In this document: piece by piece, positions 1 to 64,000 of the stretch
Layout of the letters: each line of letters begins with the position of its first letter
Position numbering within the stretch: the first letter of the stretch is position 1
Origin: a virus
IMG/VR virus record: IMGVR_UViG_3300045947_000193
Location: 2,384 to 66,383 of that record
DNA length: 64,000 bases
Reading direction: 5' to 3' (one strand)
Translations under genes and position numbers: made by a program
The notes under the pieces: generated by a model
What the model saw: the letters and a program-made list of their open reading frames with translations, nothing else
What the model was told of the DNA's origin: nothing
The model's database searches: none

Positions 1-1
1 G

Positions 2-163
2 ACCACCCAGACGGGACGCATGCGCGCGGAGCTGCCCCAGGGGACCATGGCCGTGCAATCCGGGAAGCTGGGCAGCAGCGAGCAGGCCACCCTGGCGGTC
101 ACCACCCCCAGGAGTACCGTGCACATACGCGATGCCCAAACCGCCATCAAGGTCAAGGAGTAA
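2..163 (+). CDS. FecR-domain protein, 3' end only (truncated by window edge)
   Basis: Frame 2 reads TTQTGRMRAELPQGTMAVQSGKLGSSEQATLAVTTPRSTVHIRDAQTAIKVKE*; the G..avqSGKl..v.TP pattern and adjacency to an OmpA gene fit FecR-family proteins. Confidence 0.55.
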   Translation, partial: TTQTGRMRAELPQGTMAVQSGKLGSSEQATLAVTTPRSTVHIRDAQTAIKVKE

Positions 164-167
164 GCCC

Positions 168-749
168 ATGCGCCTGGCTGCCCTGCTCCTCTGCGGGCTC
201 CTCCTGTCTGCCTGCCCTGCCTCTGAGACGGTGGTCCTGGTGCGCCAACTCCGCGACACCACCGGCGCCGTCACCATAGAGTCAGGCACCCAGACGCAGA
301 CGCTCAGCGCCCCCCTGCACACGGCCACCCACGACGGGGACCGGCTGCGCACCAGCGTGTCCAGCCAGACAGATGTCCGGGAGCAGTTTGGCCCGACGCT
401 GGACGCGCTCCCCGCCGCCTCACAGGTGTACACCGTCTACTTTACTACCGGCAGCACGGCCTTGCTCCCCGCGTCCAGTGCCCTGGTCGACCGCATTGTC
501 GAGGAGGTAGCCCGGCGCCGTGCGGTCGAAGTGCAGGTAACCGGCCACACAGACCGCGTGGGGAGCCTGGAGAGCAACGACCAGCTTTCTGAGCAGCGCG
601 CCGCCGCTGTCCGCGATCTGCTGAGCGCACGCGGACTGCATGCGTCCCTGGTGCGCGTGGTGGGACGCGGGGAGCGAGAGCCCCTGGTGCCCACCCCGGA
701 CGAGACCCCGGAGCCTCGCAACAGACGAGTGGAGATACTCATAAGGTAG
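168..749 (+). CDS. OmpA-family peptidoglycan-binding lipoprotein
   Basis: Lipobox LLSAC after a hydrophobic signal; OmpA C-terminal motifs VTGHTDRVG, NDQLSEQRAAAV, GRGEREP, RNRRVEI; start moved to ATG 168. Confidence 0.9.
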   Translation: MRLAALLLCGLLLSACPASETVVLVRQLRDTTGAVTIESGTQTQTLSAPLHTATHDGDRLRTSVSSQTDVREQFGPTLDALPAASQVYTVYFTTGSTALLPASSALVDRIVEEVARRRAVEVQVTGHTDRVGSLESNDQLSEQRAAAVRDLLSARGLHASLVRVVGRGEREPLVPTPDETPEPRNRRVEILIR

Positions 750-753
750 GGCT

Positions 754-1341
754 ATGGCAGAGACCAACGAGCACCCCAAAGCCGCCAAGTGGTGGCAAAC
801 GATGTTGACCACCCCGGCCTTGCTCTTGGCCCTAGGGGGAGGCATTGGGACCGCCATCCCCGCTGTCTGGCAGGAGTACAAAGCCTGGCGCTTAGGGGTG
901 CAAGCGAACCAGCTTCAGCAGATCGAAGACCAACAAGTGCTGTGGGAGAAAAATCTCCATTGCTTGCGCGTGAAGCCCGTCTACACGATCACCCTGGACG
1001 CGGACGTAGAGGTGGGCGTCATTTTGTGCCAGAGCGGCGATGCGCTCCTGCGCTACCAGCGCGCGCCGGAGGTGGTGACCTACACCTGGATACCGTACCC
1101 CAGGCATAAACCCGTGCCGGAGCCCCAGCACTCCAGCGCTGGGGACCTGGTGACCCCGCAGACGCGCGTGGTCTATGGCGCCACGCGCTGCGTGATCCTC
1201 CAGGCTCGTCTTCTCGCGTGGGTGCTTGCCGATGATGACACGCTCCAGCGCTGTCACATTGAGTACATTACCCTCGTGCGTGGCACGCTCCTAGAGCGTC
1301 GCGAGCTGCCCTGTACGCGCTGTGAGGATGCCACGAGCTAG
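754..1341 (+). CDS. Membrane-anchored hypothetical protein
   Basis: N-terminal hydrophobic helix (ALLLALGGGIGTAIPAVW); paired cysteines in soluble part. Confidence 0.55.
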   Translation: MAETNEHPKAAKWWQTMLTTPALLLALGGGIGTAIPAVWQEYKAWRLGVQANQLQQIEDQQVLWEKNLHCLRVKPVYTITLDADVEVGVILCQSGDALLRYQRAPEVVTYTWIPYPRHKPVPEPQHSSAGDLVTPQTRVVYGATRCVILQARLLAWVLADDDTLQRCHIEYITLVRGTLLERRELPCTRCEDATS

Positions 1342-1376
1342 ACCCCTCGCCTCAACTTCTGATAGAAACCATTATG

Positions 1377-1907
1377 TCAACTTTGGCGATATGTCTCTGA
1401 GCTAAAGAGTGCTAAGAAAGATGGTGGCAAAGCAAACCATTCCCCCTGCATATGCCAGTCATGTAATTGCTGATGGAGATAATGCTCACAGGCAAAAGCA
1501 TCCATCACCAAGACTTTAGCAGCGACTTCTAAATGCCACATACTCCCAACTTGTAGACCACCTAACCGCGTCTCTGGCTTGAGGCTGCGCCCTATCTTGA
1601 CGTATTCGGTCCCCTGTGCCCGGATGAAATACACATACTCCTTGCCTGGTGGGGTATGCACAGGAAGGGGAGGGTGCAAATTCCGACAGGCGGCAGCGAT
1701 CCCGGCAAGCCTGGTAAGGTCCTCGACCGTATACGCTGGCCTGTCCTGCAGGGCCAGGTACTGGATGAGTGCCTTGTTGACCACGTCCGACATAGACCGC
1801 GCATGGGCCATAGCAAACGCCGCAAGGTGGGTGCGCAGGCGGAGGGGAATCGACACGCTCAAAAGCACACCGGGATTCGTATCTCTGGTACAATGGACAG
1901 CATCCAT
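1377..1907 (-). CDS. GIY-YIG (T5orf172/MUG113-like) nuclease with N-terminal ribbon-helix-helix
   Basis: YVYFIRAQGTEYVKIGRS...RL..LQVG...E..LH..L....GEWF; N-terminal RSMSDVVNKALIQYL; RBS GAGGAG before ATG 1907. Confidence 0.8.
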   Translation of the reverse strand: MDAVHCTRDTNPGVLLSVSIPLRLRTHLAAFAMAHARSMSDVVNKALIQYLALQDRPAYTVEDLTRLAGIAAACRNLHPPLPVHTPPGKEYVYFIRAQGTEYVKIGRSLKPETRLGGLQVGSMWHLEVAAKVLVMDAFACEHYLHQQLHDWHMQGEWFALPPSFLALFSSETYRQS

Positions 1908-2057
1908 GAGGCTTGTCTCCTCGAAAGACAGGCACGGTGGGGAGAAGCATGCCGGTGGTGACACACCGGCATGCTTCGTTAGACTTCCCCTAGTATACCT
2001 ATGGTCACTGCCATGCACTAGGGGAGTCTCTGTATGGGAATTTGTACCACTCTGTCA

Positions 2058-2399
2058 TCACAGATCGAAGCCCTTAAAGCGCTCATAGAGCAGCAGGAAC
2101 ATCTGGGCCATAAGACGGCGCCCAGGGGGACTACAATAGTCCTCGACCTGGTCCAGCAAGTCCAGCAGCCCGGCCCGCTCTGTAGGGGTGATCAGACGGG
2201 TGACCTCGACCCCCAGGGCGCGCGCCAGGGCGTGACAGACCTCTAGCGTGGGACTAAAGCGCTCTGCCTCTAACCGGGTGATGACATGGCGTGAGAGCTG
2301 TGCCCGCTCTGCCAGGGCACGCTGAGACAACCCACGCTGGAGCCGCAGACGGCGCAAGCGCTGGCCAAAGGTTTCGAGTACTCCTGGTGGAACCTCCAT
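2058..2399 (-). CDS. XRE-family HTH regulator
   Basis: FGQRLRRLRLQRGLSQRALAERAQLSRHVITRLE..RFSPTLE. Confidence 0.9.
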   Translation of the reverse strand: MEVPPGVLETFGQRLRRLRLQRGLSQRALAERAQLSRHVITRLEAERFSPTLEVCHALARALGVEVTRLITPTERAGLLDLLDQVEDYCSPPGRRLMAQMFLLLYERFKGFDL

Positions 2400-2515
2400 T
2401 ACTCCTAACCTCTTGCCCGTTGGTGCACTACGCACACCATAGGCCCAAAAATGGACGCAAGGTAAGCAGGGGATGCGCAGGACACGCACCTTGCCAGGTG
2501 GGGGACGGGGACACG

Positions 2516-2998
2516 TTAGGGTTGGGGAGACTGAGGCAGCGGAGGGCGTGCAGGAGCAACCGGCAACGGCACCAGCCCGGCCAGCGCACGCAGTAGGCGC
2601 GTATTCGGCGGCTTGCCATACGGGCGCTTGCCTTCCACCGCCAGCACAAAATACCCCAGCACCTCCTGCCTGGCCGCCACGTCCATGCCCTTGAGCATGT
2701 CCGCCATCATTGCCCCGACGCGAGCCCAGGAGGGCTCGCGCCGCTCAGGCTTGCGCTTCTTGGGGGGGAGCCAGAACTGTTCCGGCAAATCCAGCCGCGC
2801 CGCCAGGATGCGCAGCTCTCGTTCCACCCAGCCGCGCCGCCCTGAGAGTTTTTCCGACAGCCGCGCCTGGGTTGTGCCAATCCACTCAGCGGCTATACGC
2901 TGGGACACCCGTAACTGCCGCATGCGTCCGCCAAGTTCAAACCGTTGTGCTTCTGTGAGATCAATAAGGGCCATAGGCGTGTTCTCCGGGATGCTCAT
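2516..2998 (-). CDS. XRE-family repressor (CI-like position)
   Basis: RMRQLRVSQRIAAEWIGTTQARLSEKLSGRR HTH; divergent from the Cro-like gene. Confidence 0.7.
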   Translation of the reverse strand: MSIPENTPMALIDLTEAQRFELGGRMRQLRVSQRIAAEWIGTTQARLSEKLSGRRGWVERELRILAARLDLPEQFWLPPKKRKPERREPSWARVGAMMADMLKGMDVAARQEVLGYFVLAVEGKRPYGKPPNTRLLRALAGLVPLPVAPARPPLPQSPQP

Positions 2999-3215
2999 AG
3001 TTGCCTGACAACCAGGCGCAGGCCATCTATCCCTCTATGGCCGCGATGACTGTTAAGTCATGATAAAGTAAAGCGTTCCCCGCTTGATAATTTATCATGC
3101 GCACTCGGAATGTGCAATACGGGCACAAAACTGCACCCACAATAGGCGCGGTTTTCTTATAGAAACCACACTGCGCTATTGGTCCCTCCTATAGCATTTT
3201 TCGCGCACTTTTTCC

Positions 3216-3247
3216 TTGCCCCAGATAAAATATCTTGATATTGTATC
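3216..3247 (+). promoter_or_regulatory. Rightward early promoter overlapped by tandem GATA-N3-TATC operator
   Basis: TTGCCC(3216)-N17-TATTGT(3239) with extended TG; GATAaaaTATC-TT-GATAttgTATC at 3224-3247; single GATAattTATC at 3086-3096. Confidence 0.7.
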
Positions 3248-3292
3248 AAGCCTATAAGATCACAAATTCCCGCCCACAGGAGAGGGGGACCT

Positions 3293-3568
3293 ATGTCCAT
3301 GCCTACCCATGAGCGGCTCCGGTTTTGGCGCCAGGCCCGTAGCCTCACACAGCAAGAACTTGCGTCCCGTGTGCAGGTGGCACAGTCCTGGATTGCTACG
3401 CTGGAAAAGGGACTCTTTCCCATCCGGGAGCCACTCCTCTCAGCCCTGGCTGAGGCACTCCATGTCCCGGTTGTCTGCTTCCTGCCCCAGAGCCCGGACC
3501 CGCTGCGCGTGACCGAAGAGGCATACACCATGATCTGCGCCCAGCAGCCCGTGGACGCCGTGGCATGA
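3293..3568 (+). CDS. Cro-like XRE HTH protein
   Basis: RLRFWRQARSLTQQELASRVQVAQSWIATLEKG; first gene of the rightward operon. Confidence 0.85.
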   Translation: MSMPTHERLRFWRQARSLTQQELASRVQVAQSWIATLEKGLFPIREPLLSALAEALHVPVVCFLPQSPDPLRVTEEAYTMICAQQPVDAVA

Positions 3569-3862
3569 GCCATACCCATGTCTACCACTGCCAGTGTCCC
3601 GCTGGGACGCCGTCGCACCCGCATACTCCCTGCCCCGTCGTGCAGCGCTGGCTCAGCCTGGCATGCTGGGGAGAGGGAGGCATTGCAGGCGTGTGCTGGC
3701 GCGATCCCCACCCCCACCGTCCTGGCCATCGGATGATTTTGCCTGTTAAGGAGGGCGCCCTGTGGTGTCCTCCCCAACACTTGCACCGGAGCCCGTTGCC
3801 GGTAGGCGTGTTTCTCTGCCTCGACACCTGGGTGCGTGCGATGATCCAAGAGGACGCAGCAC

Positions 3863-4180
3863 ATGAACAAGATCGGTTTTAGTGACCCCGCCAACGACCC
3901 AGAGCAAGTCAGCCTGCCCGGCATGCTTGCCACCCTCCCCGAGACCGTCCAGGGCGTCAGCCTGTCTATGGTGGAGCAATTTTTGAAGGGATGGATTGCA
4001 CTGGATGGAGAAGCCGCCGTGATCACCGGCAGGAAAAAAGACCTCTGCGACGACTTTAAGCTCAGAGGGATGCCCCTCAAAACGGTGAAGGCTGCCATTG
4101 CCATTGTCAGGGCGCAGCAACGCGCAGAGGCACCCCCAGACCTCTTAGATGCCTGTGTGGAAGCCGTCAAGCGCTTGTAA
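3863..4180 (+). CDS. GapR/DUF2312-like DNA-binding protein
   Basis: LDGEAAVITGRKKDLCDDFKLRGMPLKTVKAAIAIVR follows the GapR pattern Le.Ek..i....kd.....K..G.d.k.....i..R. Confidence 0.55.
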   Translation: MNKIGFSDPANDPEQVSLPGMLATLPETVQGVSLSMVEQFLKGWIALDGEAAVITGRKKDLCDDFKLRGMPLKTVKAAIAIVRAQQRAEAPPDLLDACVEAVKRL

Positions 4181-4192
4181 ATGGCGCAGCGG

Positions 4193-4414
4193 TCACGCGC
4201 TGGATGTTGTGCTCACCCTGTACCCATGGCTTTCATCCTGGCGCGCGCGTGCTTCTCGCAGCAGACGCCGGATACACGCGCTAGCGCCGTCCGGCTGGTC
4301 TTTTGCCCATTCCCAGTCCGCAGGGGAGAGAAGCAGTTGAAACCGTACATACCCCTGGGGCTTTGGCCCTGTTTTCTTTTTGGGTTTCTGTGGTGTGGTG
4401 TCTTGGTAATTCAT
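4193..4414 (-). CDS. Small ribbon-helix-helix regulator
   Basis: KKKTGPKPQGYVRFQLLLSPADWEWAK...GASACIRRLLREAR; AT-rich divergent promoter region upstream. Confidence 0.6.
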   Translation of the reverse strand: MNYQDTTPQKPKKKTGPKPQGYVRFQLLLSPADWEWAKDQPDGASACIRRLLREARARQDESHGYRVSTTSSA

Positions 4415-4538
4415 ACACAAATAATACACACGGGTTTTGCATTGTGCAATGCGCATTCCACTCCTACAATGGTTACAACAACAGTTGTATTAATAGTTGT
4501 GTATACATTCATTCGCATGCACAATGGAGGTAGCAAGG

Positions 4539-5420
4539 ATGGCTGAGCCCGCAACCCTCTCCACTGATTCCCGGCGCACGCATGCCTTCTACGTGGACGA
4601 TGACCTCATAGACACCTACGCCGAGCAGATAGGGGTGAATGGGATTGCCGTCTATACCCTCCTGGTACGCTACGCCAAACGCCACCACGCCTGGCCCGGC
4701 TATAAGACGATCACGGCGAAGTTGCACATTGGCCGCAGTACCCTGGTGCGCACGCTGGCCCGCCTGGAGCGCGTCGGACTCATCACCATCACCCGGCGCT
4801 ACACCACAGCGGGGGACCGAGACACCAACCTCTATACCATTCTCGACCTGCACCAGCCCCCCGAGCAGCTCACCCTGGAGGGTGGTCCCACAGTGGCACC
4901 AGGTGGTCCTATGGCGGCGCCACGGTGGTCCTGTAACGGTAGCACGGTGGTACCGGAGCAGGACTGGAAGGAATCTCATTTGAAGGAATCTCATTTAAGG
5001 AAAGACACACCCCCTTCCCCCTCAGAGAGGGGGGGAGTGTGCGACCTCACCCCATTGCTGCGCAGTAAACGCCCGAAGAAAACCCCCAGGCCGCCGTCCC
5101 TCGATGAGCAGCAGGCCCTGTACCACCACGTCACAGATACGGCCTTCCAGGGGTGGTACCACAGCACCGCCCTGCCCTATGACCTCGACGACCAGTGGGC
5201 ACGCTTCATGATCGACGCAGGCGCCAATGGCCGGGAGTATGCCGACTGGCGCGACGCTTTCAAAAACTGGCTGTTGTCCCCGTTCCGGCGCATCCCGACC
5301 GGCGACGAGCCCAGCAAGGCCGACGCGCGCGACGCCCGCAACAAGGCCACAAGCATCCAACTGGAGGCACTCATTACCAATGGACGCGCAACACATACCC
5401 GCATTCACCAAGGCTCTTGA
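4539..5420 (+). CDS. Phage replication initiator (N-terminal winged HTH)
   Basis: IAVYTLLVRYA...AWPGYKTITAKLHIGRSTLVRTLARLERVGLITI...RDTNLYTI; C-terminal YADWRDAFKNWL; internal iterons. Confidence 0.8.
   Translation: MAEPATLSTDSRRTHAFYVDDDLIDTYAEQIGVNGIAVYTLLVRYAKRHHAWPGYKTITAKLHIGRSTLVRTLARLERVGLITITRRYTTAGDRDTNLYTILDLHQPPEQLTLEGGPTVAPGGPMAAPRWSCNGSTVVPEQDWKESHLKESHLRKDTPPSPSERGGVCDLTPLLRSKRPKKTPRPPSLDEQQALYHHVTDTAFQGWYHSTALPYDLDDQWARFMIDAGANGREYADWRDAFKNWLLSPFRRIPTGDEPSKADARDARNKATSIQLEALITNGRATHTRIHQGS
4881..4996 (+). repeat. Iterons / putative replication origin 1
   Basis: GGTGGT(C/A)C at 4881, 4902, 4924, 4946 (21-22 bp spacing), then tandem 15-mer GAAGGAATCTCATTT at 4967-4996. Confidence 0.7.
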
Positions 5421-5775
5421 CCTGCTCGCCGCCGTGTTTAGCGCGGACGTGAGCCTGGAAAAAAAGCATGGGTACTGGATGGCCCTCGCAGACTATCCCC
5501 TAGAGGCGGTCGAACATGCCTGCCTCATGGCTATGCGCACCGAGCCCCATTTTCCCGTGCCTGCGATCTTGCGCGCACTGGCCAGGGAGTACCAGCACAC
5601 GCAGCGCGCCAAGGCCCGACCTGTCGACCTGGACCTGCAGGAGCGCATCTCTGCGGCGGACGTGCAGGCCCTCATTGCCAGTGTCTGGCCGGAGATGGCC
5701 CAGCGTGACGCCGTCGACCCGTGGGACGTGGCCCAGCCGGAGGACCCGCATGGCGCCGCCAGCGACGCCGCCTAA
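5380..5775 (+). CDS. Helicase loader/inhibitor (G39P-like)
   Basis: YWMALADYPLEAVEHAC..AMRTEPHFPVPAILR, overlapping the end of the initiator gene. Confidence 0.6.
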   Translation: MDAQHIPAFTKALDLLAAVFSADVSLEKKHGYWMALADYPLEAVEHACLMAMRTEPHFPVPAILRALAREYQHTQRAKARPVDLDLQERISAADVQALIASVWPEMAQRDAVDPWDVAQPEDPHGAASDAA

Positions 5776-6586
5776 GCCCGTCTGTACGGCGGACATGGAC
5801 AGCCACGCCTGGCGTCTGCTGGACCGGCTCCTGCTGGGACTGTACGACACCCAGGGGTACGCGGAGCAGCTCCTCACCTGGGAGTGCGCCCGGTGTGGCG
5901 TGCGCATCTGGGCAGACGGGATGGTGCACCGGGAGACTGGCCATATCTGCCCGGTAGCGTGGGAAGCAAACACGCGCAAGGAGCGCAGCAGGAAGGATGC
6001 CTGGGGAGCCGCCTGGAACACCATCGAACGCAGCCAGCGCCAGGCCGCCATTGTGGCCGCGCGCCAGCGCCTGGACGTGCAGAGGCGCTTAGGAGTGGCA
6101 TGAGCAAGAAACCGAGCCCCAGACCGTCCCACCGGGAGGATGCCTGCACGGCCTTTCCGGCGTCGACCCGCAAGGAAGGGCTCTACAAATGCCCCCGCTG
6201 TAGTGGTGTGGTGACGGCTGGGGACGTGCCGGGTGTCTGGGTGACCCCGGTCAAGGGGGACGCACACGACTGTACCACCTGGCTGCAACGGCTGGCAGCC
6301 TGTGGGCTAGGAGGAGAGGATGGCCGCCACTGTTGACAATGTGCGCCTGGTCGACCAGTGCTGGTGCTTTACGGTGTCCGTCGACCCCCCGGAACACTTG
6401 CCGGGTGTACTGGCTGTGCTGATACAGGCTATTCCCATGACCGAACGGACGTGCGACGCCGACACGCAGACCTGGCGCATTACCCACAGCGCGCGCAACA
6501 AGGCGATCTTGCGCAGTATGTTTACCAACTTCGCCAGGGCAGCGGACGCGCTCAGGCGTCAGGGCACCCTGCACACGAAAGGCTAG
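5750..6586 (+). CDS. Three small overlapping hypothetical ORFs (5750-6103, 6100-6336, 6320-6586)
   Basis: Each has a GGAG-type RBS and overlaps the next; first two carry CxxC motifs. Confidence 0.5.
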
Positions 6587-6589
6587 ACG

Positions 6590-7981
6590 ATGGTTGCAAC
6601 CCCGCGACTGGTACAAAAAAAGCTGGTCGAACTTGGCAGAATCCGTATCGGGGACCGTGTCCCCACGCAGAGCGGCAAGGGGACCAGGCCGCACAAGCTC
6701 TTGCAGTTTCGGCTGACCTCGCCCAACCCGGCCTTGCTCAACTTTGCCGCGAGCAGCTACGGCGGCGACGTGCGCCCGTGGGTAGGCGACGGCGCCCCGG
6801 TCGACGAACACGGCAGGCCGACGCAGCGCGAACTCTACACCAATGTCAACGCGCTGGACGTGCTTATCCCAACCATGAGCGCGGTCAACCTGTCGTATGA
6901 ACTCTGGAGCGCCGCTGGGTGTCAGCGCCGCTGTACCGGCGACGTGATCACCCACTGCCCGCTGCATGAAGCGCAGATTGGCAGCCCGTGCTGTTGCCCA
7001 GAGGATGACCACGAACGCCAGGCCCTGGCCACCCAGGGCAAAGCCTGTGCCCGCATTTTGCGGCTCAATGTGCTGCTCCCGGACCTGCCCGGTATGGGCA
7101 CCTGGCGCCTGGAGACGAAAGGCTACTACGCCACCGCAGAACTCTTAGGAACGCTCGACATGCTGACCATGGCCGGACAGACGCACCATATCATAGAAGC
7201 CGTCCTGCGGCTGGAGCAGCGCACGGTGAAACGCCCAGGGAATGGCCAGGGCACGGGGACCCTGACCTTTGCCGTGCCTATCCTGTGGCCCAAGTGGAGC
7301 CCGCGTCAGATTCTCGCCTCTGCGGCCAGCCAGGGCCATATCTTGATGGCCACCCCGAGCACCCCAGAAGCCCTGAAGACCCTCCCCGAGCACATAGCCG
7401 ACCTGTACGGGGACGATGCCAGCGCCCTGCCCCCAGGGACCCCGGAAACCGACCTCCCCGAGCCCGACAGCGCCAGTGTGGCCGCGCGCCAGCTCCGAGA
7501 GGAGATAGAGGCACAGCTCACCACGATGGGCTACAGCGCCCAGAAACGGACGCAGTGGCGTGGCCGGGTGTGTAGGCGCTACAACGTGCAGCGCTTTGAG
7601 CAGCTCACCCTCGAAAACCTCAGCGCCTTGCTGACCATGATCGAAACCCATACCACGGCGCCCACTGAGGAGCCCACACCGGCAGAGCCCAGGCCGGAGC
7701 CGGAGCCAGAGCCGGAGCCTGCCCCAGAGCCCGAGCCCAGCCCAGAGGAGGACGACACCCCACCGGCGCCCGATGTCGACCCGGCGACGGTCGAAACCCG
7801 CAGCATGATTCTCGACTTGGCGCCGCATGTGCAAGACCGCTGGAAGGCCGAAGAGGCGACCGCCCTCGCAGAGGACCCCGCAGCAACGCTGGACCAACTC
7901 CAGGCCGCCCTGCTCACCCTGCAAAATGTGGCCGCCGATGAACACCGACAAGGAGCACTAGATGGCCCTGACCCCGCGTGA
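6590..7981 (+). CDS. Gp3-like (recombination directionality factor-like) recombination protein
   Basis: ELGRIRIG...RPHKL..FRLTS...YGG.V..W; WSAAGCQRRC.G; RLNVLLPDLPGMGTWRLETKGYYA..EL; Pro/Glu-rich tail. Confidence 0.7.
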   Translation: MVATPRLVQKKLVELGRIRIGDRVPTQSGKGTRPHKLLQFRLTSPNPALLNFAASSYGGDVRPWVGDGAPVDEHGRPTQRELYTNVNALDVLIPTMSAVNLSYELWSAAGCQRRCTGDVITHCPLHEAQIGSPCCCPEDDHERQALATQGKACARILRLNVLLPDLPGMGTWRLETKGYYATAELLGTLDMLTMAGQTHHIIEAVLRLEQRTVKRPGNGQGTGTLTFAVPILWPKWSPRQILASAASQGHILMATPSTPEALKTLPEHIADLYGDDASALPPGTPETDLPEPDSASVAARQLREEIEAQLTTMGYSAQKRTQWRGRVCRRYNVQRFEQLTLENLSALLTMIETHTTAPTEEPTPAEPRPEPEPEPEPAPEPEPSPEEDDTPPAPDVDPATVETRSMILDLAPHVQDRWKAEEATALAEDPAATLDQLQAALLTLQNVAADEHRQGALDGPDPA

Positions 7982-8801
7982 TGTGATCATTCTCGACTTA
8001 GAGACCTCCCGCAGCCCGGACGATTGCCGCCTGTGTGGCAAGGACCGGACCCAGCACATGCCTGGGGTGCTGGTGTGTCCCACGCCAGATCGGCTGGCCG
8101 TGGACCCGGCGAACGTCTACCAGCCGCTAGGCTGGGACAACAAGCCCGCGCTAGGGCTCAGCCTGGGTGCGTACTACTCCTACACCCAGCAGGCCCTGAC
8201 GCTGTTTGACGTGCATTCCCTGGAAGCGACGCTGCAGCACTTTGTCAGTACCGCGCCGTTCCTGGTGTCCTTCAATGGGCTGGGCTTTGACTTTGTGCTC
8301 ATGAGGGGATTGCTCCGCCAGGAAGCCAGCGCGCTGTTTCTGGCAGGGACCCCCGAAGAGAGCGCCAGAGCCCGTGCCCTGGTGACCCTCTGCGATCACT
8401 TCAAGGGGCTCTGCCTGACCTCCTACGATCTATTGCAGGCCATCTGGGACAGTGACCCTGGGAGCCGCCGCGTGCGTGGGCTCAACGGCCTGGACGCCCT
8501 CTGCGATGCCAATAGTATTCCCGGCAAACGCCAGGACAGCGCCACGATTCCTCAGCACTGGAAGGAGGGACAGATTGCGCTGGTAGCCAACCATTGCATG
8601 GGGGACGTGTACGCCACCAAGGCCCTGTTTGAGGTAGCGCTCTCGACGGGCAGCCTGGCCAGGCACAATGGCACGCGCGTGGTGCTCCCGCGTCCGCCTG
8701 GTCTGCCTGAGTGGTTTGTCTGGCAGCTTCGCCCCAGAGAGGTACTCGACAGCGACGCCGCCGACATGGCCGCGTTTCTGGCGGAGGAGCGCACGCCATG
8801 A
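7962..8801 (+). CDS. DnaQ/RNase H-like 3'-5' exonuclease
   Basis: ExoI ILDLET, ExoII SFNGLGFD, ExoIII HCMGDV. Confidence 0.8.
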   Translation: MALTPRDVIILDLETSRSPDDCRLCGKDRTQHMPGVLVCPTPDRLAVDPANVYQPLGWDNKPALGLSLGAYYSYTQQALTLFDVHSLEATLQHFVSTAPFLVSFNGLGFDFVLMRGLLRQEASALFLAGTPEESARARALVTLCDHFKGLCLTSYDLLQAIWDSDPGSRRVRGLNGLDALCDANSIPGKRQDSATIPQHWKEGQIALVANHCMGDVYATKALFEVALSTGSLARHNGTRVVLPRPPGLPEWFVWQLRPREVLDSDAADMAAFLAEERTP

Positions 8802-9208
8802 GCCAGACGCTGTACGGACGCCTGATGCAGGCCGTCAACCGCCGCTGTGGCACGCTCATAGATACCGACCCCGCCGCGCACCTGGACGCGCTGGCGTCAC
8901 TGCTGGAGGTGGTCCAAGCGGAGGAGCGCACCGCTCAGCACGCCCTGTATGAGGCACGGCTCACCGACGTGCTCTGCTGCAAGTGTGGCGCGCGTGTGAT
9001 CAATGAGCCGGACTATCTCCGGCTGCGTCTCTGCGTCATGTGTCGTGCGTGTGGCTGTATGGCCTACTGCGCAACGTGTGGCGAGAGCTACCCGGAGCAC
9101 AACCCTGGAGGGCGTGGGTGTGCGACGTGGCAAGACCCTGTGCCCCCGCGCCACGTGACCGTGCGCGCTGGGGTACCCGCTGGGAATGAGGAGGACTGCA
9201 GCGCATGA
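8798..9208 (+). CDS. Cys-rich hypothetical protein
   Basis: Multiple CxxC pairs; ATGA overlaps at both ends. Confidence 0.5.
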   Translation: MSQTLYGRLMQAVNRRCGTLIDTDPAAHLDALASLLEVVQAEERTAQHALYEARLTDVLCCKCGARVINEPDYLRLRLCVMCRACGCMAYCATCGESYPEHNPGGRGCATWQDPVPPRHVTVRAGVPAGNEEDCSA

Positions 9209-10263
9209 GTGACAAGAGCAAAATCGCCTGGACGCAGAGCACCTGGAACCCCTTGACCGGGTGCGCGCGTGTCTCTTCCGGCTGTGCCCATTGCTACGCC
9301 ATAGGCGACGTATGGCGCATGGCCCATAACCCGGACCCGCATATAGCCCACGCCAACGCTGGCCTGGTCGAACGGCACGCCAATGGCCAGCTTGACTGGA
9401 CGGGAGATGTGCGACTCCATGAGCCCCGTCTCACCATTCCCCTGCACTGGCAGAAGCCGCGCCGGGTGTTTGTCAACAGCCTGAGTGACCTCTTTGCAGA
9501 CGGTGTGCCGGACGCCTGGATTGACCAGGTACTCACCGTCATGCTGCTGGCGCCGCAGCACCGCTTCCAGGTACTCACGAAGCGCCCGGAGCGCATGGCC
9601 CTCTACTTGCGAGACCGCGCCCTGTACCGGCGTGTGCTCGACTGTGCCGACCGCACCCGCCTCAGCATGCCGAAGCTGGGCAACATCGCGATCAGCAACC
9701 CCACCACGCACCCGGCGCCCTGGATATGGTGGGGTGTGTCCGCCGAAGATCAAAGCACCCTGGTCGACCGTTCCTGGGTACTCAGGCAGACGCCCGCTGC
9801 AGTGCGCTTTCTCTCGCTAGAGCCCCTGCTAGAACGGGTACGGCTGCGCTATCACCAGGACGACTGGACCACGGACTTGCTCAGTGGGACCCACAGCAGG
9901 CCCGACTGTGACGACCCGGCCTGGGATGGCCAGGCGCCCATTCATTGGGTGATTGTAGGGGGAGAGTCAGGCCCGGCTGCCCGTGGCACGCACATAGCCT
10001 GGATTCGTGAGGTGGTGCAGCAGTGCCAACGTGTGGACGTGCCGTGTTTTGTGAAGCAGCTAGGGCGCCGGGTGTTCTGGGATGGCCATGGCGCCATAGG
10101 GGCAGACTACCTTTTTTACAGCCCGGTGAGGCACGCCGGTGTCCAGGGGTACCGCCTCGACTGCTACCGCTCCCGTGCCGCCGCTGACCCGGAGGAATGG
10201 CCGGAGGACCTCCGCGTCCGTGAGTGGCCCCGTGAGCCCAGCCGCGAAGGAGCCGCCGTATGA
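9205..10263 (+). CDS. Phage Gp37/Gp68 (DUF5131) protein
   Basis: SKIAWTQSTWNPLTGCARVSSGCAHCYA; VFVNSLSDLF; FQVLTKRPERM; RFLSLEPLL; WVIVGGESG; FVKQLG. Confidence 0.92.
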   Translation: MSDKSKIAWTQSTWNPLTGCARVSSGCAHCYAIGDVWRMAHNPDPHIAHANAGLVERHANGQLDWTGDVRLHEPRLTIPLHWQKPRRVFVNSLSDLFADGVPDAWIDQVLTVMLLAPQHRFQVLTKRPERMALYLRDRALYRRVLDCADRTRLSMPKLGNIAISNPTTHPAPWIWWGVSAEDQSTLVDRSWVLRQTPAAVRFLSLEPLLERVRLRYHQDDWTTDLLSGTHSRPDCDDPAWDGQAPIHWVIVGGESGPAARGTHIAWIREVVQQCQRVDVPCFVKQLGRRVFWDGHGAIGADYLFYSPVRHAGVQGYRLDCYRSRAAADPEEWPEDLRVREWPREPSREGAAV

Positions 10264-10748
10264 GTGACGAGAACCAGGCCAGAGAGAGCGCCCTCTTTCA
10301 GGAGCCTACCCCGAGCCGCGACTGGCCCGACCCGACGCAGGCCCAGCTCGACAGCCCGGCCTTTGACGCCGTCTGGCAGTGTATCAAGCGCTGGGACATC
10401 AATGTCCCCGATGTGTACACCGGCTACATGGGCGCCACGGGGAACCACGTCAGGGCGATCCTGGACGCGCTAGGAGGGGTGACGGTGCCGGTCGAACTCC
10501 ATCAAGTGGACTTGCGCCCGGACCCGCAGAGCGTGCTTGTGGTGCGTGTGCCCTTGCACATGATAGATGAGCAGACCTTTGACCGGATCATAGAGGACGT
10601 GCACGGACTCCGGCCCCAGGGTGACGAGTGGCGCGGGCTGCAGATTCCCGTCTTTATCATGACGAGCGACTCCAGCATAGAACAACTCGACAAGGAGAAA
10701 ATGCGCGCGCTGGGGTGGGTACGGGTGGAGGAACAGGCGCGTGAGTGA
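10260..10748 (+). CDS. Hypothetical phage protein
   Basis: WPDPT...FDAVWQCIKRWDINVP..Y.GY.GATGNHVRAILDAL block; coupled start/stop. Confidence 0.55.
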   Translation: MSDENQARESALFQEPTPSRDWPDPTQAQLDSPAFDAVWQCIKRWDINVPDVYTGYMGATGNHVRAILDALGGVTVPVELHQVDLRPDPQSVLVVRVPLHMIDEQTFDRIIEDVHGLRPQGDEWRGLQIPVFIMTSDSSIEQLDKEKMRALGWVRVEEQARE

Positions 10749-11284
10749 GGACTTCTTTGTCTGCCCGTGGTGCTGGGAACTCTCTGACGACCCCGCCGTG
10801 CATCGCCATCCCCTGGACGCATGCGCGGGCTACGATGCTGAGACCGGCGAGCCGCTCTGTGAGGGGTGTGTCGAGGCAGCACGCGAAGAGGAGCAGCAGG
10901 CATGAGAGACCTGCATGGCCTTGGACGTGTCGCCTATGGCGCCTATTGCCGCGTGGTCTACGGCGACGACGCACACCTTGGCGATTACGCGGACCTGACC
11001 TGGGGACAACAGCTCGCCTGGGAAGCCGTCGCAGCGGCAGTGCAGGCGCAGCGGCCTGGCACACCAGCGGAGCAGCAGCCTATGAGCCCGGTACTAGAAG
11101 AGTGCCTGCGCCTGATAGCGATGGCCTACGCCGTCTGGCGCTGTCGCATGGGGTACAAGCCCATCGGCTATCTCAGTTACCTGGACGCCATCGGACTCGA
11201 CAGCGCGGGGGAACTCTGGGCGCCATGGACGGCGACGCTCACCGTCACCCAGCGCGCACGCCCACAGGAGAAGGGTATCCGGCG

Positions 11285-11779
11285 ATGAGCGGAGGCAGTG
11301 ACACGCCCGAGAAGCAACGCCAGGGCCAGCAGGCCATTCAGAATGGCAAAGCCTTGGAGAACGACCTGGCCCGGAAATTTGCCGAGCAGCTAGGCTACGA
11401 ACAAGCCCGGACCGTGCCGACGTTGCCCACCATCCTGGCCGACCGCGCCTATTTTGTGCGCGAGTGCAAGGGGCTGGTGCGCAACGTGGTGGGTGGTCCT
11501 ATGTCGCTGGACTTCTACCTGCACCACCCCACCAAGCACCCGGACGGTTTCGTCATTGAGGCGAAATATCAGGAGCGCGGCGGCTCCATAGATGAAAAGC
11601 TCTACTTTACGGTCAACAGCCTGCTCCGCATCAAGATACCAAGTCTCTTATTGCTGCTTGGGCATGGGTACAAGCAACCTATCTACCGCTGGTGCTTACA
11701 ACAACATCACCCTGGGACGTTGTGGGTGGTAGCCGATTGGGCAGACTTGCTCCGTATGGTCAACGGGGGATTTTTTTGA
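11285..11779 (+). CDS. PD-(D/E)XK nuclease
   Basis: NGKALE...DFYL...VIEAKYQERGGSIDEKL. Confidence 0.75.
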   Translation: MSGGSDTPEKQRQGQQAIQNGKALENDLARKFAEQLGYEQARTVPTLPTILADRAYFVRECKGLVRNVVGGPMSLDFYLHHPTKHPDGFVIEAKYQERGGSIDEKLYFTVNSLLRIKIPSLLLLLGHGYKQPIYRWCLQQHHPGTLWVVADWADLLRMVNGGFF

Positions 11780-12019
11780 GCGTCCACAGAAGGGAGGGAT
11801 ACGGCGAGATGGCTGAGGTTCTGAGGCAGAAGCCCGCAACGAACTTCCGCGAGCGCGAGCGCCTCAAGCGCCTGGTTGCCCGATGGGTGGCACGCTTTGA
11901 GGCACGATTGCCACACGAACAAGCCGCGCTCTATGCGGCGCTGAGTATCGTGTGGTGGGGACAACACGGGATCGGGGATGTGACCGCACCCCCGACCCCT
12001 TCCAGCAGAAAGGCACGCA

Positions 12020-13015
12020 ATGGAACGCCGAAATATTAAGCTAAATTCCGTGACTATCACACCTGACGCTGCACGCTCTATCTTGCTGCATGAACGCTAC
12101 GAACGGCAGCGCCCGATAGATCAGAGTTTTGTGCAGGAATACGCGCTAGACATGCTCAATGGTGAATTTCGACAAGGCACACTGATTAGTTTTTGTGTCT
12201 ATGGTGGCAAACGGTATTTGATCAATGGACAGCATACCCTGGAAGCCATCTGCCGCTCTGGGGTCACCATGGAGCTTGCCGTTGAAGAAATCCACGTCCA
12301 AAGCCTTGAAGAACGCGCGTACTGGTTTGGGAAATACGACCGGATTAAACAGCGCTCACTCAAGCAGATTTATGACGCTAATGTCATTCACGAAGCGGTC
12401 AACATGAACAAAAGCCAGGCGGATTGTCTTGGCGCGTGCCTCCCGTTGCTCGCTAGTGGCTTTTCGAGTACCCCGCGTGCGCATGGCAGTATGCGCATGT
12501 ATACGGGCAATCCCCGGCTCCGTATGGACTTTATCAGGGAGTGGGCTGACGAAGCCTCACGCTTCTATAGTGCGATCAAGGGCGCCCCTGGGACCTTGAG
12601 TATGAATATCCGCCGTGCCCCCGTGATGGCCGTGGCCCTGGTCACCTACCGCTTTACAGGCACAGATGCTGAGGAATTTTGGACGAACGTCTGCCGGGAT
12701 GATGGGCTGCATCAAGGCGATCAACGGAAAGCCCTGCATATCTTTCTGCGCACGACCAAGCTCAGCAGCTACCAGCCCCATGCCTATAGCCGCTCCATCG
12801 CCTCTGCCTGGTGTCGACACTGGAAGGGGCAACGCGGCAAAAATATCCAGCCACAGCCCGAACAGCAACCCATTTTCCTGGAGGGGACCCCGCATGACGG
12901 TGTGAGCGTTTTTCGGTATATCAGCCCGCGCGGGGAGGTGTTGCATGACCCGGTGAAGTACGAAGCGGAGACCTGGCAGATGGGACTGTTTGGGAGAGAA
13001 GCAGCGGCGGACTAG
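12020..13015 (+). CDS. ParB/DGQHR-like N-terminal domain protein
   Basis: ITPDAARSIL..RQRPI...YALDM..GEF...LINGQHTLEAI; lower GC than its neighbours. Confidence 0.7.
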   Translation: MERRNIKLNSVTITPDAARSILLHERYERQRPIDQSFVQEYALDMLNGEFRQGTLISFCVYGGKRYLINGQHTLEAICRSGVTMELAVEEIHVQSLEERAYWFGKYDRIKQRSLKQIYDANVIHEAVNMNKSQADCLGACLPLLASGFSSTPRAHGSMRMYTGNPRLRMDFIREWADEASRFYSAIKGAPGTLSMNIRRAPVMAVALVTYRFTGTDAEEFWTNVCRDDGLHQGDQRKALHIFLRTTKLSSYQPHAYSRSIASAWCRHWKGQRGKNIQPQPEQQPIFLEGTPHDGVSVFRYISPRGEVLHDPVKYEAETWQMGLFGREAAAD

Positions 13016-13092
13016 CCAGGGACCTAGAGAGCGAGACCCAGCCAGGGACCTAGAGAGCGAGACCCAGCCAGGGACCTAGAGAGCGAGACCCA
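13015..13092 (+). repeat. Perfect 26-bp tandem repeat x3
   Basis: GCCAGGGACCTAGAGAGCGAGACCCA at 13015, 13041, 13067 with no spacers. Confidence 0.95.
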
Positions 13093-13109
13093 TGAAAGGA
13101 GGGACAACG

Positions 13110-15039
13110 GTGGCACTCGCCGGACAGAAAAAAGCACTGTATATGTTGGCCTACCGTCGTCGGCGCTATCAGGAGCGCAAAGACGCGGGACTCTGTCCAC
13201 GGTGCGGAGAACGTCCGCCTTATGAAGACAGGGTGGCGTGCTTGGAGTGTCGCAAGGAGTTTCGGATATATCAGCAGCGCTACGACTTCAAAATCAAGGC
13301 TATGAAGGCGCAAGGGATTGAGATTATCCGTTGCCCCTGTCGCAAGCGTGCCATGGTACTGTGCATCCAGTGCCAGGCCCCACTTTGCGATACCTGCTAT
13401 GACGTGAACGAAGGACGGTGCCCAGCCTGTAGCGATACGGCCAACGAACAAGGGGAGCATGATGGCGAATCGCCTTCCTGAGTGGCAAGACAAGGCCAAG
13501 CGATATGGCCAAGCGGTAAGGGCGTTGGACAGGCTGGTTGAGACCTATGGCCTGCTCGATGTCTGTCATAACGTGCTTGCCGTCTTCCTATGTAACTGGA
13601 ACGTCCCTGGCGTCATACCGGAAGAAGACGAAATGGTCTGCCAGTGTACAGCGGACGCCGTGATCTTGTGCCAGACCTGCCATACCACATGGATATGCGA
13701 TCCCTGTTATGTCCTGGGACAAGGACGGTGTGCCGACTGTGTCACAGATGCGCTATGCCAGCCAGAGGTAACCCATGGACGGCTTACACCCGGTCGATGA
13801 GCCCACGCTCCCCGATGTCTTTGTACGCGGGCAACCGATGCAGATCACCCAGGCCCCGACCTACTTCAGGCTGAAGAACCTAGCCGCCTGGGGTGCAGAC
13901 ATCCAGATTCACCCCTGGGACACCTGGGACCGCTTAGCGGACCGCATTGGCACCCGACTAGGGAAGCACATCTGGCACCTGTCGCATTGGGACACCTACT
14001 ATGCGACCTTGCCCGACGTGCCCGCGTCTGCGCCTGGCGCCGTGCCGACCACGCGCGCTGAAGCCCGGCAGAAACAGCAGGAACAGCAACGCACGGAGGA
14101 TGCACAGTATGCCCTCTTCTAGGCCCACAATGCCGGTGACCTTCCTCCCGGCCTGGCAGCCGTTGCCCGTGGTCCCGGCCTGGCAGCCCTGCCCGACATG
14201 CGGCAGTGTGTGCAGCCTGCCCCGCGTGTGCCCCTGTCCCGGCAGCCGCCGTGCACCGACCCCACCGCCGCGCCGTCCCTGGTGGCATTTGAGCACCTGG
14301 TGGCTCTGGCTACGGAGGAGTAAGGAGCCATGACATCCCCCTATTGCATGCGCCTGGACATCGTTGGCTTTATACTAGATGCACGCCTCTCTGATTACCG
14401 CAATTTGTGCCTGAATGCGCAAGGCCCGATGATGGACCCTATTGACGTGAAGCGCCACATGCTAGAGGAACTGCTTAAGGGGCATCGGTATTTCCCCCTG
14501 TGTACGCACAACAACTTTGACCACCGTGCTGGCCTGTGCCGTGGTCCCCAGCCAGAGGAGGACACCCCGATATAGGTCACCGACCCTATAGACGTGAAAC
14601 GCGGTACAACTGGTGTACCGCAAGGAGGGGAAGTGTGGAGATGGAGAATGGACTAGGTACCTGGATACGCACAGATTATGCCTTTTATCAGCACCGCGCT
14701 GTTATACGGATAAGCCCCACAACGCTGCTCACCGTCCCGGCCTGGCATGCCCTCTTTACCCGTGGCATCCCGGCAGACATTGCCGCCGCCCTGACCCGCC
14801 TGGTCACCAGCGCGGAGGATGGCCGCTATGCAGGCGCCGTGGTGGTAGGACTGGCCTACGATATTTTTACGCATGGCTGGCAGGTGTCCATTATGCACCC
14901 GGCCTTGCACGAACTGGCGCCGTTTGAGCGTGCCCCCGAAGTGACGTTGCACGTCACAGCGGACCAAGTCCAGGCCGCCGCTGCGCCGCCCACTCTCACC
15001 CAGGGGACCACCCCGTGGACGTGGCCCGAGTGCAACTAA
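13110..15039 (+). CDS. Cluster of small hypothetical ORFs (13110-13481, 13459-13800, 13775-14122, 14330-14575, 14641-15039)
   Basis: RBS-led, overlapping ORFs; first two are zinc-finger-like (CxC..A...CxxC....CxxCY....GRCxxC). Confidence 0.5.
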
Positions 15040-15425
15040 TGCCCCAGGTGGTGCACCTGCCCCGGCTGCGCACCACCAGCACCCTCAATGCGCGCGTGTC
15101 CTGGTATGCCCGGTACCGGCAGAGCCAGGCCCAGCGCACCATGGTACTCCGCATCTTGCAGGCGACCTATGGGCTCACCTGCCCGTGGCCCCTGCCCGTG
15201 ACGATCACGCTCACGCGCATTGCCCCGCGTGCCCTCGACCAGGGCGACAACCTCCCTGGTGCGCTCAAGAGCTGTAGAGACGGCGTCAGTGACTACCTCA
15301 GCGGGGGGACCTATGGGAAGGGGAAGGACAACCTGCCCGGCCTGACCTGGTGCTATGCGCAGCGCCGGGGAGGTGTCGGAGAATACGGCGTTGAGATACG
15401 CCTGGAGGGCACCGCATGCGCCTGA
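15015..15425 (+). CDS. RusA-like Holliday junction resolvase
   Basis: ITLTRIAPRALDQGDNLPGALKSCRDGVSDYL...W.YAQ. Confidence 0.75.
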   Translation: MDVARVQLMPQVVHLPRLRTTSTLNARVSWYARYRQSQAQRTMVLRILQATYGLTCPWPLPVTITLTRIAPRALDQGDNLPGALKSCRDGVSDYLSGGTYGKGKDNLPGLTWCYAQRRGGVGEYGVEIRLEGTACA

Positions 15426-16389
15426 CCGTGCTCACCCTGGGAAGCAATGACGTGCTCCTAGAGACCGATGTCCCGCCAGGGCTCCGGCCTGGCAGAGGGG
15501 AGTGTCTGGCTCTCACCTATGGGGGACTGGTGCAATACTGGCTGGTCGACGATCTTACCTGGCACTGGCACCTGGCACCCCCACGGCCCGCTGCCCACGA
15601 AGGCGACCCGCCCACCCCCGCGCGTGCCACGCAGCCGCCGTCTCTGGTGGTGCGCGTGTCCCGCGTGCTGGATAACCCCGAGAAAGGAGATGCGCTCTAT
15701 GGCTGAAGACGCGACGATTGAAGGCTGGGCGATTGTCGCCCAATTTGGACACCGCAAGCTGGCAGGGTACGTGAGTACCAATACCTTTGGCAACAACAGC
15801 CTGCTCAGGATTGACGTACCGGCGAGCCCCTACGCGCCCGCGTTTACGTCCTACCTGGGCATCAGCAGTATCTTTGACCTGACGATGGTCACCGAAGAGA
15901 TTGTACACGCCACCCTGGCCACTCTGAAGCCGCGCCCGGTGACCGTGTACGAGCCCTACCAACAACTGAGCCCGCCGCGTGTAGAGGAGTGGGACCAGGC
16001 CCAGGAGGACGACGGCGACGCCTACGACGAGGAGGACCAGCCGTATGAGTAAGCCCGAGACGCTCCGCATCTGCCCGCAGTGCGACGCCGCGACGCGCGC
16101 CACGCCGCACCAGCTCTACATGGAGGCAGGTGTCAACCTGGACGGCGAAGGCTTTGTACACCTGGCCTGGCGTAAGGAGCGTGCCCAACTGACCCCCGAC
16201 GAAGCCCGGCAGCATGCCCTGAGCTTGATCCAGATAGCCGAAGCCGCCGACTATGAGGCAGCCTTTGTGCGCTGGTGTCAGGCCCGGTTAGAGATGAGCC
16301 TGGAGCAGGCCGCCCGGATGCTAGAGGACTTGCGCACCTTCTTTACCGTGGCTGAGGAGCGCCCACTAGGGAGGGGACGCTATGAGTGA
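15416..16389 (+). CDS. Three hypothetical phage ORFs (15416-15706, 15699-16052, 16045-16389)
   Basis: Translationally coupled; 15699 has the WAIVAQFGHRKLAGYV...LLRIDVP block seen in phage proteins. Confidence 0.55.
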
Positions 16390-16852
16390 CCCGGACGCCG
16401 CCGCTTTTTCCAACCCGCTGCCCCGCTATAAATTCTGGGAGAAGCGCGTGATTGCTGCCTATCTGCGCATGCTAGGCCACAGTCAGAAAGCCGTGGCAGC
16501 GGCAGTCAACCGCAACGTGCGCACCATACGGAATTGGGAAAACGAGACGGCCACCTGGACCCAGGCCCGTGACGAAGCCGCCGCGCGCTGGCTCTCGGAC
16601 CTGGTCGACGCCGCGCGGGGGACCGTGCTCACCGCTGTGCAAGGGGGAGACGCCGCCCTGGCCCTGAGTATCTTAGAGCGCAGGCTCCCCGAACTGGCGC
16701 CGCCCAAGTCCCGCGTAGAGCTAAGCATCCCGTGGGACAACCTGACGGATGACCAACTCCGCCGCATCGCGAGCGGGGAACCCCCCGCCAAGGTGTTGAG
16801 CTATGTCAACGCTGGTCTCCATCCAAGCGGAGGCGCTCCTCCGGTGGCGTGA
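16382..16852 (+). CDS. terS: Terminase small subunit (HTH)
   Basis: GHSQKAVAAAVNRNVRTIRNWE HTH; C-terminal LTDDQLRRIA; directly upstream of the terminase ATPase. Confidence 0.7.
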   Translation: MSDPDAAAFSNPLPRYKFWEKRVIAAYLRMLGHSQKAVAAAVNRNVRTIRNWENETATWTQARDEAAARWLSDLVDAARGTVLTAVQGGDAALALSILERRLPELAPPKSRVELSIPWDNLTDDQLRRIASGEPPAKVLSYVNAGLHPSGGAPPVA

Positions 16853-17630
16853 ACGCCAGCGCCAGGAGCAGGCCGCCAGTGTCAGTGCCTGGCGTGACCA
16901 GGCTGCAGCGAGCTGTCGCATTCCCCATGCCCAGCAAGTGCGCTTTCTAGAGTCACCTAGCAAGCGCAAGGTGATCCGAGCCGGGAGGCGTGGGGGGAAG
17001 ACGGTAGGCATGGCCTTGCTGGCAGTCCGCGCGTTTCTGGCAGGCCGCCGTATCCTCTATGCTGTGCCCACCCAGGAACAGATGGACCGCTTCTGGTTTG
17101 AGTGCAAGCTGGCCCTCAGTGCCGCCATTGACGCGGACCTCCTGTACAAGAATGAGACCAGGCACGTCATAGAGGTACCGGGGACGGAGAACCGCATACG
17201 GGCAAAGACAGCCTGGAACAGTGACAATTTGCGCGGAGATTACGCGGACCTAATTTTGCTTGACGAGTACCAGTTGATGGCCGAAGATGCGTGGGGAACC
17301 GTAGGTGCTCCCATGATGGCGGACCGGGATGGCGATTGCGTTTTTGTATTCACTCCGCCCTCATTCCGTAGTGCCAGCGTGTCCAAAGCGCGCGACAAAC
17401 AGCACGCGATTAAACTCTATCGGCAAGCAGCTCAAGATACGACTGGACGCTGGGAAGTCTTCCATTTTTCAAGCCAGGATAATCCGCACATCTCCGCCTC
17501 AGCCCTTGAAGACTTAGCCGAAGACATGACAGAGCTGGCCTATCGCCAGGAGATTTTAGCGGAGGATTTGGAAGACAACCCTAACTCGCTTTGGCGTCGC
17601 GAACTCATTATATATAAAGGTCTTTCTTGA
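16803..17630 (+). CDS. terL: Terminase large subunit, ATPase half
   Basis: PHAQQ, Walker A AGRRGGKT, LRG..ADLILLDE Walker B, DNPHI, YRQEILAE; stops at LWRRELIIYKGLS*. Confidence 0.9.
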   Translation: MSTLVSIQAEALLRWRERQRQEQAASVSAWRDQAAASCRIPHAQQVRFLESPSKRKVIRAGRRGGKTVGMALLAVRAFLAGRRILYAVPTQEQMDRFWFECKLALSAAIDADLLYKNETRHVIEVPGTENRIRAKTAWNSDNLRGDYADLILLDEYQLMAEDAWGTVGAPMMADRDGDCVFVFTPPSFRSASVSKARDKQHAIKLYRQAAQDTTGRWEVFHFSSQDNPHISASALEDLAEDMTELAYRQEILAEDLEDNPNSLWRRELIIYKGLS

Positions 17631-17718
17631 TTTTTGGCTATACTTAAAGAGTCTACCCACGGGAGAGACACCGGCTCTCCCGTGGGCTTCACCACGTTAG
17701 CTATTGGAGGTAGCTACC

Positions 17719-18456
17719 ATGGCTCTGAGCAGTATAGCATGTACAATCGCGCACTGTGATCGTCCTGCTTATCGGTATGGCTGGTGTCGCCGCCATCATT
17801 ACCGCTTCCTGGTGCATGGCGATCCTGAAGGCGGAGAGCCTTTGCGCAACACCGAGCACGCCGCAACGTGTGCCATCCCTGGGTGTAACCGCCCCTATGT
17901 AGGGAAGGGGCTCTGTGGTCTACATTACCAACGGCGTGCCCTGCATGGGGACCCGCTCTATCGCCCACGCTGGTACAAAGATCAACCCTGTACCGTGCGC
18001 GGCTGTAAAAATTTACAACGCTATGAAGGCTATTGTAGTAAGCATCAGCAACGCCTCAAAAAGCATGGCGATCCCACTATACGGCTCATAGCAGAGACCG
18101 GCAGTGGAACCATCTCCCGGCAAGGGTACCGCCGTGTCTATAAGCCAGGGCATCCAGGCGCCACCAAAACGGGCTGGATGCTAGAGCATCGCCTTGTGAT
18201 GGCGGAGATGCTAGGGCGTGCGTTGCTCTCAGACGAAGTGGTGCACCACAAGAACGGGAACCGCCTAGACAATCGCCCGGAAAACCTGGAGTTGTGGCTC
18301 AAATCGCAACCCCCAGGCCAGCGAGTTATGGACCAACTTACATGGGCACGCCAGATCATTGCGCAATACGGACACCTGGCGCGCAGTCCATATTTCCAGG
18401 ATGGTCACACGGACACAAGGCAGCCCGACAGCGCGCAACTCTCTCTCTTGGAGTAA
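17719..18456 (+). CDS. HNH homing endonuclease inserted in terL
   Basis: Three C....C........C..HY.R....GDP repeats; [39 protein letters not shown]. Confidence 0.92.
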
Positions 18457-18463
18457 GTATCCT

Positions 18464-18976
18464 ATGCCCACCTACAAGGACGCCGCCCGTATTGTGATAG
18501 CGGTCGACCCGGCTGTCACGTCGACCAGCAGCAGTGATGAGGTGGGGATTGTGGTCTGTGCTCGTAGCCTTGATCACACGGGCTATGTGCTGGAGGACCT
18601 CAGCGGACGCTTTAGCCCGGAGCGCTGGGCACGCCGGGTGAGCGATGCCTATTGGGACCTGCAAGCGGACCGGGTGGTAGCCGAAGTCAACAACGGGGGA
18701 GATATGGTGGAAGCCGTCCTGCGTATGGTGGACAAGGAAATCAGCTACAAGGCCGTGCATGCCAGTAGAGGCAAGCAGACCAGAGCGGAGCCCATAGTAG
18801 CCTTGTACGAGAAAGGCCGCATCTTTCACACCAGACCCTTCCCCGCGTTGGAGGATGAACTCTGTAATTGGGACCCGACCAGTGGCGCCCGCTCTCCCTC
18901 ACGCCTGGACGCCCTGGTCTGGGGCTTTACCGAGCTATTTCTAGGCATGCGGGCGGGCCGGGTGGTGTTGATATGA
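18464..18976 (+). CDS. terL: Terminase large subunit, nuclease half
   Basis: RIVIAVDPAVTS..SDEVGIVV, VVAEVNNGG, HASRGKQTRAEPI, SPSRLDALVWG; own RBS GGAG and ATG. Confidence 0.9.
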   Translation: MPTYKDAARIVIAVDPAVTSTSSSDEVGIVVCARSLDHTGYVLEDLSGRFSPERWARRVSDAYWDLQADRVVAEVNNGGDMVEAVLRMVDKEISYKAVHASRGKQTRAEPIVALYEKGRIFHTRPFPALEDELCNWDPTSGARSPSRLDALVWGFTELFLGMRAGRVVLI

Positions 18977-19184
18977 GCGAACTCCCCCGCTTTTTTCTGG
19001 TGTGTGTCGCCTGTCGCAGCGTGCTGGTGTTGCTGAGCGGGAGCCGTGACAGCGACGGCGTCTGGCTGGTGATGCACTGCGCTGGCTGTGGTGCGACGCA
19101 ACGCGCCGGACCGCTGGCCATGGAGGAAGACCCCGCATGCCCGCACACCGCCTGACCGTAGCACTTGGATAGGACAGTATCCCC

Positions 19185-20300
19185 GTGGCTCTCGTGGAAG
19201 TGCTCCACCCGCTCAACCCGTGGCATGCCGCTGTGACGCGCGCCGTGGACGCGGTCGACGCCTACGCCCCGCACCCGTCCGCCTTGCTGCGCCGCCTGGT
19301 GGTCTATGCGCATGGGCGCTTGCGCCACCGTCCCCTGTGGGACGCGATGCAGGCCCGTGGCTGGTCCCAGCGCGACCTCTGCGACTTCTTAGGGTGCACC
19401 TATGCCAATGGCACAAAGATGGTCTGCTTGCAACACATCCCCACCTCGCCCACCATCCAGCGCCGCCTGATGGAACTCACCGGCTGGGCCATCGACGATC
19501 TTTTTCCGCCTGTGTTTTTCCAGGCGCTCTGGAATACGCACCGCGCGACCAGCCGCGCCACCCCGCGCGCGATCCGCCAGGCGTGGTACCCGGAGCCGAG
19601 CCCGGACCCGGCCACCGCGTACCAGGAGGGGGAGCTGCAGCGCGTTGTGCGGGGGGAGCTAGACACCCTCACCCCCAACCAGCGCACCGTGCTTGAGGGG
19701 TATTTTGGGCTGGAAGGGCCACCGCAGACCCTGGAAGCGCTGGCCAAAACCCAGGGCAAGAGCTACGAACGTATCCGCCAGATGCGAGACGCCGCGCTCC
19801 GCAAGCTCAGCCACCCCGCGCACCGTGCCAGACTCAGGCCGTACCTGGAGGACCTCGACGGCATCCGTCCCACCTGGGGACGCATGGCCTACCTGCCTGA
19901 GAGGGATGCGCCAGCGCCACGCCCGAAGCCACCCCCGGCGCCGCTGCCCAAGGTCTACACCTGGCACCGCACCCCCTGGCCGATCACGCAGCCCGCTGAC
20001 CTGGTGCTGCAGGCCACCGACGTGCCCGGCTGGGAGCTACAGCGCGCGCTGGGACCAGGGGAGCATGTACTAGGGTTTGAAGTGGTCACCTTTGACCAGG
20101 AGGGCACCGGCTGGACCACGTCCCCGGCCACCATGACCCAGGCCCTCCTGTTCCCGGAGATGTTCCGCGTGCGTCGACGCCCACAGCCCCCGCCGCCGAT
20201 CTTTACCGTGCTACCGGGCACGCTGCGCTGTCTCATACGGTGGAAGATTCACGGCACCCCTTTTTTGCCCGCAACACGGGAAAGGAGCAAGCAACGATGA
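19185..20300 (+). CDS. Protein with sigma-70 region-4 domain and N-terminal HTH
   Basis: LDTLTPNQRTVLEGYFGLEG..TLEALAK..GKSYERIRQMRDAALRKLSHP; ARGWSQRDLCDFLG upstream. Confidence 0.75.
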   Translation: MALVEVLHPLNPWHAAVTRAVDAVDAYAPHPSALLRRLVVYAHGRLRHRPLWDAMQARGWSQRDLCDFLGCTYANGTKMVCLQHIPTSPTIQRRLMELTGWAIDDLFPPVFFQALWNTHRATSRATPRAIRQAWYPEPSPDPATAYQEGELQRVVRGELDTLTPNQRTVLEGYFGLEGPPQTLEALAKTQGKSYERIRQMRDAALRKLSHPAHRARLRPYLEDLDGIRPTWGRMAYLPERDAPAPRPKPPPAPLPKVYTWHRTPWPITQPADLVLQATDVPGWELQRALGPGEHVLGFEVVTFDQEGTGWTTSPATMTQALLFPEMFRVRRRPQPPPPIFTVLPGTLRCLIRWKIHGTPFLPATRERSKQR

Positions 20301-20831
20301 CCGATGACCAGGAGTATGCCGCTGACCTGCTAGAGGAAATGTGTGGCCCGCTGGATGAACTCCTAGCCGAGTACAAGGACGCCTTCACCCCGGCACAAAC
20401 GAAGAAGCTAGGAGAAATCCGTGACTGCATAGAGGAAATGCTCACCGAACTCCAGGAGAGCCCAGACGATGTCTGAGGACTGGCGCAGTGACCTGGAAAC
20501 CGCCCTCTTTACCCGGCTGCCCGCCCATGAGCCGGACTGGACCTATGAGGGGAGCCAGTACGTGGCAGAGCGGGCACTAGAGGACGTGCGTGGACAACTG
20601 TACTTTGTGGAAACGTGGAGCGACCGACGCACGCACAAGGTAGCGGGGAGCTGGCGCCTGGCCCTAGAGGCTGGCGCCTTTGTGGGTGTCCCCGACTGGC
20701 TGTTACAGCGCAGCGTGGACACCCTAGTGCAGGCGATAGCGCGCGAACGTCCGAAGCCCAAGACGCGCACCGAGCCCGAGACGTTCAACCCTGGGAGATT
20801 TGCCGCACAGGAAGGCCGCAGACGTGGCTAG
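20297..20831 (+). CDS. Two small hypothetical ORFs (20297-20476, 20469-20831)
   Basis: RBS and coupled starts. Confidence 0.45.
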
Positions 20832-21277
20832 CGCCCCGCCCGCTCTGCCTGCTCCCGTAATTCCTTGATACGCTGCTCTGCGCCTGTGGTGCGTGGCTCA
20901 CTGGCAGGCCGCGCCGCTGGCTGTGCCGTAGGCGTGGGCGTGGCATGGAGCGCCGCGCCTGTGAAGAGGAGCACCCCGGCAAGTAGGCCCGCCGCCATGC
21001 ACGTCCCCAGCGTGGTGAGGACCTCGACGACCAGGCTGGCACTGCCTGGCTTGTCTGGAGGGACCGCGCCCGGCGCACTAGGGAGGACGGCGATCACCAG
21101 CGCGAAGGGACCCAGCACGTAGGTGAGGAGACTCCACACCACCGCACTACGCCCACGGACCAGGGCACAGTAGGCCACCAGCCACCGGAAAGGGAAGCTC
21201 AGGAGAATCACGACCACCGCCAGCAGGAAGAGGGGAGCAACACCCCCGTACCAGGGGGACCAGGTTGGCGTACCCAT
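20828..21277 (-). CDS. Multi-pass membrane protein
   Basis: Three hydrophobic segments; AYCALVRGRSAVVWSLL..LGPFALVIAVLP. Confidence 0.65.
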   Translation of the reverse strand: MGTPTWSPWYGGVAPLFLLAVVVILLSFPFRWLVAYCALVRGRSAVVWSLLTYVLGPFALVIAVLPSAPGAVPPDKPGSASLVVEVLTTLGTCMAAGLLAGVLLFTGAALHATPTPTAQPAARPASEPRTTGAEQRIKELREQAERAGR

Positions 21278-21317
21278 AGGGGAGCCTTTCAGGGCGCCCG
21301 CCTGGACGCCCGCGTAG

Positions 21318-21590
21318 TTAGTTCATCAGTGCACGGGGAAGCAGCACCGCCGCCCCGACAATGCGCTGCCCGGCGATCATAGAGGCGTAGTAGTTAAATG
21401 CCAGGTTCTGCCAGAGCCCTTCCTCATTGACCAGCATGCACATGGTAGGATGGCCTGGCACCCCGACCAGCTCTATGTAGCCCGCTACTGCCTCTTGTAA
21501 GGCTTTGAGCCAGGCACCATCTCCGTCTGGCTTGGCCAGTGGCCGGGTGCTCCCGTCGACCTCGATCACAATGGCGCCGTCTTGCTCCAT
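21318..21590 (-). CDS. DUF3846-like protein
   Basis: LKALQEAVAGYIELV...MLVNEEGL..L.FN..AS....IVG. Confidence 0.75.
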   Translation of the reverse strand: MEQDGAIVIEVDGSTRPLAKPDGDGAWLKALQEAVAGYIELVGVPGHPTMCMLVNEEGLWQNLAFNYYASMIAGQRIVGAAVLLPRALMN

Positions 21591-21592
21591 AC

Positions 21593-22126
21593 TTATGCAA
21601 CCCTACCTTTCTGCCGTTCGTGTTCGTGGTGTTCAACGTGGCAGTTGGCACATAACAGCTCAAAGCGCTCTGGGTGTGCCACCAGTTCCCGTATGGAGGT
21701 ACCACCCTTTTTCGTCCAGGCGTACTTTTCATGGCTTACTTTATGATGGAAATGCAGCGCGGCTGTGCAACGGGCATACCCACACCTAGCACAACAGCCC
21801 CCGAACCGCTGCAGCATGTCTCGCCTTTGCTGGCGTTCCTTCCTACGCCAGCGGATTTTTTCACAATGCGGGCAGCGTTGCTTCCACCGTTCATAGCCCT
21901 GATAACTGAGCGGGCTCTCACAGTCACAACAACGCCGTTCTGGTTTCAAGTCAACGCTCAGACATCTGTGCTCAGCGTGAGGGGAAGCGAGCATAAGACC
22001 GCACGCCTGGCAGCGTATGGCAAGCGTACAGGCTCTGCACATCGTTGTCTTGCGGTCTGGACGGTCAGCAATAGAGGCGCCGCAGCCTGTACAGGGCATC
22101 AAAGGATAGGCCATTCTTTGCTCCAT
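21593..22126 (-). CDS. HNH-type zinc-finger endonuclease
   Basis: FGGCCARCGY..C.AALHFHH...ELLCANCHVEHH. Confidence 0.75.
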   Translation of the reverse strand: MEQRMAYPLMPCTGCGASIADRPDRKTTMCRACTLAIRCQACGLMLASPHAEHRCLSVDLKPERRCCDCESPLSYQGYERWKQRCPHCEKIRWRRKERQQRRDMLQRFGGCCARCGYARCTAALHFHHKVSHEKYAWTKKGGTSIRELVAHPERFELLCANCHVEHHEHERQKGRVA

Positions 22127-22400
22127 GAGACAGGGGACCCGTAGGCCCCCCGCCAGGTGTCAGGCTGTCGCCCCGTTGAAAGGCAGCTCCATGTCTGCCT
22201 GCTCTGCCAGGGCTTCCAGGGCGTGCACCGCCGCCCGTAATTCCGGGAGGTGTGCCGGGGAGAGTTGCAGGCTCAGGCCGTGGCCATCGCCGTGGTACCC
22301 GGCTCTGTAGAGGGTAATCGCCTCAATTTCCGGGTGCACGGTGAGGAGCAGATGCTCATGAGGATGGAGGACAAAGCATTGATCTATCCAGGTTTGCATG

Positions 22401-23084
22401 CTACTCCTCCCCCAATTCTTCCAGGCTGACCATGTCGATATTGAGCGCATCGCGCAACACGCGGGACTTGGCCCGTGTGAGCGCCACCCTCCTGAAATGT
22501 GCCCCCACTTTCTTGGTGACGTTGTCCGGGCTGGCGTCGCCGCACTCTGCGAACCGACCAAACGGGAAGACAGCCACCGCATGCGCCAGGGAGAGGGTGG
22601 CATCGTTATAGGTCCACTCCGCCGCCAACTCGATCAAGCCCCGCTCATGCGCCAGGGCCAGCAGGCCCGCGTATTTGATGAAGGGCTTCCCCTGTATCAG
22701 AGCAATGTATTGCTGGGGAATGACCGGCGCCAGCCTGGCCACCGGCGCCAGGGCTGGCAGCTCCTCTGCGCCTGCCTCACCCTGGAGCAGCGCCAGGACC
22801 CGCCGATGCATGCCCGCTGCTATCCTGTGCTGGCACATGCCGCCATGGGGAGCTTTTTCCGCGTCTGGACAGGGACACACGCCATTGAGCGCGTAGTGCT
22901 TCGTGGGGTCCGTCAGACTCTGCACGCTGTAGCCGTGCGCCGTCTGGATGACCCCGCCCTGCGTCAGGATAGTGACCGCCCGCGCAATGCGCCCGTTCGC
23001 CTCTGGGAGCGCATGGGTAGCCCGGCTGGCCACCTCTTGCACCAGTGCCGGGAACCGGGGATCAGTGTGGAGAGAGTGCGCCAT
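22401..23084 (-). CDS. SWIM zinc finger fused to a Rad52/Sak-like annealing domain
   Basis: CPCPD......MCQHRIA; IQGKPFIKYAGLLALAHERG...GDASPDNV...HFRRVALTRAKSRVLRDALNI. Confidence 0.6.
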   Translation of the reverse strand: MAHSLHTDPRFPALVQEVASRATHALPEANGRIARAVTILTQGGVIQTAHGYSVQSLTDPTKHYALNGVCPCPDAEKAPHGGMCQHRIAAGMHRRVLALLQGEAGAEELPALAPVARLAPVIPQQYIALIQGKPFIKYAGLLALAHERGLIELAAEWTYNDATLSLAHAVAVFPFGRFAECGDASPDNVTKKVGAHFRRVALTRAKSRVLRDALNIDMVSLEELGEE

Positions 23085-23494
23085 CTAGCACCCCCTCTCT
23101 GCGTCCGCCAGCCGCTGGGCTTCGATCACGTCCCACCGACCCAGCAGGACCAGTGCCGGGTGTGCGTGGGCCAGCAGTTGGAACGTGCTGGTCCCCTCTG
23201 CCTGGTACACAAAGCCACCGGGGACACAGTCCGCCGTCCCTGGCGTGTCGCCCAGGTGTGCAAAGTAGCGGTGCGAATGCCACTTGCGGCCCTGGATGGT
23301 TTTGGTTACTGTCTTCTGCATCTGAGTGCCTCTCGTTAGGTGTTCAGGACCAGAGGGCAGCCTGTACTTGTCGAGGGTGACGGGCTGCCCTTTGTTGTGT
23401 TCTAATTATACAAGCAAAGAATAATGAATGCGATAAGTATTGAACAAGTTATAATGATAGAGTAGGCTCTTTTTTTTGAGAGAGGAGGACCACT

Positions 23495-23752
23495 ATGGAA
23501 GCAACCAGGACCTGGGAAATCACCCTGGGTGCGCGGATACGGCGAGCCCGGCAACGCCTACCCATGAGTCAGGCTGAGCTATCCCGCCGCCTGGGGATCA
23601 CCCGCAATGCCATGAACTTGATAGAGATGGGACGCAGCGACCCGCGCGCCAGCCGTGTCAAAGAGATTGCATCTATCTTGCGTGTGAGCACTGATTATTT
23701 ACTTGGGATGGAAGAGGAGTACAGCACCGATGCTCAGCGATCCGCCGTATAA
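23495..23752 (+). CDS. XRE-family HTH regulator (second switch)
   Basis: LGARIRRARQRLPMSQAELSRRLGITRNAMNLIEMGRSDPR...LRVSTDYLLG; AT-rich divergent promoter region 23392-23480. Confidence 0.9.
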   Translation: MEATRTWEITLGARIRRARQRLPMSQAELSRRLGITRNAMNLIEMGRSDPRASRVKEIASILRVSTDYLLGMEEEYSTDAQRSAV

Positions 23753-24095
23753 CGACATCGACGCACTAGGCGACTGCTGCGACCGCAGCCACGCGCTAGG
23801 GTATGATCACTGCCCCATATGCCAGGGGAGCGCAACGCTCACACTCCCCCCGGCCACCCCCCAGGCCCTCTTGTTGGACCTGGAAGACCAGATGCGCCAC
23901 CAACGGGAGAGCAGCACCCCGGTAGCGCCCTGGCAGCTCGATATATGGATAACCCTGGTCAATCAGGCCAGGCGACGTATGCAGGAGAGGTAAGGCTCTA
24001 CATAGACAAAGAGCATAGACCAGGGAACGCCAGCCAGCACCCCTATGCCTATGCTCCTTGATGGTCCGTACCACGTACCATGGAAGAGAGTATAC

Positions 24096-24704
24096 ATGAC
24101 AGCAAGTGGTTATATCTATGCCATAGGAGTAGACGGTAGCCCTGGTGTCAAAATTGGTTGTACGCGGACGGCTGTAGCAAAACGTCTGGCACAGCTCCAA
24201 ACAGGGCACGCTGAGCAGCTCACCCTTTTTGCAGCAGTAGAAGTCAGAGAGCACCTTTTTGCTGTGGAAGACCTCATCCACCGCGCCCTTGTTGCGCACC
24301 AACTAACCGGAGAGTGGTTTGCATGCACCATGACGCCAGAACGTCTCAGCGCGTTGGTCACACAAGCCCAGGCGACACTCTCACGCACGCCAGCGACCGA
24401 TGGAGAGGACGCGATCATTGACGACATTTTAGCGGCATGTGGACTGAGTACCTCGCAGAAAATGTTGCTCATTGTCCTTGCGTCTCTCCCCCCACTGGCG
24501 ACCGGAGGCGTCCCTCCCTCTCTCCGTCGCCTGGCGCAGCGCAGTAGCCTGGCCCTCTCCACGGTCTGCACGCTCCTCAAGGACCTCACAGAGCGTGGCT
24601 ACCTGACCGTCCAACGCAGGCACGGCCACAGGCAGGGCAATGACTACCGCATCAACCGCGCGCGCCTGGCGCAGGCCGACCATGTCAGAGAGGGGAGCAT
24701 ATGA
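24096..24704 (+). CDS. GIY-YIG (T5orf172-like) domain fused to a replication-type HTH
   Basis: GYIYAIG...VKIGCT...RLAQLQTG...GEWF; then PSLRRLAQRSSLALSTVCTLLKDLTERGYL. Confidence 0.75.
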   Translation: MTASGYIYAIGVDGSPGVKIGCTRTAVAKRLAQLQTGHAEQLTLFAAVEVREHLFAVEDLIHRALVAHQLTGEWFACTMTPERLSALVTQAQATLSRTPATDGEDAIIDDILAACGLSTSQKMLLIVLASLPPLATGGVPPSLRRLAQRSSLALSTVCTLLKDLTERGYLTVQRRHGHRQGNDYRINRARLAQADHVREGSI

Positions 24705-25687
24705 CGTATGCTATCCATCCCCCTCAGCTTGAGGCGATCTTTGGGGACAACACCCTCAGCCCGTCAAAAAAACTCCTCTTACTTGTGCTGCAGAGCCATG
24801 CGAGTGGTCCAGGGCAAGGCGTGTATCCCTCACTGCGCCGCCTTGCTTCATATAGCGGGCTTTCTCTCGCGCATGTCTGCACGCTTTTACCCGAACTGGA
24901 AGCCAGCGGACACCTGGCTATTCAACACCGCCAGGGTCCGAAAGGCGGCAATGTGTATGTACTGACCCTCTCCACTGTACCAGTAACTGGAGCACCATCT
25001 ACTGGAGCTGTACCAGTGGCTGGTACTCATCAGGCTGGTGCTCCACTGGCTGGAACAGAATTAAATACTGAAAGGGAAAAGGCTTTAATTCTCTTCCAGA
25101 CCCCAGAGCACCAGTCAGTGGTGCTCCAGCCAGTGGTACACCCGACCACCGTCAACGAGGCTGGCGCCCACTGGCTACGCCATCAAAGCGGTATAGACCC
25201 TCACCATGACTTTTATGGTGCACTTGCTGGGACTCCGCCGTCAGAACCCGAGACCACCCTAGAGCCGCCAACACCCCCAGCCGAATGGTCCACCATAGAG
25301 CTAGAGACTCCCCCTACCGACCCGGCGAACGCGGACACCCCCGTTATTGACATCACCCAGCGCACACCCCGGAAGCCCCGCACCCGCAATGCACCTGGAA
25401 CGGCGCCGCTGAAGCTGGGCAAGCTGTGCCCCCGTGGCCATGAGCATGAAGAGACAGGGATGAGTCTCCGCCGTGTCCCAAGTGGAAGTTGCGACCTCTG
25501 CGAACGGGAGCGGCAACGGGAACGCGACCGCGCCAAAAACCCCAACCCACGCGCCCACAAGCCCTATAACTGGCAGCGACCGCCAGCCACCGCGCGCGTC
25601 ATTCTCGCCCCAGGGGAAGCCCCTCGACAGCGCGAACACCGGGCGCATGCCCTGCATGTTGCGCAACAAGGAGCAAAACATGAGTAA
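24701..25687 (+). CDS. Second replication initiator-like HTH protein
   Basis: LSPSKKLLLLVL...VYPSLRRLASYSGLS...LEASGHL...NVYVL; internal repeats; C-terminal CPRGH...CDLC zinc finger. Confidence 0.7.
   Translation: MTYAIHPPQLEAIFGDNTLSPSKKLLLLVLQSHASGPGQGVYPSLRRLASYSGLSLAHVCTLLPELEASGHLAIQHRQGPKGGNVYVLTLSTVPVTGAPSTGAVPVAGTHQAGAPLAGTELNTEREKALILFQTPEHQSVVLQPVVHPTTVNEAGAHWLRHQSGIDPHHDFYGALAGTPPSEPETTLEPPTPPAEWSTIELETPPTDPANADTPVIDITQRTPRKPRTRNAPGTAPLKLGKLCPRGHEHEETGMSLRRVPSGSCDLCERERQRERDRAKNPNPRAHKPYNWQRPPATARVILAPGEAPRQREHRAHALHVAQQGAKHE
24980..25090 (+). repeat. Iteron-like repeats / putative origin 2
   Basis: Five 11-mers ending CTGG (mostly CCA-N4-CTGG) at 24980, 24995, 25013, 25028, 25043, followed by an AT-rich tract. 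Confidence 0.55.
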
Positions 25688-26017
25688 CGTGATCGACCGC
25701 ATAACCTACCGCCCTTTGCAACGCCCTGGCTTCGTCATGCGCCCGCCCGAGGATGGCCACCTGTGCGAAAAGGTCCGCACCCGTGGTGGTATCTGTACGC
25801 GCCGGTCCTGGCGTTGGTTTCTCCTGCCCCCGCGTGACGGCGCCCCTGGCTGCCGGGTGCAGCTCTGCCGCTTCCATGCCACGGACGCGGAGCGCACACT
25901 AGGCGCCACGGACATCACTGTTGACGTGCTCTGCGAAGGCCAGACCTATCCCTGTGGGCACACCCATCAGGTACCCTACCCGCGTCCGATGCCCTCTTTT
26001 GGTAGGAGAGCACCCGC

Positions 26018-26518
26018 ATGAGCACCGACGCCGACGAAACCGGCTACCTCCTGGTGCAACGCCGCCAGTGCGCAACGTGCATCTACCGCAAAGAGAGCAG
26101 GCTCAGCCTGGCCAAGCTAGAGGCGGACATTGCCGACCCGCGCAAGGCTGGCTATTTTCTGGGGTATAGAGTCTGCCACCACAGCAAAGATGTGTGCTGC
26201 CGTGGCTTCTGGAACCGGCACCGCTGGCGCTTCACCTTGGGCCAGATTGCGCAACGCCTGGGCTTCGTGCGCTATGTCGACGTGGACCGCTTTGCTGAGG
26301 AAAGGACCCCGATGCAGACCCTGGACTTGCGCGCCTTGCGCACCACCCACCATATGAGTCAGCAAGACCTGGCCACCCGGCTGGGCTGTTATACGGCCAA
26401 CCACCTGGCGCGCGTCGAACGCGGGGAGCTGCCCATCAGCCCCAAGCTCGCCCGGCTGCTGCAGGCCCTGTTCCCGGCGTGCACCAGTGATATAGATTGC
26501 TCTATGCAGAATAAATAG
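26018..26518 (+). CDS. Cys-rich domain fused to an XRE HTH
   Basis: QCATCIY...CHH...CCRGF; then LRALRTTHHMSQQDLATRLG...LARVERGE. Confidence 0.65.
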   Translation: MSTDADETGYLLVQRRQCATCIYRKESRLSLAKLEADIADPRKAGYFLGYRVCHHSKDVCCRGFWNRHRWRFTLGQIAQRLGFVRYVDVDRFAEERTPMQTLDLRALRTTHHMSQQDLATRLGCYTANHLARVERGELPISPKLARLLQALFPACTSDIDCSMQNK

Positions 26519-26525
26519 GTACACT
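26492..26525 (+). promoter_or_regulatory. Sigma-70 promoter with a palindrome over the -35
   Basis: TTGCTC(26497)-N17-TACACT(26520); ATAGA-ttgc-TCTAT at 26492-26505. Confidence 0.55.
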
Positions 26526-26569
26526 GTCCGGGTGTCCCATAGTTCACCCTCGACACCGAAAGGCACCCG

Positions 26570-29521
26570 ATGGCACGGAAAGCACAGAGCCTGGACAGTC
26601 TCATAGTCAAGGCCGCAGACAAGATGCTCCGATCAAACCCGGACTATCCCAGCCATGTATGTGTGATGCGTGGCCGTACTGGCTTCTGGGCGTATGTCCC
26701 ACAGTGGGGACCGCCCAAATATCAAGACTCCAACACCTGGCCCACCTGGCAGCAGGCTGTCCAGGACATTATTGACGGCTACGAGCCAGAGCGCCTGGCC
26801 AGTGATGATGAGATAGAGGAGTAACTCATGACCTCTCAATTTATCACCTATCAGGGAGTACAGATGAGCCCAGACTGGCCTGCAAAGATTCGTGCAGCAC
26901 AGCACCAGACGACTCTTGTCATACATGGGCACGTCTATGACCGCATTCCCTATGGAGCCGAAGCGCGCCCTAGTGCCGTCTTGCCAGCGCCATGCCGTGA
27001 TTGTGGCGTACTTGTTGGGCAGTTCCATGTCCATCATTGCTGTATAGAAGCCTGCCCGCGCTGTGGCACAGGCCAACGTATTACGTGCGACGTGGACGGA
27101 TGCCCCGCAGAAAGGGATGTATGACCACAACGGAGATGATCACCCTCACGATCACCGGCGACACCCTAGAGCACCTCAACACCATTGTGGACCAGACCGG
27201 CGAGACACACCTGCAAGCTGTTATGCGCCTGGTAGCGCTGGAGCGGGCACGCCTGGTCGACGCCGGGCACGCGCGCGCCAAGGGCGCCAAACGTCCCAGC
27301 ATGCGGAAACTCATCCGGGTAGGCCAGCGCCTGGTCCGCTGGGACGGCCAGCGCGGCTACGTCAACCTCAACAGTCAGGGCGTCCGCGTCTATGGCCCTG
27401 GCGAACTGTTCACCATCCACTGGCAGGATGAAGAGGGGAATTTTGACGGCGACGAGACCGCCATGCTGGAAACCCTGGAAGAGTTAGGGATCACCTGGGG
27501 AAAAGGCGTCATGCGCTGGGCACGCTAGGGGGAGCGATGGCGATCAGAACACAAATCCGCGTAGGCCAGAACGTGCGCCGGGATGATGGTATCACGGGCT
27601 ACGTCGACACCAACCCCGAAGGCATCACCCTCTATGGCCCGTGGCATCATTTCCGCATTGTCTGGGACGATGGCAGCGACGAAGTCCGCCGCGTCTCAGA
27701 CCTTGCCCATGAAGGCATCACCCTCACCCCAGGGCGTAGGCGCCTGGGATGTTAGGGGGAGGCACACCCATGCAAACCCGCATCACTTACCACGTCATGG
27801 CTGACGTGTACAGAAACATTGACGTTGACGACTATGCCACGTATCTGCGCCTCACGCTGGCCGCGCGCTATCCCACGGCGCAGATTTGCATCCACACCGT
27901 CCAGGGCGATGGTCCCCTACCGTCCAACAGGATCGAAGCCAACACCGCGCAAGAAGTGGAAGACATCATACAGACCATGGCGGACCTCTGGGAGACGTAT
28001 CGACGCGCCAGTGCACACGCCAGGAGGGCATACATGAGCCAGAACCCCGACGACACCACCCCCGAGCCCGACGAGGGCTACTACCGGCCTGAAGGCCAGC
28101 CCTATGCCAACGAGCAGGAAGCCATTGACGCGCTCAATCGCGACCTGGACCGGCTACTAGGGGACGACGCCCTCAACGCCCACATCAATAAAGTGCTGGG
28201 CACACCGGAGGGCACAGACCACGGTTTCAGGATTATCCGCAACGAGACGCCGCGCCATGATGCCCTGACCTGGACCACCGACCAGCCCGACACCACCGGC
28301 GCCAGGCACACCACCTACCCGCCGCCTCTCTTCATGGCGGAGGAGTTGAACACGCCCGGCAACCCGGACTGCCATTGTACGAACCCCATGCAGGCTATGT
28401 TCTGTCTTGAAGGGCACATGATGGAATGCCATGCGGGCATGGACTGTGCTACGGCCCGCTGTAGTCACCTGGCACGGTACGAATAACGGTAAAAGTAACG
28501 GTATCCGTCAAGGAGTAGAACTATGGCCACCGAAGACACCCCGGAGTATATGAGCCACGCCTGTGCCCACTGTGGCACGCTCTTGGCCGCGAGCTACCCG
28601 TATGCGTACTGCATACCCTGCCAGGAGGGCCAGCACTGCGCCCATGGCGTGCTGTACAAGGACGTGTGCAACCGCTGCAATGTGGAGAGTGATTTTGCCT
28701 ATGACGCCTGGCGTGAGAAAAGGTAAGCGAGAAAGGACCCACCCTATGACAACATCCGTATCCTGTAGCTGGTGTCATGCCATGAATGACAGCACCATCC
28801 ACTGGTGCGTTGCGTGTGGACACGACGCCCAGCAACCCCGCATCCTGTGTCGCCGCCCACAGTGCCAGCGCACCTATCCCATCCAGGCCGAGATTCCCCC
28901 CGCACCACCGGAGGGCGACCATGCGCCATGATGAAGACGGCTATACCTGCCCCTGTGGACGATACCATCCCTTTCCTGGCTACGTCTACAACCATCGCAA
29001 CACCGACCTGGCCCACCGCTGCCCGTGTGGCCGTATGGCCCACATACGCAACACCCATGTCTTTCAGATCACCGGCGAGCCCGTCACAGCAGCCCCCTGT
29101 TGCTGCACCATCGGCCACCGCTGCCCGTGGGCGTGGCAGCTCATTATCCTGGCACAGCAGGCCAGAGCCCGACACCAGATCACCATCCTTGACCAGGCCC
29201 GACGTGACTACTGCACGCATCTCCAGGACGCTGGCGCCCTCCCGCGCGCCCCTGGTGTCAGTAGTATGCCAGACCTGTGCACGATCACCATGGCGGAGGA
29301 CCCCCGCTGCCCACAGTGCCCCCCGCTGGCGGAGGGCACGCACCATGACTGAGGACGTAGAGTATCACCAATGCCGTAGGTGTCGAGCACAGGCCAGCTT
29401 TGTGGTGAACGTCGACAACTGGAATTACTGGTACTGCGTCAGCCATACCGACTGGACGCAGGCCGTGTTCGCGCCCACCCCACCCGAACCCCCGCCCGGC
29501 TACCATGACCTGGAATACTGA
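26570..29521 (+). CDS. Operon of ~9 small hypothetical ORFs (26570-26824, 26828-27124, 27121-27528, 27537-27755, 27770-28486, 28523-28726 and others)
   Basis: Consecutive RBS-led short ORFs, many Cys/His-rich. Confidence 0.5.
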
Positions 29522-29533
29522 CCTGTCACGCAT

Positions 29534-29554
29534 GGGCGCTAGCTCCTAGCGCCC
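29534..29554. terminator. GC hairpin closing the small-ORF operon
   Basis: GGGCGCTAG-CTC-CTAGCGCCC followed by a pyrimidine-rich tract. Confidence 0.5.
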
Positions 29555-29611
29555 TCTCCCTTCCCGCGTGTCTCTCTATTTGTACCCCTCTCAACATTCG
29601 TGTATCCTCTT

Positions 29612-29635
29612 GATAAGTTATCTTGATACATTATC
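29612..29635. promoter_or_regulatory. Tandem GATA-N3-TATC operator before the head module
   Basis: GATAagtTATC-TT-GATAcatTATC. Confidence 0.75.
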
Positions 29636-29666
29636 GCGACGGTGAGACGCCAGGGAGAATGCGCCC

Positions 29667-30044
29667 ATGCCAGAAGCTGTCCCGGTCTTTACCTTCCTCA
29701 TGACCCCACGCGCGAGCCGTACCCCGTTGTGTGTGCATACCTTTTACAAGGGCCAGCCCGAAGTCTGGATACTTGCCCTGGACTGCACCCCCGCGCTTCC
29801 CCCTGGCATCCTCCCGGCTGACGTGCTGGTCACCGCCCTGGACTGTACGGACGGCAGCGACGCCACCGAGGTAGTCCTGGCCGACGCCAGCACCCCCATT
29901 GCTGGCGCCCTGGCACAGATCGTAGTCAAGGAGGGGACCCCGGAGCATGCCTACAGCCTGGACATGCAGGTAACCCTGGATGATGACCTAGCCACCGTCA
30001 TGACGGAAACCGTGATGATGAGCATTTTGCCGGAGGGGACCTAG
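29667..30044 (+). CDS. Putative virion adaptor-like protein
   Basis: Beta-rich ORF directly before the portal; function inferred from position only. Confidence 0.4.
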   Translation: MPEAVPVFTFLMTPRASRTPLCVHTFYKGQPEVWILALDCTPALPPGILPADVLVTALDCTDGSDATEVVLADASTPIAGALAQIVVKEGTPEHAYSLDMQVTLDDDLATVMTETVMMSILPEGT

Positions 30045-30047
30045 TCT

Positions 30048-31853
30048 ATGGCCCGCACACAGTCCCGGCGCCAGCGCCAGCGTATCCGCCAGCTAGAGAA
30101 GGCCCTCAGCGAGGCGAAGCAGGCTCAGAGCCCCCAGGTATGGTATCCCGTGCCCCAGCGCGAGCGCGCGCTAGCCAAGGCCAAGCAAGGCCAGATGCCT
30201 GCAGGCGTGCTCGACCTGGTCAAGCCCGTCTACCAGTCCCAGATTCCCCGGCTCGACCTGTACCAGATACCGGACACCTTTGGTGCGTACCAGAAAGGCC
30301 GCCTGTGGTCTCAGTATGGCGGTGGGGTGTCGTTTGAATTGCTCAGGTTGACCGTGAAGCGGTGCATGCTCATCCAGGCGATACACTCCTGTTGCTTGCA
30401 TGAGCTGTTGCAGCTCACCGCCTATGCCAAGACCCCCCAGGACTTAGGCTGGCGCATAGAGCACCTGGACGCGCACGACGAGACACGCGACACCGACACC
30501 CCCGAGATTCAGGCCCGCTGTGACCGCGTGCGCCGCATCTTCCAGACGCCCCACCCCATCCATGAGGCAACCTTTCCGGGCTTCATCGCACGCGCCTTGC
30601 GTGATCACCTGACGATTAACCGCGTGGTGATCGAACTCATACGCGACCGGCGCAACCGCGTGGTGCAATTTCGCTGTGTTGACGGCGCCACGATCCTGCC
30701 CACCTACCGCGTGATCCAGCGCTTTATTGGTCTGAATGACTCCGTCAACCCGCAGCGCCCGGACGCCTACGAAGTAGGCGCCAAGCTGTTAGAGCAAGAG
30801 ACCGGCATGCCGATCAGGGACAGCGAGTATGTCTGCGTGATCAGGGGAGAGCTGGTAGGGACATTTGCCCCTGGTGAGTTATTGGTCTGGGAGTTTGACC
30901 CGAGCAGCGATATTAGGGACATCTTCCCGGCAAGCTATGTTGAAAAGGCCCTAGAGGGTATCATCAGTTGGTTGCATGCCTTTCATTACAATAGAAACTA
31001 TTTTACTGTGGGCAACCCCATTGAGGTGATTTTAGGTATCTCCGGCGAGATAGAGGATGACTCCTTTGTCACGCTCCAGGAGACCTTACGCGAGAATTTT
31101 TCAGGATTGAAAGGCGCGTGGAGGGTCCCGCTGGTCCAGCTCCCGACCGACCAGACCATGCAAGTGGTCAAGCTCAAAGAGAACCATAAAGACATGGAAT
31201 TTATGCAATGGATGAACAGCCTCATTTCTCTGGTCTGTGCCATCTACCGCAAGGACCCGAGCCGCATCTATTGCCAGGGCATGACGCACCAGGGCACGGC
31301 CCTCTTTGAGCACACCCGCGACAAGGAAATAGAGGCGAGCGAAGAAGAGGGCTTCCAGATCAATAGGGCATTCTTTGGAGAGAACCTGGCCGCCCTGGTG
31401 CGCTTGATTGACACGGACCTCACCTTTACCTGGTCCGGGCTCGACGCCGAAGACCGCAACGCCGAGATGCAGCTAGAGACCCAGGACGTGCAGCACTTCC
31501 GCAGCGTCGACGAAATCCGCCAGCTACGCGGGGACAAGCCGTACAAGCAACCCTGGAGTGAAGTCCCCCTGAACCCGCTCATTTTCCAGGCCGCTGGCAT
31601 CGGCGCCAGCGGCATGCCCCCTGGGATGGAGGGACCAGGAGGGCAAGGGCCACCCGGAGAGTCTGGGGAGGACGATGGCTATCCGGGTGTCCCCCCGGCT
31701 GTACTGGCCAGGCTGAAGCAAGAGCAACAGCAGCAGGGAGCCCCTGGCCAGCAGGCCCAGGGACCGCCCCAGCAGGCCCAGGACGACGACGAAGAGGACG
31801 ACGACGGGGAGCCCATGGGCAAGGCCCTGGCGTGGGAGGAGGTACGCCTGTGA
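30048..31853 (+). CDS. Portal protein (SPO1/Twort-like)
   Basis: IELIRDRRNRVVQFRCVDGATI, YNRNYF..G, FSGLKGAWRVP, KDMEFMQW, SVDEIRQ..G. Confidence 0.9.
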   Translation: MARTQSRRQRQRIRQLEKALSEAKQAQSPQVWYPVPQRERALAKAKQGQMPAGVLDLVKPVYQSQIPRLDLYQIPDTFGAYQKGRLWSQYGGGVSFELLRLTVKRCMLIQAIHSCCLHELLQLTAYAKTPQDLGWRIEHLDAHDETRDTDTPEIQARCDRVRRIFQTPHPIHEATFPGFIARALRDHLTINRVVIELIRDRRNRVVQFRCVDGATILPTYRVIQRFIGLNDSVNPQRPDAYEVGAKLLEQETGMPIRDSEYVCVIRGELVGTFAPGELLVWEFDPSSDIRDIFPASYVEKALEGIISWLHAFHYNRNYFTVGNPIEVILGISGEIEDDSFVTLQETLRENFSGLKGAWRVPLVQLPTDQTMQVVKLKENHKDMEFMQWMNSLISLVCAIYRKDPSRIYCQGMTHQGTALFEHTRDKEIEASEEEGFQINRAFFGENLAALVRLIDTDLTFTWSGLDAEDRNAEMQLETQDVQHFRSVDEIRQLRGDKPYKQPWSEVPLNPLIFQAAGIGASGMPPGMEGPGGQGPPGESGEDDGYPGVPPAVLARLKQEQQQQGAPGQQAQGPPQQAQDDDEEDDDGEPMGKALAWEEVRL

Positions 31854-32695
31854 GACTGCTCCGCGTGTTCCCCCGGCGTACCAAGGCGACCCCAGACGAC
31901 CCCCTGGCCTACGTGGGAGAGCCGGACCTGTTCGCCCAGGGGGACCGCGTGCATATCAGTGTGGCCTTTACCTGGGACAAGCCCTATGCCGAAGCCTTAG
32001 CGCAGAGCTGGCGCCATGTGGCCCCGGTCGACGTGGGGGGTGTGGCCTATGGCGATCCCGGCCATGACTTTGTCCCAGGGAGGTACATCAAGACGGGCTA
32101 TACCTTCACCAGCCGTGGCTGTCCAAGGCGTTGCTGGTTTTGCAGCGTCTGGCGTAGGGACCCTGTGCCCCGGTTGCTCCCTATTCAGGAGGGCTGGAAC
32201 ATCCTGGACGATAACCTCCTAGCCTGCCCGGAGGACCACGTCCGCGCTGTGTTCGCCATGTTGGCCAGGCAACCGCGCCGCGTGGAGTTTACGGGGGGAC
32301 TAGAGGCACTGGCACTCCAGGACTACCAGGTTGACTTGCTCGCCAGTCTGCACCCGCGCCCGACGTGCTTCTTTGCCTACGATCCCGGCGACGCCTTTGA
32401 CACACTCGCCCATGCGGCCCACAGGCTGCTAGAGGCAGGATTTACCAGTGCCTCTCACCGGCTACGCTGTTACGTGCTCATAGGCTACCCCAAGGACACC
32501 TTTGTACTGGCTGAGGAACGTCTCAGCGCGATCAGTGGGCTAGGCTTCACCCCTATGGCCATGCTGTGGAAACCGGAGCACCCGAAGCAAGAGAAGCATG
32601 CCCCCGGCCCGGCCTGGTCGACCTTCCAGCGTCGCTGGGCACGCCCGGCCATCATTCACGCCCGCCAGGGCAGAGAGGTGACCGCGTGGCACTAG
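31850..32695 (+). CDS. Radical SAM protein
   Basis: FTSRGCPRRCWFCSV (CX3CX2C); ILDDNLLA; CYVLIGYP. Confidence 0.85.
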   Translation: MRLLRVFPRRTKATPDDPLAYVGEPDLFAQGDRVHISVAFTWDKPYAEALAQSWRHVAPVDVGGVAYGDPGHDFVPGRYIKTGYTFTSRGCPRRCWFCSVWRRDPVPRLLPIQEGWNILDDNLLACPEDHVRAVFAMLARQPRRVEFTGGLEALALQDYQVDLLASLHPRPTCFFAYDPGDAFDTLAHAAHRLLEAGFTSASHRLRCYVLIGYPKDTFVLAEERLSAISGLGFTPMAMLWKPEHPKQEKHAPGPAWSTFQRRWARPAIIHARQGREVTAWH

Positions 32696-33414
32696 GGCAT
32701 ATCCGCTTCCCAGAGCACGGTAAGCGCATACCCACACGCCATCGCATGCGCGGCCTTTTTGGCATCATTCGCCACATTCCGTTGCTGAATTGGGCTCAAG
32801 GCGTCCGGCTCGTATTTGCGCGGATCAGCATGCCAAAACGTGCCATGCACTTCCACAAGGGTATGCGTGGCAGGCAGATAGAAATCGAACACAAAACGGC
32901 CAAGCGCGTATTGCTGTTGATAGGAGAGACCAGCGGCATCAAACATGCGGGCTACACGGGTTTCCAGTTTGTTCAAGGCTTTGCCTGTTCTGCCGTCTTG
33001 AATTTGCTTAATCGTCAACAACGCCTGAGTTTCACGCGCGCCTGGTGCACTGAATTGGCGTTGAGAGGCTTGACGGAGTTTTTCCACGGTTTCCGGCGTA
33101 TGTGTACGTCCATACATCCCATTGGTTACGCCACGATGACCGAGATAGCCTTGGAGCCCCAATTGCTTGGCACGAAGACGTATAAGCCGTGCAGAACAAT
33201 GCAGATCACGGGCAATTTGCGCCCAACGGTCCCCGTTCTGAAAGCGCTGAACAAGCATGGCGTCAATATCGTCTGGCAGTTTGGTATGTGCCTTGCCAAA
33301 GCATTTGAGCGAACAATACGTGCCTCTCGTTGTGTGCGCATAACATGGCCTGAACTTAAAAAGGAACGCTTGTCCGCAGCATTTACACGTCCGTACTTCT
33401 GTCGTTTTTTTCAT
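32692..33414 (-). CDS. NUMOD3 plus DUF559/Vsr-like homing endonuclease
   Basis: CKCCG..F...YCSLKC; NGMYGRTHTPETVEKLR; FVFDFY...LVEVHGTFWH...D..K...GY....WE. Confidence 0.8.
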   Translation of the reverse strand: MKKTTEVRTCKCCGQAFLFKFRPCYAHTTRGTYCSLKCFGKAHTKLPDDIDAMLVQRFQNGDRWAQIARDLHCSARLIRLRAKQLGLQGYLGHRGVTNGMYGRTHTPETVEKLRQASQRQFSAPGARETQALLTIKQIQDGRTGKALNKLETRVARMFDAAGLSYQQQYALGRFVFDFYLPATHTLVEVHGTFWHADPRKYEPDALSPIQQRNVANDAKKAAHAMACGYALTVLWEADMP

Positions 33415-33537
33415 GCGTGCCACCTTCTTGGCTATGGATAACTGCCGGGCTCCACAGTGAGAAGGCACCGCAGATTTAGGCTAGCTAGGCCAACCCGGCA
33501 TTAGGTTATATTATACCTAAAAGGCGGAGTATAAGCG

Positions 33538-34725
33538 ATGGAATGCTGGCAGATTGGGACAGCAACGCTGTATTGTGGAGATGCGCTTGCTGTGCTCCCC
33601 ATGCTTCCAGACGCAAGTGTTAATCTCATCATCACAGACCCGCCCTACTACCGTGTGAAGGACGAAGAGTGGGACAAGCAATGGGCCAGCGCGGACGCCT
33701 ATCTCAGTTGGCTCAGAGACCTGGCCAAAGCCTGGCAGCGCGTGCTCACCCCCAACGGCAGCCTGTATTGCTTCGCCTCACCCCAGATGGCCGCGCGCGT
33801 GGAGGTAACGCTGGCGGAGGTGTTCCAGGTACTCACGCATATTGTGTGGACGAAGACCGACCCCCAGGGACAGGCTAAGGGCTGGAGTCAGAAGGCCAGC
33901 AAGGAAGCACTGCGGCAGTTTTTCCCGCAGACGGAGCGCATCCTCTTTTGTGAGCAGTACGGCGCCGATGAGGCAGACCAGGCCCTGCGCGCGCGCATCT
34001 TTGCCCCGCTCCGCGCCTATCTGGAGGGCGAACGCCAGCGGGCAGACATTGACAAAATCGCCTGCAATGTGGCGCTAGGCTTCCGGCCTATTGCTGGAGG
34101 CATGGCCAGCCGCCACTACTTCAGCAGCTCGCAATGGTGCTTACCCACGCGCAAGCACTACGCCGCCCTGCAGGACCTGTTCAACCGTCAGGGACGCCGC
34201 CCTCTCCCCAACGTGCACCCGTACCACCCGGCAGACAGCCCGCTCATGGATGACCCGGACGCCGCTTACAGGTATCTCCCGCGTGACTACAACGCCCTCC
34301 TGGCGCACTACCGTTTGCTGGATGCACAGTACCAGGCCCAGCGTGCGCCCGTGCATCGCCCGTTCCAGGTGTCTGCCAGCGTGCCCTATACCGACGTGTG
34401 GACGTTTGCCCCGCTCATGGTCTTACCGGGCAAGCACCCGGCTGAGAAACCGCTCTCTCTGCTGCGCCACATGATCCGCACCTCTTCCCGCCCTGGGGAT
34501 ACCGTGCTGGACTGCTGCGCCGGGAGTGGCAGCACCCTGGACGCCGCGCGTGCGTGTGGCCGTCAGGCCATCGGTATCGAACTCCAGGCCCGTTGGTGCT
34601 CTATGGCCAGTAGTCGACTGCGCCAGCTTGCCCTCTTCCCGGACGTGGACGAATGCACGTACACCGCCATCGACCGCAGCACGGGGATGCACCCCAGGGG
34701 CTTTTTTACCCCGCGTGCACCCTAG
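33538..34725 (+). CDS. DNA N6-adenine/N4-cytosine methyltransferase (beta class)
   Basis: ITDPPY, HPAEKPL, VLDCCAGSGST, IGIE. Confidence 0.92.
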   Translation: MECWQIGTATLYCGDALAVLPMLPDASVNLIITDPPYYRVKDEEWDKQWASADAYLSWLRDLAKAWQRVLTPNGSLYCFASPQMAARVEVTLAEVFQVLTHIVWTKTDPQGQAKGWSQKASKEALRQFFPQTERILFCEQYGADEADQALRARIFAPLRAYLEGERQRADIDKIACNVALGFRPIAGGMASRHYFSSSQWCLPTRKHYAALQDLFNRQGRRPLPNVHPYHPADSPLMDDPDAAYRYLPRDYNALLAHYRLLDAQYQAQRAPVHRPFQVSASVPYTDVWTFAPLMVLPGKHPAEKPLSLLRHMIRTSSRPGDTVLDCCAGSGSTLDAARACGRQAIGIELQARWCSMASSRLRQLALFPDVDECTYTAIDRSTGMHPRGFFTPRAP

Positions 34726-34737
34726 AGGAGAACCGTC

Positions 34738-35115
34738 ATGGCCCGCAATACCGAGGTGGGCATTGTCTATAGCCCCAGCGATTTGCGACCGGAGCGCACC
34801 TGGAGCATCCAGGCGGTCTTTGACACGGCTGGCGGTGTGGCTGGTCTCACATTGCCGCTGGGAGCGCTTGGTGTGGGACTCTATCCGCGCACAAATGATG
34901 TGCGGTTCAGTTTGGACAATCCGCCTGATCCCACGCCCATTGTCACCGCGCTGCCCACGATCCAGGAAGGCATCAAAGCCGCCGAACTCGGACGCGGTGC
35001 GATTGCCAAGGGCAATCAGTGGACGCGGCGCCTTCTGCCGGGAGACAAGCCAGGGTATACGCTCTACGTTCTGGCCGAGAGCGCCAACACCACCGTGGAC
35101 ATTGAGGTGTGGTAA
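34738..35115 (+). CDS. Hypothetical protein
   Basis: RBS GAGGAG; coupled to the MuF gene. Confidence 0.5.
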   Translation: MARNTEVGIVYSPSDLRPERTWSIQAVFDTAGGVAGLTLPLGALGVGLYPRTNDVRFSLDNPPDPTPIVTALPTIQEGIKAAELGRGAIAKGNQWTRRLLPGDKPGYTLYVLAESANTTVDIEVW

Positions 35116-36293
35116 TGGAACACATCCGGCTGAGCCTGGCCACCGACACACCCCCGGACAAGTTTGTCTTGCTGGCCAAGTATTGCCTCACCCGTGCTGG
35201 TGTGCCGTTCGACGCCGCCCCGGAGGCACTCCACAAGGCCACCGGCACCGTGCGCCGCCGCCGTGGTCGACCGCCGACCGGCACCCTGGACGCCGAAGCC
35301 AGCCACAGCCTGGCCACCCCAGGGCTAGAGGCACACTGGCGCCAGTTGGAAGCGTGGGGCAGGACCTGGCCCACGATCCTGCAGGAGGCGCTCAACCGCC
35401 TCATGATCGACACGCCTGTCACTAACGAGCTAGTCAAGGCCCGCGTGTTTGGCTGGCTCATACCGTTCACTGGCCAGCAATGGGCGACGCTCCGCTTTAC
35501 CCTGGACGGTGTGGCGAGCATCGCCCTCGACTGGCTCACCGGGAGGAAGCCCGGCCCGGAATCGCGCCCGCGTGTCGACCCACGCGCCTTCCCGCCTGCA
35601 CTGCGGGATAGCTACGGGAACGCCGCCCGCGCCGGGATGGAGCACGGCGTCCAGGAGACTCCACCGGCACCCCGACCCAGGGCACTGACGCCCGCCGAGC
35701 GCGCCGCCATCAGGATAGCGCAGCAACACGCTGGCGCCCGGCTACGTCCGATCTTTCGGGGACTGAATGACCGCCTGGAAGCGCGCATCCTGGAGCAGGA
35801 ACGCCAGGCCGTCCGTACCCTCATCCCGCAAGCGCTAGAGACCCGGACAGGCCCTATGGCCCTGGCGTCTGCGCTGGCTGACGAAGCCGGAAACTTCGAC
35901 CGAGACTGGCACCGCGTTGCACGCACAGAACTGAGTGAGGCTTTCAATCAAGGTGCCGCTGAGGCACTGATTGCCAGGCATCCGAGCAACCAGGAACGGA
36001 TAGCGAGAGGCGAAGCCCCACAGATTCCTAATGTAAAAGTGTTCAAAATAACCAGCGTCAATGCGTGCCTATCGTGCCAACGTATCTGGTTACAGCCCGA
36101 TGGCACACCACGTCTCTATGATCTTCAGGAGGTAGTGAGCAATCCAAGCAATGATGGTAGGCCAGCCGCTGAGTGGACGGCTCAAATAGGACCAATCCAC
36201 CCAAACTGTACAGAGGGAAGTCTCCTTGAGTATAGCCCGGTTGTGGAGCCCACTTTTGAGCGGATGCGCCAAGAGGCTGCCATCAGGCCGTAG
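35115..36293 (+). CDS. MuF-like head morphogenesis protein
   Basis: RDWHRVARTELSEAFNQG; ACLSC; PIHPNC. Confidence 0.85.
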   Translation: MEHIRLSLATDTPPDKFVLLAKYCLTRAGVPFDAAPEALHKATGTVRRRRGRPPTGTLDAEASHSLATPGLEAHWRQLEAWGRTWPTILQEALNRLMIDTPVTNELVKARVFGWLIPFTGQQWATLRFTLDGVASIALDWLTGRKPGPESRPRVDPRAFPPALRDSYGNAARAGMEHGVQETPPAPRPRALTPAERAAIRIAQQHAGARLRPIFRGLNDRLEARILEQERQAVRTLIPQALETRTGPMALASALADEAGNFDRDWHRVARTELSEAFNQGAAEALIARHPSNQERIARGEAPQIPNVKVFKITSVNACLSCQRIWLQPDGTPRLYDLQEVVSNPSNDGRPAAEWTAQIGPIHPNCTEGSLLEYSPVVEPTFERMRQEAAIRP

Positions 36294-36305
36294 GAGGAAA
36301 AAGGC

Positions 36306-36683
36306 ATGCCGTCCAATCTTGTGCACACGAAAGACCAGGAACGCCACTGGCAGCACGCTAAACAACGAGTACAAGAGCAGTATCCAGAGGTAGGGGAAGA
36401 CAGCGACCGCCATTGGGCGCTTGTCACGTCGATCTATAAGAAGATGTCAGGGCTACGCAAGAACCTCATGCATGATATGCATCCTGATCTACAGCAGGCC
36501 ATCGTAGACCGGACCTGTGCCAAATGTCAGGACCTCCCGCTAGGCGCCAAGGTGGACTATTTACGCAAGATCGTACAGCGGTATAGGGAGTGCGAGCACG
36601 CGCAGGCATTACAAAAAGCCCGCCCGACAGGCCAGCGACGTTACCGGCTGGTGTTATGCGTACCCCTGAGCGTCAAAGGTTAG
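36306..36683 (+). CDS. Small putative internal head protein
   Basis: ERHWQHAK...WALVTSIYKKM; C-terminal LQKARP..RLVL shared with the giant head proteins. Confidence 0.5.
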   Translation: MPSNLVHTKDQERHWQHAKQRVQEQYPEVGEDSDRHWALVTSIYKKMSGLRKNLMHDMHPDLQQAIVDRTCAKCQDLPLGAKVDYLRKIVQRYRECEHAQALQKARPTGQRRYRLVLCVPLSVKG

Positions 36684-36795
36684 AGAGAACCAGCGCGATA
36701 TGTTACAATTAGGACACATAACGAGCGAATCCCGGCGATGCGCCAACACCACCGGGATTCTCGCCATACCGCCATGCATCAGGAGTGCACGCGCC

Positions 36796-37602
36796 ATGAC
36801 TATTGTCCATGATAGCATATCGCCCTTTTCTCGCAGCACCGCGCAAGGAATCTACCGCATTGTCCACCGCGCTACAGACCGCTGGTACATTGGAAGCGCG
36901 GTCAACTTCGCTGCGCGCATACAACTCCATCTGCGACGGTTGCGAGCAGGGAGGCATCACAGCCCAAAGCTCCAAGCCGCCTGGACCATGTACGGTGAGG
37001 ATGCTTTTGCTTTTGAGCTAATCGAAGCCGTCCCCGACCGCGATCTACTCAAGGCGCGCGAACAGTTCTACCTGGACACACTCAAGCCGCATTTCAACAT
37101 CGCGCTTAGTGTCACGGCTCCGATGCTTGGAAGAAAACAAAGCGCGCGCTTTGCGGCTGTACAAGCTGCCCGTCCGCATCCTTCCCCCTCCCCTGAACTG
37201 CGGGCACGCATCAGCGCTACGTTGACGGGACGCAAGAAAGGCCCTGTCCCTCTTGAACGACGCCAACGCATTGCCGCCACACTCAAAGGCCATACGGCGA
37301 GCGCTGAGACGCGCGCCAAAATATCCGCCAATCGCAAGGGATTTACACACACTGAGGAAGCTAAGGCCCGGATACGCGCTTCATCCATTGAGCGTGCACG
37401 CTTTTTTGTTCCTGCCCTTGCTGGAGAAGACAACCCACAGGCCAAGCTCTCATGGAGCACAGTACGGACAATCCGTAGCCGATACCGCCCCGGCGTCGTG
37501 ACACTCAAGCAGCTTGCCCATGAATATGGCGTGGATGGGACGACGATCAGCCTAATCGTGCGCGGGAAAATCTGGAAAGAGGCAATGCTATGCTCAGACT
37601 AG
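36796..37602 (+). CDS. GIY-YIG homing endonuclease with NUMOD3 repeats
   Basis: GIYRI...WYIGSAVN..R...H; SAETRAKIS, HTEEAKARI; GEDNPQAKLS and terminal HTH. Confidence 0.9.
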   Translation: MTIVHDSISPFSRSTAQGIYRIVHRATDRWYIGSAVNFAARIQLHLRRLRAGRHHSPKLQAAWTMYGEDAFAFELIEAVPDRDLLKAREQFYLDTLKPHFNIALSVTAPMLGRKQSARFAAVQAARPHPSPSPELRARISATLTGRKKGPVPLERRQRIAATLKGHTASAETRAKISANRKGFTHTEEAKARIRASSIERARFFVPALAGEDNPQAKLSWSTVRTIRSRYRPGVVTLKQLAHEYGVDGTTISLIVRGKIWKEAMLCSD

Positions 37603-38064
37603 GACCCCGGCCCTGGTGGATACAGGTGGAGTGGAACATACACGATGCGTGGCTAGGGGTGTACTGGTGTTGGAAGGCCGCGTGCTACGCCACCGCGTAT
37701 GGCCTGGTGATGCAGGAGCTACATCTCTATATCTGTGTCCTGCCCTGTGTGCCCGTGCACCTGGTCTTTGGACGCCATGCCCCACGCCCGGACACCCTGG
37801 AGGATGAGGACTATGGTCACGTTTACGGCCACAGGTGACAAGCGCACCTTGATAGGACTCGGACTGACCCGCGCTCATGTGACCCGCCTTATGTCCGGGC
37901 AACCGATCACGAGCCCCCTGGAGGACGTGGGTATCCGAGGCTGTACGTTGTTCCTGTTCTATGGCGAGAGTGACGAGAGTATCCAGGCCGACCTCCGCAG
38001 CCAGGGCGTGACAATCACCCCCACCGCTGCGCCACACTACCAGCCCGCCTAGAGGAGCGCTCCC

Positions 38065-41025
38065 ATGCGTTTTGTGCTCACCCTCAACCGACTGCGCAGC
38101 ACCGCCGACCTGCTCAAAGCCTACGTGCGTGGCCACCGGCGCCACCTGCCCAGCGGGGAAACGGTGTGGGTGGAGCCCTATCACACCTCCGTAGTGGCCC
38201 AGCCACAACTGACGCTTTTCCACCCCAGGCCCGCCCCCAAAGAGGAGCCCCCCACCCCCGCGCCCCCACGCCCCGCGCTGGAGCCTGCCCGGCCCATGCG
38301 CCAGCAGTCCCTGTTCGACCTGCTCCGCCCGGCGCCGAAGCCGGAAGCACAACCCGAGCCCGCGCCCCGGCCCGTGATCCCGCCGCGCGTGGAACCCGTG
38401 GTGCCGAAGCCCCCAGCCCCGGCCCTGGTGCTCACCCCGCCCGCCGCTGAGCCCGCGCCCGAGCCACGGCCACCGACCACCCAGGACGTGCAGCGTGTGG
38501 CGCCTGTGCACCCGGATGCCAAGCCCCACCCCACCCTTATGGACTGCATTGAAAGCCTGGCTGGCCAGTGTGATGGCGCCCGCACAAAAGACGAGGTGGG
38601 CTTTGCAGGCCCCGATGCCATGTGGGGCAAAATGCTGGCCATGTCTGGGAACGACCGCGACTGGACCGACGACGAACGCCGCGCCGCCTGGGAACGACTG
38701 CGCAAGTACAAGGGGCAACTGGCCCGCAACGGCATTGACTTTGACGCCATCCCCGTGCCCCCACCGATGGACCGCCCAGACGACCGGCCCCGGCGCCAGG
38801 CTGCGACCACCACAACGACGAGCACCCCGGAGGACGGCCCTGGTGTGTGGCGCTGGATTGACGGGCACGCCGTCTTTATCCCGGAGCATGAGCGGCAGAG
38901 CTACGACAAAGCCGACATGAGCGCGTCGACCGTGACCGCCTTCCCTGGCCATATCGGGCTGCACTTTAAGTATGACCCGCGCCTTGTGGCCCTGGTCAAG
39001 ACTGTCAGAGGCGCCCGCTGGAACCCGATCACTAAAAGCTGGAGCGTCCCCATGGAGCGCTTCCAGGAGGTGATCGACCTGGCCAACGTCGACATGACCC
39101 AGAAGGCCATGGCCGCCTGGCAGGAACACCAGGAGCGCGCTGTAGCCCGCGAGCAGGCCCAGGCCGAAGCCAACGCCCTCCTCAGTGAAGCAGACCGTGG
39201 TTTTACCCAGGACATTTTGATGCTCACCCCGGAGCAGCTCGCCCAGGTGGACACGCTCGACAACTGGACCCGTGGCACCTTCCTTCCGTCCAATCTGGGG
39301 AAGTCACGCGACCGCCTGAGCCCCAAGCAGTTACGCATTGTCGACCGGGCACAGGAGGAGCTAGACAACTGGCTCAATGCCAACCCGCACCAGCGCGCCA
39401 TGTTCGCCCAGGCGTGGCGTGACCGGGAGGGCCAGCTCAAGGCCGCTGCACAGGCCAAGACTAACGAACTCGACGCCCTCAGCCATGACCAGGACATCAG
39501 CAATTTTCAAATGCCCGCTGGCTTTAATCCGGCTGTGCTCACCGGAGGGGAACTCTACCCGCACCAGAAGCAAGGCGTGGCGTGGCTCATGCGCGCCAAG
39601 GCAGGCATTCTCGCCTTTGCTACCGCGCTGGGCAAAACCAACACGGCTGTGACCGCCGCCGCCAAGCTCCAGGAAGAGGGCAAGGCCAAACGCTGCCTGT
39701 TTGTGGTCCCCAGCGCCCGCAAAATTGGCACGATACGGGACATCAAGGCGTTATTCCCTGGCAAAAAGGTGGTACTGGTCGACGGCACCCCGGCTGAGCG
39801 TGCCCGGCAGTACCGCGACGCGGAAACGGCGGACTTTGTGGTAGCAGGCTACGGGCTTATCCAGCGCGAACCGGAGAAGCTCCATGGCTCAGGCTTTGAC
39901 ATTGTGATCAATGACGAAGCCGTCCGCCTCAAGGGCAAAAGCAGCCAGACCGCCAAGAACAGCAAGGAGTTTTTCAGCGCGCCGTATACCTGGGACCTCA
40001 GCGCTACCCCGATCCCCAACAGCCCGGAGGACCTCTACCAGCTCATGCAACGGCTGCAGCCAACCCTCTTTGGCTCCCGTGCCCAATTCTTGCGCCAGCA
40101 TTGCCGCACAGACCGCGTCTATGCACAAGGCCGCATGATCACTCGCATAACCGGCTACCAGAACCTGGCCTATACCCGCAGTGTGGTAGCGCCCTATATC
40201 CTGGCCAGGACCTGGCAGAGCCCGGACGTGCAGATTCCCATGCCCGAGCGGCGCAACGCCCGGCAGACGCTCGACCTGCACCCGGCGCAGTCCGTCTACT
40301 ACGAAGCCGCGCGGACTGGCGCCCTGGAAGCCCTCAAGCGTGTGAACAACCCTGGCCAGATGACACGGGAGGAGCGCGCCAACATCCTGACCAACATCTT
40401 GCGCATGGAGCAAGTGGCCATCACCCCGGAGCTGGTCGACCCGTCCTACAAGGGGGAAGCGCCCAAGGTGGCAGAAGCCGTGCAGATGGTCAAGGACCAC
40501 TTTGGCGCCGGACACACCAAGGCGTGCGTGATCTATTCCCACTACCTGCCCGTGATCGACATCCTGCAGCGGGAACTCCAGAAGGAAGGCTTGACGAACG
40601 GCGACATTGCCACCATCAAGGGTGGCATGACGCCTGAGAAAATCCAGGACATTGTTGACGGGATCAATACCGGCAAGCACAAGGTCCTGATAGCGTCGGA
40701 CGCCGCCGCCGAAGGGTTGAACTTGCAGCACAACTCGCAGATGCTCTTGCACATGGACACGCCCTGGCGCCCGGACATCTTAGAGCAACGAGAAGGCCGC
40801 ATCTACCGGCCTGGCCAGACGGCTGACGTGGTGATGATGCGCCTTATGACCAACACCTCTGTGGAGCAACACAAGGACAACCTGGTCAAGCGCAAGGCTG
40901 GCGCCCAGCGCGCGATTGTGCACGGGGAGAGCCCCGCCGATGATCCCGAGATGAGCTACGAGGACTTTTTAGCACTCGTTGGCGCCACCGACAGCGAGAA
41001 GAGAGGCATGCGCCATGCAGCTTGA
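38065..41025 (+). CDS. SNF2-family helicase (HARP-like domain), putative packaged head protein
   Basis: LYPHQKQGV, ALGKT, NDEAV, SATPIPNSPEDL, SDAAAEGLNLQ, EQREGRIYRPGQ; FKYDPRLV..VK.V.GARWNP..KSW. Confidence 0.9.
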   Translation: MRFVLTLNRLRSTADLLKAYVRGHRRHLPSGETVWVEPYHTSVVAQPQLTLFHPRPAPKEEPPTPAPPRPALEPARPMRQQSLFDLLRPAPKPEAQPEPAPRPVIPPRVEPVVPKPPAPALVLTPPAAEPAPEPRPPTTQDVQRVAPVHPDAKPHPTLMDCIESLAGQCDGARTKDEVGFAGPDAMWGKMLAMSGNDRDWTDDERRAAWERLRKYKGQLARNGIDFDAIPVPPPMDRPDDRPRRQAATTTTTSTPEDGPGVWRWIDGHAVFIPEHERQSYDKADMSASTVTAFPGHIGLHFKYDPRLVALVKTVRGARWNPITKSWSVPMERFQEVIDLANVDMTQKAMAAWQEHQERAVAREQAQAEANALLSEADRGFTQDILMLTPEQLAQVDTLDNWTRGTFLPSNLGKSRDRLSPKQLRIVDRAQEELDNWLNANPHQRAMFAQAWRDREGQLKAAAQAKTNELDALSHDQDISNFQMPAGFNPAVLTGGELYPHQKQGVAWLMRAKAGILAFATALGKTNTAVTAAAKLQEEGKAKRCLFVVPSARKIGTIRDIKALFPGKKVVLVDGTPAERARQYRDAETADFVVAGYGLIQREPEKLHGSGFDIVINDEAVRLKGKSSQTAKNSKEFFSAPYTWDLSATPIPNSPEDLYQLMQRLQPTLFGSRAQFLRQHCRTDRVYAQGRMITRITGYQNLAYTRSVVAPYILARTWQSPDVQIPMPERRNARQTLDLHPAQSVYYEAARTGALEALKRVNNPGQMTREERANILTNILRMEQVAITPELVDPSYKGEAPKVAEAVQMVKDHFGAGHTKACVIYSHYLPVIDILQRELQKEGLTNGDIATIKGGMTPEKIQDIVDGINTGKHKVLIASDAAAEGLNLQHNSQMLLHMDTPWRPDILEQREGRIYRPGQTADVVMMRLMTNTSVEQHKDNLVKRKAGAQRAIVHGESPADDPEMSYEDFLALVGATDSEKRGMRHAA

Positions 41026-41302
41026 ACGCCCCTGGACCCGCTTACGCCTGGAGGAAGAACTGACGCGCCTGGCCAACCCCGCCGCGCGCGCGGACGCCCA
41101 GGCCGATGGCAGCGCCCCCGTGCTGTGTATCGGTATCCTGGACGCCTGCAAACGCTATCACGTTTTCCGGCCCTGGTGGTTTGAGCAGTGGGCACGCCAG
41201 ATACACGACCAGGGCACCGCCAGCTTACGGCCCAGGGAGGAGGACCTCCCGGCCAACACCATGACCCCTGAAGCCCGGCGCCAGCTAGGCATGGAGGACT
41301 AG
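41015..41302 (+). CDS. Hypothetical protein
   Basis: Coupled between the two giant ORFs. Confidence 0.45.
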   Translation: MQLERPWTRLRLEEELTRLANPAARADAQADGSAPVLCIGILDACKRYHVFRPWWFEQWARQIHDQGTASLRPREEDLPANTMTPEARRQLGMED

Positions 41303-44300
41303 ATGCTGCAGTTTGTACTCCTCCTCAACAAGGCCCACGTCAAAGGCCACTGGCGGACCACGCCCACTGGCCAGCGCGTCTATGTCTCACCCCACGAACG
41401 CCAGGACCAGGAAGGGTACGACCCCTCACAGCTTCCCCTGTTCGGCGCACCCGCTGCCCGGCCACCGGAGCCAGCCCCACCGCCGAAGCCAGAACCAGAG
41501 CCCGAACCGGAACCGGAGCCAGTACCCACGCCAGAGCCCGAGCCCGAACCGGAACCCGTGCAGGCTGAGACCACACCCGCGACGATCCCGGAGTACGTCA
41601 AGGACGCCGTGAAGCTCAACGCCGAGCGTATCCATTACTTCAATGAGGAAGTGGAGCGACTACGCAAGCTAGGGCAGCGCTTTGGCAGTCCAGGCCGCTA
41701 TGAGTACGAGTACCGCACCGAGCATGAGCACCAATTTGACGCGAACGTCGACAAGCTCAAATACATTGAGGGACTGGCTGAAAAGAACGGTTTTAGCTTA
41801 GAGCAGCTCTATGCCCATGTGGAGGGTGGACGCCCGGAGAAAATCCCGTGGAGCATGGCCGCCAGCGCGTGGGGACGCCCCAGAGAGCCCAAGACCACGC
41901 CGGAGCCCACACCCCCACCGGCGCCCGCACCAGAGCCCGAGCCCACAGCCACCACACCGGAGCCCTGGCAGATGACGCGCCGGGAGTTTCGACACGCGGA
42001 GAATGCGCCGAAGGTCCAGGCGATCCAGGCCGCCATCCGGGCTGGCAAGCGGATCACGGCAGTGACGCAGCTACGAGTGACGCCGCTCACATCCCCCGAG
42101 CATATCCGCCTGACCAGTACCGGGCATGTGCAGACACGCGAACGGACCACCTGGGTCAATATGACGGACGACATGGTGGACACACTCGCCGCCCAGGCCG
42201 GGATGAAGCTCCCGGACTTCATGGAGAAGGTCTACCACCGCGCAGAGGTAGCGCAGGCCCTCAAGGAGGGGAAGCCTGTCCCGCCCGAGGTGTTAGCCGA
42301 GTACCCCGAGCTGAGCAGCCAGGAGGACGAGGAACCGGAGGAAGCCCCACCGGCAATACAACATCGCCCCCTCACTGAGGATGCCATCCATAATTGGGAC
42401 GCTCCCTATATCCAAAAACAATATGGCGAGCATCCCGAGGAAATCCGCCAGGCGGCCATGCAAGCCATGCGGCGCCACCATCAAAAAGGCACAAGCGCCC
42501 GCGAGGAAGCGCAAGCGCTCAATGCGCAGTTTGGCCTCACGAAGGAACCAGAGCCCACCCCCACGCCGGAGCCGGTCGACACCACCACTGCCCAGCTTGA
42601 CCAGGCCGAGCACGATCTAGGGGACCTGGAGGGCGACGTAGCCAGCACCGAGCGTGCGCACACCGCCGACACCGAAGACGAGCAGGACGACGACGCCGAG
42701 GGCGACGGCGACGAGGGAGAGCAGACTTTCAGCCTGATCACCGGCAGGACCTACCCGCTGCGCCGTGACCTGGTGAGTCTGGGTGCGCGCTGGCATGCCG
42801 ATGAGAAGGGCTACATTGTGCCCACCGGCAAGGCAGAACAGGTAGAAGCCTACGCCCGCAGCAAGGGGCTCACCGTGGGGAAGGTCGACCTGCCCGCCGA
42901 AGACTACCACCGCGAGAAGCTCACCGGCGAAGCCCTCCGCGCCCACCGCCAGGCCGGACTCGACAAGAAAATCACCCGCTGGCGGAGCCAGGCCGCGCGC
43001 CTGGAGAAACAGGCTGCAGCCCTGGAGGCACGGCTCAAGCCCTACGATGATATGCAATTCTGGACGGAGCCCCTGAAGCCCGACCATTACAGCTATAACC
43101 GGCATCGCAACTTGCGCGAGCGACTCAGGGCCATGATGGACAAGCGTATGGGCATGCTCCGCGACGCCCACGCACTCAGGCAGAAGGCGGACGGCTGGGA
43201 CCGGGCTGGCGCCCAGATAGCAGGCGACCGGGAGCGCCAGCGCCAGGCCCAGCGCGAGATGGTCAGCTCCCAGGTGACTGTAGGGAGCCGCATCCATGAC
43301 GCGATCTATGGCAAGGGGACCGTGGTCAAGGTCAACCCCAAGACGTTCACCGTGCGCTATGACAACGGACACACCTCTGCCACCGACAAGAGCCACGCCA
43401 TGCCACTAGGGGAGACTGTGCCCCTGGCAGAGCTGAAAGAGCAGACCAGGCCGAAGTACAAGAAGGGCGACACCGTCCGCTTTAACTCGTTCGGACAGGA
43501 TAGAGTGGGGACCATTACGAGCGTAGGCCCACGCTCCTACAGTATTCGTGTCCATGGCGCCGTCCAGACCAGCCCGCTCAAGGTCGACCATCAGCGCGTA
43601 TTAGGCCCGGACACCACCCCGGAGCCCGCGCCCGCAGCCGCGCCAAGTGCTCCGCTCAGGCGTGGCCAGTTTGTGCGGTTTACCCATGGGGTACTGAGCA
43701 GTACACCCCGCTATGGCACCATTACGAACGTAGGACCGGACACCTATACCATTCGCGCGATGGACGGTGGACGGATACTGGAAGTGAACCATAAAGATGT
43801 GATGGCCAAGGCCCGCAACACGCCCCGCCTGGTGCTCCTGCTCAACAAGGCCCACGTCAAGGGCCACTGGCGCACCATCCCGACTGGCCAGCGTGTGTAC
43901 GTGGCAGCCCATGAGCGCCAGGACGACCCGCACGCCTGGTCCAGTCAGATGCCCCTGTTTGGCGCCCCGCGTGGGACCCTGGTCACCGTGCACCAGCTCA
44001 CCCCGCAAGAGGCACCCGCGTTCGCCTCACCCGAAGCCCCCGCTGTCACGGCCATGCCCGTGAGCGTACCAGCCCCCGTGCGCCCGACGCCGAAAGAGGC
44101 GCCACACCTGCCCATGCCCGAAAAGGCCAGCAAACACCCGCGCCGTGCCGAGTCTGCCCCCGCTGAGACCTACGCACTGCGCCCAGGCGGACGGTTTAAC
44201 TTTACCTCGCAGGAAATCGACCAGATTGTGACCATGATCCAGGAGTACCAGAAGGGCGCCGACCATCCGAGTCTGCGACTCCGCCCGCAAGTCAAGGAGT

Positions 44301-47263
44301 ATGCGCTAGCCTATAACCTCCTGGAGCAAGCAGACAGGAAGAAGCGCCCCACGTTCAACTTCCGGGGACGCTTTCAGCCCATGCACGACCTCCCCCCGGA
44401 AGCCCTCTGGCGCATTGTGGAGCCCATGCTTGAAGGCCAAAGAAGCCGTGGTGCGTCGATCACCAGAGACCCGCGCTGGACCACCCTGGACATTTACCCG
44501 GTAGGCCATCGCATCCACCGCAACAGCAACATGAAAGAAGTGCCTGGCGCCGAGGGCGAACCTAGCACCTGGGTAGAACAACCGGAGCTGACCGAGCGCA
44601 GCGAACAGCATGCGATGGAAGCCCAGGCCGAGGTATTAGGGAAGCTCGCCCTGCATCAATACCTGTACTTCCAGCGTGGTGGCAGTATCTGGGACGTGAG
44701 CCGCCATGAGCGCTACAGCCCACCCATCCAGAAGGCTCACACCTTCACCCTGGGGAAAGCCCGCGTCAAGGGCCACTGGCGCATGCTAGAGCAGGGTCCC
44801 GTGTACGTGCACACCTACCACCGCCCGGACCGGCCCGGAGGGGTAGCTGAACCGGCGCAGCAGCTTGGCCTGTTTGGTGCACCTGTGAGCAGCCTACGCA
44901 CCACGCAACCGGCACCGCTCAAGCATACCCCGGAGCCACCCGCGCCCGTGGTCCCCGAGCGGGCACCCGTGCAGATCGCCAAGCCGGAGCCCAGCCCGCC
45001 GCCGAAGCCGTCCCCGTTTCTGAGCTTTCCCAACGACACGGGCACGCCGACCCCCGAGCAACGCCAGGATGCTATCGACACCGTGTGGAACATGGAGGCA
45101 CCGCTGCGCGCCTTTGAGCGCTTCTTTACCCGGAAGGATGCCCCACCCTCCGCCATGCGCACGGCTCTCTTGCTCTACCAGGGCGCCAGGCCCGCCGTGG
45201 GCGAACGCTTCCGGGAGCGCCTGACCACCCTCACCGACACGACCACGCGCCGCAGTCTGCATGCCGTGGTCGACTTCGCCGCCCAGGACCTGACCAACGT
45301 AGGCCAGCACCTGATAGCCATGGCCATGAAGTACGGCATGCGTGACACCGACCTGCCCGCTGGGCTAGAGCGGGATGCGTTCCAGCGCTACCAGCACAAC
45401 AACCCCTATGCGCGGGGGACCCCGCTCCCGCCTGACGTGACCCCGGCGCCCGCCCCAGCACCGGAGCCAGCCCTGACGTTTCCGGCTGACGACAAGCGCC
45501 CAAGCAAAAAGGAGCGCGAACAGGCATACAATGCCGTCTGGGCAGTTGAAGGCCCGCTGCATGACTTTGAGAGCTATTTTACTGGCCCCAATGCCCCGAA
45601 CACCCCCTGGCGTGGTGCGCTCAACTTCTACCGTGGCGCCCGCCCTGGGACCGTAGGGACGCACTACCGCGCCGCTGTCCAGGGCATCCACAGCCGCCAG
45701 AACGCCCACCCGACGCCCACCCGTGCCAGCCTGCACCGGGCTGTTGAGCGGGCTCAGCAGGAGATGGAGTCTGTGGGCAAGAAGTACATGGCCGCCATGC
45801 GTGGCATGGGCATGGACACCCCGGACGTGCCCCCTGGACCACTCCGCGACACGTTTACGCAGTACGCCCGCTTGCTCGACGCCGAGCCCGCCGCTGAGCA
45901 GACGCCCGCTGTCCCACCGGCACCCCCCAGCTACCGCAGTCTGAGCCTCAAGCTCGACCGCACCCAGGACATCCCGGTCACCAGCCTGTATGCGCGCACG
46001 GCCAAGGAGGTAGCCGGTATCTTTGAAGAGATGCGCCAGGGCGAGCGCGAGAAACTCATGGCCGTGCACACCGATGCAGACGGCAGAATCCGCAGCCTGG
46101 AATGTATCAGCATGGGGACCCTCAACTCTAGCCCTGGGACCATCCGGGAGGTACTCAAGGCCGCCGTGGTCCAGGGCACAAGCGGTATGTGGCTCATTCA
46201 CAACCACCCCTCTGGCGCGTCGGACCCGAGCGAAGACGACAAGGTTCTGACCCGCAAGGTCAACGACTATGGCAAGCGCTTAGGTATCACCCTGCACGGC
46301 CATGTCGTCATAGGCGAGCACGGCTACCACGCCCTGAACCCGGAGGGCCACACCAACGGCGAGAGCGCCTACCCGACCGGCACCGAGACCGAAGGCAAAG
46401 TGCCCATGGTTGCGTTGCGGCAACACCGCGAAGCCGAACCGATGTTACAGGGCAAGCAGCTCAAGAACTGGCATGAGGTAGCCGACATGGGGAAGCAGCT
46501 CCTACGCGGGGGAGCCCACCAGACCTATGTCGTGCTCACGGACACGCGGCTGCGTGTCAATGCCGCCATCCCCATCAAGAGCACCGGCGAGGGGCAGGCC
46601 CAGCAGGACGCCCTCAATGAAGTGCTCCGGCAAGCCATCCTGCACAATGCCCATGCGGTGACCCTGGTCTCTGACGTGGAGAAACGCGAGCGCTTTTTTG
46701 GGTTTAGCAAGCGCCTGCATCAGGCCCTGGACCGAACCGGCATGCACTTGATGGACGCCGTGCACCTACGCGGCGATACCTACGCCTCTGCACGCGGAGA
46801 GGGCATGATTAAAGCCCTGGTGATCGACCTCAGCAAGGCCCGCAAGCTGCACGGACGGCGCCGCTGGCAGGGGATGCAGCTCAGTATTGAGAACCGCAAG
46901 GGGAGCATCCGACGTGGGCACGATCACGACGGCAAGCCGTGGGCGAACAAGATGCAGCACCCCTATGGCTACATCAAGGGGACGGTGGGTATGGACGGCG
47001 CCCAGATTGACTGCTTTGTAGGGCCACACCCCGGCGCCCCGCATGTCTATGTGGTGACCACCCGCAAAGCCCCGGACTTCCAGGTAGCCGATGAGCAGAA
47101 GTGCTTTATTGGCTTCACCTCCGCGAAGAAGGCCAAGCAAGCGTTTCTCACGCACTACGATGACCCGCGTCATTTCGGCAACATGCTGGAGATGCCCGTA
47201 GAGGAATTTAAGGCCAAGGCCAAGGCCACCATGGAGAACCCTGGTGCGATCCAGGCCGTATAG
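41303..47263 (+). CDS. 1986-aa polyvalent protein: DUF3560-like, 3x SH3-like, duplicated helical domain, RadC/JAB, inorganic pyrophosphatase-like
   Basis: EPLKPDHYSYNRHR; three G..V....GTI..VGP repeats; HNHPSG...PSEDD..LT; SIENRKGSIRRG...YGYIKGTVGMDG..IDCFVG. Confidence 0.85.
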   Translation: MLQFVLLLNKAHVKGHWRTTPTGQRVYVSPHERQDQEGYDPSQLPLFGAPAARPPEPAPPPKPEPEPEPEPEPVPTPEPEPEPEPVQAETTPATIPEYVKDAVKLNAERIHYFNEEVERLRKLGQRFGSPGRYEYEYRTEHEHQFDANVDKLKYIEGLAEKNGFSLEQLYAHVEGGRPEKIPWSMAASAWGRPREPKTTPEPTPPPAPAPEPEPTATTPEPWQMTRREFRHAENAPKVQAIQAAIRAGKRITAVTQLRVTPLTSPEHIRLTSTGHVQTRERTTWVNMTDDMVDTLAAQAGMKLPDFMEKVYHRAEVAQALKEGKPVPPEVLAEYPELSSQEDEEPEEAPPAIQHRPLTEDAIHNWDAPYIQKQYGEHPEEIRQAAMQAMRRHHQKGTSAREEAQALNAQFGLTKEPEPTPTPEPVDTTTAQLDQAEHDLGDLEGDVASTERAHTADTEDEQDDDAEGDGDEGEQTFSLITGRTYPLRRDLVSLGARWHADEKGYIVPTGKAEQVEAYARSKGLTVGKVDLPAEDYHREKLTGEALRAHRQAGLDKKITRWRSQAARLEKQAAALEARLKPYDDMQFWTEPLKPDHYSYNRHRNLRERLRAMMDKRMGMLRDAHALRQKADGWDRAGAQIAGDRERQRQAQREMVSSQVTVGSRIHDAIYGKGTVVKVNPKTFTVRYDNGHTSATDKSHAMPLGETVPLAELKEQTRPKYKKGDTVRFNSFGQDRVGTITSVGPRSYSIRVHGAVQTSPLKVDHQRVLGPDTTPEPAPAAAPSAPLRRGQFVRFTHGVLSSTPRYGTITNVGPDTYTIRAMDGGRILEVNHKDVMAKARNTPRLVLLLNKAHVKGHWRTIPTGQRVYVAAHERQDDPHAWSSQMPLFGAPRGTLVTVHQLTPQEAPAFASPEAPAVTAMPVSVPAPVRPTPKEAPHLPMPEKASKHPRRAESAPAETYALRPGGRFNFTSQEIDQIVTMIQEYQKGADHPSLRLRPQVKEYALAYNLLEQADRKKRPTFNFRGRFQPMHDLPPEALWRIVEPMLEGQRSRGASITRDPRWTTLDIYPVGHRIHRNSNMKEVPGAEGEPSTWVEQPELTERSEQHAMEAQAEVLGKLALHQYLYFQRGGSIWDVSRHERYSPPIQKAHTFTLGKARVKGHWRMLEQGPVYVHTYHRPDRPGGVAEPAQQLGLFGAPVSSLRTTQPAPLKHTPEPPAPVVPERAPVQIAKPEPSPPPKPSPFLSFPNDTGTPTPEQRQDAIDTVWNMEAPLRAFERFFTRKDAPPSAMRTALLLYQGARPAVGERFRERLTTLTDTTTRRSLHAVVDFAAQDLTNVGQHLIAMAMKYGMRDTDLPAGLERDAFQRYQHNNPYARGTPLPPDVTPAPAPAPEPALTFPADDKRPSKKEREQAYNAVWAVEGPLHDFESYFTGPNAPNTPWRGALNFYRGARPGTVGTHYRAAVQGIHSRQNAHPTPTRASLHRAVERAQQEMESVGKKYMAAMRGMGMDTPDVPPGPLRDTFTQYARLLDAEPAAEQTPAVPPAPPSYRSLSLKLDRTQDIPVTSLYARTAKEVAGIFEEMRQGEREKLMAVHTDADGRIRSLECISMGTLNSSPGTIREVLKAAVVQGTSGMWLIHNHPSGASDPSEDDKVLTRKVNDYGKRLGITLHGHVVIGEHGYHALNPEGHTNGESAYPTGTETEGKVPMVALRQHREAEPMLQGKQLKNWHEVADMGKQLLRGGAHQTYVVLTDTRLRVNAAIPIKSTGEGQAQQDALNEVLRQAILHNAHAVTLVSDVEKRERFFGFSKRLHQALDRTGMHLMDAVHLRGDTYASARGEGMIKALVIDLSKARKLHGRRRWQGMQLSIENRKGSIRRGHDHDGKPWANKMQHPYGYIKGTVGMDGAQIDCFVGPHPGAPHVYVVTTRKAPDFQVADEQKCFIGFTSAKKAKQAFLTHYDDPRHFGNMLEMPVEEFKAKAKATMENPGAIQAV

Positions 47264-47273
47264 GAGCGCTCCT

Positions 47274-50200
47274 ATGGTCACCCGCACAGCCCCTACGCCC
47301 CTGCCCGCCGTGGTGTATCTGCACGGCAGCGACCGCCCGCACCCGTGCTACGTGCGCCTCATGCCCCGCCTGGCCAAGGCCAAGGACATCCCGCCTGGTG
47401 CGCGCTGGATTACCGTGCACCCCAACGGCATGGAAGAGAAGGGTGTCCCGATTCTCATAGAGCCCCGAGGCGACGGCTCGTGGAGCGTCACGGCTGGCGC
47501 CGGTGGCAAGCTCAACTATCTCCGCCTGACCAACGTCAAGAGCGAAGCCGAGTACAGACAGACCGCCAGAGAGCGTGCCGAGCAACGCCGGGAAGCCCAG
47601 AAGGAGCGCGAAGCCATCACGCCGCCCGAAGTCAAAAAAGCCCAGCGCGAAGCCCGAACCGCCGTGCAGCAACAGGCCCGCATCGCGCAACGCGCCTTGA
47701 TAGAGCGCGTCAGGGCGACCCTGGGTGGGGTGAGTGCGGACCTGCCCCCGGAGCGCCTGGCTGGCCTGACCCTGGGCGCCCAGAGTCTCATAGCATCCCG
47801 CCATCACCGCAAGCAGCTCAGCGAAGCCCGCGCACAGTTGGCGGAGCAGAAGCGGACCCTGCTCCTTGACGCCGACGCGCGCGCCGCCATTGGTATGGGC
47901 GACCTGCCCCTGCATGGCAAGACGGACGCCGGGCTCTTTGGTGGTCCCACCCTGGGGCTCACCGACCTGGAGCCCGAACCGACCGGCGCCAGCCGTGGCC
48001 CCAGCCGCCGCGAGAAGGCCACCGCCAACATCATTGACGACCTGCAAAAGCTCGACGTAGACGCCACCAAGCAGGCCCTGGAGCAGCTTGACGAGCAGGA
48101 GCCCGACGCCGACACCGAGCGCGCCCGCGCCAAGTTACAGGCCCAACTGGACGCGCGCGCCCTCCTCGATACCAGCCCGGAGAATCACAAGGCCATTGTG
48201 GACCTGGTGCTCACCCCGGACAAGCAGGCCATGATTGACGACACCGTGGCTGCCCTCAACGCTGAAGGCCGGGACGAGGAAGCCGAGCGCTTACAAAACG
48301 GCTCAGCCGGGTTGCGTGCCTTGCATGCCGAAGTACGCCAGGCGAAGCAGGCCGGACTGACCGACACCGACCAGACCGCTGTGCTGAAGCAGCCCGCTGC
48401 AGACATTGTCGACATGCTCAAGCAAGAGAAAGAGGTTGCCGCCGCTGAGCAGGACGCCCGCCGCATGAAGAAGACCATAGAGACGGGTGGGGTGGTCGAC
48501 ACACAAAAAGCCTTCCGGGTGATGACCTCAGAAGCCCTGGACAAGCAGGTGATCAGCGACTTGCAGGACCAGATACGCGCGGACCTGGCACACAGCATGC
48601 TGGAACACGTCAAGGGCAAGGAAGAGACGGCCTACCGGGCTCCTATTGCCGCTGGCATGCAGAGCGCCATAGATAACTTGTCCCTGGCAGCATTAGGGAG
48701 TGCCATGCTCAGCCGGGATGTGATCGACTTTCTAGGCCCCAAAAGCTCCGCGCAACTGCTGGCCTGGCACTTGCACAACACCATCCCTGGCGAGATGGAG
48801 CGCATCCGGGAAGGCGTGGAAGCGCACCACGCCGCAACGGAGAGCAAGCTGGCGGAGGAAGCCCTCAAGGCCGCAGACCCGCTGCTCAAAGAAGCGGAGC
48901 GCATGGCCCAGACCATGACCGATGAGCCGAGCGACCTCAAGGCCGCCCTGGAACAGAACCGCCAGCGCCTGGACCTCCTGGAGCAGGCCCGTGGGCTCAT
49001 TGGCACCACCCTGGGACGCCTGGAAGGCCAGGCCCTCCTTGGGGAAGCGCTGCGCCGCCCGCCTGTGGAGCACCTGGAGGTGAGTCTAGGAACCGTGGGC
49101 AATGCCGACGTACTCATGGCCGCGCGTGCGTTAGGGCTCACCCCGGACGACTTCAGCATGGACCTGGTGGGAGGGACGCGCCTCATGACGATCCACCCGG
49201 ACGCCCTCCCCAAGCTGCTCAGTCAGACCCCCAAGGACGCCGTGCAACGCGCGCGCACGGTAGCCGACATCAAGGCCGGGAAGCACGACGAAGCCGACTG
49301 GCTCCCGGACGGCATTGTTGCCAGGCCCCTCACCGAGTTTACAGACCCCGTGCGCCAGGCCCACTATGCCACCACACCGCTGGAACTCACCGAGCAGATG
49401 AGTGAGCCCGATGCAGAGCACGCCATCCAGGCCCACGTTGCCAGCCGTGCCTACCTCGACGGCGCCGAAGATTTTAGAGACATACGCTCTGACCTGCTCA
49501 GTGCCGAGCGCCAGGCCACTATTCCCCCGGCCTTGCTGCCCACCTATCAGCGCATTGTGGAGGATGCTTTCCCCCTGGAGACCCCGCGCGCGCGGGAGCT
49601 GACGCACGAAATGGCCGGGATACGCCAGCAGCTAGAGGACCTGGAAACCCCCTCGATGTTTGGCCCACCCGCTGAGGGCGACCCCGACGCCTTGAAAAGC
49701 CGCCTGGCCGCCGCTGAGCGCGAACACGCCGAAGAGAGCCTGCCCGAGAAGCAAGAGGCAGCCCTGCACAGCCGCGCCGCGCAGTGGGTCAAGCCCTACC
49801 TGGACGCGCACCCAGAAATGACACCCCTCGATCACCAGAGTATTCCCGACACTGAAGACACGCGCCGCGCCGTGTTCCGCGCCCTGGCCAGTGTGCCAGA
49901 GGGGAGCGTGGCCTTTAAGAAGGTGGGGGAGCTAGGGGACCACGCCAGCACCAGCATGCTGCAGGAACACTTCTGGAAGCACCACAGCCCCATAAGCAAG
50001 GATGAAGCCCTAGAAGCCCGCCAGCAGCTCAAGGACCTGCCCAACCCTGGCAGAGACTGGCGCCAGTGGCAGGCCCAGCATGGCACGGGAGACGCCGCCT
50101 ACCATGCCATCCAGGCCCATCTGCAAAAAAAGGAAGAGGAGGAAGCTGGAGGGGGACTCTTTGGAGCGGTAGCAGAGCCCAACCTCATGGCCGCTGGCAA

Positions 50201-52583
50201 GCTCGACAACATAGAGGACCTGGCCACCATGGCTGGTATGATCACCGCCGACGATGCAGAGCCCATCTCCCGCGCCGCCCAACTGTACGCCTACGAGCGC
50301 GAGAACGACGCCGAGAAGCAGCAACGGATGGAGAGCCTGCAGCACCTGGTCAAGGGGCACTTGCGCGACATCTTTGACCGGCAAATTGCCAACGGGGGGA
50401 AGGGTGTCACCGCGCAAGACCGCGAGAACTACGACCGCGCCAAGCTCGCAGCGGACCCGTGGGCTGCCTACGTGCTGGCACACGGGGGAATCCGCCGCGC
50501 CAGGGAGGCACTGCTCTCTAGTGCCCGTGGCAAGTTTGCCGATGCCTTCAGCCACGCATACGGGCAGATCACCGGCGAGCCGCTGAAGACGGGCAAGCAA
50601 CGCCTGGCACAGTGGCAGGGGCATGTACGCGGGAGCATGAGCCCGGACGACCTCCTAGCGCACCTCAAGGAACAGCGTGCCAGCACCGCCAGTGCGCATG
50701 CCGCTGTGGCCCGCCGTGGCACGGGGGGACAGTTTGCAGAGGGGGAGCGCGCCGCTATCGCGACCGCCAGACAGGAGCAGGCCGCCGCGTCGCAGCTTGG
50801 CTTTTTCTCGCCCCAGCCCACCGTCACCAAGGCCGCGCGCCAGGCCGAGACCGACCGCACCACACTAGGGAAGTTGGCGGAGAATCAGCTAGGGGGAATC
50901 ATCAACCATCCGGGTTTTGCGCCCATTGTGGAGCAGATGAAGGCCACCGGAGGGCGAGGCGTCAAGCTCATGCCAGGGCTCAGTATGTCAGGCCAGTATG
51001 CCCCGCAGCAGCGCGCCGTCCGCATGATGGACGCCGCCAAACGGATAGCCATCCATGCTGGCGTAGGCAGTGGCAAGACCCTCATTGCCCTGGGGACCCA
51101 CACGCACCTGCACAACAAGGGCGACATCCACAAGACCATTATGGCCGTCCCCAGCGCCGTACAGGGCCAGCTCCCAGGGGAGATATTGCGCTATACGGAC
51201 CCTGGCAAGGTCAAATTTTTCGCGACGCCGGGTGCGGACCGTGCCACCCGCTTGCGTGCCCTGGCTGACCCCAAGACGCCGCTGGTAGTGGCCACGCATC
51301 AGAGCCTGAGAGATGACCTTGTCCACCTGGTAGCCGAGCATCAAGGCAAAAGCCCGGCAGAGGTAGCCACCTTCTTTCGCGACTCAGCGCAGAAGGACGG
51401 CCACCGCCAGGCCCTCAGAGCCGCCCTCGACAACGCCGGAATCCCGCCCAGCATTATGACCGTCCTGGACGAAGGCCACACCACGCTTGACCGCATGGGC
51501 AAAGACGACAGCCTCATGAGCAACGTCTTTACCGCGCTGTCCCACCCGGACAACTCGACGCATCACATGCTTATGACCGGCAGCCCGCTCAAGAACGATG
51601 TGAGCGAAATCTACAGCACGCTGGAAAAGTTGCACCCAGGCGAGTACACCGACCGTGACGCTTTCCTGCGGCAGTATGCGGTACTCACCCCTGCCTTACA
51701 GGAAAGCCTACAGCGCAAAGTGGCGTCGCATTTTTACGCCACGCGCGTCAGTCCGAGTGTCCCCGCGCATCATAAGGTGTTAGAGCACGACTTGAGCGAC
51801 GCCCAGAGCACCGCCGCCAACGCCGTACAGGAGCACTACGACCGGCTCCGACTGGCGCAGCAACGGGGAACGGTCGACCTCGACGCCGCGCGCGCCCTGA
51901 GCCCGAGCAGCTTTGCGCACCTCCCGGAGGACCAACACGAAGCCCGCGCGCGCCAGTTGCAAGAGAACGCTGGCCTACTCAGAGACAGTGCCCTGGCCCG
52001 CGTGATCCACAGCACCCCGCCCGCCGACAATGCCAAAATCCAGGCCATTGTGCAGCATGCCAGAATGCGCGTGGACCAGGGCAAGCCCGGTATCATCTTT
52101 GCGCACAACCGGGACGCCGTCCAACACCTGCATGACGCGCTGAAGGCCGCTGGGATACGGGTAGGCACCCTCACTGGCCAGCACACGGCTGGAGAGAAGA
52201 ACCGCGTGCGCCAGGCATTCCAGCCTGAGCAGGGCGACCCAAGTATAGATGTACTTGTGGCATCTGACGCCGGAGCCACCGGGTTGAACCTGCAACGCGG
52301 ACAATGGCTGCACCAGTATGACATTCCGCAAACGGCGATGATCAAGGAGCAGCGAGACGGACGCATCCACCGGCTAGGGCAGACCAACCCGGTAGAGCTG
52401 AGCATCTCCCGGACACGCACGCCCTACGATGCGCAAGCCTGGCAGCGCCTGCAAACCAAGCGCATGCTGGGGGAGGTGTTTCAATCGCCAGCGGACCAGC
52501 TCGACGATACCGGCCTGGCACAGTACCTGCATCACGCCGCTGTACAGCAGGATGAACGGGAGATGTTTCACCGCGCCGCCTAG
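47274..52583 (+). CDS. Giant protein with C-terminal SNF2-family helicase
   Basis: N-terminal ARWITVHPNG...GAGGKLN; AGVGSGKT, LDEGH, MTGSPLKND, SDAGATGLNLQ, EQRDGRIHRLGQ. Confidence 0.88.
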   Translation: MVTRTAPTPLPAVVYLHGSDRPHPCYVRLMPRLAKAKDIPPGARWITVHPNGMEEKGVPILIEPRGDGSWSVTAGAGGKLNYLRLTNVKSEAEYRQTARERAEQRREAQKEREAITPPEVKKAQREARTAVQQQARIAQRALIERVRATLGGVSADLPPERLAGLTLGAQSLIASRHHRKQLSEARAQLAEQKRTLLLDADARAAIGMGDLPLHGKTDAGLFGGPTLGLTDLEPEPTGASRGPSRREKATANIIDDLQKLDVDATKQALEQLDEQEPDADTERARAKLQAQLDARALLDTSPENHKAIVDLVLTPDKQAMIDDTVAALNAEGRDEEAERLQNGSAGLRALHAEVRQAKQAGLTDTDQTAVLKQPAADIVDMLKQEKEVAAAEQDARRMKKTIETGGVVDTQKAFRVMTSEALDKQVISDLQDQIRADLAHSMLEHVKGKEETAYRAPIAAGMQSAIDNLSLAALGSAMLSRDVIDFLGPKSSAQLLAWHLHNTIPGEMERIREGVEAHHAATESKLAEEALKAADPLLKEAERMAQTMTDEPSDLKAALEQNRQRLDLLEQARGLIGTTLGRLEGQALLGEALRRPPVEHLEVSLGTVGNADVLMAARALGLTPDDFSMDLVGGTRLMTIHPDALPKLLSQTPKDAVQRARTVADIKAGKHDEADWLPDGIVARPLTEFTDPVRQAHYATTPLELTEQMSEPDAEHAIQAHVASRAYLDGAEDFRDIRSDLLSAERQATIPPALLPTYQRIVEDAFPLETPRARELTHEMAGIRQQLEDLETPSMFGPPAEGDPDALKSRLAAAEREHAEESLPEKQEAALHSRAAQWVKPYLDAHPEMTPLDHQSIPDTEDTRRAVFRALASVPEGSVAFKKVGELGDHASTSMLQEHFWKHHSPISKDEALEARQQLKDLPNPGRDWRQWQAQHGTGDAAYHAIQAHLQKKEEEEAGGGLFGAVAEPNLMAAGKLDNIEDLATMAGMITADDAEPISRAAQLYAYERENDAEKQQRMESLQHLVKGHLRDIFDRQIANGGKGVTAQDRENYDRAKLAADPWAAYVLAHGGIRRAREALLSSARGKFADAFSHAYGQITGEPLKTGKQRLAQWQGHVRGSMSPDDLLAHLKEQRASTASAHAAVARRGTGGQFAEGERAAIATARQEQAAASQLGFFSPQPTVTKAARQAETDRTTLGKLAENQLGGIINHPGFAPIVEQMKATGGRGVKLMPGLSMSGQYAPQQRAVRMMDAAKRIAIHAGVGSGKTLIALGTHTHLHNKGDIHKTIMAVPSAVQGQLPGEILRYTDPGKVKFFATPGADRATRLRALADPKTPLVVATHQSLRDDLVHLVAEHQGKSPAEVATFFRDSAQKDGHRQALRAALDNAGIPPSIMTVLDEGHTTLDRMGKDDSLMSNVFTALSHPDNSTHHMLMTGSPLKNDVSEIYSTLEKLHPGEYTDRDAFLRQYAVLTPALQESLQRKVASHFYATRVSPSVPAHHKVLEHDLSDAQSTAANAVQEHYDRLRLAQQRGTVDLDAARALSPSSFAHLPEDQHEARARQLQENAGLLRDSALARVIHSTPPADNAKIQAIVQHARMRVDQGKPGIIFAHNRDAVQHLHDALKAAGIRVGTLTGQHTAGEKNRVRQAFQPEQGDPSIDVLVASDAGATGLNLQRGQWLHQYDIPQTAMIKEQRDGRIHRLGQTNPVELSISRTRTPYDAQAWQRLQTKRMLGEVFQSPADQLDDTGLAQYLHHAAVQQDEREMFHRAA

Positions 52584-52596
52584 AGAGGGGAGAAGG

Positions 52597-53821
52597 ATGG
52601 ACCTGGCAGAGGCACTGGAACGCCTCATACACACGGAATGCGACACGATCACCGTCTATGGACAAGCCCGCCATCCGTTGACAGGACGGGAGCAGAGCTG
52701 GACCGTCACCTTGATTACCAATCAGTCCAAACGCGCCCACCTGAAGCGCGTCGGAGAGGGCGCCACGGTGACGGAGGCGCTCTGCGCGGCCCTGGCGGAG
52801 GAGGGCACCACGGTAGCCGATCACGCCAAGCGCCGGAGCCATCGGAACAGCTTAGGCTTGGAAGGTATCCCCGCCAAGTATCAGGGCAAAACCTTCAAGA
52901 AGGCGCTGCGCTCACGTCTGTTGTACTAGAAAGGATGTGCCCTATGGAACCCCGCGAGCAGTTACAGGCAGCCCTGGCTGTGATCGAAGCCCACGCCCGC
53001 AGTGCGCACAAGCGACAGCAGGACCTGGAAGCGCTGGCCAGCGACAGCGACGCCCGGCTGCAGCAGGCCCTCAGCCGCTACCAGGCGATTCTGCCCGCAC
53101 TCGGAGCAGGCAAGAACCGCGCCATAGAGCGCGACTATGTCAACCGGCTGGGGGACCGTCGCAGCATGACGCTGGCGCCGATGGAGCACGAGACCCCAGG
53201 ACAGGAAGGCTGAGAGGAGGGACCATCATGGCAGAGGAGCGCGTGCGACTGATGCCCCAGGGTATCCGTCCGATAGGCATGTGCATGCAAGGCTTTGGCG
53301 TCGACGCAGAGGCACAACTCCGCGCCATGTGCAATGGTGCACTCCCCGTGGTAGGGCAGCGGTATGTCTGGCTGTGTACGGCTGTCCAGACCGACGCCGA
53401 CCCGGTCTATGCCCATTTTACCTTGATCCCCGTGGACGAGTAGAGGGGGACCCCGTGCCCGAGCAGCTCCCCACGCTGTACGTGTCTGATGGCACCCCGG
53501 CCTTTACGCACCCGCGCGCCCATGCGGGCACCCTCACCCGCTGCGTGACCGCGCACCCGGCCCCCGTGTGTACCTGTGGCATGTATGCCCTGGTCTGGCT
53601 GAAACCTGGAGAGGAGCCCCCGGATGACCGGCCCGACCGGCAATACGTGTAGACGCTGCCACAAGCGGATTGTCCGCCCTGAAGAGGACGCATTAATCCT
53701 CACCAAGGCCCTCCAGATACGCCAGGGCGTGCTGTACCTCCAGTGTCAGTGTGGCACCTGGAATGCCGCACCCTCACGCCTGTGTGACCGTCTGCGGCTC
53801 ATTTTGATCCTGACGGCCTAG
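52597..53821 (+). CDS. Small hypothetical ORFs (52597-52929, 52944-53213, 53228-53443, 53624-53821)
   Basis: RBS-led; the last is a zinc ribbon (CRRC...CQC). Confidence 0.5.
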
Positions 53822-55518
53822 CCCGCCGCGCCTTTCCTCCCCGTTCCTAGCCCCTCCTCCCACGCCAGGCCCGTCATGTCACCTCTTTACGTGATGTGTA
53901 CAAGGGGAAAATCACGCCCGCAACGCCTGGCCGCCCGCGTCAGGCCATGCCATCCATGCCTTGCCTGCCTGGCCCCGCCCGGCCCCGCGCCGCCCCGCAT
54001 GGCCTCACCATACGCTCCATGCCCTGCCCCGCCTGCCATGCGAGCCCTAGCCTGACCTGTCGACCCATGCTGCGCCTTGCCTGCCAAGCCATGCCCCACT
54101 CCGCCTCTGCAAGCCGTGCCCGCCGAGACATGCCGCGCCCGTCCTTCCTGGTCCGTGCCATCCTTGCGAAGCCTGCCACGCCGGACCGTGCCAGTGCTGG
54201 CGCCACCGGCCCTCGCGCCGCCACTCCAGGCCCGCCGTGCCATCCCGAGCGCCGCCCAGACATGCCGACCCTCGCCCAGCCTGCCACGTCACCCCTAGCG
54301 ACACCTACCACCCTTGTACTGCCATGCCAGCCGCACCGCGCCAATCCTCCCGTGCCGCACCCCTCCCTTCCTGGCGCTCCCGCGCCCGCCGTCCCGTGCC
54401 CCGCCGTCCCTAGCCTCACCGTCCTTGCCAACCCCGGCCAGGCCGCGCGGTCCCTTGCGATACCCCGCCTGCCATGCCACGCCCATCCTCACCAACCATG
54501 CCCTGCTATGCGCGTCAGAGCCTTGCCTTGTCTCGCCCGCCGCACCAATCCTCTCCCTTGCTCGCCAACGCACGACAAGCTAGGCCCGTCCTTGCCTCGC
54601 CCGCCAAGCCACGCCATGTGTAGCCTAGCCCAGCCCGCCGTCCGCGCCCGTCGACACCGCGCCAATCGAGGACGGTCGACGCCTTGCCCGCCGCCCCGCG
54701 CCTCTGCGTACCACTCCGCCCATGCCAGGCCCGCCGTGCCTATCAGCGCCTGTCCTCACCGTCCAAACCACGCCAGCCGCGCCGCTGCGCCCTCGCCCAG
54801 CCTTGGCTCACCAGTCCATGCGTCGCCTGCCTGGCCTGTCCCTACCCCTCCTCTCCGATCCAAGGTGTCCCTATCCCTGCCGAGCCTGCCACGTCTCGCC
54901 TAGTCTCTCCGCCCTCACCATGCCCTGCGCTGCCTGGCCCGCCTTGCCACTCCTTGTCAGGCCCTACCGTCCCCGCGCTGCCTGACCCTCCGCCGCCTGG
55001 CCCGCCACGTCTCGCCTGGCCTTCCGGCCCTACCCGGCCCACGCCATGCCTACCCAGCCGGTCCGACCCTCTCCCTGGCATGTCAGTGCTTGTCCAGCCA
55101 ATGCACGCCTGTCCTCCCTCGCCAAGCCGTGCCCGCCGTGCCACCTGTCCCCGCCTGACCATGCCCGTGCTCGCCACGCGGTCCGTCGCCACGCCTGCCT
55201 TGCCAGTCCTCACCCGTCCGGTCCACACCGTCCCCGCCGTGTCACGCCTGCCCACGCCAGCCCTCGCCCGCCTTGGCAATCCGCGCCTTTCCTCTCCACA
55301 CCGTCCGCGCCTTGTGACGCCTGGCCAGCCTCCCTCGCCGTGGCCACCCTCGCCATCCTTTCCGGCCCAACCCACGCCATGCCTGACATACCAGTCCGCG
55401 CCAGTCCTGGCCATTCCACCCGTGCCGGTCCGGTCCCAGCTTCGCCGGTCCCAGCCAAGCCCGCCACTCCCTGCCAGTCCCCGCCATCCAAGGCATACCT
55501 CGCCCGCCATGCCATGTC
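53818..55518 (-). repeat. Non-coding array of GG-anchored 5-nt units (GGC-NN dominant), putative guide-RNA array
   Basis: Minus strand reads e.g. GGCA GGCAA GGCGC AGCAT GGGTC; GGCG GGCGA GGCAA GGACG GGCCT; 5-nt period with recurring 4-nt GGCA/GGCG/GGCT slips; only low-complexity ORFs in six frames. Confidence 0.85.
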
Positions 55519-55533
55519 TGTGTGTTGACGGGC

Positions 55534-56034
55534 TTACGACGCGCGCCGCCGCCGTCCCCGGCGCCCACGGGCTTGCTCCCGTGCGGACGGCTCCTGCGTG
55601 GGCACTACCACCTTGGACGCCTGCGCCACCGACGCCACCAAATCCTCAAACATGCGGTACCGCCACATCCAGGCCCGTAGCCCGATAAGCGCCGTCTGCA
55701 GCATCTCCTCCCGGAGCACGTCGTCTACGAGAACCTCCTGCATCACTCGGTAGCCCCCGCCAGGCCGTCCCCGGTCTGATTGCAGCGACAGGTACACCGT
55801 CTCGACCTTGCGTGGGACCTCTGGAGGAGGCACCACATAGACCGTGCGTATGAGCCGCCGCGCCTGGTCGACGCGGTATTGATGGCCCGCTACGCGATCA
55901 TCCCACTCAAAATGTGGATGCAACGCACTGGCAGGATTACTGGCAGCTTGCACCACAGCCACCGGCTGGAGCAAGCGCTCCGGGTGCGCTGCATGGATGG
56001 CTTCCAGCTCCCTACGCACCGCCGCTGGTAGCAT
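55534..56034 (-). CDS. Accessory protein of the RAMP-like/array operon
   Basis: LQPVAVVQAASNPASALHPHFEWDD..AG.QYR..QARRLIR; RBS AGAGGAG inside the upstream gene; basic tail. Confidence 0.8.
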   Translation of the reverse strand: MLPAAVRRELEAIHAAHPERLLQPVAVVQAASNPASALHPHFEWDDRVAGHQYRVDQARRLIRTVYVVPPPEVPRKVETVYLSLQSDRGRPGGGYRVMQEVLVDDVLREEMLQTALIGLRAWMWRYRMFEDLVASVAQASKVVVPTQEPSAREQARGRRGRRRRAS

Positions 56035-56737
56035 CGGCAAACTCCTCTCTGGTGATCAGCTCGAAAAAGCCCATATCAATCCCATTACTCTGCTTGCTAT
56101 CTGCCCGGCCCTCGCCCACCGCGACCTGTGCCCCCATGCGCGTAATCAAGTTGGTAATGTCCGACTCACTGAACAAGTCCGCGTCGTAGCGCACGCGCAG
56201 CTTGACATGCCACTCTGTCCACAGCGGACGGCTGCGTATATCGGTGACTCCAGAGGCGTTGCGCACATGCATATGGTTCTCTACGGGCTCTCCGTAAATC
56301 CGTACCAGGGGTGTCCCGTCTGCCACGTCCAGGCCGTCTGCGACCACGAACACAGCCAGCTTGGCTTTGGTCATATGGTAGCCCACCGTGCGACAGGCAG
56401 AAATCATGCCGTTCCTGAAGGCACCGCACGGGATGCCACAACTCCCGTCCGCCATCTTATGCTTGGCATTCTCATAGTCTTCCGTAAAGTTGCGCGGCTC
56501 CCGGACCTTCTTCGACCGTGCCTGGGTCCCCTGTGCCTGGGTGTCCATCATTTTCTGCAAGGTCTTTTCCGAGAAGCGCAGTTGGAGATACGGCGTCGTG
56601 CCCCGCAGGTAAAACTCTAAAAAGCGCTGATTGAGGGGCTTGATACTGATGGCCGTGGCCACCGTATTCACCGGCTCCTCTGCGGGGACCGTGCCGGTGT
56701 GTTTCGCCGTCTTGCGTGGTGTCGTTGCTGTCGCCAT
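56012..56737 (-). CDS. Solitary Cas7/RAMP-like protein
   Basis: N-terminal strand LRGTTPYL, IPCGAFRNGMISAC helix, DIRSRP..TEW..KLRVRY, Gly-rich C-terminal loop MGAQVAVGEGRADSKQSNGIDMGFFEL; RBS AGGAGG. Confidence 0.7.
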   Translation of the reverse strand: MATATTPRKTAKHTGTVPAEEPVNTVATAISIKPLNQRFLEFYLRGTTPYLQLRFSEKTLQKMMDTQAQGTQARSKKVREPRNFTEDYENAKHKMADGSCGIPCGAFRNGMISACRTVGYHMTKAKLAVFVVADGLDVADGTPLVRIYGEPVENHMHVRNASGVTDIRSRPLWTEWHVKLRVRYDADLFSESDITNLITRMGAQVAVGEGRADSKQSNGIDMGFFELITREEFADATSGGA

Positions 56738-56803
56738 GGGTGTGCCTCCTTGGGACATCTGCGGATTGTGTTGTGACATCCGGGCACCATGCCCGTGCCT
56801 GGT

Positions 56804-56867
56804 ACTATATACGACGCAGCAAAAAGGGGTCAAGAACATTCGTGATAAATTATCTTGATAATGTATC
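56804..56867 (-). promoter_or_regulatory. Promoter of the RAMP-like operon plus tandem GATA-N3-TATC operator
   Basis: Minus-strand TTGACC(56833)-N18-TATAGT(56809); GATAaatTATC-TT-GATAatgTATC at 56844-56867. Confidence 0.7.
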
Positions 56868-56972
56868 TTGACGTGATAAGTGCTGGCATTGTAGGCTCTT
56901 GGCAAATTTGACGTGCTATATGCACCTGGCAATGTCGCAAACGGGCTAGCTCCCTAGCCCATGTCGCGTAAT

Positions 56973-57021
56973 GGCCGCCGTATCTGGGAGGATATTTTCC
57001 CAGGAACGGCGGCCTTTTTTT
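56973..57021 (+). terminator. Intrinsic terminator in the leader of the protease-capsid operon
   Basis: GGCCGCCGT..CTGGGA-loop-TCCCAG..ACGGCGGCC followed by T7. Confidence 0.75.
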
Positions 57022-57040
57022 GTGCCCGGAGACGGACCCC

Positions 57041-57850
57041 ATGGCCGCAGTGCTCCCGGAAACCACGCGCCACTTCCTGGTGGACTTTGGCCTGGTCAAG
57101 GCCGAACCCCTCACCCCAGGCCAGCCCTGGATGATCTACATCCAGGCATCCACCCCTGGTGTGGACTACGACGGGGAGCGCGTGCTGCCCCAGGCCATGC
57201 AGGACGCCCGGCCTTATTTCCTGGCCAATGGGCGTATCAGCTACGAGCACATCACCCCGGACACCCGACATGACCCCAGCGTGCTGATAGGCGAACCCAG
57301 GGAGATGACCATCACCCCCGATGGCCGGACCCTGGTCAAAGCCGAACTGTACCAGCGCGTCAAGAAGGCCCAGGAAGTCTGGGACATCTTGCAGAGCGGG
57401 GGAAAGATGAAGGCCAGTGTGGGTGGCTCAATCCTGCGCCGTCAGCAGGACGTGACCGGCACCCCCGTGGTCACCAAGCTATTCCTCAACCACATCGCCC
57501 TGACCCCCTGGCCCGTCAACGATGACACCAATGTCCAGCTCACGCCTTACGACTCCTTCATGAAAGCGCTGGGGTACCGCGTCCATAAGGCCCTGGGTGC
57601 GACCACAGGCACCAGTGCCCAGCCGCTGGTCATGCAGGACCTGGAAGGTCAACGCCAACGCCTCACCCCTGCCTTTGCCACGCGCTGGCAGGCCCTCACC
57701 GACATCATTCAGCAACTCAGCCAGGAGCGCGGCAAAGCCCTGTCGGACGACGACGCCCGGCAGTGTGCCCTGGCCGTGCTTATCCGCCGTGGAGAAGCGC
57801 GGCAGGCATATGTCGCCGCCAGTGGGAACCGGCTCCCCGGCAGCGTCTAG
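57041..57850 (+). CDS. Prohead protease
   Basis: ASTPGVDYDGERV, F..NG.ISYEH, LIGEP, ASVGG, HIALTPWPVN; upstream of scaffold and capsid. Confidence 0.85.
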   Translation: MAAVLPETTRHFLVDFGLVKAEPLTPGQPWMIYIQASTPGVDYDGERVLPQAMQDARPYFLANGRISYEHITPDTRHDPSVLIGEPREMTITPDGRTLVKAELYQRVKKAQEVWDILQSGGKMKASVGGSILRRQQDVTGTPVVTKLFLNHIALTPWPVNDDTNVQLTPYDSFMKALGYRVHKALGATTGTSAQPLVMQDLEGQRQRLTPAFATRWQALTDIIQQLSQERGKALSDDDARQCALAVLIRRGEARQAYVAASGNRLPGSV

Positions 57851-57860
57851 GAGGACAGGT

Positions 57861-58634
57861 ATGGCTTTCACCAGTAACACGCTCGAAGACGACCTGAAGG
57901 CGTTGGAGGGCAAGCTCAACGGGTCCCAGGAGGACGATGGCGACCTCAAGAAGGCCCTGGCAGATGTGGCCAAGGGTGCTATCGGGCTGGCCACCAAAAC
58001 CCTCAGCAAGGCCCGTGGGGACGATGACGACATGGGCGCCGATGAGGACGAAGGCGACGACGACCGCCCCGGCACCGACGACGACGACACCGAAGAGTGG
58101 ATACAGAACCTGCTCCAGAACAAGGGAGGGGAGCCCGCCCAGAAATCCCGCCGCCAGGAGTGGGGAGGGGAGGGACTCTACAAGGCCCTCAGTGCCGACA
58201 GCGATGTAGGCGCCGTCGACGTGGGAGGGTACCTGCAGGAAGAGTTAGCGATCCGCGAGCGTGACCGCAAAGAACTCCGCCGCTTGCGCAAGCAAAACGG
58301 CCTACTCCTGAAAGCCATCACCGACCTGCACGCCTCAAGCACCGCCAACAGCCGCGCCCAGCAGCGTGTCAACGCTGTGCTGGCCAAGGGGCTCATGAAG
58401 CTCCTCGACGCCACCGACGACTTGAACAGCCAGCCTGCCACGGGCTCCCGCTTCGCCCTGATGGAGAAGTCTGTCAGCGCCGCCAGGGACCACCTCCGTA
58501 CTCAAGGAGGGCAGGAGGTGAAGTACACCAAGGACCACGCCGTCCGCCTGCTCCAGAAAGGCATCATCACCCAGGAACAGCACCGCATCTGGAAGACCAC
58601 CAACATGCTGCCACCCGGCATTGACGCCGCCTAA
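57861..58634 (+). CDS. Scaffolding protein
   Basis: Acidic, helical, many LxKA sites; lies between protease and capsid. Confidence 0.65.
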   Translation: MAFTSNTLEDDLKALEGKLNGSQEDDGDLKKALADVAKGAIGLATKTLSKARGDDDDMGADEDEGDDDRPGTDDDDTEEWIQNLLQNKGGEPAQKSRRQEWGGEGLYKALSADSDVGAVDVGGYLQEELAIRERDRKELRRLRKQNGLLLKAITDLHASSTANSRAQQRVNAVLAKGLMKLLDATDDLNSQPATGSRFALMEKSVSAARDHLRTQGGQEVKYTKDHAVRLLQKGIITQEQHRIWKTTNMLPPGIDAA

Positions 58635-58661
58635 CCTGCCCAGCAGTAGAGGAGCACGACC

Positions 58662-60146
58662 GTGATAGGTTTTGACTCATTGGTAAGCTCTGGGATGCTC
58701 CAGGACGAACTGCTCAAGGCGCTGGCGTCGACAGCAAGCGCGGGCACGGACGCATCCCCATTAGTCAAAGAGGACTTGGAGGTAGAAGCCCACACCCAAC
58801 TGTGGCTAGAGACCGACCCGGTTGAACTGGTCATATTGAAACACTTGCCACACGTCCAGGCATTCAGCGTGCTGCATGAGTTTGACCAGATCATAGGCTA
58901 TGGCGCGCGTGGGCATGACGGTTTTTACGGGGAGAACAGCCTACCCGCAGAAGCCGCGATCCAGTCCAGACGCAAGACCGTCAATATCCGTCTGATGGGT
59001 GACATCTCTAGCGTGTTCGCGCTGGCCAGCTTCCAGACGCCGATCCAGGCGTTAGGACAGTCCAACCTGGTCGACGAGAACATGGCCAGCACCCGGCTGG
59101 ACCTGCTCCACAAGATGGCCGTGGCGGTCTACAACGCCGACGATGGCAGCACCACCCACACGCTGCGCTTTAAGGGACTGCGCCAGCAGATACTAGAGGG
59201 CACCAGCCCGTCCAGTGCTGCGCCGTTCACGATCAACCCGGATTACATCATTGACCTGCGTGGTGCGAAGCTCGACCCGCCAGAAATTAGAAAGCGTGCC
59301 CGCCAGGTACGGGAGCGCTTTGGGGCTATGCGCTGGCTGTACATGGCGCCGTCCGTCTCAGAGTTTCTGGAAGAGAGCCTGGACCCCGCCGAGCGCTTGA
59401 TGATCCCGCGCACCCCAGGGGACGCGGTGATTCTGGGGCAAAACATTGGTGGCATGAACACCGCTGGCGGCATTACGCGCTTTGCGGTGGACAACACCCT
59501 CACGAGCAGCCTGTACATGGGCGCTGCCCCACTTGTGGCGGAGACCAACGCCCCGGCGCCGCTCCCGGCTGGCAACATTGCTGCCCCGGTTGTCGCCGCT
59601 GACGCTGCCTCTCTGTGGGGAGCCGCTGACGCCGACGCCGCCGTGGTCTATGACATTACGGCCCTCAATGCCGCTGGCGAATCGACCGCCACGCGCGTGG
59701 GTCCTATCGCCGTCGCCGCTGGCCAGAAGGTCACCATTGCGATCACCCCGCGCGCCGCAGACACCTCGTACCGCATCTACCGGGGAGACAGCACCCTCAA
59801 CCCGCCGCTGTTTATCCGGGAAATCAAAGGCACCGGCAATACCACCGCATTCAATTTTGTCGACCTCAATGAACGCATCCCAGGCACCACGGACGCCTTT
59901 GGTCTCAACATCGCCAGTGCCAACAGTGACGCCATGCGCATGAACGACATGAGCCGCGTCACCTTGCAGAACCCGCCCCGCCCGCGCAATACCGCGTCGC
60001 TGGTCACACTAGGCCCATGGATGGGCATTTTTGAACTGGCCCATATTCTCCATACCGCCAGCCGTGACCTGCTCTTTTCGGCCTTTACCCCACAGATCAC
60101 ACACCCCTATCAAAACGTGGTGTGGATCAATGTAGGCGACCGCTAG
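58662..60146 (+). CDS. Major capsid protein (SPO1/Twort-like)
   Basis: ELLKAL...PLVKEDLE, AFSVLHEF, YG..GH.GF.GE, FKGL..QI, IIDLRG, YRIYRG. Confidence 0.9.
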   Translation: MIGFDSLVSSGMLQDELLKALASTASAGTDASPLVKEDLEVEAHTQLWLETDPVELVILKHLPHVQAFSVLHEFDQIIGYGARGHDGFYGENSLPAEAAIQSRRKTVNIRLMGDISSVFALASFQTPIQALGQSNLVDENMASTRLDLLHKMAVAVYNADDGSTTHTLRFKGLRQQILEGTSPSSAAPFTINPDYIIDLRGAKLDPPEIRKRARQVRERFGAMRWLYMAPSVSEFLEESLDPAERLMIPRTPGDAVILGQNIGGMNTAGGITRFAVDNTLTSSLYMGAAPLVAETNAPAPLPAGNIAAPVVAADAASLWGAADADAAVVYDITALNAAGESTATRVGPIAVAAGQKVTIAITPRAADTSYRIYRGDSTLNPPLFIREIKGTGNTTAFNFVDLNERIPGTTDAFGLNIASANSDAMRMNDMSRVTLQNPPRPRNTASLVTLGPWMGIFELAHILHTASRDLLFSAFTPQITHPYQNVVWINVGDR

Positions 60147-60161
60147 AAAGGGAGGAGCGGT

Positions 60162-60578
60162 ATGGCCTGGAAGATTAGCCGCGTCTCTGGCCCTGGGGAC
60201 CACGTACTAGGAGGGACCACGGTCACCTTTGACGCTGAGGGTGTCTGCATCACCGACAACGCCGACGTGGCCGCCAACGCCCGGCAATTCCCGCGCTATT
60301 TCCTGGTGGAAGACACCAGCGAGACACCTCCCGCCCCACCCGCTGAGGAGGGGGAAGCAGAGGAGCCTGGCGCGAGCCCGGACGCCGTGCCTCCGTCCGA
60401 GACCGCACCAGAGGAGGGCGCCGCCAACCAGACGGCGCCTGGCTTCACGCAGGAGGACCTCGAAAGCCTCACCGTGACCGAACTCCGCGAACTGGCCAGC
60501 GCCGCCGATATTTCCGGCGCCAGCCGCATGACCAAGGCCGAGCTGGTCACCGCCTTGCTCGCCAGCCAGGGAGGGTAG
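60162..60578 (+). CDS. Protein with C-terminal Rho-N/HeH domain
   Basis: LESLTVTELRELA....ISGASRMTKAELV. Confidence 0.75.
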   Translation: MAWKISRVSGPGDHVLGGTTVTFDAEGVCITDNADVAANARQFPRYFLVEDTSETPPAPPAEEGEAEEPGASPDAVPPSETAPEEGAANQTAPGFTQEDLESLTVTELRELASAADISGASRMTKAELVTALLASQGG

Positions 60579-60581
60579 GCC

Positions 60582-61427
60582 ATGCCCGGTGGCTGGCAGA
60601 TGGGACTGAAGCCGAAGCCCGACAACCTCAAGGGCATGCTCATTGACAGCATGGTCCCTGAGTACATCCGGCAGACCTACCTGGTAGGCGTCAACCTGGG
60701 TGTGGCCTGGCAGGGTATGCCCGGCGACATCGCCATGCAGAACATCCTCAACGGCATTATTGCCGACGTACAGAGCAAGCTGGGCATCCGTTTTGAGCGC
60801 CAGGTAGTCAAGACCGACCCGGACGCGGACATGGTGCAGGGCGAAGACTTTGACCTCTTAGGGGAGCGCCTGCACCACTTCCGCGCGCAGCTCACCTCGA
60901 CGCACTACTACATACCCCTGCCCTATAGCAACGTCGTGAGTGTGGAGCGCGTGCGCCTGTTTTACGGCAACCAGCTTGTGTACACCGTACCAGCCGACTG
61001 GATTTACTTCACCAGCAAGGAGGGGATTCTCCGCCTGACCCCGAGCCTCACCAACTCTGTCTTGCAAGGCAACTTTGGCGGTTTTGACTCTGTCTTTTAC
61101 ACCTGGACCTATCGCGACTGCATCCCGCATGCCTGGTCTCTCGACTACACCATAGGCTACGACCAGATAGACGCAGATATTGCGCGCTATATCGGCCTGG
61201 CAACGGCCATCCAGGTGCTCTCGACCGCTGGCCAGGGGAGCGACATCTCCGGGGGACTGAGTAACGAAAGCCTGAGCCAGGACGGCATCAGTGAGTCTGT
61301 GGGCTATGCCCAGGGCAAGTATGGCCCCTACAGCGGGCTCATCCAGATGTACGCGGACGAACTCGACCGCATGGACCTGAAGCAGAAACGGCTGGCCAAG
61401 AAGGGCATCAAGGTAGCCGTGGTCTAG
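60582..61427 (+). CDS. Head-tail adaptor (neck) protein
   Basis: Position after capsid; IPHAWSLDYTIG; SLSQDGISES. Confidence 0.65.
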   Translation: MPGGWQMGLKPKPDNLKGMLIDSMVPEYIRQTYLVGVNLGVAWQGMPGDIAMQNILNGIIADVQSKLGIRFERQVVKTDPDADMVQGEDFDLLGERLHHFRAQLTSTHYYIPLPYSNVVSVERVRLFYGNQLVYTVPADWIYFTSKEGILRLTPSLTNSVLQGNFGGFDSVFYTWTYRDCIPHAWSLDYTIGYDQIDADIARYIGLATAIQVLSTAGQGSDISGGLSNESLSQDGISESVGYAQGKYGPYSGLIQMYADELDRMDLKQKRLAKKGIKVAVV

Positions 61428-61437
61428 GAGCACCCCC

Positions 61438-62112
61438 GTGATCTACACCGGACGGCTGGGCAAGCGGCATTTTACCGTGCAGAAGCAACGGGACATGATC
61501 GCCGGGCACGGCGCTAATGTGCTGGTGATTCCGACCGTCACCTGCCCGTGCCTCACCCTGGAGCAGCTCTTTGACCCGCTCTGCCCGGAGTGCTTTGGTA
61601 CTGGACGCTTCCCCCAGCCCGCCTTGCAGTACACCACCGTGCTGGCCCTCATTCAGGACACGGGCAAGCAAGACTACCACGAAGCAGGCTCATGGACCGA
61701 AGGCCAGATACTGTGTCTCACCCCGCCCGAAATCTCCCTGGCCCTGTGGGACACGGTCACCATGCTGGACGTGCGCGACACCTTCAGTGACGAAGTGCTG
61801 CAGCGTGGTGTCAAGGACCGCGTGCGCTTTTCCCAGGGTGTGGAGGTGGAGCTAGTCCTTGACCGGACCCAGCCGTATATCCTGGGGACAGACTACGTGC
61901 TCACCCCGCCGAACGTGATCACCTGGCAGCCCACCGGCAGCAGCCCGGCCACAGGCACCTATTACAGCATCCGGTATAGCGCCTTCCCCACGTATGCCGT
62001 CTTTCAGGACAACGAGCGGCTCCGCGTGGAGAACCGCACGCGCCAGGCCCAGGAGGTGATGCTCAAGCGCCTGGACCGCATCGACCCACAGCGCCCCTTT
62101 CCCGTGCCCTAG
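61438..62112 (+). CDS. Head-closure/neck protein
   Basis: CPC......CPECFGTG motif of the SPO1/Twort-like neck gene. Confidence 0.65.
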   Translation: MIYTGRLGKRHFTVQKQRDMIAGHGANVLVIPTVTCPCLTLEQLFDPLCPECFGTGRFPQPALQYTTVLALIQDTGKQDYHEAGSWTEGQILCLTPPEISLALWDTVTMLDVRDTFSDEVLQRGVKDRVRFSQGVEVELVLDRTQPYILGTDYVLTPPNVITWQPTGSSPATGTYYSIRYSAFPTYAVFQDNERLRVENRTRQAQEVMLKRLDRIDPQRPFPVP

Positions 62113-62124
62113 AGGACCTGGCTT

Positions 62125-62916
62125 ATGGCAGAGATACGCATAGACGTACCCAGGCACACCACCCCGATGCCCCTCACCGAGCGTGCCATATACGACGCCG
62201 CGCGCCTGATTCAAACGGCCTGGGTGGCTGCTGCACAGTCAGGCCGCTACTTCCATCCCGGCCTGGGTGGCTACGTGCGTGGCATTGTGACCGATGACAG
62301 CCTGGTCTACCCCCTGGACGGGGACCCGCTCAGCGCCGCCGTGTTCAACCTGGCACCCTACGCTGGCGTGATCGAAGAGGGCCACCCTGGCTTCCACCTG
62401 CCCAGCGTCATGCACTGGCCGACCCCTGCCAGCAAGCGCGCCAAGGCCGGGCACTACTATATTAACGTCCCATTTCGTCACACCGTCCCGCGTAGTGGCC
62501 CTGGCATTACTGGCCAGGCTCAGCGCGCCATGATGCCCGCGCCCGTGTACCAGGTAGCGAAGCGCCTGGCACCCGGCGAACGCCTCACCGCAGGCCCGAG
62601 CGCAGGCCGCCGTGTGCATGCCCCTGGACTGACGCCCTACGTGCCCCGCTACGCGCGCAACCGGCGCCCTGGCTACGTGCACGCCTCGATCTATGAGAGC
62701 CTGGAGAAACGGGGAGCGGCCCGGCACACCCGCTACATGACCTGGCGCACGCTGAGCCAGAGAAGCCCTGGGTGGCACATCCCCCCACGCCAGGGCACGC
62801 ACATTGCCGCCACAGTGGCCCGTGAAATCGCCCCGCAGCTCATACGCCTGGTGTCCGACGCCGCCCAGCAGGACGTGATCAACTACATACAGAGCCGCAT
62901 GGGAGGCACCTTATGA
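62125..62916 (+). CDS. Tail completion/neck protein
   Basis: APYAGVIEEG, YINVPFRH, YMTWRTLS..SPGWHIP. Confidence 0.65.
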   Translation: MAEIRIDVPRHTTPMPLTERAIYDAARLIQTAWVAAAQSGRYFHPGLGGYVRGIVTDDSLVYPLDGDPLSAAVFNLAPYAGVIEEGHPGFHLPSVMHWPTPASKRAKAGHYYINVPFRHTVPRSGPGITGQAQRAMMPAPVYQVAKRLAPGERLTAGPSAGRRVHAPGLTPYVPRYARNRRPGYVHASIYESLEKRGAARHTRYMTWRTLSQRSPGWHIPPRQGTHIAATVAREIAPQLIRLVSDAAQQDVINYIQSRMGGTL

Positions 62917-63773
62917 TGCCCGAACGCATCCTGCAGCTCTGGATACGCAACGCCCTCGCCCTGTATGCCGCCAACCCCATTATGGTGGAGCAGGTTTTCC
63001 AGGAAGAAGACCAGGTGGGCACCCCGTCCCTGGTGACCACAGACACCCTGGAGGACGGCGAAAAGACCTGGGTCCCCAACACCTGGCAAGGGGCAACGCT
63101 GCGCTACCAGGGCGCTGCGTACCCCATTGCGAGCAACACCCGGCGCAGCCTCACCGTCACTGGCGCCCTGACGCCTACCGAGCTGCCAGAGGACCCCTAC
63201 CAGATTGTCCCCGCTGACGTGCTCCGGCTGCAGACCTATCTCCAGATGCGCGCCGTCACCGTCGACGTGTCTTACAACCGTATCCCGACCACCGCGCCGC
63301 TCATTCATCTGCGCCTGGAGTCTGACCGCCAGGCCAGCCCGTCTATCGGGGAGAGCGTGCTCTATACGGTCGACCCGGCCACACGGGAGGAACGCACCTG
63401 GCTGCAGACCGAGATGGCCGCCACCTATCTGGTCACCATCGCGACGCAGAACCCCCAGGAAACCGTGTGGCTCTATCAGCTTCTGGTGAATGCCTACCTG
63501 GGAGCACAGCCCTACTTTGCCCGCGCTGGACTGCATGACATCACCCTCAATGGCTCCGATGTGCACCCGGACCTGGCCTACCTCCCGGAGCAGGTGTACG
63601 CGCGCTACCTGGAAATCAGCTTTACCCGGCTCATGCAGGCCGTGCTCCTCGACACGATTGACCAGATTACCGACGTGGAGACCATCCCGGACCCGCGCTA
63701 TCAGGACCTGGACAGCAAGATGGACCCCCCGATGCCGGAGGACCTCAGCCATGGCCGACGCACGCCGCATTGA
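62913..63773 (+). CDS. Tail terminator-like protein
   Basis: Position after neck genes; APLIHLRLESD..IGE; YARYLEISF. Confidence 0.55.
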   Translation: MMPERILQLWIRNALALYAANPIMVEQVFQEEDQVGTPSLVTTDTLEDGEKTWVPNTWQGATLRYQGAAYPIASNTRRSLTVTGALTPTELPEDPYQIVPADVLRLQTYLQMRAVTVDVSYNRIPTTAPLIHLRLESDRQASPSIGESVLYTVDPATREERTWLQTEMAATYLVTIATQNPQETVWLYQLLVNAYLGAQPYFARAGLHDITLNGSDVHPDLAYLPEQVYARYLEISFTRLMQAVLLDTIDQITDVETIPDPRYQDLDSKMDPPMPEDLSHGRRTPH

Positions 63774-63930
63774 CCTGACGGTCTTTAGCCAGGCTAAAAA
63801 CTTGAACGTGATGCAGATCGCCGCCCTCAAGGCCCTGCTCAAGACCCAGCGCCCCCCGTCGACGCACGCCACCATGGCGGAGTGGGAGCGCTGGCTCAAG
63901 GACGCCCTGGAGACGGTGGTCACCACCTAA
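63751..63930 (+). CDS. Small hypothetical protein
   Basis: 59 aa, GGAGG RBS; followed by an RBS and an ORF starting at 63946 that runs off the window (possibly tail sheath). Confidence 0.5.
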   Translation: MADARRIDLTVFSQAKNLNVMQIAALKALLKTQRPPSTHATMAEWERWLKDALETVVTT

Positions 63931-64000
63931 CCGAAAGGAGGAGCGATGCCAGCCAACCCCTTGCGAGTCACCGACTTTTACGGGAATGGGAGAGTTGAGC

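Follow-up and report, generated by a model that had tools for sequence, protein, structure and literature searches.

The window analysed here, a stretch of 64,000 nucleotides from a virus record, carries portal, protease and major head genes. Head genes also flank, on both sides, a minus-strand unit in which a promoter-like site is followed by a 241-aa gene, an overlapping gene of 166 or 168 aa and a 1.7-kb array of very short repeats. The promoter-like site, TTGACC-18-TATAGT (56804..56833, minus strand), lies upstream of the 241-aa gene and matches the consensus at 10/12 positions. A sigma-70-like scan returned two sites in the region, where shuffles give 0.6 +/- 0.9, and its consensus match makes this one a candidate promoter. 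The 241-aa gene (56012..56737, minus strand), referred to below as vipr, has an ATG start preceded by AAGGAGG and encodes a RAMP (Cas7/Csm3-like) protein, the predicted guide-binding subunit. The vap-like accessory gene (55534..56040, minus strand) encodes 168 aa from a TTG start, or 166 aa from an alternative ATG at 56034, and overlaps vipr by 23-29 nt. About 15 nt past its stop the array begins. By segmentation and periodicity, its main part (53936..55517, minus strand) is a putative staggered vrRNA array of NNNGG pentamers broken by NNGG junctions. Segmentation also delimits a non-periodic interruption near the 3' end (53886..53935, minus strand) and a terminal short pentamer block of about 11 units (53820..53885, minus strand); a convergent plus-strand ORF stops at 53821, where it meets this block. 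The layout described by an initial annotation made from the bare sequence (a minus-strand unit with a promoter-like site, two overlapping genes and an array starting about 15 nt past the second stop) is thus confirmed throughout.

The same annotation had described some 1.7 kb of 5-nt periodicity with near-constant GG and variable bases, and the measurements agree. Identity at lag 5 is 0.45, compared with 0.26-0.31 at lags 1-3 and 6-8, with lag peaks at 5, 10, 34 and 39 nt, and no other stretch of the 64 kb is periodic in this way. Segmentation of 53820-55520 yields 350 units, of which 293 are five-mers and 55 are four-mers, at a score of 447.6, against 150.9 +/- 9.8 in 50 shuffles. In the NNNGG units, G occupies position 4 in 87% and position 5 in 89%. 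Position 1, the third base of the GGY motif, is C, A, G or T in 58, 21, 11 and 11% of units, which amounts to 67-69% pyrimidine and 33% purine, while positions 2 and 3 use the four bases almost evenly (1.94 and 1.96 bits). At the 55 four-base junctions the GG phase slips by -1, with 0-1 six-mers (shuffles give four-mers and six-mers at 28:25), and these junctions divide the array into about 55 blocks of 1-13 units. No recurring tail was seen between blocks in the segmentation. The 3' end of the array (53810-53960) does not fold clearly better than shuffles (z -1.88), and an Rfam scan of the array found no ribozyme or other family, the sole row at E<=1 being an lncRNA match no better than chance (E 0.86, 19.1 bits vs a gathering score of 55).

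Several long open frames cross the array, namely plus-strand ORFs of 334-335 aa (53896-54903 and 54684-55688) and a minus-strand ORF of 222 aa (55510-54842), and a low-complexity protein could be read from them. This would have undone an RNA-based interpretation, as the initial annotation itself recognised, yet we give it next to no probability. Power at 3 nt is 1.4 x background in the array, compared with 11.2 x in vipr, 11.7 x in the accessory gene, 21.8 x in the major head gene and 29.7 x in a helicase stretch, whereas the long-range period of the array is 4.86 nt at 11 x background. No reading frame follows a 5-nt period with -1 slips. The long open frames themselves arise because unit composition alone yields them: the longest stop-free stretch across the array is 350 aa, against 310 +/- 73 aa when the unit order is shuffled 300 times, and 25% of these shuffles attain 350. 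The array is non-coding.

Structure prediction and a Foldseek search, both suggested in the initial annotation, upheld its view of a solitary RAMP/Cas7-like protein. The AlphaFold model of the 241-aa protein (pLDDT 85.2) has 24 matches in the PDB at E<=1e-3 (top 9g9g_D, E 3.1e-5), and the best rows are Csm3/Cas7-type subunits of type III/VII complexes. In VIA-align the top structure is Csm3 (Z 10.1, rmsd 4.2, 146 residues aligned), and 14 chains score Z>=8. The RAMP fold is therefore confirmed at the level of the predicted model. By sequence, a PDB search returned nothing relevant (best E 1.3), and neither Vipr nor the accessory protein has a match in Pfam or NCBIfam. Residues 38-211, however, match phrog_4652 (E 8.9e-11), the family that is also matched by Vipr of Escherichia phage SUSP1 (E 1.4e-96).

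SUSP1 carries a characterised example of VIPR (Viral Interference Programmable Repeat), a CRISPR-related RNA-guided DNA silencer reported in 2026 (bioRxiv 10.64898/2026.04.26.720920, 10.64898/2026.04.26.720927). The initial annotation had used the name VIPR; it is indeed in print, and homology to SUSP1 Vipr supports its use here. An hhalign comparison of the two proteins gives 92% (E 6e-7, 110 columns), and sequence comparison thus confirms the homology. This alignment spans the C-terminal half only, so SUSP1 H17 and K33 cannot be placed. According to the structural preprint, the residues of SUSP1 Vipr that contact GGY include R138, D177, R179 and M72 (bioRxiv 10.64898/2026.04.26.720927). These pair with R170, E209, R211 and M111 here, of which the first three are family-invariant and M111 is nearly so. 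Against this, the residue opposite SUSP1 W178 is a Gly throughout the family, and that opposite E71 is Gly or Ala in the family and Gly here. At the helix-1 pocket position the 241-aa protein has Gly (Gly110).

The clade of this locus is very large and environmentally widespread, with 864 homologues detected. Collecting homologues and looking for co-occurring pentamer arrays was another check proposed at the outset, and it came out clearly. Counting arrays of at least 250 nt, adjacent five-base arrays are present in 75/80 viral and 56/64 genomic loci encoding Vipr relatives, on contigs assigned to many bacterial phyla. Of 100 array segments, 98 lie within 2.5 kb of vipr (the two others being all that was found in 278,763 bases further away), and in 97/100 the G-rich strand is the vipr strand. 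Staggering is family-wide, since four-mers outnumber six-mers across relatives by 1144 to 240, and clean relatives show CAGG followed by 8-17 YNNGG units.

The accessory gene had initially been taken for something extra to the system, a view that does not hold. A homologue stands on the vipr strand in 69/80 related viral loci, and according to the VIPR survey a typical locus consists of vipr and a single accessory gene, vap (bioRxiv 10.64898/2026.04.26.720920). The protein matches phrog_15946 (E 2.4e-16). Its model (pLDDT 90.7) shows a winged-helix-like part at the N-terminus, followed by a long helix and a tail rich in Arg, and the winged-helix resemblance is weak, with a Foldseek best E of 0.34 (forkhead domains) and VIA Z scores of 5.1-6.2, under the tool's stated reliability.

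The survey covers 667 systems of seven types (I-VII) with accessory genes vap1-6; it accepts NNNGG as a repeat variant (methods section 20) and names staggered arrays as an architecture, with 1-nt overlaps in the legend of fig. S18 (bioRxiv 10.64898/2026.04.26.720920). The CAGG plus 8-17 YNNGG pattern of clean relatives fits these 1-nt overlaps. Staggered VIPR loci share with ours a lone RAMP gene that a phage carries together with one accessory gene, a long GG-pentamer array that has no tails and lies on the strand of the gene, and successive guides offset by one base, which here take the form of the four-base junctions. Our locus stands apart in its 1.7-kb array with about 55 junctions and short blocks, in its third base and junction word, and in an alanine in the glycine-rich loop. 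It is a further example of the published kind of system and leaves the picture of VIPR unchanged. We regard it as very probably a VIPR system of an uncultured soil phage, with a staggered array and acting as proposed below. The initial description of a long, degenerate VIPR example stands as regards the length and looseness of the array; its treatment of the array as one unbroken guide does not, given the 55 junctions.

The type II system of SUSP1 (KT454805.2, vipr 28474-29061, vap1 28031-28471) resembles our locus in gene order (vipr, accessory gene, repeats), in its GG-Y-NN repeat unit, with the third base C-biased here, and in its phrog_4652 protein with the four contact residues conserved in equivalent form. 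Unlike our locus, which has no recurring array tail, SUSP1 has four separate vrRNAs of ~100 nt and 9-16 units, all of which end at the 3' side in a conserved tail or pseudoknot. The accessory genes are also unrelated (phrog_5926 in SUSP1 vs phrog_15946 here; hhalign 0.3%). A type II (SUSP1-like) assignment was considered and rejected, there being neither tail-capped discrete vrRNAs nor a vap1 relative. Among class 1 CRISPR-Cas systems, Csm3, Cmr4 and Cas7 have the same RRM core, glycine-rich loop and thumb as Vipr here (Z 8-10), but sequence identity to these backbone subunits is only 8-13%. Class 1 systems differ further in their cas partners and in a contiguous spacer as guide, where our locus has a pentamer code. 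As the initial annotation had stated, cas genes and a repeat-spacer array are lacking: PADLOC cas families had no match among the 57 window ORFs scanned, and Tandem Repeats Finder found no repeat-spacer array in the window. A class 1 CRISPR-Cas assignment was likewise rejected.

By homology with SUSP1, the system would work as follows. A single minus-strand transcript would carry vipr, the vap-type gene and the staggered guide array. Vipr protomers would cover the RNA, each of them occupying one pentamer, burying GG together with the base after it and leaving the variable pair exposed. Consecutive units could then read double-stranded DNA as NN-x-NN-x, that is, with one base in three skipped, and the -1 register shift at the four-base junctions would delimit successive guides. 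The likely outcome is repression of transcription in a competitor, probably another phage or a mobile element. That Vipr binds RNA, how it reads DNA, that it silences and what it targets are all inferred. Experiments to date cover SUSP1 and the P. fulva type, and staggered arrays lie outside the architectures confirmed by small-RNA sequencing (bioRxiv 10.64898/2026.04.26.720920).

RNA-library contigs from four metatranscriptome runs (X19 and sparse contigs from the others) can neither show small RNAs nor speak against them. In X19, two long contigs span all 14 kb on both sides and may be carried-over DNA. In X23 no contig spans most of the array, and its sparse contigs are uninformative on small RNAs. 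Searching the variable dinucleotides as gapped patterns, again an initial proposal, produced no excess for a 1-nt skip. Sliding 10-unit guides gave no match of at least 19/20 against the masked window and 80 loci, and one 18/20 match for the 1-nt skip vs seven for a 2-nt skip. Guides from eight clean blocks had one perfect and 11 one-mismatch matches in 1.1 Mb, compared with 0-2 and 10-26 for unit-order shuffles. Four exact gapped patterns, of which the window supplied two and the related loci L006 and L034 the others, had 0 matches each in viral contigs. One guide from a Bradyrhizobium prophage (L093), run against 301 genomes of the genus, had four matches, all with two mismatches, which is about chance.

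The looseness of the array raises the question of whether this VIPR is in decay, with intact genes and an array that has drifted until it guides nothing useful any more. Only 8 runs of at least 6 perfect-GG units are found in 1.7 kb, the third-base pyrimidine fraction of 67% falls below the family's 10th percentile (0.72; median 85.5%), and there are about 6.4-6.5 units per junction vs a family median of 10.7. The junction word is mostly CGGG (17), with 9 CAGG, the word counted 1078 times across relatives, and the glycine-loop position is Ala (Ala206) where 80/80 scored relatives have Gly. The two G's, on the other hand, are retained at 87-89%, the slips are strictly one-directional (55 vs 0-1), both genes have strong codon periodicity, all 39 family-invariant residues are present, and the array is among the longest, with longer ones in only 4/144 loci. 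Moreover, relatives with the helix-1 Gly also have shorter blocks (6.2 vs 11 units, p 1e-4) and a lower pyrimidine fraction (0.77 vs 0.86, p 0.007), so a variant grammar may be at work instead of decay; because the compared loci are phylogenetically non-independent, this association should be taken as a lead only. On balance, we consider decay improbable.

A further possibility is that the G-rich tract acts as DNA, being prone to G-quadruplex formation or recombination, and that the RAMP protein, unconnected with the tract, does something else. GG every five bases on one strand could in principle form two-tetrad quadruplexes, and transcription of the array is only predicted here. However, across many phyla the relatives have the tract behind vipr and on its strand, the variable pair is near-uniform in composition as a code would be, and the GG-based pentamer grammar of SUSP1 is an RNA guide by experiment, as described in the survey (bioRxiv 10.64898/2026.04.26.720920). 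We hold this reading to be very improbable, and a staggered VIPR remains our preferred interpretation.

As such, this 1.7-kb array and its approximately 55 junctions offer a natural test case for how one guide is set off from the next when there are neither tails nor ribozymes. It also bears on the minimum guide length and on whether changes in the protein pocket rewrite the constant bases. We see a small chance that the bases kept constant in the VIPR code can themselves evolve and that this phage is a natural example.

This reading starts from the pocket. In SUSP1, the segment that corresponds to the glycine-loop Ala lines the pocket that excludes third-base purines. In this phage, the loop Ala and the helix-1 Gly accompany 33% third-base purines, a CGGG junction and about 55 very short guides.

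The VIPR (Viral Interference Programmable Repeat) unit is encoded on the minus strand, between flanking genes that are almost all on the plus strand. A promoter-like site (TTGACC-18-TATAGT, 56833-56804, a consensus match) and an AAGGAGG motif stand ahead of the ATG at 56737, from which the 241-aa vipr frame runs to 56012. The partner ORF starts at 56040 or 56034 and ends at 55534 (168 or 166 aa), overlapping vipr by 23-29 nt. About 15 nt past its stop begins a G-rich periodic tract on the same strand, which ends at ~53820, where a convergent plus-strand ORF also terminates. The layout is thus as described in the initial annotation, a single minus-strand unit with two overlapping genes and then an array, its promoter being a consensus-level site.

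The periodicity of the array, with a near-constant GG and two variable bases, was also borne out. Identity at lag 5 is 0.45 versus 0.26-0.31 at neighbouring lags, and no second stretch with such periodicity was found elsewhere in the 64-kb window. Segmentation by dynamic programming, which rewards units that end in GG, divides 53820-55520 into 350 units (score 447.6 versus 150.9 +/- 9.8 in 50 shuffles). In the five-base units G occupies the fourth position in 87% and the fifth in 89%; the first is C, A, G or T in 58, 21, 11 and 11%, and the second and third are near-uniform (1.94 and 1.96 bits), with all 16 dinucleotides present. Tandem Repeats Finder does not call the tract as an array, as expected given that the units hold hypervariable bases. 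Could the array instead be a translated protein, the outcome named beforehand as fatal to a guide array? Its longest open frame does reach 350 aa, but shuffling the order of units yields similar lengths (310 +/- 73), so long frames are expected from composition. Moreover, codon periodicity is 1.4 times background, compared to 11-30 times in vipr and its partner, in the gene for the major head protein and in a helicase stretch. Together, the absent codon periodicity and the composition-expected frames rule out a protein gene, and the array is non-coding.

Searches of Pfam, NCBIfam and PDB sequences gave no informative match for the 241-aa protein. An AlphaFold model built from 37 homologues (pLDDT 85.2) was more telling, and agrees with the RAMP/Cas7-like fold proposed earlier: Foldseek returned 24 PDB matches at E<=1e-3, the top rows being Csm3/Cas7-type subunits of type III and VII complexes. 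A second, independent structural aligner, run over 48,161 chains, ranked Csm3 first (Z 10.1, rmsd 4.2, 146 residues), then Cmr4, gRAMP and Cas7, and one of three viral proteins matched in BFVD at E<=1e-3 is labelled a RAMP superfamily protein. By its predicted fold, then, the window Vipr is a RAMP protein. For a characterised reference we used Escherichia phage SUSP1 (KT454805.2), whose VIPR locus was identified from its two genes and flanking YNNGG tracts. The only PHROG matched by the window Vipr, phrog_4652 (8.9e-11), is a full-length match of SUSP1 Vipr (1.4e-96), and alignment of the family profile with SUSP1 Vipr has a probability of 92% (E 6e-7). These profile matches identify the window protein as a relative of a proven Vipr.

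The family is large, with 864 of 1396 candidate proteins passing E<=1e-3. Homologues and five-base arrays occur together, the co-occurrence that the initial annotation proposed to test: a periodic stretch of at least 250 nt is present in 75 of 80 viral-contig loci, and among loci taken from bacterial assemblies 56 of 64 carry arrays. Five viral loci lack such a stretch: two of these end at or just past the vipr homologue, and in two more a looser threshold brings out shorter tracts. The viral loci hold 100 periodic stretches: 98 are found no more than 2.5 kb from the vipr homologue and two in the 278,763 bases beyond; 76 lie downstream and 21 upstream, and 97 are G-rich on the homologue's strand. 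The bacterial assemblies span many phyla by their record titles and include isolates of Bradyrhizobium, Roseococcus and Azohydromonas. Isolate phage genomes gave 31 Vipr matches, from 25 Mycobacterium phages, 5 Gordonia phages and one cyanophage (49.5% identity). In two related phages (L074, 6026-6650; L076, 6051-6825) vipr identity is 97.8% and the arrays align only at 70-74%, the level given by the common GG scaffold, suggesting that guide content is replaced quickly. The copy in a Bradyrhizobium lablabi prophage (L093, G001:C23:124028-124669) has one in-frame TGA within the homologue match and may be interrupted.

The GG phase of the window array shifts repeatedly by -1, and for this reason autocorrelation peaks at 34 and 39 nt rather than 35 and 40, with a long-range period of 4.86 nt. 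Segmentation found 55 four-base units versus 0-1 six-base units. The procedure is unbiased as to slip direction, since near-equal counts come from shuffles (28 versus 25) and from synthetic arrays given symmetric indels (17 versus 19). Junction words are CGGG (17), CAGG (9), and ATGG, GAGG, CTGG and ACGG (4 each). In relatives' arrays four-base units number 1144 versus 240 six-base units, and two cleaner ones (L006, L034) repeat CAGG followed by 8-17 YNNGG units. These junctions fit the staggered arrays of the fig. S18 legend in 10.64898/2026.04.26.720920, where start positions of successive vrRNAs (guide RNAs) overlap by one base. That preprint gives hammerhead-interspersed arrays and single-vrRNA systems as confirmed by small-RNA sequencing, so staggered arrays remain unconfirmed there.

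The window array is set apart by its length (~1,725 nt; relatives' median 575, with longer ones in only 4 of 144 loci), its dense junctions (6.4-6.5 units per junction; median 10.7, 10th percentile 7.5), a lower pyrimidine fraction at the third base (0.67; median 0.855, 10th percentile 0.72) and its commonest junction word, CGGG instead of CAGG. Section 5 of the structure preprint names the SUSP1 residues that contact the GGY bases (10.64898/2026.04.26.720927); the profile alignment spans half of the protein, and H17 and K33 fall outside. R138, D177 and R179 correspond to window R170, E209 and R211, all invariant in the family, and M72 to the nearly invariant M111; C173 aligns with V205. In contrast, W178 is replaced by G210 (an invariant Gly in the family) and E71 by G110 (Gly or Ala). 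Relatives with Gly at this helix-1 position, as in the window, have fewer third-base pyrimidines than those with Ala (15 versus 65 relatives; 0.77 versus 0.86, p 0.007) and shorter blocks between junctions (6.2 versus 11 units, p 1e-4), both p values being uncorrected for relatedness. In the glycine loop, position 206 is Ala in the window and Gly in 80 of 80 relatives; it falls between the equivalents of C173 and T175, which contribute to purine exclusion in SUSP1. Variant grammars are already in print, as 99 VIPR-like clusters with five-base periodicity include some with non-canonical constant bases (10.64898/2026.10.21.760802).

The 168-aa partner protein matches phrog_15946 (2.4e-16) and is unrelated to SUSP1 vap1. 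Word-based searches found only 2 homologues in a large protein collection, yet by tblastn 69 of the 80 viral loci encode a homologue, on the same strand as vipr. The predicted structure (pLDDT 90.7) combines an alpha/beta part at the N-terminus with a 38-residue helix and a tail rich in Arg. Its resemblance to known structures is weak, with forkhead domains scoring E 0.34 or worse and winged-helix proteins reaching Z 5.1-6.2, a range under the tool's stated reliability level. Our guess is that the partner might bind DNA, a role that agrees with the statement on vap genes in 10.64898/2026.04.26.720920.

Because the locus is homologous to the published SUSP1 system, a likely mechanism can be proposed from that work (10.64898/2026.04.26.720920, 10.64898/2026.04.26.720927, 10.64898/2026.10.15.759431). 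Each repeat unit would take one Vipr protomer, which would sequester G1, G2 and the third base, leaving N4 and N5 to pair with DNA while every third DNA base is skipped; binding would then silence transcription of competing elements. According to the same reports, the SUSP1 system requires both Vipr and Vap1 during natural infection. The gapped NN-pattern search suggested in the initial annotation gave no convincing target, whether in local sequence with shuffled controls, in viral-contig scans or for one L093 guide in the genomes of its genus. In the metatranscriptome run X19, two long contigs over the region break at 54650-54660, inside the array, and a loose end at 54660 resembles adapter sequence; this is probably an assembly break. 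Contig word depths in a second run, X23, are 14-24 at 57045-58578 (head protease/scaffold) versus ~3 at vipr and its partner, a hint of late-gene expression, although contig depths cannot rank genes.

The IMG/VR virus record (66,383 bases, estimated 58% complete) is covered over 64 kb by the window, whose G+C is 62.7%. Upstream of the VIPR unit on the plus-strand side lie the portal gene (30048-31853), a DNA methyltransferase gene and three giant ORFs of 986, 1986 and 1779 aa, also plus-strand (38065-52583), which match an SNF2-type helicase, methyltransferase-like and minor-head proteins and a DarB-like antirestriction protein. The giant ORFs immediately precede the unit, within the head module; beyond it, at 57020-62916, come genes encoding a head maturation protease, the major head protein, and proteins of the tail fibre and virion. 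Elsewhere, a 352-aa protein (9205-10263) strongly matches the PADLOC candidate-defence families PDC-M41B (E 6e-60) and PDC-M30B (5e-56) and phrog_2045 (2e-82), and a perfect 26-nt tandem repeat at 13014-13092 (3.0 copies, 100% identity) is iteron-like.

What the first reader, a model, noticed from the sequence alone, without database searches (positions are those of the whole stretch)
53917..55518. Higher-order punctuation divides the pentamer array into ~25-30 non-identical units
By hand-parsing the minus strand, the 5-nt phase is reset by a 4-nt GGCA/GGCG/GGCT (giving GGCNGGC) roughly every 30-80 nt. Many units also contain one internal 4-nt slip (GGAC, GGAT, GGGA, GGGT, GGGC). No two units looked identical, unlike a slippage microsatellite. 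Inference: GGCNGGC marks processing boundaries and each unit of roughly 6-15 pentamers is a separate guide. Counts are approximate.
Basis: partly seen in the sequence, partly recalled or inferred. Interest (0 to 1): 0.8.

Follow-up and report, generated by a model that had tools for sequence, protein, structure and literature searches.

The report
Phage VIPR guide-RNA array
This 1.6-kb run of five-letter repeats is most likely an array of about 26 guide RNAs for a phage-encoded VIPR system, a CRISPR-like way, first described in 2026, for phages to silence rival genetic elements.

Summary
On the minus strand, 53917-55518 is a G-rich (G 49.5%) array of 331 units with a 4.85-nt period. GG is conserved (0.67-0.69 bits) and the last two positions are near random (1.94-1.96 bits). 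There are 28 GGCNGGC sites, mostly 34-83 nt apart, spaced far more evenly than chance. No two of the 26 units they delimit are alike.

The array lies directly downstream of two genes. The first (56015-56737, minus) is a homologue of the SUSP1 Vipr protein (PDB 36pp, E 4e-12; hhalign 97.9%), and its model matches CRISPR type III/VII effector-complex chains. The second (55534-56040) is a conserved accessory gene.

The same gene pair with a same-strand array recurs in 14 of 16 related contigs, and also in cyanophage Cy-LDV1 and mycobacteriophage Quico.

This matches VIPR systems (bioRxiv 10.64898/2026.04.26.720920): GGY/NN guide RNAs of 9-16 repeats. It fits the "staggered array" form, where guides abut at a 1-nt overlap.

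Processing at GGCNGGC and targets are not shown here: five exact target scans found nothing.

Unusual here: array size, purines at position 3, and one internal GGRN step per unit.

The parts
56804..56833 (-). Promoter-like site (TTGACC, 18-nt spacer, TATAGT) upstream of vipr
   Evidence: Consensus scan, 10 of 12 matches; 2 sites found in the region against 0.7 +/- 0.8 in shuffles. This is a pattern match only.
56012..56737 (-). vipr: 241-aa RAMP-family Vipr homologue (ATG at 56737 preceded by AAGGAGG; stop codon at 56012-56014)
   Evidence: Start and RBS read. A profile of 16 relatives hits PDB 36pp 'SUSP1 Vipr protein', E 4.1e-12. hhalign against SUSP1 YP_009199429 gives probability 97.9%, E 4.6e-13. 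The AF2 model (pLDDT 78.5) gives 37 Foldseek PDB matches at E <= 1e-3, led by chains of type III Csm/Cmr and type VII complexes and Cas7-11. Also matches phrog_4652.
55534..56040 (-). vap-like accessory gene (166-168 aa, Arg-rich C-terminal tail), overlapping the end of vipr
   Evidence: Matches phrog_15946, E 2.4e-16. It is conserved next to the vipr homologue in 15 of 16 relatives. The family has 14,029 cluster representatives at E <= 1e-3. The AF2 model has pLDDT 85 and is helical, with only weak forkhead/winged-helix matches at E 0.5-3. It is not homologous to SUSP1 vap1 (hhalign probability 0.35%).
53917..55518 (-). Staggered vrRNA array: 331 GG(Y)NN units in about 26 guide-sized units. 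The 28 GGCNGGC sites start at 55508, 55465, 55330, 55272, 55262, 55252, 55199, 55137, 55006, 54943, 54890, 54831, 54778, 54735, 54692, 54639, 54605, 54541, 54473, 54390, 54332, 54285, 54236, 54177, 54124, 54085, 54037 and 53969
   Evidence: The array begins 16 nt after the vap stop codon.
53810..53875 (-). Trailing pentamer-like stretch with one more GGCGGGC, separated from the main array by a 41-nt non-repeat interruption (53876-53916)
   Evidence: Read from the sequence. Periodicity power is 2.1-2.6 in windows starting at 53701-53851, above the window's 95th percentile. Not parsed formally.

Best explanation
The array is the guide-RNA (vrRNA) array of a phage-encoded VIPR system.

Proposed mechanism:
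- One minus-strand transcription unit runs from a promoter near 56.8 kb through vipr (a small Cas7-like RAMP protein) and a vap-like accessory gene into 1.6-1.7 kb of GG(Y)NN pentamers.
- By analogy with the characterised SUSP1 system, one Vipr protomer binds each repeat.
- The protomers sequester GGY and present the two variable bases. These pair with a DNA target while skipping every third target base, and this silences genes of competing phages or satellites.
- Here the guides have no structured tail. They abut directly, and a 4-nt step (GGCN followed by GGC, a 1-nt frame overlap) marks each junction. This gives about 26 different guides of roughly 8-17 repeats.

Shown: the anatomy, the Vipr homology and fold, the conserved gene-array linkage and strand, the non-random boundaries, and unit-wise turnover.

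Inferred from published work on other VIPR types: transcription and processing into separate RNAs, binding by Vipr, and DNA targeting with a 1-nt skip.
For: 1. Vipr homology: profile E 4.1e-12 to PDB 36pp SUSP1 Vipr; hhalign 97.9%. The model matches chains of type III Csm/Cmr and type VII effector complexes and Cas7-11 (E 2e-5 to 1e-3).

2. Same locus plan as SUSP1, that is vipr, then an accessory gene, then a downstream array. The published description is a two-gene operon flanked by vrRNAs.

3. Repeat grammar: GG at 0.67/0.69 bits and NN at 1.94/1.96 bits. Units of median 55.5 nt, about 11 repeats, against the published 9-16 repeats.

4. Linkage: 14 of 16 distinct related contigs carry a same-strand array with a 4.85-4.95-nt period beside the gene pair. 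So do Cy-LDV1 and Quico. In L001 a second array lies between a near-consensus promoter and the vipr start.

5. Boundaries: regular spacing and enriched contexts, ACGGCGGGC 5 observed against 0.58 expected and TGGCAGGC 6 against 1.4. Relatives use lineage-specific GGCA, GGCC or GGCT steps every 8-18 repeats.

6. Modularity: between L003 and L017 (73-79% DNA identity), 1 of 54 unit pairs shares its NN code (88%) and all others are <= 33%.

7. NN usage in the window fits sense codon positions 1-2 best, r 0.67 against -0.38 to 0.42 for five other frames.

8. No self-match under the 1-nt skip rule rose above the 0- and 2-nt skip controls: best fraction 0.86 for skip 1, 0.93 and 0.86 for the controls.
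Against: - No natural target was found. Exact 1-nt-skip patterns of two window guides gave 0 hits in viral contigs and metagenome contigs, and one Quico guide gave 0 hits. A local mismatch-tolerant search of 219.5 kb showed no excess for skip 1 over skips 0 and 2. These searches had low power.
- Nothing bears on whether the array is cut into separate RNAs (no small-RNA data; see Tried and rejected).
- The window's array is the least canonical of the 15 parsed: GGY in 54% of 5-nt units against 60-96% in the others, and purine at position 3 in 29% against 0-13%.
- Two of the five SUSP1 RNA-contact residues named in 10.64898/2026.04.26.720927 are not kept here: H17 becomes L and W178 becomes G.
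- The codon-like NN signal is weak in pooled relatives (r 0.26, likelihood below uniform).
- There is no 3' tail as in type II.
- The accessory protein is unrelated to vap1. Its place among vap1-6 could not be checked because the supplements were closed.
Confidence: 0.85

Rival explanations
1. It is a VIPR array, but every 4-nt step, internal GGRN steps included, is a vrRNA junction. The locus would then encode about 52 short guides of about 5-6 repeats rather than about 26 guides of about 11.
For: All 52 4-nt steps together are evenly spaced, with mean 6.4 units and CV 0.48 against 0.90. The Fig. S18 legend ties junctions to 1-nt overlaps in general. The SUSP1 filament has a six-subunit helical repeat.
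Against: The published guides are 9-16 repeats. Relatives with clean arrays have steps only every 8-18 repeats. Boundary and internal steps differ in composition: GGC+N in 26 of 26 boundary steps against GGRN in 19 of 27 internal ones. They also alternate, which suggests two different roles. Guides with 10-12 informative bases would have little specificity.
Confidence: 0.1
2. It is a decaying or partly inactive VIPR array. The locus descends from a working system, but many units have drifted (purines at position 3, units without GG, extra slips) and no longer make functional guides.
For: It has the lowest GGY share (54%) and the highest 4-nt share (0.16) of the 15 arrays parsed. Vipr lacks the Trp and His contacts of SUSP1. 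No targets were found.
Against: GG is still kept at 88% per position, and the phase stays coherent over at least 400 nt. The slips are ordered, not random. Both genes are intact with a good RBS and promoter. The G-loop change (GEGR) is shared with L001, L010 and L002, whose arrays are canonical. GGA-type units are the norm in L007.
Confidence: 0.1
3. It is not a guide array. Alternatives are a DNA-level or structural element (a protein-binding iteron array, a G-quadruplex or R-loop former, an origin) or plain slippage DNA that happens to lie beside these genes.
For: Strong G/C strand skew and GG every 5 nt could form two-tier G-quadruplexes or R-loops when transcribed (inference). No RNA processing data exist.
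Against: Slippage would give near-identical units. Here 101 distinct pentamers occur among the 277 5-nt units, and NN is near maximal entropy. The array always lies on the coding strand of a Vipr homologue across distant phages. In L001 it sits in a transcribed leader. The period of 4.85 nt does not fit the DNA helical repeat. Rfam found no known RNA family. The long ORFs across the array match no Pfam family, 0 of 4, and there is no 3-nt periodicity.
Confidence: 0.04

Closest known systems
VIPR systems with staggered vrRNA arrays (bioRxiv 10.64898/2026.04.26.720920, Fig. S18 legend; type not determinable here)
   Same: Phage-encoded. A vipr RAMP gene plus one accessory gene. GGY/NN pentamer repeats on the coding strand downstream (and, in relatives, upstream) of the genes. 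Guide-sized units of about 9-16 repeats that abut through a 1-nt frame overlap. No self-targeting signal.
   Different: About 26 guides in one 1.6-kb array, against 4 vrRNAs in SUSP1. Mixed boundary letters (G 14, A 10, T 4), where relatives use a single letter. One internal GGRN step in 16 of 25 units. Position 3 is purine in 29% of units. I saw only the figure legend, not the figure or supplementary data, so I cannot say whether these features are already documented.
Type II VIPR of Escherichia phage SUSP1 (PDB 36pp; NC_028808)
   Same: Homologous Vipr (hhalign 97.9%). The same gene order and strand logic. Pentamer repeats with conserved GG. R138, D177 (as E) and R179 equivalents are kept.
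   Different: SUSP1 vrRNAs use GGT units, each followed by a hairpin tail of about 40 nt and a spacer; the window has no tails. vap1 is unrelated to the window's accessory protein. H17 and W178 equivalents are L and G here. Vipr is 241 aa here against 195-202 aa.
CRISPR arrays with Cas7-family (type I/III) effectors
   Same: Arrays of many different guides next to a RAMP protein that polymerises along the RNA and flips bases at a fixed period. Guide content turns over between relatives.
   Different: There are no 24-48-nt direct repeats, no spacers of contiguous sequence, and no cas1/cas2 or other cas genes in the locus. The period is 5 nt, not 60-79 nt. The variable information is split into dinucleotides.
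TRAP-trp leader RNA (11 GAG/UAG triplets with 2-3-nt spacers); recalled, not tested
   Same: Conserved triplets separated by two free bases, about 11 per roughly 53-nt unit.
   Different: No TRAP-like protein is present. The neighbouring protein is a Vipr homologue. This resemblance was an early lead only.

Membership tests
VIPR system | A vipr gene encoding a RAMP homologue adjacent to the repeats | tested here: met
   Profile E 4.1e-12 to PDB 36pp SUSP1 Vipr. hhalign probability 97.9%. Foldseek gave 37 PDB matches at E <= 1e-3, led by chains of type III/VII effector complexes and Cas7-11. The tool gives entry titles only, so reading these chains as the Cas7-family subunits is my inference.
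VIPR system | RAMP hallmarks and the GGY-contacting residues of SUSP1 Vipr (H17, R138, D177, W178, R179) | tested here: inconclusive
   By alignment, R138 and R179 are invariant in 16 of 16 sequences, and D177 is E. H17 is L and W178 is G in the window (GEGR against GEWR/GDWR). The thumb and G-loop were not inspected in 3D.
VIPR system | vrRNAs made of tandem YNNGG (GGY/NN) repeats with conserved GGY and hypervariable NN, 9-16 per guide | tested here: met
   Entropy 0.67/0.69 bits (GG), 1.57 (position 3), 1.94/1.96 (NN). Of the 26 units, 21 have 9-17 repeats, 3 have 7-8, and 2 (27 and 28 repeats) probably contain a degenerate junction. Position 3 is only 71% pyrimidine. The preprint also lists NNNGG variants.
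VIPR system | Two-gene operon with a vap accessory gene (vap1-6) | tested here: inconclusive
   A conserved small gene follows vipr in 15 of 16 relatives. It is not vap1. Only weak winged-helix-like matches were found.
VIPR system | Invariable structured 3' tail after each repeat tract (type II) | tested here: not met
   No non-repeat segment lies between units, in contrast to SUSP1. The preprint says array architecture differs between types, including tail-less staggered arrays. So this excludes type II architecture, not VIPR membership.
VIPR system | Staggered array: adjacent vrRNAs overlap by 1 nt | tested here: met
   26-28 GGCN+GGC 4-nt steps with regular spacing and enriched flanks. The same is seen in relatives. 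The match rests on the wording of the figure legend only.
VIPR system | vrRNAs are expressed as discrete small RNAs and co-purify with Vipr | not testable with these tools
   Only assembled metatranscriptome contigs were available. They cover the whole 10 kb and give no ends.
VIPR system | NN dinucleotides match DNA targets with a 1-nt skip, typically in genes of competing mobile elements | tested here: inconclusive
   0 hits for 2 window guides and 1 Quico guide by exact pattern. There was no skip-1 excess in 219.5 kb of held sequence. Indirect support: NN usage fits codon positions 1-2 (r 0.67).
VIPR system | Mostly encoded by phages or proviruses | tested here: met
   The genome is a 66,383-nt single contig treated by the tools as a virus record. 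It has a head maturation protease. All related loci come from viral contigs or phage records, except L012, which lies on a contig of a bacterial metagenome-assembled genome (Salinarimonas sp.).
CRISPR array | Direct repeats of 24-48 nt alternating with contiguous spacers, with cas genes nearby | tested here: not met
   TRF and the autocorrelation show no such period. There is no PADLOC match for the two genes.
Slippage microsatellite | Near-identical short units with random indels | tested here: not met
   101 distinct pentamers among 277. The indels are ordered.

The most novel reading that the evidence does not exclude
In this lineage the VIPR code may include a second, deliberate signal. 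Most guides carry one pyrimidine-less 4-nt repeat (GG+RN) about mid-guide, alternating with the GGCN junctions. This occurs in a system whose Vipr has lost the Trp and His that hold the two guanines in SUSP1, and whose position 3 tolerates purines.

If the internal step is functional, it could act as a hinge near the six-subunit helical repeat or as a change of register on the target. VIPR guides could then be bipartite, and the published GGY/NN, 1-nt-skip grammar would be only one dialect.
Probability: 0.15. Interest if true: 0.6.

Novelty: new member of a known kind. Interest (0 to 1): 0.4.

Why it matters
VIPR was described only in 2026, and the experiments so far are on type II systems with tailed guides. 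This locus is a large natural example of the tail-less, staggered form, with about 26 different guides.

It comes from an abundant soil phage: 18 DNA runs and 6 RNA-library runs from soil metagenomes hold it. It also has a different accessory protein and an altered RNA-binding loop.

It offers a ready test case for three questions: how junctions are cut without a tail, whether 4-nt repeats and purines at position 3 are tolerated, and what a soil phage aims so many guides at.

The same gene pair and arrays sit unannotated in well-studied phages (mycobacteriophage Quico and relatives, Gordonia phages, cyanophage Cy-LDV1). There the bench work would be easy.

The finding also shows that the array grammar can be recognised from raw sequence alone.

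Tried and rejected
Early leads dropped:
- TRAP-like ring binding of about 11 triplets per roughly 53-nt unit, G-quadruplex or R-loop origin, Chi or PAM decoy, and centromere iterons. All were set aside once the neighbouring gene proved to be a Vipr homologue.
- Rfam at gathering threshold: 0 matches in the window. tRNA/tmRNA: 0.
- blastn of the locus against 50,697 phage records: no match.
- Pfam found nothing for vipr, vap, or 4 ORFs across the array. PADLOC found nothing.
- The search for related loci with the 306-aa ORF as a single query found no relative. The search for homologous proteins with Vap gave only 2 hits.

Vap fold:
- Foldseek PDB gave no match at E <= 1e-3, only forkhead domains at E 0.5-3.
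- BFVD gave only uncharacterised phage proteins.
- The ESM Atlas gave only viral hypothetical proteins.

Target searches:
- Local search of 16 runs of 7 or more repeats against the phage's own genome plus 16 loci (219,507 nt). Mean best NN match was 0.773, 0.776 and 0.771 for skips 0, 1 and 2. Skip 3 trivially finds the array itself.
- Exact 1-nt-skip patterns: guide 54886-54832 gave 0 hits in viral contigs and 0 in metagenome contigs. Guide 54232-54178 gave 0 and 0. The first 12 dinucleotides of a Quico guide gave 0 in viral contigs.
- These scans need perfect matches over 22-24 bases and covered 2 of 26 window guides. They do not count against targeting.

RNA evidence:
- Four metatranscriptome runs from 3 samples hold the locus as Logan contigs at 100% identity. 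They cover flanking genes on both strands equally (X19 depth about 52 throughout). So transcription of the array is not shown and no ends can be read.
- A contig break with an adapter at 54660 in X19/X20 (one sample) is not at a GGCNGGC site.

Other:
- The codon-composition test on 608 NN from 15 relatives' arrays was weak (r 0.26) and partly confounded by conserved AA before junctions.
- No trace of recent duplication of a roughly 53-nt unit: autocorrelation at lags 44-73 is flat at 0.40-0.41.
- The supplementary files of the VIPR preprints were closed. The type assignment, vap1-6, and the drawing of staggered arrays may all be documented there.
Full report
WHAT IS THERE

The window is bases 2384-66383 of a 66,383-nt single-contig genome that the tools treat as a virus record. 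It has a head maturation protease at 57020-57850 (phrog_1028). It also has a 1779-aa SNF2-type helicase at 47244-52583, whose nearest named relatives are in Bordetella, Thermus and Morganella phages.

Between these genes, on the minus strand, 53917-55518 is 72% G+C with G 49.5% and C 22.5%.
- Base-identity autocorrelation peaks at lags 5, 10, 15, 19, 24, 29, 34 and 39. That is a 4.85-nt period. There is no 3-nt signal: 0.26 at lag 3 against 0.46 at lag 5.
- Phase coherence persists to lags of about 400 nt.
- No other part of the 64-kb window shows this period.
- Tandem Repeats Finder, Rfam and ARAGORN report nothing relevant.

PARSING THE ARRAY

A Viterbi parse into units that start with GG gave 331 units: 277 of 5 nt, 52 of 4 nt and 2 others.
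- Positions 1-2 are G in 88% of units (0.67 and 0.69 bits).
- Position 3 is C 61%, A 19%, G 10%, T 10% (1.57 bits).
- Positions 4-5 are close to random (1.94 and 1.96 bits), and all 16 dinucleotides are used.

- There are 28 GGCNGGC sites (N = G 14, A 10, T 4). Of their 27 spacings, 23 lie between 34 and 83 nt.
- The 4-nt steps are much more evenly spaced than random: CV 0.48 against 0.90, with 0 of 5000 permutations as low.
- Junction contexts are enriched over unit shuffles: ACGGCGGGC 5 against 0.58, and TGGCAGGC 6 against 1.4.
Junction steps are GGC+N in 26 of 26 cases. Internal steps are GG+purine+N in 19 of 27, against 29% purine at position 3 in ordinary units (P = 1.2e-5).
- The two kinds alternate. 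16 of 25 junction-to-junction intervals hold exactly one internal step, against 6.4 +/- 2.2 expected (P = 5e-5).
- The 26 units delimited by junctions have a median of 55.5 nt, and none resembles another.

SURROUNDINGS

The array starts 16 nt after the stop codon of a 166-168-aa ORF (55534-56040, minus; phrog_15946). That ORF overlaps the end of an ORF whose real start is probably the ATG at 56737, behind an AAGGAGG site. This gives a 241-aa protein (phrog_4652). A promoter-like site (TTGACC, 18 nt, TATAGT) lies at 56833-56804. No terminator-like site was found between the genes and the array. So the anatomy suggests one minus-strand transcript that runs into the array. This is inferred, not shown.

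RELATED SEQUENCES

Searches with the 168-aa protein and its alignment gave 16 distinct related loci: 15 viral contigs and one Salinarimonas MAG contig.
- In 14 of 16, a G-periodic array with a 4.85-4.95-nt period lies beside the gene pair, on the coding strand. It is downstream in 13, upstream only in L019, and both upstream and downstream in L001.
- L006 has a short array of about 85-110 nt, seen only by eye. L021 has only scattered motifs.
- In L001 the upstream array sits between a near-consensus promoter and the start of the first gene, so there it is part of a transcribed leader.
- A homologue of the 241-aa protein lies directly upstream of the 168-aa homologue in 15 of 16 loci. The L012 contig is too short to tell.
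- The relatives' arrays are cleaner than the window's. In L022, 15 copies of AAGGCCGGC are spaced 54-74 nt apart, always 4 + 5k, with 9-13 NNGGC pentamers in between. L003 and L017 use GGCT steps, and most others use GGCA.
- The same gene pair and GGCAGGC-punctuated arrays occur in cyanophage Cy-LDV1 and mycobacteriophage Quico, where the genes are annotated as hypothetical. In total, 31 phage records match the 241-aa protein: 25 Mycobacterium, 5 Gordonia and 1 cyanophage.
- The 168-aa family is very large: 14,029 cluster representatives at E <= 1e-3.

WHAT IT IS

A full-text search led to bioRxiv 10.64898/2026.04.26.720920. I read its Results, Discussion and three Methods sections, plus passages that include supplementary figure legends. 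I did not see the figures or supplementary files.

- a small RAMP-family Vipr protein;
- an accessory vap gene;
- vrRNAs of 9-16 YNNGG repeats in which GGY is conserved and NN is hypervariable, encoded upstream of the genes and in arrays downstream.

The NN bases pair with double-stranded DNA while skipping every third target base, usually the wobble position. Natural targets are competing phages and satellites. Seven types exist, with differing array architecture. [quoted passage not shown] S18 legend).

Companion preprints add three points. One Vipr protomer binds each repeat in a helical filament with a six-subunit repeat (10.64898/2026.04.26.720927; abstract and section 5). Guide calling and targeting were further studied in SUSP1 (10.64898/2026.10.15.759431; passages). 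About 99 clusters of intergenic regions with 5-nt periodicity were recovered independently (10.64898/2026.10.21.760802; passages).

MEMBERSHIP TESTS

Met:
- The profile of the 241-aa family hits PDB 36pp, 'SUSP1 Vipr protein', at E 4.1e-12 over nearly full length.
- hhalign against the SUSP1 gene product gives 97.9% probability.
- The AlphaFold model (pLDDT 78.5) finds chains of type III Csm/Cmr and type VII effector complexes and Cas7-11 as its best PDB matches. There are 37 at E <= 1e-3.
- SUSP1 has the same gene order, with vrRNAs downstream of the second gene.

Differences:
- The window's accessory protein is not homologous to SUSP1 vap1. Its model is helical, with only weak winged-helix-like matches.
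- SUSP1 vrRNAs carry hairpin tails of about 40 nt and spacers. The window's units abut with no tail. So this is not a type II system, and it fits the staggered form.
- Of five RNA-contact residues named for SUSP1 Vipr, R138 and R179 are invariant in my 16-sequence alignment and D177 is E. H17 is L and W178 is G in the window. The G-loop change is shared with L001, L010 and L002.

EVIDENCE ON FUNCTION

- Guide content turns over by unit. L003 and L017 are 73-79% identical in DNA, yet only 1 of 54 unit pairs shares its NN code (88%). All the rest are at or below 33%.
- The window's NN usage correlates best with sense codon positions 1-2 of the phage's own genes: r 0.67 against -0.38 to 0.42 for five other readings. 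That is what a wobble-skipping code aimed at genes would give. In 608 NN pooled from relatives the effect is weak (r 0.26).
- I found no target. A local mismatch-tolerant search showed no skip-1 excess. Exact-pattern scans of two window guides and one Quico guide found nothing in the viral and metagenome collections. These scans covered 2 of 26 guides and required perfect matches, so they say little.
- The phage is held by 18 soil metagenome DNA runs and 6 RNA-library runs. The four RNA runs laid are assembled contigs that cover the whole 10 kb evenly, so neither transcription of the array nor RNA ends can be read.

WHAT IS UNUSUAL

- With 331 repeats and about 26 guides, this is the longest array among the 15 I parsed. 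It is also the least canonical: GGY in 54% of 5-nt units against 60-96%, purine at position 3 in 29% against 0-13%, and the highest share of 4-nt steps at 0.16.
- The ordered internal GGRN step, one per guide in 16 of 25 guides, is not seen in the clean relatives.
- If read as GG+NN, 17 of 23 internal steps carry one of the six commonest NN dinucleotides. This would fit a repeat that lacks only its pyrimidine and keeps its two coding bases. That reading is an inference.
- Whether these features are tolerated variation, a functional hinge, extra junctions or decay is open.

VERDICT

The element belongs to a kind described in 2026, so it is a new member rather than a new kind.

Noticed in passing
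L029 (Mycobacterium phage Quico, NC_028751) 2595-2850; genes QUICO_57 and QUICO_58: Quico and 24 other Mycobacterium phage records, plus 5 Gordonia phage records, carry the vipr-vap pair annotated as hypothetical proteins. Quico has a clean GGC-NN array with GGCAGGC steps upstream of vipr.
   Followed up: partly
L028 (Cyanophage Cy-LDV1, BK059895) 4180-4380 and 4975-5135: This cyanophage has a Vipr homologue at 49.5% identity to the window's. It has two GGCAGGC-punctuated arrays, one between vipr and the next gene and one after that gene.
   Followed up: partly
L007 1743-2235: One relative uses GGA-type units (GGACC, GGATC, GGAGC) with GGCAGGA punctuation instead of GGC units. This is a different fixed triplet within the same gene family context.
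   Followed up: no
L004 6451-7040, L005 6397-6678, L021 5450-5800: One clade has much more degenerate arrays that keep only recurrent GG[CT]AAGGCAG[GT]C motifs. L021 fell below the periodicity threshold.
   Followed up: no
L001 4830-5295: A second array of about 400 nt lies between a near-consensus promoter (TTGACA, 17 nt, TATATT) and the RBS and ATG of the vipr homologue. The array is therefore a 5' leader there.
   Followed up: partly
window 54650-54660: In RNA-library runs X19 and X20 (one sample), contigs break here and one carries sequencing-adapter letters at 54660. The place lies in a degenerate, partly palindromic stretch of the array, not at a GGCNGGC site.
   Followed up: no
window 53876-53916: A 41-nt non-repeat interruption, with a short inverted repeat (GTGAT...ATCAC), separates the main array from one more pentamer stretch at about 53810-53875.
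   Followed up: no
window 51804-52582: One low-depth RNA-library contig (X22, depth 3) skips 777 nt inside the 3' part of the 1779-aa helicase gene.
   Followed up: no
L022 about 4030, L028 about 4375 and about 5135, L029 about 2850: Several relatives' arrays end in a similar AACCA-containing motif just before the next gene's RBS. The window's array does not.
   Followed up: no
L022 2890-4080: Within one array of about 1.15 kb, two pairs of units are near-duplicates about 430 nt apart. This suggests segmental duplication inside arrays.
   Followed up: no
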